DNA from: Nemertoderma westbladi | Lineage: Eukaryota; Animalia; Xenacoelomorpha | DNA: 64,000 nucleotides | NCBI GenBank assembly: GCA_032718475.1 | Contig: JAUCBJ010001307.1 | Location: 1-64,000 of the forward strand | Reading direction: 5' to 3' | In this document: positions 1 through 64,000 of the stretch, piece by piece | Numbering within the stretch: position 1 is the first letter of the stretch | Layout: every line of letters begins with the position of its first letter | Translations under genes and position numbers: made by a program | Notes under the pieces: generated by a model | Told to the model about the DNA's origin: nothing | What the model saw: the letters and a program-made list of their open reading frames with translations, nothing else | Database searches by the model: none

Positions 1-2118
1 GAAAGCTCTCGTCCTGAGCACGTAAACTATCGCAATCTCGAGGCTAATTTTACGCGTTTGCTTGCGTGAATGCGTATTTTGTGTTCGTTCGGGCGAAATG
101 TATCTAATTATTTCGGTTCTTCTATCGGTAATTAATTATTTAGAGGGGTAACATTTATCCCATCTGGTATAAAATTAACATGAGTAGATTCGCCGTGTCC
201 CATTCTCACAAAGTATTTATTTTATTCGAGTGTTTAATATAAATATGTATGATTATTTATTGATTAAAAATCAAATAGTGTATAAATATGTCATATTCGC
301 CAAGCACGATCGAATGGGCCTATTCTTAGTGCTGTAGTGAATAGGGAAGGATTTTTTTCTGTATCATAGCAACGTTAAGGTACTTATTGAAATCGCAGCT
401 AGCTGGCTGGGCACAGATAAGGAGCAAGCAGGCTGGAGTGTTGATTGGGGTGGGTTTGGGTTGTCTGTTGCGAATTGCTCAAGAGTAATTCTGCTTTCTC
501 AATCATTGGCTGCATGGAAGGAGAGGTTTATAACATTTTTGTTTTACTGTTATGAATATTAAAAGTAAAATAATTATTTCTGTAGGCCTATACTTACTGT
601 ATTATTATTTTATCTAATATTATACATCTAATCTCGATGAAATCTCGCTTACTATAGCTCGTTAGATAGGTCTCGCCCTAACTCGTTGCAACGTAATACT
701 CAGAGCCGTCTGAAGTTCCCCCATCTGCCGCTAGAGGGCGAATTGTCCGATAGTGAAAACCTGATCTCATTGGGTTGTTTTTAATGCTTTTGAGCTGAAA
801 CTTGGTAGCTATATACTGCAGCATAGGCTGTATATTTCCGGAGTCACTGAGTTGTCCACAGTTCCCCAGTCTACCGTTAGAGGGCTAAATGTCTGAGAGT
901 TAACATCTTCTCCAACTTTGTTATTTATAATCCATTTAGACTGAACTTGGTAGGCATCTACTACAGCATAGGCTATATCTTTACTGAGTCGCGCAGAGTT
1001 GTCTACATTACCCGCGTCTGCCGCTAGAGGGCGAAATGTATGAAAGTTAACATCTCCTCCAACTTTGTTATTTACAATCCTTTTAGACTGAAACTTGGTA
1101 GGCATCTACTATAGCATAGGCTATATCTTTGCGGAGTAGTAGAGTCGTCTACAGTTCCACAGTCAGCCGCTAGAGGGCGAATTGTCTGAAAGTTAACATC
1201 TTCTCCAACTTTGTTATTTACTAACGGTTTAGACTGAAACTTGGTAGGCATCTACTACAGCATAGGCTGTACCTTTACGGAGTTACAGAGTTGTATACAG
1301 TCCCCCCATCTGCCGCTAGAGGGCGACATATCTGATAGTGAACACCTCATCCCATTTGGTTCTTTTTAATCATTTTGAGCTGAAACTTGGTTGGTATCTA
1401 CTACATCATAGGCTGTATCTTTACGGGGTTGCAGAATCCTATTCACTTCCCCAGTCTACCGCTAGAGGGTGAAATGTCTGAAAGTTAACATCTTCTCCAA
1501 CTTTGTTATTTACTAACGGTTTAGACTGAAACTTGGTAGGCATCTACTACAGCATAGGCTGTACCTTTACGGAGTCACAGAGTTGTATACAGTCCCCCCA
1601 TCTGCCGCTAGAGGGCGACATATCTGATAGTGAACACCTCATCCCATTTGGTTCTTTTTAATCCTATTGAGCTGGAACTTGGCAGGAATCTACTACAGCA
1701 TATTCTGTATCTTTACGGAGTCCCAGAGTCGTCCACAGTTCTTCAGTCTACCGCTAGAGGGTGAAATGTCTGAATGTGAACATCTACATCAATTTTGTTA
1801 TTTACAATCTGTTTAAGCTGAAACTTGAAAGGCAGGCATTTTACTTCACCATAAACCCCATCTTTACCAAACTGCAGCGCCGTCTGCATTTCACCAGTCC
1901 GCAGGTAGAGGGTGGATCTGAAAGTGATCATTTTCTGGAAATTTTGTTATTTACAATCTGCCTAAAGTTGAAACTTGACAGTTATCTCTTATGGGGGTGG
2001 TGTTTTATTTAATGATGGTGTCTGTTCCGTATGCAGTTCTCAAATCTCCCACACATATTCATATATCATCTGCACGTGCACTAGAAAGCTGTGGCCCGAA
2101 GGGCCACAGGCTTTCTAG
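1..2118 (+). mobile_element. Non-autonomous Helitron (5' end outside window)
   Basis: 3' hairpin tgtggccc-gaa-gggccaca (2090-2108) followed by terminal CTAG (2115-2118); 1-82 is homologous to 2214-2295 of the next element. Confidence 0.75.
700..1980 (+). repeat. 146-bp tandem minisatellite (~9 units) inside Helitron
   Basis: ccgctagaggg-type core at 728, 874, 1021, 1167, 1313, 1459, 1605, 1751 (spacing 146-147), with a degenerate unit near 1900. Confidence 0.95.
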
Positions 2119-3330
2119 TCTATCTATATAAATATCCTCTGTATGTCTGTGAGTCTGTCCAAGCTATAAGCTCCGACACACATGCACCAATCTGAGCAAA
2201 TTATACATTGATCGAAAGCTCTCGTCCCGATCACGTAAACTATCGCTATCTCGAGGCTAATTTTACGCTTATGCTTGCGTGAATGCGTATTTTGTATTTG
2301 CTGCAACATTTTGTGTGACAAAATCTCAAAGTGATTCGAATATTCCTTTTGGAAGTACAGGCCTGGCAAAGCTGAGAGTTAGTTAGCAAGGCAGCTAGCT
2401 ACTTGCAGACCAATCATATCTTGAGGTGGCCTGCAGGCAGGCTGGGTTGGTTAAGTAGTAATCTCAATAAATAAATAGGACCCAGCAGGAGAGCGGAGTG
2501 GAACTACTGTGATTGGTTCTTTACTTACATTGATAAGAACAAGCAGTAAATCTTAGATTAGCTTTTTTCAGTTCACATGTTTGTAATCATAAACACAAAA
2601 TGATTGAATTATTCCTTTTTGCAATGTACCGGATGGGTGCTAGCGAGGTAGGCCTAGCAGGTCGTCAGTCCGTCATCCAACAAGTTGGAGCCGTGCGTGC
2701 ATCTATATGATGCAGACCATCCTGAGCCCGTGAACATGAATTGTAAAGGCTATCTCGAGGCTGATTTTTTACACATTTACTTGATACTTGCATGAATTGT
2801 CAGCAAGCAGGAAATTATAACAGCAGTTATTGCATCATCGTAACCACTCTGTTCTAACTGACACTTTGCAGAAGAAATTCTACCTGACCATAGCTGCGTG
2901 TTGGGAGGACGCCGACCAGTTTGCGGTTCTTCAGTCTGCCACTAGGAGGCGAAATGTCTGAGAGTAAAAATCTTATCCTATTTTGTTATTAATAATGTTT
3001 TTTAGCTGATACTTAGGTCCTTTACACAATATGTTTATAATGTTTTTTTGCTGATACCAAGCAGAGTATACTACACCGTAGGGTGTGTATTTGGGCTTGG
3101 GGAGACGATGACCAATCTACAGTTCCCCAGTCTGCCGCTATTAGGGGTTGAAATGTCTGAATGAGGAAACCTACAATTTTGTTGTTTATGAATGCTTTTT
3201 TGGTGATACTTGGCACTTGGCAGAGGACTACTACACCATAGTCTTCGTGTTTGGGGAGGACGCTAACAAGTGCAGAATTATGCAGTCTGCCACTAGGGGG
3301 CGAAATGTCTGAAATTAAAACCTTCTTTTT
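2119..3330 (+). mobile_element. Second related non-autonomous Helitron, 3' end not resolved
   Basis: Starts TCTATCTATATAAAT immediately after the preceding CTAG; shares 2214-2295 with 1-82; degenerate copies of the repeat unit at ~2920, 3117, 3272. Confidence 0.65.
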
Positions 3331-3388
3331 TAATACGATAGAGTTGCTGCAGATGAGTTGTTGCACATTGATTGATTGACTGTATAGA

Positions 3389-3460
3389 TTTTGTTGACAA
3401 GCCGGCACAGCATTCTTAAAAATGCAGCTGCAATGCAGCATGCCGATCCTAGTAGTAGTA
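3389..3460 (+). mobile_element. 72-bp 5'-truncated RTE (family A) 3' end
   Basis: Reverse complement of 11531-11602; (TAG)n tail; 11-bp TSD gactgtataga at 3378-3388 and 3461-3471. Confidence 0.9.
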
Positions 3461-3561
3461 GACTGTATAGAAGCTTGTGAATCCGATATAAATATCCACT
3501 AACTGTCTAGAGCATTCACCCATATAAAAAAAAGCACTCAAAAACGCTAAAAAGTTTCTAC

Positions 3562-3834
3562 TGGACAATTCGGTCCCGGACATTTCAGCCCCGGAAAATT
3601 CGGTCCCAGACAATTCGGTCTCGGACTATTTGGTCCCGGAAATTTCAGTCCCGGACATTTCGTTCCCTGACAATTCGGTCCCGGACATTACAGTCCCGGA
3701 TAATTCAGTCCTGGACATTTCAGAGCCGGACACTTCTGTCCTGGAGAATTCGGTCCTACGTCAATTCGGTCCCATTTATTTTGTGTTTTGGGGCCGAATT
3801 GGCCGGGACCGAATTGTACGGGACCGAATTGTCC
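3562..3834. repeat. 15-bp tandem array (ggacaattcggtccc) with inverted terminal copies; MITE/foldback-like
   Basis: ~14 direct units 3562-3773, then inverted gggaccgaattgtcc units 3792-3834. Confidence 0.8.
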
Positions 3835-4221
3835 TTCATCCGAATTCCAAAACCCATGCGGATGCGGAAATTCGCCACATCCCTAGACAGTACCATTATA
3901 TTTTATTATTTAATAAATCCTCACACCACCCCTCAATAATTTATTTACCATTTTTAAAGATGGTGATTCTGAGGTTGAGAATGTTGAAAATAGCTCTGAA
4001 TCTGAATCTGAATCCGACATCGAGAATGACTACCAAGTAAAGCGAAAGAAGACGCCATTGAGAAGAGAAGCATTTCTAAAAATAACACGTCCAAAAATAT
4101 TGTTAGAGAGTGGACAGGTAAGCTGTATTTAATTTAGGCCTATTATCTACTCAATGGCAGACTGGTCCATTGATATTGATACCAATTGATATGTCAATTG
4201 ATATTTTATCAATTTATATTT

Positions 4222-5845
4222 CTGTGGGGCGAGCCACGAAGTGAGTGAGCCTTAGCGTAGGGGTACCATTAATCAACCTGTCGTTCTGTCGTTCTGTCGC
4301 GTTTTTTTTCAGTATTTTATTTTAAACGTTAATAACTCGGCCAATCCTTGATGAAATCTATCCAAACTTGGTACACATGTTGTTTGGCAAAAGTTTGAAA
4401 ATTTTCCAAGTAGAATTTGCGTGGGGCCTTCGTGCAGCATCAGTGTAACTGTTATTGCAGTTATAATAAATTTATTTATCCAAATTTAAAATGCGTTAAA
4501 TTATTATTACTGTAGGATAAATCAGCTGGGTTTCTGGACAAATTTTGCAATACATTGGGGCAGTCTGCATGTACCATGTGTACCGGTACTGTCAGGCTGT
4601 ACTCAATCCCTGAATCGAGAATCCTGCAATCCACAATCAGTCAATACTGCAATACTGGTCAGCCGGTACCATACACTGCAGACATGCCATATCATGTAAT
4701 CTAATTAAAGCAACCGGCAACCCTTGCGGTGATTATAGTTTAGGCCTAATTCAGTAATTAGCCCAGTACCGGCACCGGTAATAATAATATAATAGTTTAG
4801 ATAGTTACCGCTAATCATTCAGTTATTGGCACGGTACACCGTATTGCTGTACTGCCGTTGTAGTGCGCACCGTAGGTACCACCCTACTACCGGTACCGGC
4901 TGACCGGTGGCAACCAGCACTTCAGCACTTGCAGACTTGCACAGCAACAGCACTACCGGCGATACACAGGTTGGAATTTATGTAGAGTTTGCTCAACAGT
5001 ACAGATATAAAATAGTTATCTAAATTATATATATTGCTATTGACAAGTATTGAAATATATACCGTTATTCGTGTTATCAGTATTTGCAACATCTGACATT
5101 GAAGAGGTGAGAGAAGATGAATACCGGCACTCAACAAAACCAACGCTTATCACAGGTCGGTATGGTTACCTCGAAACCGGCGCGACTGTCCACTCGAATA
5201 CAACTTCAAAACACAAACGCCAACAATAAACTGAAAGCGAATCGAACGTCTTCAGAAGAATCTGTCATTGGGACGAAGAAAAGGAAGCCGAAACCACGGG
5301 AATGGACCACAGCTAAGATTGAATGCTCCCATTGTCAGAGTTCCTGGACCGAAATTGAAACACCAATTGCCGATGGGCTTGATCTCTCAAACCAAAACTT
5401 CCTCTGCGGGGTTTGCGCGGCAGTAAAGATTGAAAGTCTGGAAGCTGGCATCCCTAGGTATTATTATTATAAAGAGCGTCAGCCTGCGTTTAATAAATAT
5501 ATTTTAATACAAAACAGGTCGAACGCAAAGAGGATTATAATGAAGACGAGTACTGCATTGATTATATTCCTATAAACCACCTGGCTTTGCATATTGAACG
5601 TGCGTTTGGAAATAAGTTCGTGCTACCCTTCCGTGGGTGGTAGATGTCGCGGTTATGTATTGGTGGGTGGGGGGAGGGGGGGGGGGGGGGTGTGCAGATT
5701 AAAAGGGGTGAACACGTACTGTCCCCCTTTCTTTGATTAATTGGTGGTGTGGGTTAATATCTCATAACCTGATTTTGTGATACAGTCGCACAATTTTAAT
5801 TTGTATCTCATAACTGGGCCTCGTGCTGCGCGAAGGCCCCACGAA
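4222..5845 (+). mobile_element. Putative DINE-1/Helentron-associated non-autonomous element(s)
   Basis: gtggggc start after a T-run, ctgtcgtt microsatellite at ~4278-4300, and inverted repeat gtggggccttcgtgcagca (4421-4439) / tgctgcgcgaaggccccac (5824-5842). Confidence 0.4.
5117..5575 (+). pseudogene. ORF with PHD-finger-like CxxC...CxxC motif, possibly a LINE ORF1 fragment
   Basis: KIECSHCQSSW...FLCGVC preceded by basic KKRKPKP; the C-terminus degenerates into AT-rich sequence. Confidence 0.3.
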
Positions 5846-6820
5846 CGTGTACTTCTGTACTACAATACTAATGTAGAAGTCCCTACCTAACAAACTGCCC
5901 CAATTTATACAAAGATAGTATTAGGTATCCTACCTAATGTTGATATAAATGGGATTTGGAGGCTTATAGTGACACCACGATCAATCACAGATCGTTTTCA
6001 AATTTTGAATAATTTTTATACTGAAAACACCAATATCTCAGCTATTTTAGCATCTTATTGAACTCTGTAAACGCCATTGTGTTTCTGTGATATTATTGCA
6101 TCTAATTAATCTAGTTTTGAATTTGAGTCGTGAACCCCATTAGACTAACCATAATTTAGCTGGTTTCAATATTGTGCTATATAGGTACATCAATTTTTTT
6201 ATTGTCACTTTCAACTTTCAAGTATTATAATAATAATAATACATTAATGGGATATATAGACTGTGTAAGTGGTGAGTAATGTCTATAATAGTATTTTTGT
6301 TTGTATTCCTTGGCACTGTGTCTCATATATTATATCATTATAAATAAAAATATTATATATTTACGAAACTGCAAGCACAGTAAGTGAAATAATGATATTT
6401 CATAAAAATATTAGAACCCTCATGTAATTGAGATATTTTATATTATTATGGTGGTTAATATGATCTCCACCCAAAGGACTACAAATACTTTAATCTAATA
6501 TTGTTATATATTATGAATAAAATGTTGAAATAAACATCTATTTAATTAACAATCCTCAATCGATTGCACACTTCATTTATATTATTTGAACCAGAAACTA
6601 AATGGAAAACTACTTTTATTATAGAATTGTAATTTACTTAATCAGCAATTAATCATTATCTTTTCATTTCACGATGCTATTTTAACTTTAGAGTAGAATA
6701 ATTATTTCAAGCTCAACTAATATTATTTTAATTAGTGACCACCTGATTACTGTATATTATAGATAGGTATATTATTATATTACATATATTAATTATCTTA
6801 GCAGGTTGATCAACTAACTG

Positions 6821-7651
6821 TTACTCTATGTATTTGGAAATGTAAATAATTCTTCCTATTATAGTAACCGATTCACAAACAGATATTGCTAAAATAAAAT
6901 AGGCCAATAACTTCGATATCCAAACAATCCAATTAGTTGCTGTAGTACCACAACCTGGTAGAGCAAGGGTGTTGCTACTATTACTGTTAGACAACCAATA
7001 TTCTGGGTCTGCATTTCTACAAGTAATATTATCTCTATCATTAGTAACAGAATTGCAACATGAACTTGGTAATTTTGACCCAGGTATCCAATCTCGATGA
7101 CCCAGTGGCCCCTCAATTTCGATTTCAGGGTCATTAAAATAATTTTCAGATAATCCGCCTGCATAATCAGTATAATTATAACCTCCACAACAATCAAATG
7201 TATACTGGAAGTAATACATGTAACGCAGCATGGTAAATTCTTTGTGTTTATCAAATTTAATTTCATTGGCCATTTTAAACATTTTATCAGCAATGCCATT
7301 CGATTGTAAATTATATAAATGCCTGTTGTGTATAGATATAGATAGTGTTACAAATTGTGTAACAATTGCTGTAATAATTATGACATTATAAATTATATTC
7401 AATTTATAAAATTTTCGGTATAATAAACTTAGAAATGACACCAATGCTATAATTAATGAGCAAATGATACCAATTAAAATAAGGTAGCGCAAGAAACCAA
7501 GTTCTTGATAAAAAGCTTCTTTCTTATGAAATCCAAAATAGAAACTTCCATACGATATGGATTGGACATATCCAACAAAACAAACTGCCAAAAGAGCAAG
7601 AAATGTTGATGGCAGAGATGTAATGGAATTATAAAATTCAGATATATTCAT
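6821..7651 (-). CDS. Tetraspanin family protein (intronless, 276 aa)
   Basis: Three N-terminal TM segments, large extracellular loop with FQYTFDCCG, PSSCC and GC motifs, then a fourth TM. Confidence 0.92.
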   Translation of the reverse strand: MNISEFYNSITSLPSTFLALLAVCFVGYVQSISYGSFYFGFHKKEAFYQELGFLRYLILIGIICSLIIALVSFLSLLYRKFYKLNIIYNVIIITAIVTQFVTLSISIHNRHLYNLQSNGIADKMFKMANEIKFDKHKEFTMLRYMYYFQYTFDCCGGYNYTDYAGGLSENYFNDPEIEIEGPLGHRDWIPGSKLPSSCCNSVTNDRDNITCRNADPEYWLSNSNSSNTLALPGCGTTATNWIVWISKLLAYFILAISVCESVTIIGRIIYISKYIE

Positions 7652-8057
7652 GATAGTATTGTAATTAATCCTCTAATGTGCAGTAATGCCCAAAAATAAT
7701 GCTGTAATACTAAAGCGACTAATGATTCATGATTTAGTTTTACAAAAATTATTTGCAATTACTTTGCTATTTTTAGTTCAAGAAAGCATTTTGTCTCATC
7801 CCTAGAGGTAAAATGCTTCAAATACTAAGACATTATAGAATATACCAGAAGTAATCATCGGAGGCATATGATTGTTATATTGTGACACAGAACCTCCAGG
7901 TAATTTTGTTTTCTTTTTGTTGCTCTGTTCTATTAGAAACTCCTTAACTGGGTATTATTTTTGCTCTTTCGGTGAGCATAGTTTCCATTTTATCTTTCAT
8001 AAATGTGACTCTTCTGCTTTTTGAAAGATTTGTGAATTCATCTCATTCTCAATGTTG

Positions 8058-8954
8058 ATGCAAGTGTGAACTTGGCCATTTTAGATTACTTATTTTACTA
8101 ATTGAAGCTCAAAATACCATTTGTATTGATAAAGTTGGTTGCGTTATAATATCGGTTATTTTTCAGTCGATTTACACATTACGGTTTGACGCCATCTAGT
8201 GCCATTATCCACATATCCAACTTGTAATAATACCCTATGGCTTACTCACTCTGTGCATGTCGTTTCTGCTGTGGAGTTACATCGCACATGCAGAACTTTA
8301 AATACCAGTCAGATCTTTGATGACTGGTGATTATTACATGTCTAAGTCTAATGTCTGAAACCTAAATTCGTTGTTAATAATTGAATTATATTTACTTATT
8401 ATTATATTTGATATTCTACTGGTAAACTCAATTTGTTATTGTTATTTGCTTAATATATCGCTGATATTATGGAATCAAGGAAGTTTTACACGCGCCACAA
8501 CCAGCTAGGTCATTATACTAAGCGATAGTGATTGCACTAGTCTTATGTGTACCGTCGTACCTCTGACTTAATAAATAATTAATATATGGCGATATTTCAG
8601 ACCATTATTGTAAGCAAAGCTCTTATTATTAACTATATCACGATTGAGAGTTGTCACAAATTGAATAATGTAGTGATATCAATATAATTTGACTGAAGAC
8701 TTGTTACAATACGTTTCCTCTAAAGGGAAACACAGTCACCAGACTTGAGTCCTTACATAATTAATTAGTCAATAATTATAATTAATTAGCCATTTGCTCG
8801 TTATACTGTGTTGCCACACCCTCTCGGTACTGTATATCAGTTAAATATAATAGACGATCAAATACCGTATTAGACTAAGCCAAACATAGAGTAAGTCAAT
8901 ACATCGTGGGAGAAAGGGGAAACAAAGAGATACACTTGAGCAGCCTTCGTTGAA
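8058..8954 (-). mobile_element. Penelope-like element 3' end/pseudo-LTR fragment
   Basis: Near-identical direct copy of 28993-29936, which is the 3' UTR and ORF end of the GIY-YIG element. Confidence 0.8.
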
Positions 8955-11426
8955 GGTACACTAGCGCCATCCCGTTCATTGTATCAGACCAGACAATTAG
9001 GGTTCATTTTGCATGTGTTTTATGAAACGACAGGAAGAAGTCACAATATATGAAAATTGAGATTGAAAGAACGTCTTTTTTATCAAATGCGCTAACAGTA
9101 ATAATCAACTTTCAACCCCCCTCGAGTATTTTTGATTTGCTTGTTTGTTTCTTGGTCAGCTTTATTTTCTCTAATTTTCGACTGACCATCATAATTAGTA
9201 GGAATTTCTGCATAAATATTTATCGATTAATATTCTAGACCTGGTCCGTTTATTGTATTTTTTGTTGAGTATTCTGCAAGTATTTGATGGATTTATTTAC
9301 TGGTGTGTAACCAGAGAGTGTAAAAGAGCACTTTATATATCGTTATTTATAATTGGTGTATTTGTTGTTTTTTGCTTTCACGTATTTTTGAGTTTTGAAC
9401 ATTACCTGATAGCCCCCTATGTGTTGTTGGACCTTGTAAGGCGTAGATGTTCGTTTTCTACTGTAAGTCGGGTACAATAGGTAAATTCCCGCTGCAATAA
9501 TTCTAGATTGGTCAGGTCAGATAATAGACGGAATCTCATATTTACCATAAAACATCTTACCTCAAGTCTGCCTACTGTGAATTACCAGTATCGGATTTGC
9601 TTGGCTTCATAGTATATTAAGTAAATGCTTAATTGTTTTGTAGGCCTCATTTTATCCCCTATCTTATTCATATTTCCATTCTTTGAACACATAAAGTTGT
9701 TTATTTCCTTGTGGGAGGAAATACTGCTTTATTCCTGACGAATTACCTTTCATACTTGGTTGTATGGAATTAAAGCGCAGAAGTTCGACTGGCCCATCAA
9801 AAATATTCAAAACATAGTCTTTGGATGAATCGTGGGGCACTTTTGTTTCTTCAATCAAGTATCGAACTGTTATTTATCGACTTACCATACGCACAGACTT
9901 ATTGGTTCGAATTTCTCAGTCGATTGGAATCACTTTATGCGGTCTTAGCCCATCAACAGATCGTTATATTCTATACTCGGCGAAATAACTAAGAGACCAG
10001 GTAGCGTATTTCGACAATCCCGGGGATGCATTCTACTAACCGTATCTATTGTTTTATTTGTACTATTAACGTTTGTCTCCTTACCAGTTTCGAGGTTTCT
10101 AAACGATTGAAACAATCACAAATTCCCTGATAAATTCCCACAGCCTTATTGTTTTACCATTTTTGTTTTTTATGTGTACTACATTAAAGTAAACTCTAAG
10201 TTTACACTCTTCCGTTGTAACGTAGGTATTTGTAGGTATAAGTAACCTTTTGTATTTATTTTATAATTTGTGCGGTTTTAATTCTAAGATTATTATTTCA
10301 TAATAAATATCAAGGAACCTTTAACCGATATACATACATATCATTGAGCTAATTAACATTTAAGCTCACATATTCACCCTCAGATCCAATATTTACAACT
10401 TGGACCTCTGACTGCGTAATATTCCAAAAAAACAATATATTCTTGGGAGGAATTATTTGTCATTTCTGCAAGCAATATTGTGTCACATGACTCGTCCTAC
10501 CTCTGTGTAACCATTGACAATAAGGCCTATTCCCTCGACTCAGTCAGCTACTGCAATTAGGTAGGCTGTATTACTCTATAGGAAAACATTGTACAGCTTA
10601 CATACTATATCCCATCCTATTGATTAGGCACCTTTACATAGGAAGGTTGCTTACTGCATAGATTCTACAGCCTTAGTTAACTGCCCTGCAGATACCACCT
10701 TATTCTGTTGTAGTTGGGCTGTCTTACACAGAACCCAATAGGAGGTAATTCATTACTCTATTGGTAGGTAGTTTTGCTTGTAGTGATTAGAACGGAATAG
10801 TATCCTCCAAGTGGTAAATTTGAATATTTATCGCGGAATATTCTAACAGATAAATTACCGGCTGTGTACTCATTGCTTACTGGTAATTAAATTGTAGACT
10901 GAATTAATTTAAATTAATTCTGTGCTATTTATAGGGTGCATTGTAAAAATTATTTATAACAGCTTATTATTGCTATAATAAACAGTCAATAATAAAGGGG
11001 GCATAATAATTATTTTAAAGGGTTAATATAAAATATATTTCTCCAAAATTAAATCTAACAAAATGTCTTATCTGTCTAATATCAACAAGAGCGCCTCAGA
11101 CAGTTCCCATAGCGATTACACCTCTTATTGTCAGGTCAGGTATTCTAGGTCATTGATCAAGAAAACTTGCCACCTCCATGCAGCATAAAGGATGTGCCAC
11201 CTGTAGCTGCATAGACCCTCTTACTAGGGCAAATCTGGTCCTGTAACTAGGACCCCCTTCATTCTGGGATAAGGACGCCCTTGGTCCTGGATTAAGGACC
11301 CATATACTTGGCTACAGGGGTATATGGCCTGGCCAGGCAGATGGTGATCTACCAATGGCTGGTCAGGAGTAGAGTGTTCTCATGTCCACTCTGAGTGCAC
11401 TTCACTTCGACCTGCACCTGGCAGCA

Positions 11427-13545
11427 GGGGTACAGAGCATGACCCAGCAGATGAGCTGCACAGCCAATGGTGGGTCATGTGCGCCAGAGTAGATATGGGT
11501 GATGGGCCTCATATCTGACTCCACTGCGACTACTACTACTAGGATCGGCATGCTGCATTGCAGCTGCATTTTTAAGAATGCTGTGCCGGCTTGTCAACAA
11601 AATTGCACCGCCACAACTCCCTATCACCCATGACATTTGCTAGATCATCTGCATCTTTAAGGCCAGTGTCCTTTAAGATGCGTCTCAAGAAAGTCATGGG
11701 CTGTCCACCATGCTTATTCACTCCATGAGGCTGCCAAAGTACAAGATTATGCACTGGCTGGTCCTCACGGCGAAAGCAATGTCCTGCAAAGCGGAGGCGA
11801 TTTTGTTCTAGTGTCAAGCTTGGGGAACCAATAAGACACCTCCAATGTTATATAGTGTCTGGTTGGAGATGTGTGCATTGTACTTGACACAATGAACCCG
11901 GCGTAGCATTCTTGTGAATGTGCCATCCAGAGATTTGGTGTCCTCAGCAGTTAGAGCCCAGCATGGACTCCCGTAGAGGAGTACTGGAACTACTGCTGCT
12001 CTAAATAATCGGACCTTGAGTTTCCGATTAATTCTCGGTGACTTCCAAATCCTGGAAAGCCTATTCAAGGCTGCCCATGCCTTTCCCTTACGTATTCGAA
12101 GGTCCTCACCTGACTTCCGGATCCATGATCCCAGGTAACAGAAGTCGTCCACATGCTCAAGCATACCATCCTTTGAGCTTATGCTCATCCGATCAGAGAC
12201 TTGCTGAGGACTTTCAAAGTTAACTGTCAGAATTTTGGTCTTTCTGGAGTTAATAAAAAGACCAACACTAGAAGCAGCATGTTCTAATGACCTGAAGAGC
12301 CGTTGGGCTCCCTCTAATGATTCTGAGAGTACTCCTAAGTCATCAGCAAAGTCTAGATCAGTTAGGTACTTGGCAGGATTTCCTCGACTTCTGGAGCCAG
12401 TAGGTGGAGTTATCATCACCCCATCATCATTATAATGATCTAAGGACATGCGTAGAACATAGTCAACCACAATAATGAACAAGAATGGTGCAAGTGTGTC
12501 TCCTTGGAGGACGCCCCATAACAATTCAAATGGTTCTGTGTCACCGTCAACAGTAGACACTAGACACACAGTAGACAGGGCCTCATATCTGACTCCACTG
12601 CGACACCCACCCTGTGGAATGGCAAACCAGGGTGTGGTATTTGCCCCGAGAGCTGACTCGGCAAAAAGCACCCCCCAATCCCCACTATGGATTAAATTAG
12701 TAATGCGGAGGTCCGGCCACTAGAGGCCAGTGGAATTACTGGACACAATCGGGCTCACAGGCATCAGTTATCTCCTGACCGGCTGCCTGTCTCACCCCCT
12801 ACTGGAGAGAGAGCAGTCAACAATTCTTTGAGTCCCTTTCCTGGTCACCTTTCTGGCCCACACCCTGGGTCACCAGGGAGGCCAGATTGTGAGGGGGAGA
12901 GGGATTCTGGAGTTGGAGGCTACTCTCATGTTCCACCCCGACCAACAAAGCCATTGGTGAATCTTAGGCAAGTCACTAGACTAGCCTCAGTAAACACCCA
13001 AACACTCGGGTCCCCAATGCGACAAGGTGAGCTGACTGCTCTGGCAGATAAGCTTTCTCTTAGCGCAGTGGGTGTTCAAGAGCACCAAATGCAGACTGGA
13101 TAGACTGATGAGGTTCTGATTAAGGACATGGGGGCGGTTGGCGCCTCGCCCTCGCGTCAGCAGATGATAGTGGCAATGCTGGTATTGGTCTACTGATGAA
13201 TCCAACTGCACATGCAGCATTGGACAAAATAGACCAAATCTCTAACCGCATCATCCGTTGCCACTTCTCATGTTCTGGAAGACTGGCTAAGAAGTTTCCT
13301 AAGGTGGTTCTGATTGTGTGCTACTCTAGTGTTGCCCCTGTAGAGGAGGTGGAAAATTTCTACCACAATCTACAAGCAGCTACTGATGGAGTGGATCAGC
13401 ATGCATTCTTAACATTCCTGGGAGACTTTAATGCAGGTCTGCATCAATCACCTACATCGCCCTGGGTCTATAGCAATAGTGTTAACCGAAATTCTATCCA
13501 TCTTCAGGATTTTATCTCTGGAAATGGATTGTTCTCGGCTGGACT
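11427..13545 (+). mobile_element. RTE family A 5' UTR and AP endonuclease, interrupted by an antisense insertion and truncated at ~13545
   Basis: LASVNTQTL...VGVQEH...AGIGLLM...LIVCYS...LGDFNA...NRNS APE motifs at ~12950-13545 with stop/frameshift; 5' end also present at 61008-61098. Confidence 0.8.
11531..12577 (-). mobile_element. 5'-truncated RTE family A copy (RT C-terminal half and 3' UTR)
   Basis: GVLQGDTLAPFLF, LDFADDL, FCYLGS, RLRFAGHCFR; (TAG)n tail; 27-bp TSD at 11504-11530 and 12578-12604. Confidence 0.93.
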
Positions 13546-16500
13546 GTTGTCGATGAGTGTTGCCATTCCCATCGCTTGTACTTCTAGCCCGCTCGATGGT
13601 TGTGAAACAGACTCCCTTGCTGTTAGGTGCGGTTCACCCGTCGGGCCTGTTGACTTTCCTTGCGTTGGATATATCATCGGGGGTAACGGTCCCCTCCATA
13701 TCTCCGTGTCACACGACTTATTAGGGTCTGAGGGGTTTGGGGTTCTTGTTCTTGGTTGAGTGTTATGCCGATACTGCAATGGGAGAATGTCACCCTGCCC
13801 CCCCCCCCCCCCCCCCCCCCACCTAACAGGGCCCATGCACCTAACGGCAATAGCTCCCCCCTCCCCTGGGTATATATTATATCCCTGCATGTTATAGTCA
13901 TACTGGTGAGCAGGTACCAGTATAGGCCTATCCACTTCTTGCCTACCGACCGGTATGTACGCCGCGACTTCCGGGTTTGATCCCATCGTCCGCGCTACCC
14001 TATCTCCTACACTATCTCTCCAAGCATGGCCTGCAGTAAAGCCTACAGTATGTCCTGCAGTCTACCTGTGTCCTTCCGGACCAAAGTTTAATCTTCTCGA
14101 ATATTCCAAGAAGTCCTCCCCGCGACTGCCATTCTCGATCGGCAGCTATGTTCCGACGGCAAGTTTCTCTTCGATCCCCTCTCCTGTCTTCATCCTCAAA
14201 CCGGTACATCATGTACCCTTCTCCCGGTGTATGGCATATCTCACCGGGTTGTGTTTCTCTGGGGCGACGGCAATCTCCCGGTGTACAACCCCACCGGCTC
14301 TCTGACTCCATCTCGACTACTGACGGTTCACTGTCCATCCTTCCTCTCCGGTTGCTTGTGGCAACGCTCCTTCGATTCTCCTCACTTCGTCTCGCTTCAG
14401 TGTAGTGTTCCTCCTCGTGAGATCTCGCTTCGACCTTCTCGGATAAACTCCACTGTTCTTCTTCAGTCTTCCGACTGGGCTCGACGTCTTCTCGCTCGCC
14501 CACTCACGGCGCCAACGTCTCTCTATGCCTGGTTGGACGGTCCTGGGGATATTCGCAATCCCCCTATTATTCTCTGTCGTCGGGTGCCACGGTTCACCCA
14601 ACTCACCGCGCGCATTATCCACCGACGCTTGTGGGACATTCTCTGCCCCCCCCCCCCCCCCCTCTCTCGCCACTAATCGCTTGTGGTGGGGTACCTGTAG
14701 CCCCCCCCCCCATCCTTCACCTCTTACTTCGCCCCTATACCCCCTTCTAGTCGATGCATTATCTCTACCCTCGCTGGGTTTATTCACCCCCACTTCTCCC
14801 TGTGCAACTGCGTGGCCTTGCAGGCTCTCATTGGGTTTATTCACCCCCGCTACTCCCTGTGCAACTGTGTGGCCTTGCAGGCTCTCGCTGGCCGGCTTGC
14901 TTGTTCCCCCTACGTTTGTATTAATTGCACCGTTATTAATTTCGCCCTTAATAACGCAATCATTACACTGTTGCTGATGATATTACTTTGATTAATTTCT
15001 TCGGGGTTGTATTATTATTACCTAAATTATTATTTAAATTATTTAAATTATTTTACTCGGAATTATTTATATTATTATTTAAATTATTTTGCACATTTAA
15101 ATTAGGATTATTGTTAACCGGGTAAAACATTATTTCCTGCAAGAAAGATTTGATTAGGGTTGTCTATTATGGTACTATTAATATTAACTCCCTCTAGCAT
15201 ATTATTATTACACCCCCCCCCCCCCCCCCCCCCACCCGTATGGTCACACCAGTCTTGGGTCTGTTGTCCGGTATTTGTAAGTAGGGTATTAACAAAGGTT
15301 TCCATTACCTGTGGTACTTCTAGCTCCTCGCACTCTTTACGCTCGTTCATCTCCCTTTCAATTCTCTGAGCCTCCCACACCTTGCGCTTGTTTTCCACTC
15401 TCGCCTCCCGCTCCTCGCGCTCTTTATGCTCATTCATCTCTCTCTCTCCTCCTGCTCCCTATAGTTTCTCGCCACCCTCTCCGCCCTCTCTTTACACTCT
15501 CACGCTAATTCTCTCTCCCTCTCTAACAACACAGTTCCCTCATCTAACTGCCTTTCCAGTTCCTTTTGATCCAGTGCCACAATTTCTAGTTGACAAACCA
15601 GATCATCTCTAACACCCTTCTTGCTTTCGCGGAGGATGTAGCAGACTTATCGCGACGGACTCACGTCGCCTCTCTGTCCTACTAATTTTCCCCCGTTTAC
15701 TGGGGTTGCTACTAACCGATGACACCGAATCCTCGGGGTTAACCTCGGATTCGCTGTCGTGCGGGTCCGCCCATCCCACTAACTTAAATCCCCTGGCATC
15801 CACTAAGTAAGGCCCTACGTACACTATGTCTGGTTCCATTACCTCGATCCGCCACAATTCAAACAGTTATGTGGCAACCGCCCTCGCTCTCTCACTCGCC
15901 AGTTCTCCCTGTCCAAAACGGACTAAGTAACGGAAATGTTTGTTAGACTCACCTAGCCTCTGGTATAGTTTAGGCTGGTCTACCTTTCTCCCCTCATTAG
16001 CGTCCTTTAGTAGCTTCTTTGTAGCATTGTATGCCCGTCGCAGCAATCACTCGTCCCGATGTCCTCCTCGTTGACTCTACTTTCCCTCCACGTCCGGCGT
16101 CGTACCGGTGACCCCACCGTCGCCGTTCCGGTGGGACGGCCATCGCCCTCGGCCTGTGGCTGGCCGGTGACTTTGGTACTCCAACCGCTGTCGTCATCTC
16201 GCATCGACTCGTCGTTGACTTTCCCTCCTCGTTGTTGTCGGCCGCCCTCCGCTTGGGTATTTGGATCGTCCCTCATTGGCAAATCCCGAGTGGCAGGCCG
16301 GTATCGTCTCATTGCGGCCTCTTGGATCGTTTGGTTGGTGTCGTCTGGGGTCCGCGGTGGCGTTCTTTCTCATTCCGATTCTCGGGGCGTCTGGTGTCCT
16401 TCAGTCATCTTTCTCGTTGTGGTCACAGCTGTCACAGTTGTCGGTAGTTTCTACTGTGACGGGATTGAGTTCAATGATCCCAACCGGGTTAGGTTGTACG

Positions 16501-17125
16501 TGTCACTTCGCTGCTGGGCTCCTGGACTATTATCTTTGGCCGAAGGCCATCGGGAAAATAACAGAGTTTGTGTTTCTCGTTGTTAATGTTCCAATGATAA
16601 TAGCACAGTATGTATAACAAATAATAGTAGAGATTGCAATACAGAATGATGACAGCAGTGCAGTATATGAAATGACAGTCGAAACTATTGCCGGTCCCTA
16701 ACTGTGTGATTAATGAACTGACCGGTAAATCAGTAATCAGGATAACTATATGATTGATACACATCTATTGATTTCACCTCTATCCTACTGTGGCCTTTGC
16801 TACCTAATGGATGCTCCATATCTTTCCCCACGTGCTCCCCTGCACGCTATTGGCTTATATACCAATTGTCACTTTGGCACTCCCTGTACCCCAGGTGTTA
16901 CCCCCTGATGCTAGCCTCGACTAGCTGGGTTCTCCCTCTGAGGTGGTTTGACCTCTCACCTCTCTCTGTGGCTTTAGGGCCTGTGTTGCCCCCCCCCCCC
17001 CCCCCCCCCGAGTTGGTTATGAGGCGAGATTAATTATTGGTAATCTCGCATCGCCAACTATATTGGTAAAATGCCACTGGTCCCATTTTCGGGTGGGTAA
17101 TGTAAGGGAATTGAATCCGCTTACA
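13546..17125 (-). mobile_element. Degenerate LTR-retroelement-like sequence: LTR-like 16455-17125 plus fragmented gag-like low-complexity ORFs
   Basis: TGT...ACA-bounded segment resembling the LTR at 33755-34295; minus-strand E/R-rich ORFs with a PEDSVSSV motif; no pol motifs seen. Confidence 0.45.
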
Positions 17126-20100
17126 ATATACTGGAGAAGATTAAATCGCTAGAAAAGCAACAGTCAGACTCCCAATTAGAAGAACACCGTAGAGATCTTG
17201 ACCAAGGAAGTTAGTTGTTATACATCCTCCGATGAGTTCAATAAATCATCGGATAAATCTCGAACCTCTAGAAGTGGAAGACGCTTGGAACGGGCTGAAC
17301 GTCATTGTCTTCCAGAACTGCTGCCTCAATATCATGCTGATTCCGTTAAAAACACTAACAATCTTAGAACTAACTCTCACAGTGATTTCTTCAGACCAAT
17401 AAACACCCCCCTCACGGTTCCAAACATTGTTCCCCGTATATTAATAAATCCCGCTAAGCCGAATGTAACATCTGTGGCTATGGTAACCCAAACCAAAATT
17501 ACACCCATTGGTATTTCGACAACTACAGTAGAAAGTAATCAGGCAGATAGTTTACAGCCTAAAACTTCTACAGTATATAGGGATAGAATAGTTACGCCTA
17601 CAGTACGCCCAAAACAGGCGCGACCAATCCCAATATTGGCTGATAGAATGTCCAGCACTACCTACGCCCACCCATTGAACACTCATACCCTGGGCCCAAG
17701 CCTGTCCCCCACCACAGACTCCTGTGAAGGACATTATGCCGCCTCCAGGCCGGTCGTGTCCGGATAAGTGGAGTCGGTGAGGGATAGCGGGCCCACCAGG
17801 TTAATGAACAAAGTCACCCGGGCGAATGAGGATTCCCTTTATAGGGAGAGATTGAATGTATCCTCATCAAATCTGCAAGCCATGCAGGAGGCAGTAAATA
17901 ATAAAATGAAACAATTAAATAATATCGATTTTGAATTAAATCGATTAAATAAACAACGAGAGATAGTGAGTGGACAAAATCAGCGAGCATTAGAAAAGCA
18001 GCAAGAGCAGCAGCAACAGCAGCAGCAACAACTACAGAAACATTTAAAGCAACTACACAATGAAGCCACCAACAACGAGCAATCACGGATTATACAACGC
18101 CGACATTTGCAGGAGTTGCAGGGTGAATCTGTGCAAGCCACCAAGGTTCTGGAGGAGCTGCACCAAAAAACCTCGAACAACGCTGGTGTCATCCGAAACG
18201 TGGACTCTCCTGAGTATCAGATCTTAAACAAAAGAGAGCCTCTAATATAAACGGCATTGAAGCTGAAAATATATCACACGCCCTCCTATCTCACCCAATG
18301 TTAGAAACCCTGAGTACAACACGGGTACACAAAATGACACAAAATAATAATAACTATTATAGACCCCCACAGACTAATGTAGGTCCCTGTGATAACTCTA
18401 CATTTAATACTATGTTTAATACTACTATAGCTCAGGATAGTTTAACCAGCCAATTAGCACGTACTGAAGCGCGTCAGGCAGTTAAGGTAGGTGAAATTAT
18501 TAAGTTTGATGGAAATGAGTTAAATGGCTTCCATTTAGAGAATATGTAAAAGACAGTATATTTAGTTCACCATTACCTAATAGTGAGAAATTGCGTTTTT
18601 TAATAGACTGTTTGGAAAGCTATCCGAAGAAATTAGCACAAAGATATATCGGGCATCCCCAGGGATTAGAAGAGCTATGGAAGCTGTTACATGATAGATA
18701 CGGAGATGAAGCTTCAATAGCCCAATATCTATATCAGAAGTTGGTCAATTGTAAACATGTAATCACAACAAAAATGATTGAGTTTGTTGACGAGATTAAG
18801 GAAATTGAGATTAGTAGAGTAGATTGGTTGGATAAACATGAATAATATGAATGAGATTATTACCCCGGTCATAGTTGGCATGATTTCCACAGCCCTACCT
18901 AAGGGTAGTGTATCCACACGATGGGACCGCAACGTACTAAACGCTAAACTTTGTGGTAAACCAGCTCTAAGCATGAAGGATTTCCTGGATTACCTCAATT
19001 ATGAATCCTCACTGCTGATGATTACCCAGTGTCGCGAGCGCAACGCTGGGTAGCATCCCGGAACTCGATAAAACCTCTTCAACTAAACGTCGGGAATGAG
19101 TTTACCAAACTGATCTATCTATGTGTGAAGATGAATCAGAAGAAAGTGAAAGTTCCTATCACATCTCAGACAACCCGAAACACATAACACAACAGCGAAA
19201 GGACCCGAGATCTCCATCACCTAGACACAAGGGTCAGTCTGATAGACCTTCTCGCGACCGAGCTCCCATTCAAACTGTGAAAACACAACAAATACATACA
19301 TAATATAGTAACCTATAATTCTGGAAGCTAGGCACATAGTAAAAACCATGTGGGACCAGAATCTTACATGGGATGAACCCCTTTCAGGTGGCTTGTTAAC
19401 AAACTGGTCCAGGTGGGAAAATGCCTTACCCGACGTTGAAAACTTTCGGGTACCTCGAGCATACTTTCGAAATGCTCTGCCATCACATACATATCAGTTG
19501 CATGTGTTTGGTGAGAGCAAGTGACAACGGTATTGGTATCATAGCTTATTATAGAGCTACAACACCCCAAGACACTCGGGTGTCCTTTGTTGCGTCCAAA
19601 TCCCTCATTAAGGGCAAGAACTTAACTGTCCCAAGGGCGGAATTAAAAGCCGCCCTATTCGCAACAATTGTCACCAAAAATATTCTTGAATTCTTGAATA
19701 TTCATGAAACTGATTTTAAAATCACTAGGACGGTTTTATGGACAGACGCAGCCATAGTGCTGGAGTATTTAACTAATACTGTTTGTGGATTCAGTGTGTA
19801 TATCACAAACAGAGTGTCCATGATCCTCAATCGCACCAAACTAGAACAATGGAGGTACATCCCTGGACCCCAAAATCCCACAGACATACCTTCTTGAGGT
19901 GCGACCCCCAATGACTTAATAAATTCGAAGTGTTGGTTAAATGGACCCGATTTCCTTTCCCAACCAGAGGATCAATGGCCTGCCCATATCACCCCAGAGG
20001 AAATGAGATAGGTTAAGGGTTTGGAAATCGTAAAACATAAAAATAGACCATCCAAGTCCAAGCTATTCAGACCCCTTGATATAGCAACCAACAATTACAT

Positions 20101-21720
20101 AAACAAATTAGACAGCCAAAATTCAGATCCTCTCCTGAGTATTCAACCCAGGGATGAAGCTGTCCCAGACAACCCTAAGATATTCCCCAATCAATCCGAC
20201 TTACCTAATGTTGATGTAGGTCAATCCCCACTAATAGTCCGAGCCATGAACCGCTATAGCTCGTGGGACAAAATATGTATGTAAGGCTATAACTATTCTG
20301 AAACAACTATTCCACTATAGGTATAATACTAATAATGTACTTGTAGTAGGCTTATCACCACATGAAGTTGATAAATCCAACCTACAATTATTGAGACTTT
20401 TGCAGAAGCTTGAGAAACCTGAGAAATATAATCAGCTTATTTTGACTCACCCTTTGACTCCATTGTCGGATAAATTCTCGAGTATCATGATAAATGGGTT
20501 AATTCGAGTTGGAGGCCGTCTCACCAACGCTCCTATCTCCAGGGATACCATGTTTCCGATATTGATATTCGATCACGAGATTCAAACCAAGTTGATACAG
20601 GACGTTCATTACTGACTCTATCACACCGGGAGAGAACACATATTGAGCGAGATCAGGACGTGTTATACTTAGTCCACCCTTAACCCTCTTAACATCCACC
20701 CTCTTAGCCAAATACTGCGGAACTGTATACCTTGTAAGAGGATCTATAGTAAGCCGATGACGCAATTGGAAGCAGCACTCCCGATGGAAAGAGTTGATTG
20801 CTACCAACCCCTGTTTACACACACAGGCGTGGATCTCTTTGGACCTTTTGAAGTCAAGCATGCCCGCTCGATAGTAAAACAGTGGTGTGTGATCTTTGTC
20901 TGCATGACCTTTTGAGCAGTCTATCTCGATATGGTCAACGACATGTCGATGAAAAGTTTCATCCTTTGCCTCCGGAGACAGATCGGCAGGTTCGGAACCA
21001 GCCGCACTATGAGGTCCGACCAGGGGACTAATTTCGTGGGCACCAACAACAAAATTTCCAAATTCATCACGGATTGGAACAATCACCAGCTCAAAGAACA
21101 CCGTAAAGTGTCGGCATCTACATGGACATTTAATGCCGCCGATGCGCCCTGGTGAGGCGGAAGTTGGGAATGGTTAATAAAAAGTACAAAGGTCATGTTC
21201 CATCACATCATCCCATATTAAGCTTATTTGACTGATGAATTACTCACAACTCTTCTGGAGGAGATATCAAGTTGCTTGAACAATAGACCCCTGCTCCCCA
21301 TCTCGTCAAGTCCACAAGCGATGGAACTCCTCACACCGTCCCATTTCTTACTAAGAAAACCAGTGACCATGCTGCCCAAATCCGATCCACAGGATGGTGA
21401 TGAACTATTGAGACATACTTGGCAAATGACGCAACTACTATCTTTGCAATTCGCTACACACTTCGAAAGATACTATTTACCCTCAGTCCAACTCAGGACC
21501 AAATGGTTTTCCAAAAAGGAAAATATATCCGTTGGCGACATAGTACTCCTAGTGGATCAAGACCAACCTAGAAAAAACTAGGAAATGGGCCATATAACAG
21601 AAATTCATACGTGAAACGATGACTTAGTATGCTCAGTCAAACTGGCTATTTGGAGAGCTAAACCCAAACCCAAGGAACACTATTTCAATTGACAAATCGG
21701 ATGCCGTTGTTTACTAGAAC
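17126..21720 (+). mobile_element. Decayed BEL/Pao LTR retrotransposon internal region (gag, RNase H, integrase; PR/RT missing)
   Basis: gag KFDG...EKLRFL...LHDRYG; Pao RNase H TVPRAEL, WTDAAIVL, NRV, WRYIPGPQNPTD; integrase RVGGRL, TGVDLFGPF, SDQGTNFVG, LNNRPL, LTPSHFL; many stops. Confidence 0.92.
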
Positions 21721-22613
21721 TGGCAACGGAACATTCCGGTAACTATGGGCAACAAAGGGTTAGGCCAAGCAAGCAGTCTGACCTACAAACTAGAGTAACA
21801 TCTTGTATTGAGGTTATGATTGAGTATGTAATTATTTATTAGCCATTTAAAAACGTAGGTATTAGTATTAGACTATGGTGTACAACGTAGCAATAAAACC
21901 TACTTATGTCAATTATACATTATATATTCTGGCCGCATATACAGCCAAATATTACAACCAAATTTAATATTGCTATAAATGTCCAAATAACTATTACAGT
22001 AGATACTAGTGTGAAATAAGTGTGAAAGTTGAGCATTCTAATCTCTATTTACCAACATGTCACGGAATAATTGGTTAAATAACAACGAAACAATGTATTT
22101 CCCTGGAAACTTACATATAGATGGATAGGTATATGGATATTCATGGATAGAACTTACATAACTGTGAATGCAACCGCTGAGTACAGCTTGCATTGCAGAA
22201 GCAAAACTGTTATCATGGATATACAAAAGCGTCTTTGAACCGTATTTGATATTAAATTACATTAAAGCATACAAATAACCACCAAATTAAGCTAAATAGT
22301 ATGGAAAACCGACAAATAGTATGAGTTTTAAGGTGTATGCAATTGTCCAACCCTTCACAGATGCGAGGATTATAGCAGACCATTATGGCTCCGGGCCAGT
22401 CCCCCGTCTCCCTGGCTTGATGAGAGTTTAACATATAGCCACGATATTTCGGTACCGCTGATAGTTGCAAACTCGATTCTTGCCACTAGGGATCGACCAG
22501 GGACTGCGTCGCGGCGTGTCTCGGCACCTTTTGGGGAGGTGACACCCACCTACCCCCTATATATATCTGTTTAATCTCGCATATGTCTCGATACATGAAG
22601 ACACCCCCTTCCG

Positions 22614-25551
22614 AAGACCGAGAAGAAAGAAGAACCAACCTGTCGAAATGTAAAAAGACACTAAAGATTGCTACAATGAACACACGCACGCTGAAAGCAC
22701 ATACCAAACAGGGTGACATGGTCGCTCTGGCAATGGAATATAACATCGCATCATCTGCATCCAAGAACATCGGATTTGTCATGAAGACACTGCCATGAAG
22801 TACAATGACATTTGAAATGGATGGACGTTAGGAACAAGCTCAGCAGTAAGAAACTCAGCCAATGCATCAATTGGTGGAGTAGGAATTCTGCTAAGCCCAT
22901 TTGCACTTAAGACCCTAAACAACATCGAATCTATAAATTCCAGGGTTATGATCGCAACATTTGATGGGAATCCCAATGCAACAGTTATATGTTGCTACAG
23001 TCTAACCAATGCCTCAGAGCTAGAACAAGCAGTCAAGTTTTATGAAGAACTGACTGGACTTATAAAGGACATTCCGAAACACAATGTTAAAGTCATTGCT
23101 GGTGACCTGAATGCCCAAATTGGCCCAGAAGACATCAAGGGTTACACCTATAACACCAGTTCTAACAGAAATGGGTACTTACTTTTAGACCTAATGGAAG
23201 AATGTGAATTGATACCAACAAACAACACATTCGAAAAGAGTAAGGGAAAGCTATTGACCTTTCAATACCCTAATGGAACCAAAGCACAACTGGATTACAT
23301 CTTCATAAACAAAAAGTGGAGATACAGCATGATCAACTGCGAGGCATACAGCTCGTTCAACCTAATTGGTTCGGACCACAGAACTGTGACTGCAGAGATC
23401 AGACTCAGTTTGAGAGCCAGCAAACCCAGGACAAGCAAGCAAATCAAATATGACTGGGAAAAACTCAGAACTGACAATGCTGTAAAGGATGCTTATACAG
23501 TAGAAGTTCAAAACCGCTTTGAAGCACTTCAGTCAATGGATGAAGACCAATCCACCAATTCAATATACCAGAATATAATAACAGCCCACAAGGAATCAGC
23601 TAAGAGGCATATCCCCCAGAAACCCAAACGAAAACAATATGTGCCATGGCAAAACTCTGAGGTTACTTGTAAGAGAGAAGATCTTAAGATAGCCTACAAA
23701 GTTAAAACCGAACAACCAACAACCGAAAACATTAACAAGGTTGAGAAAGCTAAGGACGATCTTAAATTGGCCTACAACATCAGCCAGGAAAAGTACATAC
23801 AGGATAAAACTGAAGCAATTACAACTGCTCACATACAGCAACAATCAAGACTTACATGGCAAACTGTAAATGAGGTATCTGGTCGGAAAAGTTGTGCAAA
23901 GGGGCGCCTCAAAGACGATAGTCCCGAAGAACATGTTGGGAAGTGGAAAAATCACTTCAGCAACTTGCTTGGGCAGCCACCAAACATCGAGGTCAACCCT
24001 ACAAGGAAAATATATGACAAGACACTACCTATAGAAACAGGGGACTTCACAACTGTCGAACTCCAAAGAAGCATTAAAAGCATGTCCAATAATAAAGCGA
24101 GTGGATTAGATGAAATCCCAGCGGAGGTATGGAAAACCGGAGTGCTAAACAGACCATTATTGAATGTTTGCAACCGGATGTTAAAAGGGGAAAAGCCACC
24201 ACCAATTTGGACTAAAGGTCAACTAAAGCCTCTCCCCAAGAAAGGAGACCTTGGCATACCAACAAACTATCGTGGGATCTGTCTGCTTGTGGTAGCTGCC
24301 AAAATATACAATAAAATGATTCTATATAGGATTAGGCCTCACATAGAGAAACTACTGCGTAAGAGCCAAAACGGATTTCGACCAAGTAGATCAACAATAG
24401 CTCAGATACTTGCACTACGGAGACTGATTGAAGGAATTAAGTCAAAGAATCTCCCCGCTGTCATGACTTTTGTGGATTTCAAGAAGGCATTCGACTCCAT
24501 CCATAGAGGTAAAATGCTTGAAATCCTAAGAGCTTATGGAATACCAGAAGTAATTGTTGCTGGCATTGGATTGTTATATTGTGACACAGAAGCGCAGGTA
24601 CTCTCACCAGATGGTGAAACTGAGTTTTTCTCAATCCTGGCTGGCGTACTGCAAGGTGACACATTAGCACCATTACTATTTGTAATTGTGCTGGATTACG
24701 CAATGAGGACGGCCACAAAGGGTGAAGACCTGGGATTCACACTTCAAGAACGCAGAAGTAGTAGATATCCAGCAACTACAGTCACAGACACCGACTTTGC
24801 GGATGACATCGCCCTGCTCTCTAATACCCTAGCAGATGCACAGCTTCTACTAAATAAAGTGGAGAGGGCTGCTAAGGAGGTTGGATTGCATATAAATGCT
24901 ACAAAGACCGAATTCATGACCTTTAATGTTGATGGAAACTTGACAACCATTGATAATAATCAACTAAGGAAGGTCGATGACTTCCAGTACCTTGGATCAA
25001 GGATAGAGAGTAGCAAAAAGGACATAGAAGTTAAGAAAGCAAAGGCTTGGGTAGCTCTATCAAAAATAGATACCATCTGGAAATCAGATCTCTCCAGGCA
25101 CCTGAAGACTAAGTTCTTTCGTGCCACAGTGGAAAGTGTATTTTTATATGGGGGTGAGACCTGGACACTGACTAAATCACTTGAACAACGATTTGATGGT
25201 TGCTACACAAGACTACTAAGGGCAGCCCTAAATATCAGTTGGAGACAACACATAACAAACACCGAGCTTTATGGTACAATACCACCTGTATCAAGCACCC
25301 TCCGTGAACGCAGATTAAGATTCAGTGGGCACTGCTGGCGAAGTAAAGACGAGGTCATACCAGATCTACTTTTCTGGCAACCAACTCATGGAAAGCGTAG
25401 TCGTGGACGACCAGCCATAACATATATAGATCAACTTGAAAGGGATACTGAACTTAGGAGAAACGAAATTGCGACAACTATGGAGAATCGGGAAGCCTGG
25501 AAGGATCTCATTTCCACTGTCTGAGTTCGCTTGACCTAGTAGTAGTAGTAG
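22614..25551 (+). mobile_element. RTE-clade LINE (family B), slightly 5'-truncated
   Basis: Single EN-RT ORF, (TAG)n tail at ~25537-25551, ~31-bp TSD at 22582-22613 and 25552-25582. Confidence 0.95.
22948..25524 (+). CDS. RTE AP-endonuclease/reverse transcriptase (858-aa open part; N-terminus disrupted by a frameshift ~22750 and a stop ~22813)
   Basis: GDLNA, LDYI, SDH; NYRGI, QNGFR, DFKKAFDS, GVLQGDTLAP, FADD, YLGS, RRLRFSGH, RGRP. Confidence 0.93.
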   Translation: MIATFDGNPNATVICCYSLTNASELEQAVKFYEELTGLIKDIPKHNVKVIAGDLNAQIGPEDIKGYTYNTSSNRNGYLLLDLMEECELIPTNNTFEKSKGKLLTFQYPNGTKAQLDYIFINKKWRYSMINCEAYSSFNLIGSDHRTVTAEIRLSLRASKPRTSKQIKYDWEKLRTDNAVKDAYTVEVQNRFEALQSMDEDQSTNSIYQNIITAHKESAKRHIPQKPKRKQYVPWQNSEVTCKREDLKIAYKVKTEQPTTENINKVEKAKDDLKLAYNISQEKYIQDKTEAITTAHIQQQSRLTWQTVNEVSGRKSCAKGRLKDDSPEEHVGKWKNHFSNLLGQPPNIEVNPTRKIYDKTLPIETGDFTTVELQRSIKSMSNNKASGLDEIPAEVWKTGVLNRPLLNVCNRMLKGEKPPPIWTKGQLKPLPKKGDLGIPTNYRGICLLVVAAKIYNKMILYRIRPHIEKLLRKSQNGFRPSRSTIAQILALRRLIEGIKSKNLPAVMTFVDFKKAFDSIHRGKMLEILRAYGIPEVIVAGIGLLYCDTEAQVLSPDGETEFFSILAGVLQGDTLAPLLFVIVLDYAMRTATKGEDLGFTLQERRSSRYPATTVTDTDFADDIALLSNTLADAQLLLNKVERAAKEVGLHINATKTEFMTFNVDGNLTTIDNNQLRKVDDFQYLGSRIESSKKDIEVKKAKAWVALSKIDTIWKSDLSRHLKTKFFRATVESVFLYGGETWTLTKSLEQRFDGCYTRLLRAALNISWRQHITNTELYGTIPPVSSTLRERRLRFSGHCWRSKDEVIPDLLFWQPTHGKRSRGRPAITYIDQLERDTELRRNEIATTMENREAWKDLISTV

Positions 25552-25552
25552 T

Positions 25553-28500
25553 ATGTCTCGATACATGAAGACACCCCCTCCGTTAAACGACGTTCTCGGG
25601 AACAGCATGCGGAGATGATGGATACGATGATGGCTGATTTCACCGGCGAATCCACTGAGCTCGCTCAGAGCATGGCACCGCGTATGAATCCTTCAGAGAG
25701 TTATATCGAACCGCCGATGAACCCTGAACAGCGCAACATCGAACAACAATACCGTAAGTTTATTCTCAAATATACCAAGTGCGATGGAAGTTATAACAGC
25801 TTCCTTACCACTGGTCAACCCATGGACTTGAGGGACATCGATGACTAGCATGTCGATTGGGAAATGAAGATGTTCAAACTACACGTCAAATGGCAACGTA
25901 GTAAAGAGACCCGAACACAACATGATTATCAAATTCGTGTTGACATCGCGGCTGATGACGCCGAGAACCCTTCTCATCTCTCCCGCTTCGAGGACTATGT
26001 CACCTTTCTTCGTGAAATGTATTTAAAAGTCGCAAGTCAACAGGATCTACAAACTCTGTACCCCAAGGGCGTTCATCCTAACCCGGCAAAGGAGATCAAA
26101 CGACTCTATCATACCATGATGTATCTCACCGAGGGTCGTCCGCTCCTGGTCCTTCCTGATGCCTTCCACGACATGGAGGAGTATAGTAAGTCAGGTATAA
26201 AGTCTCCACCCCCAAATAAAACTGATTCCCGACTCTGGTACTTATGCGGTCAATGTCCTCATCCAAACCAACAGGTCTCCACTACACCAGCGAATCACCC
26301 CCGTAGGCAATGCTCTCACCACAGCTTCGTCAAGTATACGTATGGAGGGTTTGAAGATAATCGCTTCAAAGTCATTGAGAGATGGTTGCGCAACTTACAG
26401 AGGGTGAGTAAACCCATGATTCGCGTCCCTGAGTTTTCCCCGTGCCCGATGCTCCCTATGGTGAAACCCATGACGTTATCTCCGACAGACCCCCGCTTCT
26501 CCGAATCCATATACCTATACATCAGAGACCTCGTTATGGGGGAACAGATAGCTTCCGTTACCAAGAGGAAGAGCCAACTCCTCTATGGTTGGTATCGGTC
26601 GTGAAACCTTACTACAGCGCGAAGAATCTATGTGGACTTCTCCTCTCACTTTCTCCACAATCTCCACGGTTAATCGTAACTACTTGGTTACAGAGTTCCT
26701 TAACGCCCTTCGAAACACCATCGGCGTAGATGACCCCATCAAACTCTCTGGTAAACTCGATGTTGTTTGTCGGATGAGATTACCGGAATTCGAATCTAAA
26801 TGATCCACCTATGGGCCCAGGAACGTGGTTTCTTCCACATTGTTTACGAAAGGATAGGTAATGGAATGCATAGAGCTGAACGTACTGGCATCGGGCACAT
26901 TTCATTCCATGAACTCGGATGGGATTTCAAGGAAGGTTGGTGGTATAACCGTTATTTACACCTATATGATGATAATTATTCCCATTATTATTTCAATGGC
27001 CCTTTGACCGCTCCCGGTGCTGTTTATTCCAATATTAGTGTCCCTCTTCGGCCTTCTCTCACCATTTACATGATATACGAGAACTCTGCCGTATCAGGTT
27101 GGTTGGCCAATACTTGTAGTAGTACTTTGTTTATCCCACCCATTACTTCTCAGCACTCAGCTTGCCAAGGTTAATCGTGAAGGGAAATTCCAAAGTTTCA
27201 AATGTTTTCGAAGGTTCTTATTCCCCTTCTTCGGTATTGATGGTCAGTTCCGTGACCCAACTCTAAAGGGACAGGTAAATAAGTATTTGTCTGCCTTTGA
27301 AGACTTGAACAGAAAGGGTTTGGCTATATTCTATTCATGGATGTGTGTGTCCAAAACTTGCACTCCACTGTTCTGGAGCGTCCCATCCTCAAGTCTGGCT
27401 ATTCAGTTTCCATTGTACAAACATCAGATAAACAGCTGGCTTCCTATTTAAACGTCTCTGTGGTCTACAATGTCTTAGAATCCAAATCCATCCATCCCAC
27501 TTCCGATTTAGATGACGATGGTGAGTTTGTTATACCGTGGCACCTTGGACCGCAGCCCTTAACAAGATTTACCTTTCATTCTGCCGTATCGTCGGAAGCG
27601 CTGAATCCAATGCGGATCCCATGCTCATAAAACTCCACCTACTGGTGAGATTTGTCAGACATACTCTCAATGCTCTGATCTACCGCTTCATTGTCCATAT
27701 TGTAGACTATTCAATGATCATACTTTCTTTAATTGCCCACAATTTTCGGAACAATGTGATAAGGTTTATTAAAAGGACACTACCCAACCTCCTACCCTTT
27801 CGACTTGACACAAAGGGATGATGAAACATCCTTTCTGAAGTATATCAAATTATGGGCACATTCCGCGGATTTACACCAAATCACGCACATTCATTATGAA
27901 TCTTCCCGCTCCTACTGCGGAGTCTTTGCCTTCAACCCCTACGCCTTTGCGATTGAAGCGCAATGCTCTAACCTTCCCGACTACCAGTTATTACTGATGG
28001 TTTCGGAGCTCACCCATGTTCAATATGTGCGCACATTCCTTCGTCGCATGAACCCCGGTGATTTAACCACCTATATAACCTTATTGACTTTATTCGTAAG
28101 GACCCAAACCTCGGTTACAAGTTCGTCTCCGCTAATCCAGAGTTACTACAAACTTCGGACCGCATTACGTACCTCCGTCATACTTCACATCTTGCGGAAG
28201 AGACAGTCAAACCTTTAAAGTATGTTGCGGGCTGAGGAGGTGTCATGACTTTATCACAGACCCTTAAAGGACTGGTTACCATCGCCATCCTCAAGAAAGT
28301 AGTGCAATCCACATTACCCGCTTCCGCTAAATCTTCACCGGCTAAAATACTCCGAAAGGGTGTGAAGTTATTACATCATTCCGTTCCCGTGACAACCACG
28401 ATTATCGAACCTTAACCGGGAACATCCACTGGTGGACCGACCGTATGGACGCACGCCCCACTGACTCTTTGAAAATTCATCCTTCCGCCGCTGAGGGGCT

Positions 28501-28597
28501 ACAAGTACAAAATTCCCCGCCTTCGTCGCCAAGTAATGGTTCTCCACCAACGAAACGCCGCAAGCGACCCCCTAAAAAGAAAAAGACCCAGAAATAA
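25553..28597 (+). pseudogene. Decayed ~1000-codon orphan gene of unknown function; original ATG duplicated at 22583 by the RTE TSD
   Basis: Chain of + ORFs 25615-28218 linked by stops and frameshifts; ends in SPPTKRRKRPPKKKKTQK with the stop overlapping AATAAA (28593-28598); no recognised domain. Confidence 0.65.
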
Positions 28598-28992
28598 ACA
28601 TTGATTTTTCTGGTTATTTTTATTACCACTACTTTACTTTATATGACTCATATCTCTACTTTATATTATATGTAAAATAAGTAAGTGGTGTCTCCCCAAT
28701 AATTCATTTAGCTTAAATTTGTTCACGAGCTGAAATATTTTATATATGCATTATATATACTCTTTAGCACTACAGTTTGCTTATTTAGAAGTAATAGATA
28801 TCCAATAATTCACTTGATTTAATTTTGTTCACAAGTTGAGATATTTTATATGCTGGATACGTATGTTCTATGTAATTTGAATTTGATGTTGTTAATTGAA
28901 TTACTTGCATACTAGACATCCTTCTGTGTATAATTTGAACTCATCCCTTCATTTTTACCACCGTATTAGCTAAATGAATGGAAGCCGTGTTA

Positions 28993-30707
28993 ATGCAAGT
29001 GTGAACTTGGCCATTTTAGATTACTTATTGTACTAATTGAAGCTCAAAACACCATTTTTATTGATAAAGTTGGTTGCGTTATAATATCGGTTATTTTTCA
29101 GTCGATTTACACATTACTAAAGGTTTGACGCCATCTTGTGCCATTATCCACATATCCAACTTGTAATAATACCCCATTGGCTGTGTTGCTCTATTATGGT
29201 TAATCTGTTATATAAGCACGATTGGTTGAGTGCCTTACTCACTCTGAGCATGTCGTTTCTGCTGTTGAGTTACATCGCACATGCAGAACTTTAATTACTG
29301 GTCAGATCTTTGATGACTGGTGATTATTATATGTCTAAGTCTAATTTCTGAAACCTATATTCGTTGTTAATAATTGAATTATATTTACTTATTATTATAT
29401 TTGATATTCTACTGGTAAACTCAATTTGTTATGGTTATTTGCTTAATATATCGCCGATATTACGGAATAAAGAAAGTTTTACACGCGCCACAACCAGGTA
29501 GGTCGCTATGACTAAGCGTTAGTGAAAATCTGGACAATTGCACTAGTCTTATGTGTGCCATCGTACCTCTGACTTAATAAATAATTAATATATGGCGATA
29601 TTTCAGACCATTATTGTAAGCAAAGCTCTTATTATTAAATATATCACGATTGAGAGTTGTCACAAATTGAATACTGTAGCGATATCAATATAATTAGACC
29701 AAAGACTTGTTACAATACGTTTCCTCTAAAGGGAAACACCCTTACAATTCCTTACATAATTAATTTGTCAGCCATTTGTTCGTTATACTGTGTTGCCACA
29801 CCCTTTCGGTACTGTATATCAGTTAAATATAATAGACGATCAAATGCCATATTAGACTAAGCCAAACATAGAGCAAGTCAATACATCCTGGGAGAAAGGG
29901 GAAACAAAGAGATACACTTGAGCGGCCTTCGTTGAACTACTTCAAAGTTGAGCAAACGTTGAACTAACTCAAAACTTGGTACATGACCCGTATCTACATG
30001 GTGAGCTGCTAGATCCGATGCTTTGTACCATTCGTATCTTACATCACTGTCATGTTTCGTTATACGGATATCCATACTGTATTTAGTTTCACCTATATAT
30101 GTTAGCCCACATTCGCATGGGATCCTATATAATACGCCCCTATGATCAGTCACCGGTTATGTCCTTTTAGCAGAAAAGATGCCAACTTATGTCCCGGTAC
30201 AAAGTAAGTTTCCACCCCATAGAGAGCACAGAGTTTTTCCAAACTTTCAGTAAGGCACACTTCATATGGTAAACCAAGTCTTATGTTAATTTTGTCCTTG
30301 GGCGGTACAGGTTTAGGTTGGTCGAATCGTCTATTGATACGTATCTTTGTACTATAAATAATTCTATTCGGATAACCATTATTAGCTAATGTGTTAGCCA
30401 GTTTACTTTACAGTGCGATTTCGTGCTTCTACAGTAGAACAAATACGAGTGGATCTAAAAAATAATGCACTGCATACGCTTTGTTTCACCCATGGGTGGT
30501 GGTTGGATGAAAAGTTTAAGTACCTATTGGAGTGGGTTGATTTTTTTATAAACGCCAGTCGAGAATTTACCCTCAACTAAACCAATTAGTACGTCCAAAA
30601 AGGTAACTGTCCATTAACATTTTGGTAATCAACTGTAAATTTAATATCCTGATGTAACGAATTTAAATTATCTAATATGGCTTCAACCTGGATAGCGTCT
30701 ACACAGC
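28993..30707 (-). mobile_element. Penelope-like element 3' part (RT thumb, GIY-YIG endonuclease, 3' UTR)
   Basis: IKFTVD, RYLNFSSNHHP, NGYP, LPY and GVLYRIPCECGLTYIGET...RITKH motifs; degenerate. Confidence 0.9.
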
Positions 30708-31950
30708 GTTGACAACTGCAAACAGGTTATGTCGATTTTATGTAAGCTCTTCTAACCCAACAAATGAGCTATCAATACTGGTTACGTACATTGTTCGAGT
30801 ATATGCTCCCATGTGGTTTCTTATAAAAAGGAATAATCTTCTTCAAGATGGTCCCAGTAACTTATTTCATCTGATTCGTTGGTCTCTTTACCTGGATGAA
30901 GAATATCGACACATTGTCGACTCTGTAATACAGCATAATGGATTTTTTGCCCATCCTGAAAATGTATTACTTGCTATGATCAAGGATAAAAACAAGCATA
31001 TTCGTGAGCTATCTGTTCGTCGAGTGATTAAAGCCAGGGACTCTAAAAGAGTTAATTCGGTTTATCATACAGTTTTGCATAAGGCCATTAAAAAAAACCC
31101 TAAACTTGGAGCTAAGAAGTTGCTAAACCTAAGAAAACACCATAAACCTAAGTCAAACAGTAATGTGAGAAAATTTATTGTCCCTCAAATTAACATTCAG
31201 GCCCCAAACTATTACGAACTTTTAGATTGGACTCGAAGTGACTTAAAACTTACATCTCCACCAATTCTGAAAGAAATTTCAAATAACGACCTCAACAAAT
31301 TTGTAGATTTAACGGCAACCATTCAGTTTAACTACCCATGTCATACTCAGACAGTTGAGCGGATGATTCGAGTTGTAACTCAGGTTTCCCGAGAAGTTGT
31401 TGGAGCGCATTCTCGAAATAGCTTGATCCACTCACGTTTATCTGGCCGAGCGCAGCGACCTAGCTTGTACTAAACTTGTACCTAACTTTGTACTTTAGTC
31501 AGTGAATAGTTATAATAGTGTCAATTGCCCTATTATTATAGTTTTGGTTATAGTTATGGTATATAGTTAAATTCCTAATGATATAACTAAATGGTTTGAG
31601 TAATTTTTGCAATTATGTGTCAAAAAATGTTGTTATTAAAAAATAACTTTAGTAATAATGTCGCAGCTATGATTTTGACACTTGCTATCCCAACTAAATC
31701 GACGATTGCGTTTCAAATAAGCCCAACCATGACCTCCTAGAGGTGGTAGAAGTGGAGATAGCAAGGTTTAACGTTAATTTTTCACTTGCGGCAGGCCATT
31801 TTTGGACATACATTTTTTTGGTCCCAGGGTCACATGTTCCACTTATTATTTTTAGTTAAAATTTTGTCGACGTGCTATGGACATCCAACCTCACCCTTTG
31901 GCAAAGTTCCTAATGAATTTGCCAACTTTTCATTTTTATGACACACCCTA
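30708..31950 (+). mobile_element. hAT-superfamily (hATm-like) transposon 3' half; ORF 30709-31473
   Basis: LTTANRL, FFAHPEN, YPCHTQTVER motifs; right terminus ...acacacccta (TAGGGTG on the minus strand). Confidence 0.75.
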
Positions 31951-32095
31951 TTTCACAACCAGGTAGCTCTTCGTGGACTCGGGTTTGTAGCCAACTCGGG
32001 GTCCATGGTGGCACAGCTCCTCCCACCATTCCCACACTCCAGCGATGGACCCCGCTGATGAGGCGTCAACCGCGTACCAGCACTGCTTTTGCCAG
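31951..32095 (-). mobile_element. CRE-clade non-LTR RT fragment
   Basis: Minus-strand translation QCWYAVDASSAGSIAGVWEWWEELCHHGPRVGYKPESTKSYLVV matches the CRE WYADD...GP.FGY.P..KS region. Confidence 0.7.
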
Positions 32096-32124
32096 CAGGT
32101 GGTACTTCCGGGTGCCAGATCGAG

Positions 32125-32326
32125 GGTGGTGGGTCTCTGGGTGGCGGGTCTCTCGGTGGCGGGTCTCTGGGTGGCGGGTCTCTGGGTTGCGGGTTGCAGG
32201 GTGGCGGGACGCAGGGTGGTGGGTCGCAGAGTGGCGGGTCGCCGGGTAGGGGGTCCCCGGATGGATGGTTTCTGGGTGGCGGATCGCAGGGTGGCGGGTC
32301 TCTGTGTGGCGGGTCGCCGGGTGGCT
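32125..32326. repeat. 15-bp G-rich tandem repeat (ggtggcgggtctctg)n
   Basis: ~13 direct units. Confidence 0.9.
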
Positions 32327-32633
32327 ATTTATACTGTAATTACGTCTTATATTAAATAGTTCTGTACATTACATCTTTATCATTGAGTCGGACATTGTCA
32401 CGCTCTCGGTAAAGTTGTACATGTACATAGTGTAATTACGTTTTATATTGGTTTTAGGTTAGCGTAGTGTAACATTGTATTTGTAACCAAGTAACATAAA
32501 GGACCCCCTTGGAAATAAGCTGCAAAGCTTTAGGGGTAATCCTATATGTTATGTTGGACAATACCTTTATACCGGTACATTGTTTGGTGTATTTGTTATT
32601 GTTTTTACATAATGTATAAATAAATCTATCTAT

Positions 32634-32798
32634 GAGAGGTTGTTCCAAAGGACTCGTGAACTCCACCATAGGAGTTCCCATTCCGACCATCCTATCCGTC
32701 GTGGCGGAGAAGAGAGGTTGTTCCAATGTACTCGCGTAACACACCATATGAGCTCCCCTTCTGACCATCTTATCCGTCGTGGCGGAGTTGAGAGGTTG
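32634..32798. repeat. 78-bp tandem repeat (2+ units)
   Basis: gagaggttg at 32634, 32712 and 32790; tatccgtcgtggcggag repeated. Confidence 0.8.
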
Positions 32799-33754
32799 AA
32801 TTAGGAGATAGATTAATAATAAATATAGAGATAAAGAGAGATCAATATTTTTAATTGCTGAATTACTCCGTTTATTCATTATTATCAACTATAATACATT
32901 AACTACAGTACACCACACCACTACTGTAGTGTATATAGAGTACAGATACATTCATTATTCAGTATACTGTAATGTATACCTGGTAATATACCGAATATAC
33001 ACCATGTCCTGGAATATAGTGTCGTTATTCGGAATAACGACCCCCCCCCCCCAAAAAAATTTTCCAAAAAATCTTAATGAGATTGCATGAAATTTGAAAT
33101 AAAGGTAGTTCACTACTGAGTGGGTGAGTCAGTTGCTCGATGTTGCTAATTGTTGCTCGTTGTTGCTCATTGTTGCTCACTGTTGCTCATTGTGTATTTT
33201 AATACCTACCCCCGCAACATCAGCTTGCGTGTTGCCATTATCTGCTGGTATGTGCTGGGCCACTTGCTGGTCAACAACCAGTAAAAGGCCATATGTGGTC
33301 CAGGTATCAACCGAGATGTACATTTATTATATGGTCTGGCAGAAAGTAAAGCAACACCATTCCAGGGAAGCTAAACTTTTAATAGCATGCCATCTCACGA
33401 AAGTGGCATTGTAATGTATACTTTTACTTGTATTGATGATATAATAATGTATTCATTCTCCAGTCAACACTGATATTCCTGCAATAAAAAAATATTTTTG
33501 CCAAAACACAACTTTTTGGCCAAATCGCGACTGTTGCCAAAATAAAATGACAGTTTCTGAATCTCAAAGAACACCCTTCCACCAATTCTACCTGTTTGAA
33601 TTAACTTCATTACTGGACACCGTTATAAGATTCGAGTGAGGTTCGATTTCACAATTCACTTGATTATATGGATGATAATGCTACATATATAATGTGATGG
33701 GATCCGAGTTGGCAAACAGAATCCTGATGGGTATTTGTGTCGTGTGATAATACG

Positions 33755-34295
33755 TGTTGCCGCATCCGCTCTATCGTCGTGAGGGGCTGAAAGGCCGGCC
33801 GTAGGCTGGTATAATAATATAAGAGTTTGTTTATCGTTATTGCTAATGTCTGATATGTAAGTACAGCATAATCAGTATAATCAGTATAGAACAATGATGG
33901 CAGTAACGATGACGGTTTAAACCGTTTGACTTCTACACTTACTAATAGCCAACTTAATGTAATTAATCTCGAGTAATGGTTATTATATACTTATTGCTTA
34001 GAAAGGTTACACCTCCACCTATGCTTGACCTACCAATAGATGGGCACTAATTGATGGTGTGCTGCCCAACCATTGGTTGGTTTACCCTTTGGCCACTCCC
34101 TATCTCCTCTGGCCCTATGCTGGCTTCCCCCTGAGATATGTTGCATCTATCTCCAACTGGTACTAACTATATTGACCTGTTCCCTTCTGGTATGCAATAT
34201 TATGTTGTATAATATTGCATACTTAATCGTAATTCGTAAATCACGATTCCCCATTTTCTCACTGGGTGGTGTACAGCGGATTGGATTCGGTAACA
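33755..34295 (-). mobile_element. 3' LTR (~540 bp) of a minus-strand LTR element, with internal remnant continuing to ~35350
   Basis: TGTTGCCGCATCC...GGATTCGGTAACA imperfect terminal IR; polypurine tract on the minus strand at 34296-34309. Confidence 0.6.
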
Positions 34296-35536
34296 CTCCC
34301 CCCCCCCCCATGCTATCTTCACAGTGAGAAGATAGCATCAACCAAATAGTGCGCTCCATTCCGCTGGAATCCAATCTAATATTGGATGTGGGGTGGAATA
34401 CTCTTTTCTGGGGCCAGTTTTCCAGACTGGCCCCTCTGGGTCTGGTCTCACTACCCACCCTTGGTACATCTGCGAGCTAAGTTGTACCAAGGCATCTGGC
34501 ATCTCTATTTAGACGATCGCCCTTCTTCCTCACTCAATCTTTTAACCCGGACACCATCGTCCGATCTCCTCACCTCCTCCTCACCTCATTAGTCCCATAG
34601 GACTCATCCTCCACTCTGATCGCTCCCCACATTTCCAAATTTCGCGCCCTTCATTCTTCCTTAAACCCTCATCTCTCATCACATCATCATGCTCCTTTAC
34701 TCAACCCCTTTTACTCTCACTCTCACTCCTGTCGGACTCCCACAATCTTATTCGTGTGGCCACACTTGAGAAATGGGATCCATTTAATTTCTCGTCCTCC
34801 TGTTTCAGTCAATGAGTCCCCCGTCCCAGCAGCTAATTGGGAAAGGTTATATTGACTATAGTATATATATATATATATGGTGGTTATATATTATTACACT
34901 ACGATTGGTTACTTTATATTCTTATTTATATTATTTACAATTAGGGCGGGAATATTTTATTTTACTCTACAATTTCAGCGCTGCCTTCTAAGCACTCTGA
35001 GGCTTTCTCGTCAGTAAATGATGTCAGCAAATAACATCTGGAGCGTCGGTCTAGAAATTTCATCCCATTCTTCCCAATCCATTGTAGCTCTTCTTTTCTA
35101 TCATCGTCCGGGCTTGGACGCTTCTTATCATCCCTATTCTTAATCGCAGTCATGGCTTGACTGATGGATGGCTTTACTAATCCCTGTTGTTAGTTCCCTG
35201 AGTGCGGTTGTTACCATCTCTTGATAACGCTTTGCTGGTCGTCCCATCAAGTGTCCCTCCTACCATACCCCCGGTAGTGCCCCTCGGGACGTTTCTTATC
35301 TCGCAGGGTATTAGCTCTTACAATAAATCCTAAACTCCACTCAGTTGCTTAAAGTGTAATCTGTATAATAATCATAAGTCAGTATCGCGTAATAAATCTA
35401 ACCGGTAAGCACGTCAAACACGTACAGTATATCGGGATTACACATACCCCCTGGTGGTGGGTGGGATGGGGGTTGCGAGTACACTTTGTAGTGAGTTTGG
35501 TAACGTGTTTTTTAATACAGTAGTATGCGATAGTTT

Positions 35537-37147
35537 TTAATAGTCGCTATTTGCATAGCGTTGGGGAGGTCTGATGGTTCTCCCAGATCGGGTGTGGGTA
35601 GGGGTACCATTAGGGGGCGCCACATGTGGGGTAGGTGCCGGTGGCTGTGCCTGAGCCAGTGCTGGGCGGCTGGCGACCTCGCTCCAGGTAGGTTTGGGGT
35701 CTGATGGTGGGTTGGGCTGTGGTGCTGTTGGTGGCTGTCTCTCGGTTGATGGTGTGGGGAGGCCGCTAGGTGGCGCTGTAAATTGCCGCGTGTGTAGGAA
35801 AACGCGGTTGCGCCTCAGGACACGGCCGCTTTCCTGTCGCACAAGGTAGTCATGGTTGGGCATGGCCTCGACTATGGTTCCGTGTCCGGTCCATCGCCTG
35901 TTGCGGGGGTCCTGTTTAAGGACGGGGTGTCCAGTTGGCAGCGGCTTCGTGTGGCAGTTGTAGTTCGCTAACAGTTTTTCACGTGTGGTTTCCGCAATTG
36001 CGTCGAGTTGGTGGAATGTCTTGCGCCACTTCTCATCTAAGGCGGTGAAGTAGACGGGGAGGGACTCATGGATATTGTGGCCGTAAAGTAGTTCGGCGGG
36101 TGAGCATCCGCCATAACGTGGAGTGTTTTGGAACGCCAGTATCCCGCGTGCTATCCCGACCGAATCGTGTATGGCACCATGGATTATCTTCTTCACGGCC
36201 TTCACGGCGGCCTCCGCTCGACCGTTGGTGCGGGGGAGGTGGAGGCTGGATGGTTCCAGGGTGACACCCCACTGCCGGAGAAACTTTTTCACCTCCTCGG
36301 AAATGAGTTGTGTTCCACCATCTGGGTGGAAGATGGTAGGCACCGCTGTGGCAAGGAACAGCTGGCGTAGGCAATTCACAATGGGGGTGGATGTTGTGTT
36401 CGCGTTCAATCGGAATAACGTCGGCCATCCGGTGAACTCGTCGGTGACCACGAAATAGTTGGTCTGGTCGACTTGGAGGAGGTCGGCATGGACTCATTGG
36501 AATGGGCGGGTTGCATCCGGGTTACGTTGGAGTGGTTCTGCCGCGTGGGACGGGAGGGTTGTCTGACATGATTGGCACCGCTCAACCATCTGTTTGACGT
36601 CGTGGGCGATAGAGGGCCACCAAACAGACCGGCTGGCTCGGTCCCGGGTCTTGTTGAGACCCTGGTGGAGGGTCTCCGGGTGCATCTCGACTGGGATGTA
36701 GAGCTGTGGTCCACGGATGATGATGCCGTCGAGAACCATCAGTTCAGAGCGGTGCGCGAAATAAGGCCGGATGAGGTCGTCCTCCACATTGTGTTTGGAG
36801 GTCGGCCAGCCCTCCCTTATTATGGATAACAGGGCCCGGTATACAGGGTCACGTTGGCCGACGTCCCTCACCTGTTGGAGACGGGCGTCTCGGGACTCAA
36901 CTGACGGGATCTCGCCGCACGCGGTGTTAACGATAAACTCACGGTCGGCGTTGTCTTCGGCGGAGAGCAGGAGGTCGTCGGGCTGGGGGGTGTGGCGTGG
37001 TGCGCGGGAGAAGGCGTCTGCGATCAGGTGTTTAGACCCCTTCTGGTGTCTCGCTGTTAAGTTGTAGCGGGACAGCAGGGTTTTGAGTTTGAGGAGTCGG
37101 TCGTTACTCACCTGGTCCAGACGGCGGTCATTGAGGATAGGGATCAA
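35537..37147 (-). pseudogene. RNase H C-terminus plus integrase (stop ~36494)
   Basis: IADAFSRAP, HQG...WWP...CQSCQ, VTDEFTGWP, DGGTQ, NGRAEAAVK, TRSGR.IRPP.RY. Confidence 0.88.
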
Positions 37148-37701
37148 TGAATGGGCTGCATTCCGTGACTATCTCGAAGTGACACAACCCATCGAGAAAG
37201 TAACGACTCCCACAGCGCCGGTGGCGGCCCAGTAACGGGAGGTTGTGGCTGGGTGGTGGGAGTTGGAGGTGGCGGCTGTGCCTGCAGGGTGTGGCTGGTG
37301 GTTGGTGCGCATTGTGGCAGGGCTGCACTGCGAGTGGGTGGCTGGCTGCCCCGGAGAATCGGGCTCTGGAGGATGCCTAAAAGGAAACAAGTTCTGCTCG
37401 ATAGCAGTGGCTGGTGTAGGCCATCCAGGACCCAGACTTCCATGGTGCAAGCTGTATGCAGCGAGTGGCACTGGATGGTCGCCTGGAATACTCCTTTGAA
37501 TAACCACCCTGAACGACTGCCACTGGCTAATCGGGGTGGTTGGATCACCGAGTTGGTTAGGCGGAGGTTAGCGGTGGTCCCACCGAATTCCAAGAAGATC
37601 CGGAAAGGGATGGCGGTTATGTTGGCGCCGGAGTCCAGGAGGAACTGGAGCTCCTTGAAACCAAACTTTGGGTTCCTGGTGACTTGGAGGCCCACGGTCA
37701 C
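37144..37701 (-). pseudogene. Retroviral-type aspartic protease, fused to the RT deletion junction
   Basis: FLLDSGANITAI, PLLS..TC..LGIL. Confidence 0.8.
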
Positions 37702-37722
37702 CGTTTCCAGAGCCTCCAGTTG

Positions 37723-38766
37723 CTATAAGGCAGAAATGATGGGGGCGCTCTCCAGTTCAGTGCCTGAAAGGATCGACCACACCTCGGCAGTGCCAGAATA
37801 GGCCGCGTCCTCCTCTGTGTGAGGGTGGGAGGGTGGTGGTACGTCTGCAGCGTGGGACTGGGGCTCGCGTTGGCGGGGGCACATCCTGTTGTAATGCCCC
37901 AATTTGTTGCAGTGGCGGTAGCGGGCGTTGGTGCCGGGGCAGGATTCACCGGGTCCGTGGGGTGGGTAGCCACAGTTTGAGCAACGCGAGGCCGATGTGG
38001 GGTTCTGGTTGCGTCGGTTTCCTGGTGGGCGGTTGCGTGGTGGTACATTGGCCCACGAGGCTGCGGGTGTCACTGGGGTTGGTGCAGCAGGGGCAGATAT
38101 CATTGCGGGGTCCTTGCGGGCGGTCCAAGCGGACTGGGCGAGGTGTAGGGCGGCGGTGATGGAGCTGCCACTGGGGAGGCGGAGCAGTTGCTCTGTCACC
38201 TTCTTATTGCTGAAACCCACAATGAACTGATCGAGGAGCCGTTCATTGAAGTGGTCATCAGCGGAAGGGAGTGCCTTGAAGCCGCACTTGGCTGCGATTT
38301 CTCGCAGATTAACGAGGAACGCTTCCGGGGTCTCCTCGGTCAGTCGGGCGCGCCGGGTCAGTTCTTGGCGGTGCACCCGCTTGTTGGTTCCTCCTTTAAT
38401 GTGGGTGTCTAGGGAGGCGATCACAGTATCGGCGTTTTGGTTGTCTGCTGCTGACAAACCGAGACCCTTCACCATCATAGCGTTCGTGCTGCACGAGAAT
38501 GCCATGGTTAGGGCGGCCCGCCGTAGGCGATTCGTTACGCGCAGTAGTTCTGCTGATACCGTGGGGTCCGGTGGATTGTTGGGGTCGGCAGTCCGCAGGT
38601 TTTCCATGCCGGACGTGACCAGGAACGCATCCCACTCATCTCTCCACAGGTCCCACGTCGACTGTTCGGAGTCGATGTCGAAGGCGGGGGGAACACAGCG
38701 GAGGATAAATGAGTGGGGGTCTCGGTGGTCATTAGCCATTCGGTAGAGTGTTAGAAATGGATCCAA
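37723..38766 (-). CDS. Gag with tandem CCHC zinc knuckles
   Basis: CSNCGYPPHGPGESC...HCNKLGHYNRMC; LREIAAKCGF...LLDQFIVG. Confidence 0.88.
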   Translation of the reverse strand: MDPFLTLYRMANDHRDPHSFILRCVPPAFDIDSEQSTWDLWRDEWDAFLVTSGMENLRTADPNNPPDPTVSAELLRVTNRLRRAALTMAFSCSTNAMMVKGLGLSAADNQNADTVIASLDTHIKGGTNKRVHRQELTRRARLTEETPEAFLVNLREIAAKCGFKALPSADDHFNERLLDQFIVGFSNKKVTEQLLRLPSGSSITAALHLAQSAWTARKDPAMISAPAAPTPVTPAASWANVPPRNRPPGNRRNQNPTSASRCSNCGYPPHGPGESCPGTNARYRHCNKLGHYNRMCPRQREPQSHAADVPPPSHPHTEEDAAYSGTAEVWSILSGTELESAPIISAL

Positions 38767-38910
38767 TATCAGAATATAGGCTAATATAAATAATATTGAA
38801 TAGTACTATTTACCAGCTTGACGTGTCAGTCAGTGCAGCAGTCAGATACAGCAGATAGTACATTGTAGTGGGTAGGGAAGACCTACCAGTACAGAGGTAG
38901 TACTGTAGTG

Positions 38911-38935
38911 GGTTCGTATCCTACACACTGCGCCA
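38911..38935 (-). other. Primer-binding site, tRNA-Ser-like
   Basis: TGGCGCAGTGTGTAGGATACGAACC directly after the 5' LTR, complementary to a tRNA 3' end including the T-arm. Confidence 0.75.
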
Positions 38936-39799
38936 AGTGTAATCTGTATAATAATCATAAGTCAGTATCGCGTAATAAATCTAACCGGTAAGAGATATAT
39001 ATATAAGGCCTTCAAACACGTACAGTATATCGGGATTACACACTTAATAACCACCCACCCAGGTATCACTGGGTATTAGTGACCCCTCCCTGCGACACGG
39101 TTGTTGTTACCTCCCAGCAGCCTGGCAGGCAAACGGCAACTTCCTCCTTGTCAACTCTGTTCCTCTGAATGTCTCACCCTCTCTACTATGTAGTGGAGGA
39201 GTCCGCTGATCGTTTTATCTAGTGATGTCATCCCATAGATCCCCACTAGTCGTTACTTTTGTTACCAGTTTCTCCACCATCCCAGTCTCTCACCAAACTG
39301 ATGGTGCATTGGTAAGGCTCAGTAAGACAAGAGACAACTAATTCTACCTGAATTAGTGTTAAAATCCTGGGATGGCTACCCCTTTCTCCCTTATTCTATC
39401 ATCATTCATGAGTCACGTGTCAACTCTCTCTCTAACCTCGCAATTTTGTCCATTACCTTTTAATTATGTTTCTAGAATTTTGAATTTTCAGTTACTACGA
39501 TTTCTTCACCTTGCTATATTTATTTTACCCATACATCTTTGCTATTTATTAAGTAGCACCTCATCAGTTGATTACTTCGTAAGTAATTCATCACTACTTA
39601 TTGTATGTTTACAGAAAAGACTAGCTACAATTTTCCTATTGTATAATAACTTTCCACCAGACAGCTTTCTGGGTCTGTAACAATACTCTAAGTCTGCACC
39701 CAAAGTTATGCGCTATAGTAGTATAGTTCGTGTGGCCTACACTATCTATCCTACCACGCCTACATATCCCCCTCAACTCCTCACATGGCACTCTCAGTG

Positions 39800-40390
39800 C
39801 ACACTATAGTACATATTATGTACTATTATTGGTCCCATTGACCCGGCATTAGTACATATGGTCCCATTGACCCGGCATTAGTACTTATTATGTACGTTAG
39901 TACATGGTGCTCATCAGACATACATAATGTGTACTCATCTAATCCTAAATGTGGTACTATGCACCCTTCTAATCCTAAATGTGGTAGGTACTATGTACCC
40001 TTCTAATCCTAAAAAATAGTACATATTATATACTATCATTTCCCATTGACCCGGTGTTAGTGTGCATATAATTATGTACATTAGTACAGGTGTACTCATC
40101 AGATGTATGCGTATGTATGTATGTTAGTACGTTTGTACTCATTGAGCGTATGTAATTATGTCCATCTATTCCTAAATATTATGTACATTAGTACATTTGT
40201 ACTCATCAGATGTACGTAATATGTATGATAGTACAGGTGTACTCATCAGACGTATGTATGTACATTAGTACGTTTGTACTCATCAGACATATGTAATGTT
40301 CATCTAAACCTAAATAATATGTACGTTAGTACAAGTGTACTTTTCAGATGTATGTACATTAGTACGTTTGTACTCATCGAGCGTACGTGT
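39800..40390. repeat. Degenerate AT-rich tandem repeat (~36-40 bp; gtactcatcag...tacattagtac)
   Basis: Recurrent gtactcatc, tacattagtac, ctaatcctaaa and cccattgacccgg motifs. Confidence 0.75.
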
Positions 40391-40871
40391 TTTATATGTT
40401 TTGTGGGAAGGGTTTATCACCCTCATTCCCACCCCCTCAGTACAATTTATTGGATGACTCATCAACCTAAGGGCGATTGTTCCAGCAGTCAACTTTCCCA
40501 CTGCCCTCTTGTAATGTAGGTCTTCTTATCTCTCGCCCTAGCCTCCTTATCTCACATAATTCTTCATCGTCTTTTGGCGGTTTTCATCTTGTCGTCACTT
40601 GGTGGCAGAATGCCACCCTTCATCTTGTTGTCACTGGTACATTCCACCTTTGATGGCCTCCCCATCAGTATGTGCACTGGCATTAAAGCCCCCGATGACC
40701 CTTGGTCATCATTCAGTAGGCATAATGATTTACCATTTATTGCCCTGTTTATTTTTTATAGAGATGCCTCAATTAACTTGTTATTGTGTTTTTTGACAAC
40801 TAAATATATATAGAATTCGTATAACTAAACTTTCAATTTGATTTAGAATCACCATTGAAATATATTGAGGT

Positions 40872-41030
40872 TTTTTTGTAAAAATTCTGACTTATGGTGT
40901 TTTGCCAAAATAAGGAGGAACACCTATTCTGGGATTATCCCGCAACTATTCGATAGTTGAGGGGTATTGCCTAGAAAACAAGGCATCCTCAATTAGGCAA
41001 AACACCATAAGTCCGATTTTTTACAAAAAA
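40872..41030. repeat. Short inverted-repeat element (MITE-like)
   Basis: tttttgtaaaaa..gacttatggtgttttgcc / ggcaaaacaccataagtc..tttttacaaaaa. Confidence 0.65.
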
Positions 41031-41569
41031 CACGCAAAATATATCAATTACTAGCCAAGGCATATCATGCATCCTTAATTATTTAGTGCGTAGTGCGCAC
41101 GTAGCTAATACTAACAAGTGCGCATGCTTCTAAAATAAGTATGGAACTATAGTTAGAATCATGTATCAATACAAATTGAACAAAATGTAACCAAATGCAG
41201 AACTATAACATCAAAATGTAGATTCAAGCAAGTGGAACTCTAAGTACAAAATATAGCCATGGGTGGCACTCTACATTAAGAACAAAGTCTAGCTACAGGG
41301 TTACAGCTACTTTAAAGTTAAGGTAAAGTTAACTTACGTCATGTCATGACAAATAATTAAAGACCGTTTTTATCTACGTGGCAACATTTTGAGCAACCTA
41401 TCAGCAACTTGGTGAGCAAGTCAGGTTGCCAATCAAGTTGCTCTATGTAAACGCGAAGTTTGTTGATGTAAAATGACGCCTCATAACGGAGACTAAAAGA
41501 TAATGTTACTCAAATTAAGTTGTCCAAAATTGTCCGAAGTCCGAAGTTGTCCGGAACCCCATAGCAACT

Positions 41570-42650
41570 TGGACACAAACATTAAATGAGGGGCAGATAT
41601 TTATCAGCGCCACAAACATTAATGTGGGACAAACATTAATCAGGGGGAAAAACATTAATATGGGACACAAACATGCAAAGCAATACCATATTCTCACCAA
41701 ACCAATAAACTATGTTATTACCAATTGAAGGAAAGGAGCATGTTACAGAGATGGGTTTTCTAACCAAAACAATAAACGATTATGTTACCAATTAAGGGAA
41801 GGAGTAAAAAAATGATGTAAATGAGGGGGAAATGGGAATGGAGGTAACAGCACTGTGTGGGGGGGGGTAACAGGAATGGTGGGGGTACGAGGTAAATGGG
41901 AATTATGGGGGATACCAGCCGGGGGGGGGGGGGGGGGGGGGGAGTGGTAACAGCAAAACAGGCAGCTGAACAAGGTAACCAAACGTCGCTTTCAATTAGG
42001 TAGATGGAATGTCTGACTTTCATCGAAGCTCACATTCTCATGATAGTATTTTTTCAGTTATTCACTTAATATCTGATGGCAAGCATCGCCATCGCTCATA
42101 TTAATTTTCATTGACCCCTATTAAGGTGTCCCCCATTAATGTTTTTGACCCAGATTTATTTTAGTGTCTATGATTAATGTCTTTTATTAACCCTTACCAA
42201 TGTTTGTGCCCTTGATTAATGTGTGTCTTTCCCTAATTACTATAATGTTTGCGTCCCTTGTTTAATGTTTGTGTCCCTCATTAATGATCGCGTCCCTCAT
42301 TAATGTTTGTACCCCTGATTAATGTATGTCCCTCATTAATGTTTGTGTCCCTCATTAAAGTTTGGGCCTCTTATCAATGTGTGTCCCTCATTAATGTTTG
42401 CGACCCTCATTAATATTTGCGTCCCTCATTAATGTTAGTGTTAGTTTTGTGTCCCTAATGTATGTCCCTTATTAATGTTTGTGCCCTTGATTGATATCTG
42501 TCCCTCGTTTAATGTTTGTGTCCCTGATTAAAATATTTGTGTCCCTCATTAATATCTGTGTCCCTTATTAATGTTTGTGTCCCTGATTAAAATATTTGTG
42601 TCCCTCATTTATATCTGTGTCCCTTATTAATGTATGTGTCCCTTATTAAT
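41570..42650. repeat. ~21-23-bp minisatellite arms in inverted orientation (foldback-like)
   Basis: ggacacaaacattaat units at 41570-41670 versus attaatgtttgtgtccctc units at 42120-42650. Confidence 0.8.
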
Positions 42651-42947
42651 GAGAAATTACAGGGTTTTGCCAGGTTGTTATTTCTGATTTAAGGGGTTTT
42701 ACCAGGTGGACTGAATTTCATATACTTGAATTTACGGTGTTTTACAAGCCAATTATTGACTTGTGGGGTTCTGCCTCGAAGTGGGCATTAGTTACTGTCT
42801 TTAGCTTATAGTATGGCTGGTTGAAAAGTTATGGGGTTCTGCCAGACGAAAAAGCCGATATCGAAGTACCCAAAAAGTCAAAAACATGAAAATCGAAAAA
42901 AATCTACTTAGGGGTTCTGCCTTGTAGGTGGCGTTATATAGTTGTAC

Positions 42948-44400
42948 TTGACACAGTGAACCAGGCGTAGCATTCTTGTGATTGTGCCATCTAGAGATTT
43001 GGTATCCTCAGCAGTTAGAGCCAGCATGGACTCCCATAGAGGAGTACTGGAACTACTGCTGTTCTAAATAATCGGACCTTAAGTTTCTGATTAATTCTAT
43101 GTGACTTCCAAATTCTGGAAAGCCCATTCAAGGCTGCCCATGCATTTCCCTTACATATTCGAAATTCCTCACCTGACTTCCGGATCCATGATCACAGGTA
43201 ACAGAGGGACTGCAGAGTTTATCCAGTTTTGTCACCACCATGCAATCCACAATTGGCAAGCACAATGCAGCGTGCATTAAGAATACTATGCTGGCTTATC
43301 AACAAAGTTGCACCACCACGACTTCATATCCCCCATGACTTCGTCAGATTATCTGCATCTTCAAGGACAGTGTCCTTTAGGAGGCTTCTCACGAAAGTCA
43401 TGGCCTGTCCACCATTCTTATTTTCTCCATGGGGCTGCCAAAGCACAAGATTGTGCACTGCACAGGCTGGTCCTCATGGCAAAAACAATGTCCTGCAAAG
43501 CGGAGCTCAGTGAACATAGAGGAGTACTGGAAATACTGCTGATCTAAATAATCGGACCTTAATAATCCGATGAATTCTGTGTGAATCATTTTTTCTGCTT
43601 CTTTTGGAGTTAACAAAAAGAAGCACCTGAAAGCAGCCTGTTCTAATGACCCGAGGAGGCGTTGGGCTCCCCCTCTAGTGATGCTGAGATTACTTCTAAG
43701 ACATCGGCAAAGTCTAGTTCAGTTAGGTACTTGGCAGGATTTCCTTGACTTCTGGAGCCAGAATGTGGAGTTACCATCACCCTATCATCATTATGATGAT
43801 CTAGGACATGCGTAGAACAAAATCAACAACAATTATGAAAAAGAATGGTCCTAGTGTGTCTCCCTGTTGGTCTCCCCATAACACTCTGAATGGTTCTGTG
43901 TCACCATCAACAGTAGACACAAATGTCATCAAACCATCGTATACTGATCTGATTTCTGAATTAATTTGATGAGGAATCCCATATAATGAAAGTCTGCTGA
44001 AAATATGTGAGCGAGAGACTCAAACAAGGGCCTTGAAGAAGTCAAAGATAACAGCCAGATGCCTGCCTGTCTTTCTTTTTTGATAACTCTTCAATTATCC
44101 TTCTAAGTACCAAAATGGGCTCCATGGTCCCACGACCTTTACAGAACCCATTCTGATTTCCACGGAGCAGTCACTCAATGGGATCCCTGATGCGATTTAA
44201 TAGAATTATATTGTATATCTTTGCAGCAATCGAGATCAATGAGATTCCCGAAACGATCCATAGAGTGTTAGGTTGCCCTTCTTGGGAACTGGCACCAACT
44301 TATTTGTTTTCATTTCTTGTTGGACTCTTGTTGTTTGGTACATGTCTACTATGATGGGATAAATAAGCTCCAAAGCAGCTTAATTTCCCACTTAGAGTGA
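42948..44400 (-). mobile_element. Rearranged, decayed RTE family A copy (RT region)
   Basis: Blocks homologous to 11565-12560 in shuffled order; upstream VPVPKKG, QNGF, YGIP, QGDTL motifs. Confidence 0.88.
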
Positions 44401-45008
44401 AACCATCATTACCGCTGTGTCATTCACACTCCATGTTGTACCCTGTGGCACACCACGCCTGTGAATATACCTTAGTGTGTTGCTACTATGTGCATTGTTT
44501 TAGTAGCTAGTGCTACAGTTTTAGTAGAATTTAAGAAGATAATTATATCATTATTTATATGCCTCAAAACAACAAAACCGTATGTTTATGTATTGATTTC
44601 ACTTTCAATTTGATAACATCACAATGCCATTTGATTGACATTACATTGTATTAATAGTTAGATTAATGGATTATTTAATTAATCAAGCATGTTATGTACA
44701 AAACCTTACCAGTATGTACAGCAAAAGCACAAAGAATAATGGAACCATGACCTAGATGTTACAAGCAATAGGTAATCAGTTAACACCAATCAGCTGATAA
44801 GTATTCATATAAAAATTAATTGTTAATTTATTAAATTTTAATTTATGAAATCTGCTTATTTAACAAGTTTAGTTTTACTATTTAGCTTATTATATAGCTA
44901 TAGCTTATTATTTAGCTTATTATATATACTTCTATATGTTTAGTTTATATATACTTCTATATGTTTAGTTGATGTTGTGTCACTTTGGGAATATTTTTTC
45001 AAGTATTC

Positions 45009-46004
45009 TTACTTAGGACCTACTTTAAACCATTTCTTAATTCCATAAATATTACTAGTAATTGTTACATGCAAACTGTGGTTAATAACAAGCATAGTAA
45101 ATGGCACACAAAATGTATATAATATTAAAAATATCTCAGTTACAGCTAATAATTGAGGATTATTTATATCCCACGTCACAAATGTCATATACCCTACGAT
45201 TTGCTCTGGAAAACGTAACATTAAGAATATCAATAAAATCACATTAACTAATTTATTGTCTGTTTTGAAAAAAATCATATACCAATTGACATGCCTAAAC
45301 ATTCCAAATTCTCTAACAGATGTGTAAATAATAGATAATAATATTGAAATGTAAGGAAGTAAAATAAATACTGTCTTAACAATTCCATTAAAAACTAAAC
45401 TTAAAGAATTCAATGATGTTCTTGTGAAACAAACAGGTTCATCATTAGCTATTTGGCGTGTTACCATGGACATATGATAATGAATGCTCACATTAATAAT
45501 TGTAATTAAAAATATAAGAATTGATAAAACATTAATATGCCGTATAACTATGTGGAGTTTGAAGAACTTTATAATCTGTTCATAATATTTATTCAAATTG
45601 TCGACATAGTAGAGAAATATACCAATACTAGTGAGAAAAAGCGAAAAACGTCTCAGGCCAATTCGTATGAAACACACATAAACAACATAAACGAGCTTAG
45701 AAAAGGCTCCCGTAGGCTCGCGAACAGATTTTATTACAATAGATCTGTCACCGATACTGGGTACAACCCACTGTAGAAGAAATATTATATCTCCTAAACA
45801 ATGCAATTGGAATAAATGATGAATTCGATCACCACGGAGAGATTTTGAACATTTCAAAAGCAAAAACGTCAATATATTTATTGGTAGACTTAGTATATAT
45901 ATGAAATATGGTAAAACATATTCTCCAATAATTGTATATTCTTTAATATTATTGTAGTTCAAATTACTATTATCAATATAAACAGTTGTAATATTATGAT
46001 ACAT
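45009..46004 (-). CDS. Divergent 7TM/GPCR-like protein (331 aa, intronless)
   Basis: About seven hydrophobic segments; TM1 LPIN, TM2 D, TM5 LP, TM6 RFPEQ; N-terminal NIT sequon; lacks DRY. Confidence 0.75.
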   Translation of the reverse strand: MYHNITTVYIDNSNLNYNNIKEYTIIGEYVLPYFIYILSLPINILTFLLLKCSKSLRGDRIHHLFQLHCLGDIIFLLQWVVPSIGDRSIVIKSVREPTGAFSKLVYVVYVCFIRIGLRRFSLFLTSIGIFLYYVDNLNKYYEQIIKFFKLHIVIRHINVLSILIFLITIINVSIHYHMSMVTRQIANDEPVCFTRTSLNSLSLVFNGIVKTVFILLPYISILLSIIYTSVREFGMFRHVNWYMIFFKTDNKLVNVILLIFLMLRFPEQIVGYMTFVTWDINNPQLLAVTEIFLILYTFCVPFTMLVINHSLHVTITSNIYGIKKWFKVGPK

Positions 46005-46699
46005 TTTGATAATTCAAATTTACATATACAGTATAGGGTTGCTGCACGAAAAAATTGTAGGGCTAGAAACAATCAAATAAGGGGTAACAAGGTGCCCTGG
46101 ATCGAGTGGCAGGGTGTGTTTTTTATAAAAAAAACGTGGAAACAGTCGAAATGGCGGGTTGAATTTTTCAATTTTGAAAATCGGCTGTGATTGGGTGTTA
46201 CAGTTTTGACGTTATTACGAAGTGATCTGATAATTTTTTATCTGGGTGTCTATGGAGAGAGATGTTCGATCGATTCAAATACACATTAAATCTCAATCAT
46301 TTCACATGTGGATTATATCAATTGAAAGCGAAGAGTCTAACGCGTCTTTAACACTACAATTAATTAATTCATGATGATGAACATTGATAAATAGATGTAT
46401 TGAGCTGTATTTCCAGCAGCAATACCGGTACTGCATTCCAATCTGTATCGATTACGGTATATTAGATTTAAAGTAACACTAAACTTGTAATACCGGTCAG
46501 CCGGTACTATAATACAGTAATAATTGGCAGTACTGCAGTAAGCTACTTGAATATTAAAAATGTGTACCGGTCACTGGTAAACCCTACTTAATGAAGTAAA
46601 TCTGCAATATGAAGCGCCGTTTATGCCAAAACTATCTGAATAAATATTATACTCAAGATGTGTCAATAAAAAATATTATACTTAAGATGTATCTAAATC

Positions 46700-46872
46700 C
46701 TCGGCCGAGATTCTCGGCCGAGTTTTTCTCGGCCGAGATCTCGGCCGAGATGTCAGCCGAGTTTTCTCTGCCGAGTTTTTCTCGGCCGAGATCTCGGCCG
46801 AGATTCTCGGCCGAGTTTTTCTTGGCTGAGTTTTTCTCGGCCGAGTTTTTCTCGGCCGAGTTTTTCTCGGCC
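46700..46872. repeat. Tandem array of the palindrome CTCGGCCGAG (mostly 15-bp period)
   Basis: ~12 copies separated by ttttt/att/at spacers. Confidence 0.92.
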
Positions 46873-47027
46873 AAGAAAGTATTAAAATATGATACGGCGG
46901 GAAATTTAAAATGGCATTGTATTTGCAATAATTACAGTATTACAGCAGTACAGTACATATGCCTGCATCCTATTGCTACCGTTTCACTTCACGATCCTAC
47001 ACGTGTGCAGCTATGCCCATGGCTGTA

Positions 47028-48046
47028 TGGCTGAGGCCAATGTAGAACTGGTTGGAGGTATCAGCGGTGGGAGGCCTCATTACGAAATTACGGAGAGGCA
47101 GTTGCACTATTTACAGAATATTGGATTCTCTCGAAGAGATACGGCACGCATTTTGGATGTTAGCGAACGAACTATTTCAAGGCATTGTAAACAATATGGA
47201 CTGAATAATAATAAATACTCTGATATAGATAATGTCAACCTTGATAAAGCTATACGACATATATTGAGCAATACGGCGAGGTATATTTGAAAGGTGGTTT
47301 ACGGGCAGTTGGTATACATGTTCAACGACAGAGACTACGTGAAAGACGAGACATTATCGATCCAATTGGAAACTGCTTTACAAAACTTCCTCTCTGCGGT
47401 AGATAACTATGGCTTGCCTAGTCGTGTAAGAGGAGATTTGGGAATAGAAAACGTTGACTTGGCCAGGTATATGTTAGTTAATCGAGGGTTAAATAGGGGA
47501 AGCTATATTGGAGGTAAAAGCGCCCATAACCAGCGCATTGAGCGTCTATGGTCAGACGTAAATCGTACAGTTACTAGGTTCTATAAGGCCATCTTCATTC
47601 ATTTAGAGGAAGATAATGCCTTAGACATTCATAACGAAATTAATATGTTTATCTTACACTTTGTTTTCGAACCACGTAGTAACCAATCTCTATGTCAGTT
47701 ACTTGGTGAATTAAACAATCACAATCTTAGTACCAAACGTAACCAATCCCCAATACAGCTTTGGACCGAGAGTTGTATCGTCAATCGATTAAACGACGAT
47801 GAGCTTCCATCGCATGAGATAGAGCATTATGGAATAGACGGCAATCCCGTGATAAATGAAACTACCGGTACTGGAGTTCTGGATGGCAACAACGGTATAG
47901 TGGTACCTGAAATAAACTTTCAGCCGAACAATGAGTTGTTACAGATGTTACAGAACTTTAACCCACTTCAAGATGACGGTTATTTTGGAATTGAGACATA
48001 CAAAGAAATTGTACGTACCCTTACTTATGGTGACTTAGTATTATAG
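47028..48046 (+). pseudogene. IS3EU-like DDE transposase (HTH plus integrase core), internally deleted and frameshifted
   Basis: ARILDVSERTISRH HTH; [15 protein letters not shown]; [13 protein letters not shown]; the segment with the first catalytic Asp appears missing at ~47368. Confidence 0.8.
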
Positions 48047-48469
48047 AATATTGTTCTAAATATATTCGATGTGATAGTCGCATCGCAGGTTTATCTATTT
48101 TGGTTATTTCTGGTTATATTATGCTATATTTAACTGTTTGTTTACATTAAAAAAATATCCTGTCCAGATTGTGGAACAGATGACACAAACTGGCACCAAC
48201 ATACCAACTGACATACCATACATAGACTTTTTTCTAACTCCATTGCCATGGAAACCAGATTTTTTCCCAGATATTAACTTCGTGGATGGGACAGGGGGCA
48301 ATTGCTCCCCAGCAAATTTCTACAGGCACCATGTCTTGGAATATATGGAGGGTGCCAGAAATACGTGTACCAAATGTCAAGTAAATTTCTAACAGGCCGG
48401 TCGTGACTTTGCACACACATCGCAAATTATGCGAGGAATCAGAGTTGGTTTACAAATTGAATCCATCCC

Positions 48470-48830
48470 TGTACAACTGCTATCCATCCCCGCTGCATCA
48501 ATATTTATCCCCACTTCACCACTATCTACTCCCACACCACCACTATCCATTCCCACTCCACCAATATCTATTCCCACTCCACTAATATCTATTCCCATTC
48601 CCACTCTATCTATTCCCATTCCCACTCTATCTATTCCCACAACACCACTATCCATTCCCACTCCACCGATATCAATCCCTACTCCACCACTATATATTTC
48701 CACACAACTGCTCTCCATTCCCGCTATGCTGCCACCACCACCGCTATCCAACCCCATTCCAGCGATCTCAATCTTCGTTCCTCTACTATCCAACTTCCCG
48801 ATATCTTTACCTGCCTCACCACTGTCCACT
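48470..48830. repeat. 21-bp tandem repeat (ctatccattcccactccacca)
   Basis: Gives (SIPTPPL)n and (GMDSGGV)n translations. Confidence 0.85.
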
Positions 48831-49379
48831 ATATCCTGACATAAAAAGTACATTAACTTCCTTCCACATCCCTGGAAGCGGCTATAAACGGTTTGGCCAT
48901 TTATCTCATTTTCCATAGATAAATGTTGGAATTGAAGGCATGTCACTAACTAAGCACACTCAATGGTATGTATGTATGGTAGCACTGATAGTTATCAATG
49001 CAATGGTAGCAATCATTTTTGGCTTCAGTAATAACCCTGCAGGAGTTTCAATAAAGCATAAGGGAAACTTTTGATTGATGCCATTATTATAACCTGACAA
49101 TCAAAAGTGCCATTTCGGGAGATTTGACTACCATGGATCATTTCAATTGATAAAAACAAAGCAAACAGTTAATTAACTGTATCCGTGAAGTGAAGCTCAA
49201 ATTGTAAATTATACTACATATTCCACTCTGATTACTGACTGACACAGCCTGCTCAACCGCAGATATGTTGTAAGTACTGATAGCAATATTCAATAGATTG
49301 TAAATTGGGCTGTAATTTGAAGAGCTGGTCTTGCTATGCTTCAGTTCTTACATGTGTATATGCTATTATGCTAAATTAA

Positions 49380-50210
49380 TTGTCAATCATCAACTGTGCC
49401 GCGAGGAAGAATAGAAATTGCAAAACCGATTGGAGGCAGGTCTTTTGTTCAACGGATGATTTCTTCACAGTACCTCTGCGCAGGTCTGGTAGTTGCTCCT
49501 TAACAGCAACTACCAGATCGAGAAGGACTTGCTTCTGTGTGCCAATAGCAGTAAGCACACACAAGTTACATTAGTGATGATGGGGTTGATAATGATACTC
49601 CGGTGAATCTCAATGAAACCATTGTTGCACATGTTCACTGCATGTTGTTCAGTCAGGGGTTCCGATTATCAGACAGTTGGGTTGTCAGAGTCATGTCAAA
49701 TGTTGGGTCTCCCAACATGTCATGTCAGCATGTCAGTCGAAGGTCAAAGTGGCATAATGAACTATTGGTGTTATGGATCAATGAGTCGTTTCATATTATT
49801 ATAACTTTTTTTTGCAAAGTCGGTAATGACGTCCAGGTGGGATCGAATGGGTGACCTCAGGTTTGGATCCGGAGGTCAGGAAACTGAAGAATACATGCTA
49901 ATCCACTCCATCGGTAGCTGCTGTAGATTGCGGTAGAAATTTTCCACCTCTACTGGGGTAACAACCTTTACTAGTTGGAGAGTAAAACACAATCAGAACC
50001 ACCTTAAGAAACTTTTAGTGAGTTCCCCAGAACATGAGAAATGACAATGGATGATGCGGTTAGAGATTTGGTCTATATTGTCCAATGTTTTGCATGTGCA
50101 GTTGGATTCATCAATAGACCAATTCTACCACTCCCACGACCATCTGCTGATGCGAGGCCAAGTCGCCAACCGCCCCCCATGTCCTTAATCAGACCTAATC
50201 TGTCTGTCCA
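49380..50210 (-). mobile_element. RTE family A endonuclease fragment, containing a partial SINE at ~49794-49868
   Basis: Reverse complement of ~49905-50195 matches 13115-13400. Confidence 0.8.
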
Positions 50211-51373
50211 ATTCGCATTCAGTGCTCTTAAATTCCCACAACGCTAAAGACATCAATTGGTGCTTGGGATTGGTTAATAAACTATTATTTGATTGGATGT
50301 TGAAATCATGTAAGGAATGGAGATAGAGGTCGAACTAGAGTAAGGGTTTTTTTCACTTAGGAGGCAGGTAGAGACAAAAGTGTTCCAAATGCTGTAAGGA
50401 ATGGAGAAAATGGGTGAAATCATGTTTAAGGGTTATTATACCAACAGTATTAGAAGAGTAGGCTAGCAGCAGCAGGTGACATTAGCCTAGTCATTAGGCC
50501 TATAATAGAACATTGTTGTTATGGTTTATGTGTTATGGAGGTATTATGCGTATGCTAAAACGATTGGAACATTGACTACTAGGGTCTAGGGATACATTCC
50601 TGACGCGCTAAAAAACGCCTCAGAAATCTGTCGCTAAACATAAATGCAAATCGAACAAATGCTAAACATTATTTGAAAAATTAAGAGTTTATTTCAATGG
50701 AGCATTTATGTTTACAAATTGTGAACAAATTTCAAACGAATAAATTTCAATATTAAATACTATCAATAAAGCTACTCTATTAATTATTACAATCTTTTCT
50801 ATCAGTAAAATCAAGGAGAATGCTCTGTAAAACGATTCCTTGTACAACGTTATTTCCACTCTGAATTATGTAGCCATATTGTATATTGCTATTCGTATAT
50901 ATATATATTGTTACATGATAATGAACCGATTTAAAGGCAGATAATCTTTACATGATTTCACACAATTTCTCCATTCCTTACTTATTCTATATAGCTCATT
51001 AACCAATCCCAGGCACAAATTCATGATGTGTTGTTCCTAGTAGTGTAAGGATTTGGAATACGCGAATATTTAATACACTGTCTGTCACTCCAACATAACA
51101 ATTCATTAATGAATAATTAACAATAATGTACCTTGTCCCAGTATTAACAATATATTTTCAAAATATTTTTTCAGTGTTTCACTATTTAAGAAAAAGTATA
51201 TTTATAAATATTAAACAATAAACTAAAGACTGTGGTGGGATCTGGCTAAAACAATTAATGGGCAGATTCAACAATAGAGAAAATTTATACAGAACTGAGA
51301 AAACTATCCTTTAATATTGAATGAACTATCTATTAGAAATTTTGGGGATCAATCTCGGTGACAATCAGCAGAA

Positions 51374-52513
51374 TTATTTACTTTGATAATTGAATAATTT
51401 TTTAAGTTTCATATAAATATAATTAAAACTATTAGTTAGAAGTCCAACAGTAGCATGTCTGAATACAGGCAGAATAAAAAGCAATAGTGTTAAGTTTATA
51501 CTTGCCTTTATATACAATGTGTAAGGATAAAATGTTTCTAAATATAGAAGAACTTCATTGTTAACTATTATGTCAATTATAGAAGTCAGATTACGATTGA
51601 CAGACCTAACATACAAACCAAATAATCGGATTTCATACGTCATTGCTGGTAACAATAGCAACACAAATGCAGACCCTTCTACAATAAATGCTGTAGTAAT
51701 ACGTTTATCATTTCTTTTTTGTTTTTTTTTTATTGCAGTTAGTTTTCCTACTCCTTTTCTTGCCCGGTTAACTAATTGTAATATTATCATTGTATTTAAG
51801 ACTAACACAAGAACCAATGGTGTTATTGTTTTGTATAGGATATTATGTAATTTTATATAATATTTATATTCTGGTGATATATATATTTCCTGACACTGGT
51901 TTATATATATTGACGTATAATAATACGAGGATGTTGCAGTAATAGCTGTCATCATAACATTGAAACAAAAGAAATTCATCAAAATCATCCTCATTGATTT
52001 TGGTGACAATATTGTATTGTAAGATGTTGAAAGGTAAACAGCTACAAAACGATCAATGCAAACAAATACCTGCATCCAGTATGACATATTTATTGGACCA
52101 TATTGCAGTAATGGTTTGAAAAGACAAACGGAAATCCTCGAAAATTCAGATTTCTTTAAATAATCAAACAGCAAATACTGTAAAAGTATGAAAATATCCA
52201 TTAGTGCCATCAATCCCATTAGAAGGCCCACATTATTTTTACGTAAATTCTTTGATGCAAGAATAGCTAATATTAATATGATATTGGAAGGCAGTCCATA
52301 GAAATATATAATATTTGGAATTATAGCAAATGAACCTTTTATTTCCGTCAAAACTGCGATATAATATTCGCAACGATCAAACAAACGTCTATCATTTGAA
52401 CACCAATATGAATATTCAGAAAGGGTAGTTTGGAAATTTGGTGATGAATCAGCTGTTGTAGTTGAAATGTTTCCATCTATGTTTGACATTGTTAAAGTAT
52501 TATTTTTTATCAT
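51374..52513 (-). CDS. Class A (rhodopsin-like) GPCR, probably peptide-receptor-like, intronless, 379 aa
   Basis: GLPSN (TM1), MALMD (TM2), C before TM3, IDRFVAV, TM5 P, basic ICL3, LLP (TM6), SIN...FR (TM7/H8); N-glycosylation sequons. Confidence 0.92.
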   Translation of the reverse strand: MIKNNTLTMSNIDGNISTTTADSSPNFQTTLSEYSYWCSNDRRLFDRCEYYIAVLTEIKGSFAIIPNIIYFYGLPSNIILILAILASKNLRKNNVGLLMGLMALMDIFILLQYLLFDYLKKSEFSRISVCLFKPLLQYGPINMSYWMQVFVCIDRFVAVYLSTSYNTILSPKSMRMILMNFFCFNVMMTAITATSSYYYTSIYINQCQEIYISPEYKYYIKLHNILYKTITPLVLVLVLNTMIILQLVNRARKGVGKLTAIKKKQKRNDKRITTAFIVEGSAFVLLLLPAMTYEIRLFGLYVRSVNRNLTSIIDIIVNNEVLLYLETFYPYTLYIKASINLTLLLFILPVFRHATVGLLTNSFNYIYMKLKKLFNYQSK

Positions 52514-53273
52514 ATATAAGAAATTTTTTATCTACTACTACAACGCACTTCGATTAATCAATCGCCTGATCGTTAATCAACCTGCACAGGATGCTGCAGG
52601 ATTGGGACAATCTCACAGTGTTTCTCTATTGAGACTGTTATAATCATAACAGGGTTGGTTAGCAATGCTGTAACCCAATCATGCGGATTTCAAGTCCTAC
52701 TGACTTGACCAAGCTAATACATCCCAGCTATTTATAGAGTAAAATCAGTGACAATATCTCTTTATGGATTATTCACATTACCATAGGCATAGGATTCTCA
52801 ATCACGGTCTGCCACATGTTAAACTTTTCAAAAAACTTACCAATAAATATTTGTATCATTGTGTGAAAAGTAGCACTTTCAAGTGTTATGACCCGAATGT
52901 AGAGTTATCTACAAATACAGGATATATCACTAATATTTGGCTATACTCATGTAGCTCATATTCTCGGTGTTTGTGCTTCTCGCCAATCACGCTGCTAATC
53001 TTCTGACACTTCGTCAGATGAACAAAGAATTGGGACTAAACACTATGCCTACGCCTACACACCTACTTCTAGGCAGGTTAGTAAAGGAGCAGTTTGCAGA
53101 GGTGGGTTGAAAGAAACCAAAACAACAAACAAAAGTTAGGGAGAAAGTCAGAGATGTATGTATATTGTATATGTCCTAAGTCCTTAGTACAATAGTTAAA
53201 TAATTTGAATTTCCCTCTTTATTGATCATGATAAAATATAAGCATTGCAAAAAATTAAAATAGTATTGGTAAG

Positions 53274-56200
53274 GAGTCATTCCATTTATAATCAACCAGA
53301 AAATTGTCAAAATGACACCAAGGTCTCCCGTTCAGACTCATATTTTGCATGCATATGAAACCAATATATAGAGAATACTATGCAAAATTTGGGCTCATTT
53401 GGTTCAGTGGTTCATGAGTTATTGCAATTTGAAAATTGTCTCTCTATGCGGCATGCGCACCGATTTGCGGCACCTCGACGTAGTATTTTTTTTGAAATTT
53501 TAGATAATATTTGTGAAAAACTACCCAACAAAATGTTTATTGGGGTTTTCGATCATGTAGATCCCGAATTTCGGGTTAAAAAAAGAAAAGTCCAATGCCT
53601 TGTTTGGTTTTCAGGAAGATAAATTTCTTTTGCGATAGGGAATTTTCAGTCAAAAAATTCATGATGTTGGTCAACTTTATTTTATTTAGGACCAAGTTAG
53701 TTCAAAAGTACCATAAATGTGTAGTAGATAGCAGAAGGATTCATTTCCGCCCCGTTTTCCAAACTTGTGCTACATCAATTTGAAAATTTGAATATTCGCG
53801 ACATGTCGCGAAAGTTCGCGACATGTCACGAAAGTTCTCGAAAGTTCACGACATGTCACGAAACCTTGTGCTCTAAGCTAAAAAAGCTGAAGTGACACTA
53901 CATTTGGCAGATAGGCCAGGCCTACTTCATAACACTTTTGCATGTTTACATCACTTCTAGGTAAGTACTGCTCTACTATTGATTAGTTTTAATAATTTAA
54001 TGTGATTAAAATAATATCATGTCGTAACTTTTTTTGATCACAAGAAAATGACAAATTCGAATCCGAAAAGATTTTTGAAAACTGATCACCCCTTCAAAAG
54101 TTATACCACTTTTAGGTTTTTTAGATAAAATGTACTTGTAAACAAGGCAGTCACTGCTTAAACGTTGGCCCGAGTAGCTTGAAAGAGCAGCCTTGGAATT
54201 CCTTGCACCTTATTGGCTGATCTTACTTTGGAGACATCTCATTGGCCAGAGTTGTTTCTGCTGGTTATAAAATCTAGTGCATAAGCTCATTCCACTTGCC
54301 TTTTTGAGCTTAATCAAAGCTGTCAAATCTCCTTTTGTGTATTGAATTGTTTTCTTATCTTTTTATATAATAATAAAGTGCGCAAATTTTAGCAAGTTTG
54401 TTTTATCCTATTTTTTATTTCCTTTATCATAGACTATCAACTAGCCAAAACAGTCCTTATTAGGACTACCAGTAAATTAGAACTATTTTTTTTGTGAATT
54501 TTAACTGTATTTTGTTTTAATTAATTGTTATTTCTTTTAATTCACTGTTGATTGAGTTCTGTGAGTAATGTCTGTATTAAATTGTTGCAATCTCGCAACA
54601 TTACTTAATGATGAAGGTGCCTGTCACAAGACAACATATAACAGGTCAAAAGCTCTTAAAAACGTGACAGAGTTGTCAGATCATAACCTGCAACTTCTAA
54701 AGTGGCGAACCGGGTTTAAAGATATACAGCTAGACTGCGATTTTAATATTTGCTTACATCATGAGTATATATATTTAGGTCCCATTTATGAAAGACAATT
54801 TAAGAAATGTTGCAACGTTTTTCAGAAGGAAAACCACGCACCTAAAGGTGATCGTGTTATTTCAATAGCAAATGCAATCCAATTGCAAAGTATGGGGTTC
54901 TCTGTAATTCCTGGATGGAAACTATGCCATCGCTGCTTAACTGAATTAAATAAACGTAACATTGAGACTGAACATGAACTGATCGAAAATGTAGAGCTTA
55001 GTGATACTGATAGTGTTTCTGCACACTCTACAGATTCAGAGATAGGTGCAATTCAAAGAAGTGAAGCTAAAGAAATTGCTCGAAAGAATCTGGATACAAT
55101 GTTGGTTGATAGTGGTTTGACACCTATTAAGCTCCATGGGAAACGAATCTTGCCCTATTCTAAATATAAATTTGAACGCACCGTCAAGTCTTTGAGGCAT
55201 TCGTTTGGAGATGCCCTTGATATCCCAAGCACTAGTTTTAGTCAAGGTGCAGTCAGTTACAGTGTTTCAGATACAGAAGTAAAAAACCTTCAAAGGGATT
55301 CTAATGATTTGAATACTTTAATGGGTGAAATAAAACTGAAAATTAATCAACCAGGTACTAAGTCTTCTGAAAAAATTAAGATGTAAACTTTGGTTCCTTC
55401 CTCCTGGTCTCAAACTCATACTGTTGATTTCTTCAATGTATCTGCTCATCAGGTTAAACAAGCTCGAAAGCTGCATGTTGAATCAGGCATACTTTCAGTC
55501 CCCCAATACAAACTTAGAAATGTAATATCACAAAATTCAAAAGATACAGTAATTGAATTTTATCAGGATGACAGGTTCTCTCGTATTTTACCAGGAGTAA
55601 AGGATGTTGTTAGTATTAGAAGGGGTGAACAATATGAGCAGAAAAGACTCATTTTAAACACCCTCAAGGAGTTATTTGTTGAGTTTAAGAATCAAAACCC
55701 CCACACCAAAGTTGGGTTTTCAAGTTTCTGCTCTCTGCGTCCTAAGTGGTGTGTACTGCCAGGTGCTTCAGGAACACATTCTGTGTGTGTGTGTACCTAC
55801 CACCAAAATGCCAAGCTTTTGGCATCAAAGACTAATCTCACATATAAGGAAATGATTGCAATGACTGTATGTGATACAAATAATAAAGAATGTATGCTTC
55901 AAAGATGTCAGGTTTGCCCTGGGATTGAACAACTTGTATCACATTTAAGAACTGAATTTAGTGACAACCTTGATGATCAGATAATTTTTCAACAATGGCA
56001 GACAACTGATCGATCTACACTAATATCACAAGCCACAACAATTAATGAATACATTGATATCGTTTCACAGTCAATAAAGAAACTAACACCACATTCTTTC
56101 CTTGCAAAATCGCAATCACAATATCTTCGCAAATTAAAGAGCGAGATCAAACCCAGCTATGTAATAGCTATTGGGGATTTCTCAGAGAATTATACATTCG

Positions 56201-57900
56201 TCATTCAGGACGAAATACAAAGCTACCACTGGTCGCAAATGTATTGCACCTTACATCCATTCGTGTTATACTTCTACAAAGAAGGTGCTGACAATCATTT
56301 AGGCTCTACTTCACTTTGCTACCTATCAGAAGATTCTGATCACGATACAAGTTTTGTTTACAAGATGCAGGAGCATCTTTGTTCATATATAAGGGAAGAA
56401 TTTCCCCTTGTTAGCCACATACATTATTATTCTGATGGCTGTGGAGGCCAATACAAAAATTGCAAAAATTTTCTCAACCTAACTTTACATAAACATGACT
56501 TTAAGATAGCTGCATCTTGGAACTTTTTTGCAACCAGCCATGGCAAGTCTGCATGTGATGGAATTGGAGGTACTGTAAAGCGACTTGCTGCTTCGGAAAG
56601 TCTTCGTAGACCACTTTCCAATCAGATTCTTACAGTTGCTGCTCTTTTCAAATTTTGCACAGATTCAATTACTGGTATAAAGTTTTACACCATTTCGAAA
56701 GAAGAATTGAAGACTACACGAGAAAAATTGAAAGAGCGATATGAGTTGGCCACAACTGTACCAGGTACACTCAGTTTTCACCAGTTTGTTCCATTAGAGG
56801 ATCAGCATCTAGCAATAGCTTATAAAAGATGCAGTGAAGATGAAAGTTTTACAAATTCCTATAATTTTTCTAAAAAATATTCATATAATATGAATTATCA
56901 AGCGAATGATTACGTGGCTGGTAAATATGACGATTTGTGGTGGGTGGGTCTTGTTAAAAATGTGAACGATGTTGAATTGGAAGCATCGGTAACATTCATG
57001 CACCCAAGCGGACCTTCAAAGAGCTTCTTTTGGCCTCGTAGAATTGATGAGTGCCTTATTCCATTGAATGACATGATCTGCAGGATAGATGTTCCTTCGG
57101 CATCTTCAATATCAGGGCGATCCTACTCTCTGTCAAAACAAGATGAAACTAATGTCATAGAAAGCTTTCAAAAGATGTTAAGAAAATAGGAAAGAAAATT
57201 ACATGGACGGTGAATTTTAGTCTTCATGACATGTCACGAATATACAAATTTTAAAACTTCTCAATAGTAGAGCAGTACTTAGCTAGAAGTGATGTAAACA
57301 TGCAAAACTGTTATGAAGTAGACCTATCAGCCAAATGTCACTTCAGCTTTTTTAGCTTAGAGCATGAGCTTTCGCGACATGTCGCGATGTCGCGAATATT
57401 CAAATTGATGTAGCACAAGTTTGGAAAACGGGGCGGGGATGAATCCTTTTGCTATCTATTACACATTGATGGTATTTTTAAACTAACTTGGTCCCAAAGA
57501 AAATAAAGTTAACCAACATCATGAATTTTTTGACTGAAAATACCCTATAGCGAATGAAATTTATCTTGCTGAAAACCAAACAAGGCATTGGAATTTACTA
57601 TTTTTAACCCAAAATTCGGGATCTACATGGTCGAAAACCCCCCATAAACATTTTGTTGGGTAGTTTTTCACAAATGTTATCTAAAATTAAAAAAAAAGTA
57701 CTATGTCGAGGAGCCGCAAATCGGTGCGCATGCCGCATAGAGAGCCAATTTTCAAATTGCAATAACTCATGAACCACTGAACTTCATGAGCTCAAATTTT
57801 GCATGGTACCATCGTTTACCAATCCCTTCGATCCCTCAAAAAATTGAATCAATCTGAGGACATGGGTTCACCACCTGGTTGATTATAAATGGAATGACTC
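53274..57900 (+). mobile_element. Sola2 DNA transposon, full length
   Basis: 5'-GAG...CTC-3' termini, TIRs ~53274-53981 and 57261-57900, 4-bp TSD taag at 53270-53273 and 57901-57904. Confidence 0.88.
54568..57189 (+). pseudogene. Sola2 transposase (~870 aa) with one in-frame stop at 55384-55386
   Basis: ORFs 54568 and 55390 are in the same frame; DFSENY, SDGCGGQYKN and HGKSACDGIGGTVKR DDD motifs; CVCTYH Zn motif. Confidence 0.88.
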
Positions 57901-58536
57901 TAAGTGGGGTTCGAAATAATATAACAAATTAAATCTGTAGCTGCAGTATCCGAAAATATTGGTTAATTTTTTCAGTGAATGACATTTTGTCAATGTTGGA
58001 TTAGATTTTTTCAAAACATATAATGTAGTGATATAATGTAATGCATAATATTCAAATTAAAGCTAATTTCAATGTGAATCGAGCAGTGCCTTTGTTTTTT
58101 TGATGCAGTGCCCAGGCGTCCAGTTTTTGATGCCGATTTTATACAGGACCGCAATAAACAAGTTATCGTCAAAATTGTAGAACAATGCCTTATATTGGTA
58201 GGGTGTAAGAGGTCACTTAATCAAGTTCAATTATTTGAAATTTTAACACAGTCATTAGTGTTTACTTCGACAGAAATTAAGGGGGTCTGGTGTGCATTGT
58301 AAAATATGGAATTTTTATTTTCTTCATTTAAAAATGAAACGGTCTAGTGTAGGTGTAGGCGTAGCTTCTACCTTTACCCCCCAAAAAATTAGCCAATGCC
58401 TATCTATATCCCCAGTAACCGAATATAATTGCACCAATCAACTCTTGCCAATAATCCAAACAGCCATCTGACCTTAAAACATGGAAACCATATATACTAA
58501 AATAACTGCTGTTACCAGCCCCTAATGACATTAGAC

Positions 58537-58768
58537 TAGAAAATGGGTGTAAACGCTACGCCAACAACCGACAGCCAACAACCACTGCCAACAACAGTAC
58601 AAATGAAAATGTAACCGAGTTCGTGACTCTCGTTTATTGTTTTGGTTAGAATAATCTTACGCTGTAACCTGTTCCTTTCCCTCAATTAATAATTAACATT
58701 GATTAGCTTTAATAATGGGTGTCGATGTTGGCTGTCGGTTGTCGGCGTAGCGTTTTCACCCCTAGAAA
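58537..58768. mobile_element. Small MITE-like inverted-repeat element
   Basis: aaacgctacgccaacaaccgacagccaaca / tgttggctgtcggttgtcggcgtagcgttt. Confidence 0.6.
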
Positions 58769-59249
58769 ACAATGAAATGTCACCACTACCATGTTGTACA
58801 AGCCTTTTTAAAGGGTTGCCTCATTTGCATATAACACAAACCACACTGGCTACCATAAAATCAGGCCATACACCGTTTGGCTCACAGCCAAACGGTGTCA
58901 AAGCTATCGATTTTGTGGATCTATTACTGCATTCTCAGGAGAGTTTATGATAGATACTCAATTCCTGGAGGTTTATCCCCTGACCTATATTATAACCTCG
59001 CAATGCTATAATTATCATAATCTACAGTTCATAGTACTACCAACTGGAATATCTTATATTGAAGATTTATACCAGATTGTCTTCTTTGGAAGTGTTATAC
59101 CAAGATTCAAGGACTTCAGGATGCTCAACATAACTATCAAGAAGGTGCAAGCCAAACAGAGGGCTCCGAGTTATATGATACACAACAGAGGATCGACTCT
59201 CTAGTGTCACCTGCCACTTTACAAGGTACTTCTGATGATGGATTATTTA

Positions 59250-59725
59250 TGGCAGCAGTAGTACCAGTACTCTTATATGGGAGTCCATGCTGGGCTTAAC
59301 TGCAGAGGATACCAAATCTCTGGATGGCACTTTCACAAGAATGCTGCGCCGGGTTCATTGTGTCAAGTACAATGAACACATCTCCAATCAGACTCTATAC
59401 AACATTGGAGGTGTTCCATTAATCTCCCCTAGCTTGACACTTGAACGGAACCGCCTCCACTTTGCAGGACATGGAATACCAGCCAGTACATAAACTTGTG
59501 CTTTGGCGCCCTCCCCTCATGGAGCGAATAAGCAGGGTGGACAGCCCATGACTTTCTTGAGACGCATATTAAAGACACTGGCCTTGAAAATGAGTATCTG
59601 GCAAACGTCATGGGTGATAGGGTGTTGAGTAGGCGCAATATTGTTGACAACCCGGCACAGCATTCTTAATATATGTAATATATATAATGCAGTTGCATTG
59701 CAGCATACCGATCGTAGTTGTAGTA
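59250..59725 (+). mobile_element. RTE family A 3' fragment
   Basis: AEDTKSLDGTFTRMLRRVH identical to the 11814 ORF; degenerate (TAG)n tail. Confidence 0.9.
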
Positions 59726-60083
59726 AGAACTTACTGCTATCGAAATTATCCTTAAGTACTTAGAATATAAACTGCAGCCACTACTACAGGACTGACTGCT
59801 CGTCTTCCACCACAAACTGTGGCCTCACACCCCAAATGAGAGTCACAGATTTAATCTCACTTCTCACCCAACTTCAGTATGTCAGATTATAGATAAACCA
59901 GGTCCCCATACCATAGCAGAAATAGTTATCATATAATACTTTAATAATAAGTTACCAATATTTTATTTTTCACAAGATCTTCATGAATGAAATAGCTCCA
60001 GCAAGTCCACGACTTTGGACTTGCTAGGACTACGATGAATCTGAGCCATGGTGCAGGACTCATCCGTAATACAGACCTGAATA

Positions 60084-60227
60084 ATATTATAACTTTTTGT
60101 TGGGCACAGCTTTGTAAAGTCGGCAATGACTTCCAGGTTCGATCGAACTGGTGATCTTCAGATTGGAAATCTGATGCTCTAACAATTCAACTAACGCCTC
60201 CGGTAAATGGTAGACCTGGAAATACTA
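60084..60227 (-). mobile_element. tRNA-derived SINE copy A
   Basis: A-box-like ttagttgaattg, anticodon-arm-like tcaga-tttccaa-tctga, B-box-like agttcgatcg, AT-rich tail. Confidence 0.7.
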
Positions 60228-60338
60228 ATACCTTGTCCGCAAATTACCTCATCATGGCCTCCCATCTATCAATACCATAATCTGCTGCCACTGAATACTA
60301 TAGTTTATTATTGGTGTTATGGGTGAATGAGTGGTTTC

Positions 60339-60487
60339 ATATTATTACAACTTTTTGTTGGGAGCAGCTTTTGCAAAGTCGGCAATGACGTCCAGGTGGA
60401 ATCGAACTGGTGACCTCCGAGTTGGAAGTCTGACGCTCTAACCATTCAGCTAGCGGCTCAGGTAAAAGATAGACCTGGAAATACTAT
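60339..60487 (-). mobile_element. tRNA-derived SINE copy B
   Basis: tagctgaatgg A-box and agttcgattcc B-box; homologous to copy A; partial copy C on + at 60605-60676. Confidence 0.75.
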
Positions 60488-60807
60488 ATGATAGCTTGTA
60501 TGTTTGCAATTTACCTTACCTCGTCATCTGTCCCATCTGTCAATACTATATGCTGCCGCTATGCTCAACTCTACCATACTTGGCCGTCTTTAACCACTCA
60601 CTACAGGTCACCATTTCGATCCCACCTGGACGTCATTGCCAACTTTGCAAAAGCTGCGCCCAACAAAAAGTTGTACTGAATACTATGACATTCTCAAAAA
60701 CTACAAACAATAACTAACTGTTTAATTTCGTGAGTTTTATGTTTAATATTCAAAATTTTGCTTGCATTAGTGCAATTTTCAGGTACCTATTGAATTTTAG
60801 TATGACC

Positions 60808-61105
60808 TACTAGGATCGGTATGCTGCATTGCAGCTGGGTTCCACAACTCCCTATCACCCATGACATTTGCTAGATCATCCGCATCTTCATGGCCAGTGT
60901 CTTTTAAGATGCGTTTCAAGAAAGTCATGGGCTGTCCAGTGTCCACCATGCTTATTCACTCCATGAGGCCACCAAAGCACAAGATTATGCACTGGCTGGT
61001 CATCATGGATGATGAGGCCCATCATCCATAGCTACTCTGACGCACATAACCCACATTGGCTGTGCAGGCACATCTGCTGGGCTATGCCCTGAACCCCCGA
61101 TACCG
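60808..61105 (-). mobile_element. Bipartite non-autonomous RTE derivative (5' UTR head fused to 3' end)
   Basis: 61008-61098 is homologous to 11427-11512; 60808-61005 is homologous to 11537-11765; 10-bp TSD tagtatgacc at 60798-60807 and 61106-61115. Confidence 0.85.
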
Positions 61106-61368
61106 TAGTATGACCGACGGTATCAATTAGTATAAATAATGCTATTAGGGCAAACAAAAGTGTTGTTTGTGTGTGATATGCGCAATCAATTTGTGTGTAT
61201 GGACGATAAATATGAATGTGTATGTGCGATTTGGGCGCATGTATCGTGCAATGTAGCATCAGTGCTGGTGCCCTCTGAGTGGGTTATGGATACAGTAATA
61301 GACCAATATCACGACATACTAAATTTTCTGCATTATACTATACATACCATAAATGGCGAGGTACAAAC

Positions 61369-62413
61369 CAAGGTGTACTAAATAACAGGTCATGCAGCGA
61401 GGATTGCTGAAATTAGCGTGGGCCGACCTTTTCCCTATTTATGGCACTATTTTCATAATATTTCCTTAGAAACTTATTTTATGCTACTTTTGTTAGATGG
61501 ATATGATGACTAGGGTTCATAGAAATGTAATAAAATGTCTTTCTGGAATTTTTATCTTGTAGTTGCCAAGGTAACCGTGTGCAACGTTCAAACTTTGCGC
61601 GCCTGTATTTCAAGGCGACAATGGATTCTTCCCGTGAGATTTGGTAGATGATTAAAGGAAATAAAAGTATATCAAAATATTTTACATTTGAATTTGTTTA
61701 CATTCCCGTTGCCATGGAAATAAGTATAATGAAAAATTTGAAAAATTGTCTACCAATTCTATAAAACACCATTCGGTTTATCAGTCTAAATAATAAGTTA
61801 AAATTGCCAACATTTTATTGTATAATTCGTCAATTGTGAATCATATTTCTAAGTCATTAATTGCCAATAAACTAAACTGTCCAATCAGAGAACAAGACCT
61901 GTGATAGCATGATTTTGACATTCCAGAATATTAAATGTCGGTTAGCAATTAGTAGAAATAAAGGACAGCCACCAAGCATGTTTGTTGAAAATTATATAAG
62001 TAGTAAATAGTAGCCCAATTTCTATCTGGCGGTAATAATGGGAAATTATCGTAATTCCCGTCACCATGGAAATGGGATTGAAAATAAAATTAAATGTAAA
62101 ATATTTTGATAGACTTTTATTCCCTTTACTCATATACCAAATCTCAAGAACAGAATCCATTGTCGTCTGAATCACAGGCCCTCGAAATTTGAACTTTGCA
62201 CCCGGTTACCTTGGCAACTACAAGATAAAAATTCCAGAAAGACATTTTATTACATTTCTATGAACCCTAGTCATCATATCCACCTAACCAAAGTTGCATA
62301 AGAGAGGTTTCTAAGAAAATATTATGAAAATAGTGTCATGAATAGGGAAACGATCGGCCCTCGCTAATTTCAGGAATCCGCTCACTGCATGACCTGTTAT
62401 TTAGTACACCTTG
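61369..62413. mobile_element. Non-autonomous DNA transposon with ~230-bp TIRs (P- or hAT-type)
   Basis: caaggtgtac...gtacaccttg termini; 8-bp TSD gtacaaac at 61361-61368 and 62414-62421. Confidence 0.88.
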
Positions 62414-62649
62414 GTACAAACACACCACTAAGATTTATCACCAGCCAGCGCCACAATATATAGTTCGTGATCAACTATGTAAATGAAATCACCAAATCAT
62501 TTTTTATATTTTAGCAGATGGCTAACCACCACGTTTCTTCACACCACCAGTTGGGGTATCTCAGTAATGTGGTTACCGGGATATTCAGCCATGACCGTTT
62601 TTATTAAATGTTATGACAGTTTAGGGGATTTCAAATAACTACACACAGT

Positions 62650-63505
62650 TATAGTATATACGGTATAGTATGGCGCCCCCAGACCTTCCAGTAATCTGCG
62701 AGGGCTGCGGCGAGCCCTTCGACACTGCGCACGCTCTCAGCTGCAAGGTCGGAGGGCTAGTTATTCGCCGGCACAATGAGATCCGGGACGTGTTTGGTGA
62801 CCTTCTTGCGGAGGACTTCGGTGCGACTAACGTCAAGCGGGAGGTCACATAGGCCGAAGGTCACCTGGTCTCGGATTGGCAGGCGGTGGAGGGGGTGAGG
62901 GCGGATTTGGTATCCAGGGGTGTTTGGGCGAACCAGGTAGAGGCGTCTTTCGACGTATCGATTATAAATCTTGACGCCACTTCCTATGTTCGCTCAAATG
63001 CCTCAACGGAGACCTTACTCGCCCAGAGGGAGCGGGTCAAGCGGGCCCACTACCAGGAGGCCTGCGAATCCCGCAGGATGCACTTCACCCCGTTGGTGTG
63101 TTCCACCGACGGTGTGTGGGGTGCGGAGGCGGCTGTATTCATCCGGCACCTTGCGGAGACCCTATGATCTAAGAGGGTCGGGATGAGACAGCGGGGTTTG
63201 GGAGAGGTTTTGGGTGCGGTGAGGCAGCGGCTGCAGTTTGGTCACCTTCAGGCGACCTCTCTGTGCCTCTGGGGTGGTAGGAGGCCATGGCGGGGCCTCG
63301 GGTTTGGGGATGGGGCGGGGATTCGGGGTGTTGACCCAGATATGTACTGATTACATATCTGTTTCTTTATTGTAAATATTTATTGTTAACCTGTGCTTCA
63401 ATCTTAATTATTCTACTTAATTAATTTGTGATCATTTGTGCTTCGCCTGATTTTATAATTTAGTAATGGAATAATAAATTGATTAAATATGGCACAATAT
63501 CGCCG
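62650..63505 (+). mobile_element. 5'-truncated CRE-clade non-LTR retrotransposon (CCHC plus restriction-like endonuclease)
   Basis: CEGCGEPFDTAHALSC, RHNEIRD, RADL, FDV, K.HY, FTPLVCSTDG, all in one frame with two stops; candidate 12-bp TSD actacacacagt at 62638-62649 and 63506-63517. Confidence 0.88.
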
Positions 63506-64000
63506 ACTACACACAGTACGAACCGGGATAATTTAATATCGAAGATTTATGTAGCTTTGATATTAGAATAAACTAAAATAAGATTGGACAAATTCAATGC
63601 TTTTGATTTTCTAACGCAGACTTTATATTACAATATCAACCTCCAGTATCTAGAGGCCTGAGTGATTTTAGAGTACTGTAGGCATCCCATTAATTTATTG
63701 AATTATTGTAGGCCTAAAATTTTCTTTCAGTTCACACTAAACCCGGTACTGCACCTATGGTGCAGATTAAAACTACTTAAAACTGAAAGAAATTTGGTAC
63801 AGTGGGTGCTACGGTGCCGGTTGTTATTTAATAATTGTTCTACTTAAATTGCTCTATCAATTACTATCACAAATTCAATGTTAGTAGCTGCTAATAAATA
63901 TATTTTTGGTTTTGATGAAAATATTTATATAATATTTTATGGACTGGTAAGGAATACATTGACAGGGGGAATGGGGGTAGCTTTCTACAGGAAGACAGCG

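What the first reader, a model, noticed from the sequence alone, without database searches (positions are those of the whole stretch)
25553..28600. Orphan ~1000-codon gene with virus-like compact architecture: candidate endogenous viral element or unknown TE gene
Seen: removing the RTE and using the left TSD copy restores MSRYMKTPPSVKRRSREQHAEMMDTMM... in frame with ORFs 25615 and 25864 (one TAG between them). Overlapping + ORFs continue with no obvious introns to a Ser/Pro-rich tail and a strong NLS (PPTKRRKRPPKKKK) whose stop codon overlaps AATAAA. It is more GC- and CpG-rich than the host genes and has a CGQC...CSHH cluster. I recognise no RT, transposase, helicase or capsid motif. Inference: a fossil of a nuclear DNA-virus gene, or an accessory gene of an undescribed mobile element.
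Basis: partly seen in the sequence, partly recalled or inferred. Interest (0 to 1): 0.75.

Follow-up and report, generated by a model that had tools for sequence, protein, structure and literature searches.

The report
Dead orphan gene of mobile DNA
This is a broken, roughly 1,000-codon gene with several related copies in an animal genome and no detectable relative in the databases searched; it is likely the fossil of an unclassified jumping DNA element, possibly of the rolling-circle kind, and nothing found ties it to a virus.

Summary
Observation confirmed. An RTE-like LINE (22613-25551, 28-nt target duplication) splits the start of a decayed + strand gene of about 1,015 codons. The gene ends in a basic NLS-like tail whose stop overlaps AATAAA. 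It takes 10 breaks to cross, against 24 in shuffles and 29 on the other strand.

Contigs of the same organism hold several relatives, 81-90% alike. They lack its two early stops, and three listed ones are gap-free over 248-421 nt. So it is one dead copy of a once-coding repeat family.

No homologue was found in Pfam, PHROGs, PDB, 1.84 billion protein representatives (one piece), three word-based protein searches, or viral and metagenome contigs. Its composition matches neighbouring transposons, so it is no sign of a virus. The only lead is weak: a Helitron-Rep motif-II-like stretch lacking both histidines, not confirmed by HMMER or HHalign. No helicase motif.

Best reading: likely the gene of an unclassified DNA transposon (0.55); viral fossil 0.2. 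The scan's index showed no earlier look-alike.

The parts
22357..22586 (+). GC-rich block predicted to fold into a long stem-loop; likely the element's left end or leader
   Evidence: DNA fold -39.5 kcal/mol, z -3.48, 0 of 200 shuffles as low; GC rises at about 22350; 14-28 contigs per run carry another letter at 22431 and 22461 in X1-X3
22558..22564 (+). TATA-like run 25 nt before the first ATG (22583); promoter role untested, and the spacing leaves almost no leader
   Evidence: spacing judged from own knowledge
22582..22612 (+). left copy of the target-site duplication, holding the first codons
22613..25551 (+). later insertion: 5'-truncated RTE-like LINE with (TAG)n tail (the RTE clade label is recalled, not tested by a tree)
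   Evidence: RVT_1 E 6e-35; loose ends at 22613
25552..25582 (+). right copy of the target-site duplication
25553..28597 (+). decayed orphan gene of about 1,015 codons with at least 10 breaks
   Evidence: relatives
26245..26324 (+). first Cys/His cluster, possibly zinc-binding
   Evidence: no family hit
   Evidence: no Pfam hit; best PDB hit E 0.07
27931..28005 (+). stretch resembling Helitron Rep motif II but without its two histidines; weak lead. A separate H-I-H lies at 27886
   Evidence: rank 1 of 127,852 window positions but only 5 bits; Atlas 0.82-0.83; not confirmed
28544..28585 (+). basic NLS-like tail after a Ser/Pro-rich stretch
   Evidence: import function predicted only
28593..28598 (+). 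AATAAA overlapping the stop codon
28696..28851 (+). two 50-nt units 106 nt apart (84% alike) in the AT-rich 3' part; right end of the element not fixed, at most about 28987
   Evidence: another repeat begins at 28988

Best explanation
This is a dead copy of a repeated element whose single gene likely encoded the nuclear, zinc-binding mobility protein of an unclassified DNA transposon. Shown: a once-coding + strand frame, several diverged relatives in the same organism, later decay, and a LINE insertion into its first codons. Inferred: the gene was a compact unit with its own promoter and polyadenylation site, the protein entered the nucleus through the basic tail, and it recognised the structured left end to copy or move the element. 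If a chemistry must be named, the most likely is single-strand nicking by a remote HUH (rolling-circle) domain with host helicase help, as proposed for helicase-free HUH transposons (PMC10288648, section 9). I put that detail at only about 0.2.
For: Coding signal on + only. Relatives: contigs of 587 nt (70 other letters), 1028 nt (103), 683 nt (67) and 636 nt (66) lie on the body. The stops at 25846-48 and 26602-04 are not carried by the other copies (5 contigs and 1 contig in X1). Three listed contigs have 38, 46 and 56 substitutions and no gap, whereas a non-coding repeat pair in this window has one indel per 7.5 substitutions. Of 20 listed variant sites in the first open stretch, 11 are third positions, 6 first, 3 second (P 0.04). 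One lineage lacks 135 nt, a multiple of three. More distinct contigs cover 22431-22461 (14-28) than the gene body (1-13), as expected if short derivatives share the end (a hint only). It sits among Pao, LINE and other transposon remains and has their composition. No transmembrane-like stretch in 10 of 11 pieces.
Against: No transposase motif is proven. Helitron profiles built from 39 HLE1-type and 17 HLE2-type sequences do not list any body piece among their top 8 of 1,522 window pieces. HHalign ranks the candidate piece 9 of 140 (probability 1.2%) and 122 of 140. Only 1 of 5 motif blocks put a body site first. No significant terminal repeats: inverted 63 of 200 shuffles as good, direct 8 of 200 and then 30 of 100 under other settings. 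No target duplication for the element itself was found. The three gap-free contigs were picked from the listed ones; six other listed diverged contigs do have gaps. Variant lists are the tool's best-supported subsets (40 rows each; 1,723 and 480 not shown). Summed contig depth is not a copy number.
Confidence: 0.55

Rival explanations
1. A gene of a nuclear DNA virus entered the germ line and was later multiplied; it would have been expressed from its own compact promoter and polyadenylation site.
For: Compact layout with TATA-like run, stop over AATAAA and NLS-like tail; structured left block; orphan status. That such layouts are common in DNA viruses is own knowledge.
Against: No match in viral contigs, PHROGs, phage records or viral folds (poor model). 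No viral gene recognised nearby. Composition shared with transposons. These libraries are dominated by prokaryotic viruses, so the negatives are weak.
Confidence: 0.2
2. A fast-evolving, lineage-specific host gene family; this is a pseudogene or retrocopy of it.
For: Host genes in this window also have long single ORFs; past coding constraint fits; a poorly sampled animal lineage gives orphans.
Against: GC 0.46 against 0.28-0.31 for host genes; no poly(A) tract after AATAAA; other copies carry frame-breaking indels too (table 4); no conserved cellular domain.
Confidence: 0.13
3. A passenger or accessory gene of a larger element, such as the Pao LTR element just upstream, a Helitron or a KDZ transposon, moved by that element's own enzyme.
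For: A decayed Pao pol lies upstream on the same strand and ends near 21600-21780 (Peptidase_A17 E 1.4e-9; DUF5641 E 6.3e-8); 22054-22307 is also covered by several contigs. Helitron-like elements carry extra ORFs (PMC11417382, section 22 passages).
Against: No LTR pair brackets Pao plus gene. The 0.9-kb repeat at 28988 and 8053 is the tail of another element, not a recognisable LTR. No env-like transmembrane stretch in the likely frames. No match to ORFs in 158 fetched loci, Helitron loci among them (best E 0.03).
Confidence: 0.12

Closest known systems
Helitron-like elements HLE1 and HLE2 (PMC11417382, 12 passages read; PMC8788227, 12 passages read)
   Same: Weak resemblance of 27931-28005 to Rep motif II; long N-terminal part with Cys/His clusters; a predicted stem-loop at one end; no target duplication found.
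   Different: Both motif-II histidines are absent; motifs I and III are not found; no helicase or Walker A; profiles are negative; terminal signals not recognised.
Replitrons (PMC10288648; abstract, outline and section 9 part 1 read)
   Same: Single-gene HUH transposons without helicase, with hairpins and short direct repeats at the ends; here one H-I-H, no helicase, a marginal direct repeat.
   Different: Described from plants, algae and protists; no Y-x-x-K found in the likely frames downstream of the H-I-H; direct repeat not significant; no Replitron sequence was compared.
Endogenous elements of nuclear DNA viruses (general; recalled)
   Same: Compact orphan gene, NLS-like tail, stop overlapping AATAAA.
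   Different: No viral homologue, no neighbouring viral gene, dispersed multi-copy pattern.

Membership tests
Helitron (HLE1/HLE2) | Rep domain with HUH motif II and catalytic Tyr motif III | tested here: not met
   Motif-II-like stretch lacks both His; motif III and I blocks do not rank; HMMER and HHalign negative
Helitron (HLE1/HLE2) | PIF1-type helicase fused to Rep | tested here: not met
   No Walker A in any + frame; full-length profiles negative; stop and AATAAA follow about 200 codons after the motif-like stretch
Helitron (HLE1/HLE2) | TC...hairpin-CTRR ends at AT, or short inverted repeats plus stem-loop at TT | tested here: inconclusive
   11-nt inverted match 22287-22297 / 28705-28715 not above shuffles; ends not mapped
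Replitron | Y1 Rep (HUH plus YxxK) with adjacent oligomerisation domain | tested here: inconclusive
   One H-I-H at 27886, expected by chance in a protein this long; no fitting YxxK; no Replitron profile on hand
Replitron | short direct terminal repeats | tested here: inconclusive
   22278-22306 / 28957-28983: 8 of 200 and 30 of 100 shuffles as good
Endogenous viral element | homology to a viral protein | tested here: not met
   libraries poor in invertebrate viruses
Endogenous viral element | viral hallmark genes beside this or other copies | not testable with these tools
   none recognised in the neighbours scanned; no genome held for other copies
Tyrosine-recombinase elements (Crypton, DIRS) | R-H-R-H-Y recombinase domain | tested here: not met
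   No Pfam hit in C-terminal pieces; motif-like words lie in different frames
LTR retrotransposon env-like third ORF | lies inside paired LTRs; signal and transmembrane segments | tested here: not met
Processed pseudogene | homology to a cellular gene, poly(A) tail, target duplication | tested here: not met
   the parent could be an unsampled orphan

The most novel reading that the evidence does not exclude
It is the fossil of an undescribed class of single-gene, helicase-free rolling-circle-type transposon of animals, with a roughly 1,000-residue protein too remote from Helitron Rep for profiles to detect and a structured left end shared with more numerous short derivatives.
Probability: 0.18. 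Interest if true: 0.75.

Novelty: new variant of a known kind. Interest (0 to 1): 0.4.

Why it matters
Most unclassified repeats in little-studied animal genomes are non-coding debris. This one kept the trace of a large protein with no detectable relative, so an intact copy could reveal a new transposase or a new invertebrate DNA virus gene. As it stands it is a dead copy of unknown class, which limits its value.

Tried and rejected
Protein searches: phmmer of 25849-26601 against 1.84 billion representatives, 0 hits at E 0.001 (the only piece so searched). Word-based searches of three other pieces among longer proteins only: 0 of 252, 0 of 67 and 0 of 32 candidates at E 1 (weak by the tool's own note). 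Pfam: no body piece under E 0.09. PHROGs: best E 0.075. PDB by sequence: best E 7.6 and 0.07.

Contigs: viral 0 of 5, 9, 6 and 4 pattern matches confirmed; metagenomes 0 of 51 and 0 of 217; phages none.

Folds: single-sequence models had mean pLDDT 34 and 41. The second gave no match at E 0.001 in PDB or viral folds; the first was not searched; the wide structural search was busy twice. Atlas for 26800-27171: unnamed bacterial clusters at 0.82, chance level. The N-terminal third was not searched in the Atlas.

RNA: no Rfam match in 21700-29200, no tRNA in the window, no RNA holder listed.

Ideas dropped: tyrosine recombinase (motif-like words in different frames); Nanos-type finger for 27605-27769 (recalled likeness, no Pfam or PDB support); the 8053/28988 repeat as an LTR pair; terminal repeats.

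Literature: five searches; from titles and abstract starts none describes such an element. They were word searches of an open library only, and no supplements were read.

Full report
OBSERVATION. The window is repeat-rich animal DNA: a tetraspanin gene and a rhodopsin-family receptor gene lie among LINE, LTR and DNA-transposon remains. A LINE with a reverse transcriptase ORF (22816-25524, E 6e-35) lies between two copies of a 28-nt sequence, 22582-22609 and 25552-25579. The copies differ by one base in length just beyond that. From 25553 to 28597 the + strand can be crossed with 10 stops or frame changes. The - strand needs 29, and shuffles need 24.1 +/- 2.8 (0 of 300 as low). The last third is weaker (11 of 300), and a frame model trained on the first kilobase does not settle the path there. 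The Cys/His cluster at 26245, the basic tail and AATAAA over the stop are as described. A second Cys/His cluster lies at 27605-27769.

COMPOSITION. The body has GC 0.46 and CpG o/e 0.94. Three host genes have GC 0.28-0.31 and CpG 0.51-0.88; four neighbouring transposons have GC 0.37-0.59 and CpG 0.47-0.86. The gene differs from host genes, but its GC is within the transposons' range, so this says 'mobile', not 'viral'.

COPIES. No genome is held, so I used public contigs. Two of six listed runs hold the stretch (shares 0.86 and 0.56, two studies); the first may be the window's own source. Run X2 carries this locus with 6 differences in 857 nt and 0 in 424 nt, so it is germline DNA seen in a second sample. 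Other contigs are diverged relatives: 587 nt with 70 other letters, 1028 nt with 103, 683 nt with 67, 636 nt with 66. The stops at 25846-48 and 26602-04 are not carried by the other copies at those places. Three listed contigs have 38, 46 and 56 substitutions over 245-421 nt and no gap, while a non-coding repeat pair in this window shows 45 substitutions and 6 indels. These three were picked after the fact; six other listed diverged contigs have gaps, and single contigs show 1- and 7-base losses, so other copies have decayed too. Of the 20 listed variant sites in the first open stretch, 11 are third positions (P 0.04); the lists are 40-row subsets. One lineage lacks 25972-26106, 135 nt. Together this shows a small family that was once under coding constraint. 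No intact copy was seen, and contigs cannot show one.

ENDS. The block 22357-22586 folds better than all 200 shuffles (z -3.48) and joins the first codons once the LINE is set aside. At 22431 and 22461, 14-28 contigs per run carry another letter, against 1-13 in the body, a hint of more numerous short derivatives. The right limit is at most 28987, where a repeat shared with 8053-8954 begins. That repeat follows a - strand ORF with a GIY-YIG-like word (label recalled, no Pfam hit), so I read it as a Penelope-like tail, not an LTR. Neither inverted nor direct terminal repeats are clearly above chance.

WHAT THE PROTEIN IS. Sequence searches were blank: for proteins and families; for contigs. Only one piece had a full profile-engine search. 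Folds were too poor to use. One lead appeared: the Atlas gave Helitron_like_N clusters as the top three hits for 27763-28215 (0.82-0.83; family on 40-64% of members; recognition 1623, below the tool's mark of 2300). To test it I fetched 157 loci by a motif scan, picked 56 Helitron-type sequences by similarity to one RepHel (that seed matches the solved Helraiser transposase at E 7.6e-52) and built profiles. A 25-column block around motif II puts 27931 first of 127,852 window positions, but at 5.0 bits against 3.4 for the next, and fourth with the HLE2-type block. Four other blocks do not favour the body. Both histidines of the motif are absent. HMMER profiles list no body piece in their top 8 of 1,522; HHalign ranks the piece 9 and 122 of 140. 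The Atlas and block results rest on the same residues and count once. There is no Walker A. So it is not filed as a Helitron: per PMC11417382 (introduction passages) autonomous elements encode Rep and helicase together.

HOW IT LIKELY WORKED. Shown: compact layout, past coding constraint, several copies, decay, later LINE insertion. Inferred: one nuclear, zinc-binding protein that acted on the element's own structured end and spread it to several sites (0.55). The chemistry is open; a helicase-free HUH reaction, as discussed for Replitrons (PMC10288648, abstract and section 9 part 1), is the best single guess at about 0.2. Rivals: viral fossil 0.2, host gene family 0.13, passenger of a larger element 0.12.

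NOVELTY. Five word searches of the open library (listings and abstract starts seen) showed no description of this element; supplements were not read, and repeat libraries such as Repbase could not be searched. The scan's index had no look-alike by sequence or place. Earlier notes on this genome mention a Helitron and a KDZ element with an extra gene (unchecked). Verdict: a real but dead, unclassified mobile-element gene; interest 0.4.

Noticed in passing
window 25553-28597, runs X1, X2, X3: Contigs of this very copy have about half the depth of other single contigs in X1 (21-25 against 44) and X2 (8-12 against 19-27), and X3 shows only other letters at nearly all listed body sites. This haplotype may be present on one chromosome only and missing in some individuals; contigs cannot prove absence.
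   Followed up: partly
window 17180-21780 +: Decayed Pao/BEL LTR element (Peptidase_A17 E 1.4e-9, DUF5641 E 6.3e-8); no LTR pair found.
   Followed up: partly
window 28988-30400 - and 8053-8954: Element with a GIY-YIG-like word in ORF 29878-30156 (label recalled; no Pfam hit); its 0.9-kb tail recurs at 8053-8954, 86% alike.
   Followed up: partly
window 53376-57808: DNA transposon-like element with long inverted arms (53376-53817 and 57366-57808, 90-92%) around ORFs 54565-57189 split by one stop; no Pfam hit under E 0.008.
   Followed up: no
window 700-1876: Tandem array of 146-nt units, with further units near 2900-3320.
   Followed up: no
window 35537-38805 -: GC-rich (0.59) gag-protease-integrase-like ORFs with no reverse transcriptase ORF seen among ORFs of 150 aa or more; read by eye as a deleted Gypsy-like element.
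   Followed up: no
window 26096-26135: A short stretch draws very deep contigs, probably a chance likeness to an abundant repeat.
   Followed up: no
L022:1593-6620; L046, L061, L064, L065, L085, L090, L092 and others: Long Helitron-type ORFs lie in a giant-virus bin and in many bacterial genome bins, likely eukaryotic DNA binned with them.
   Followed up: no
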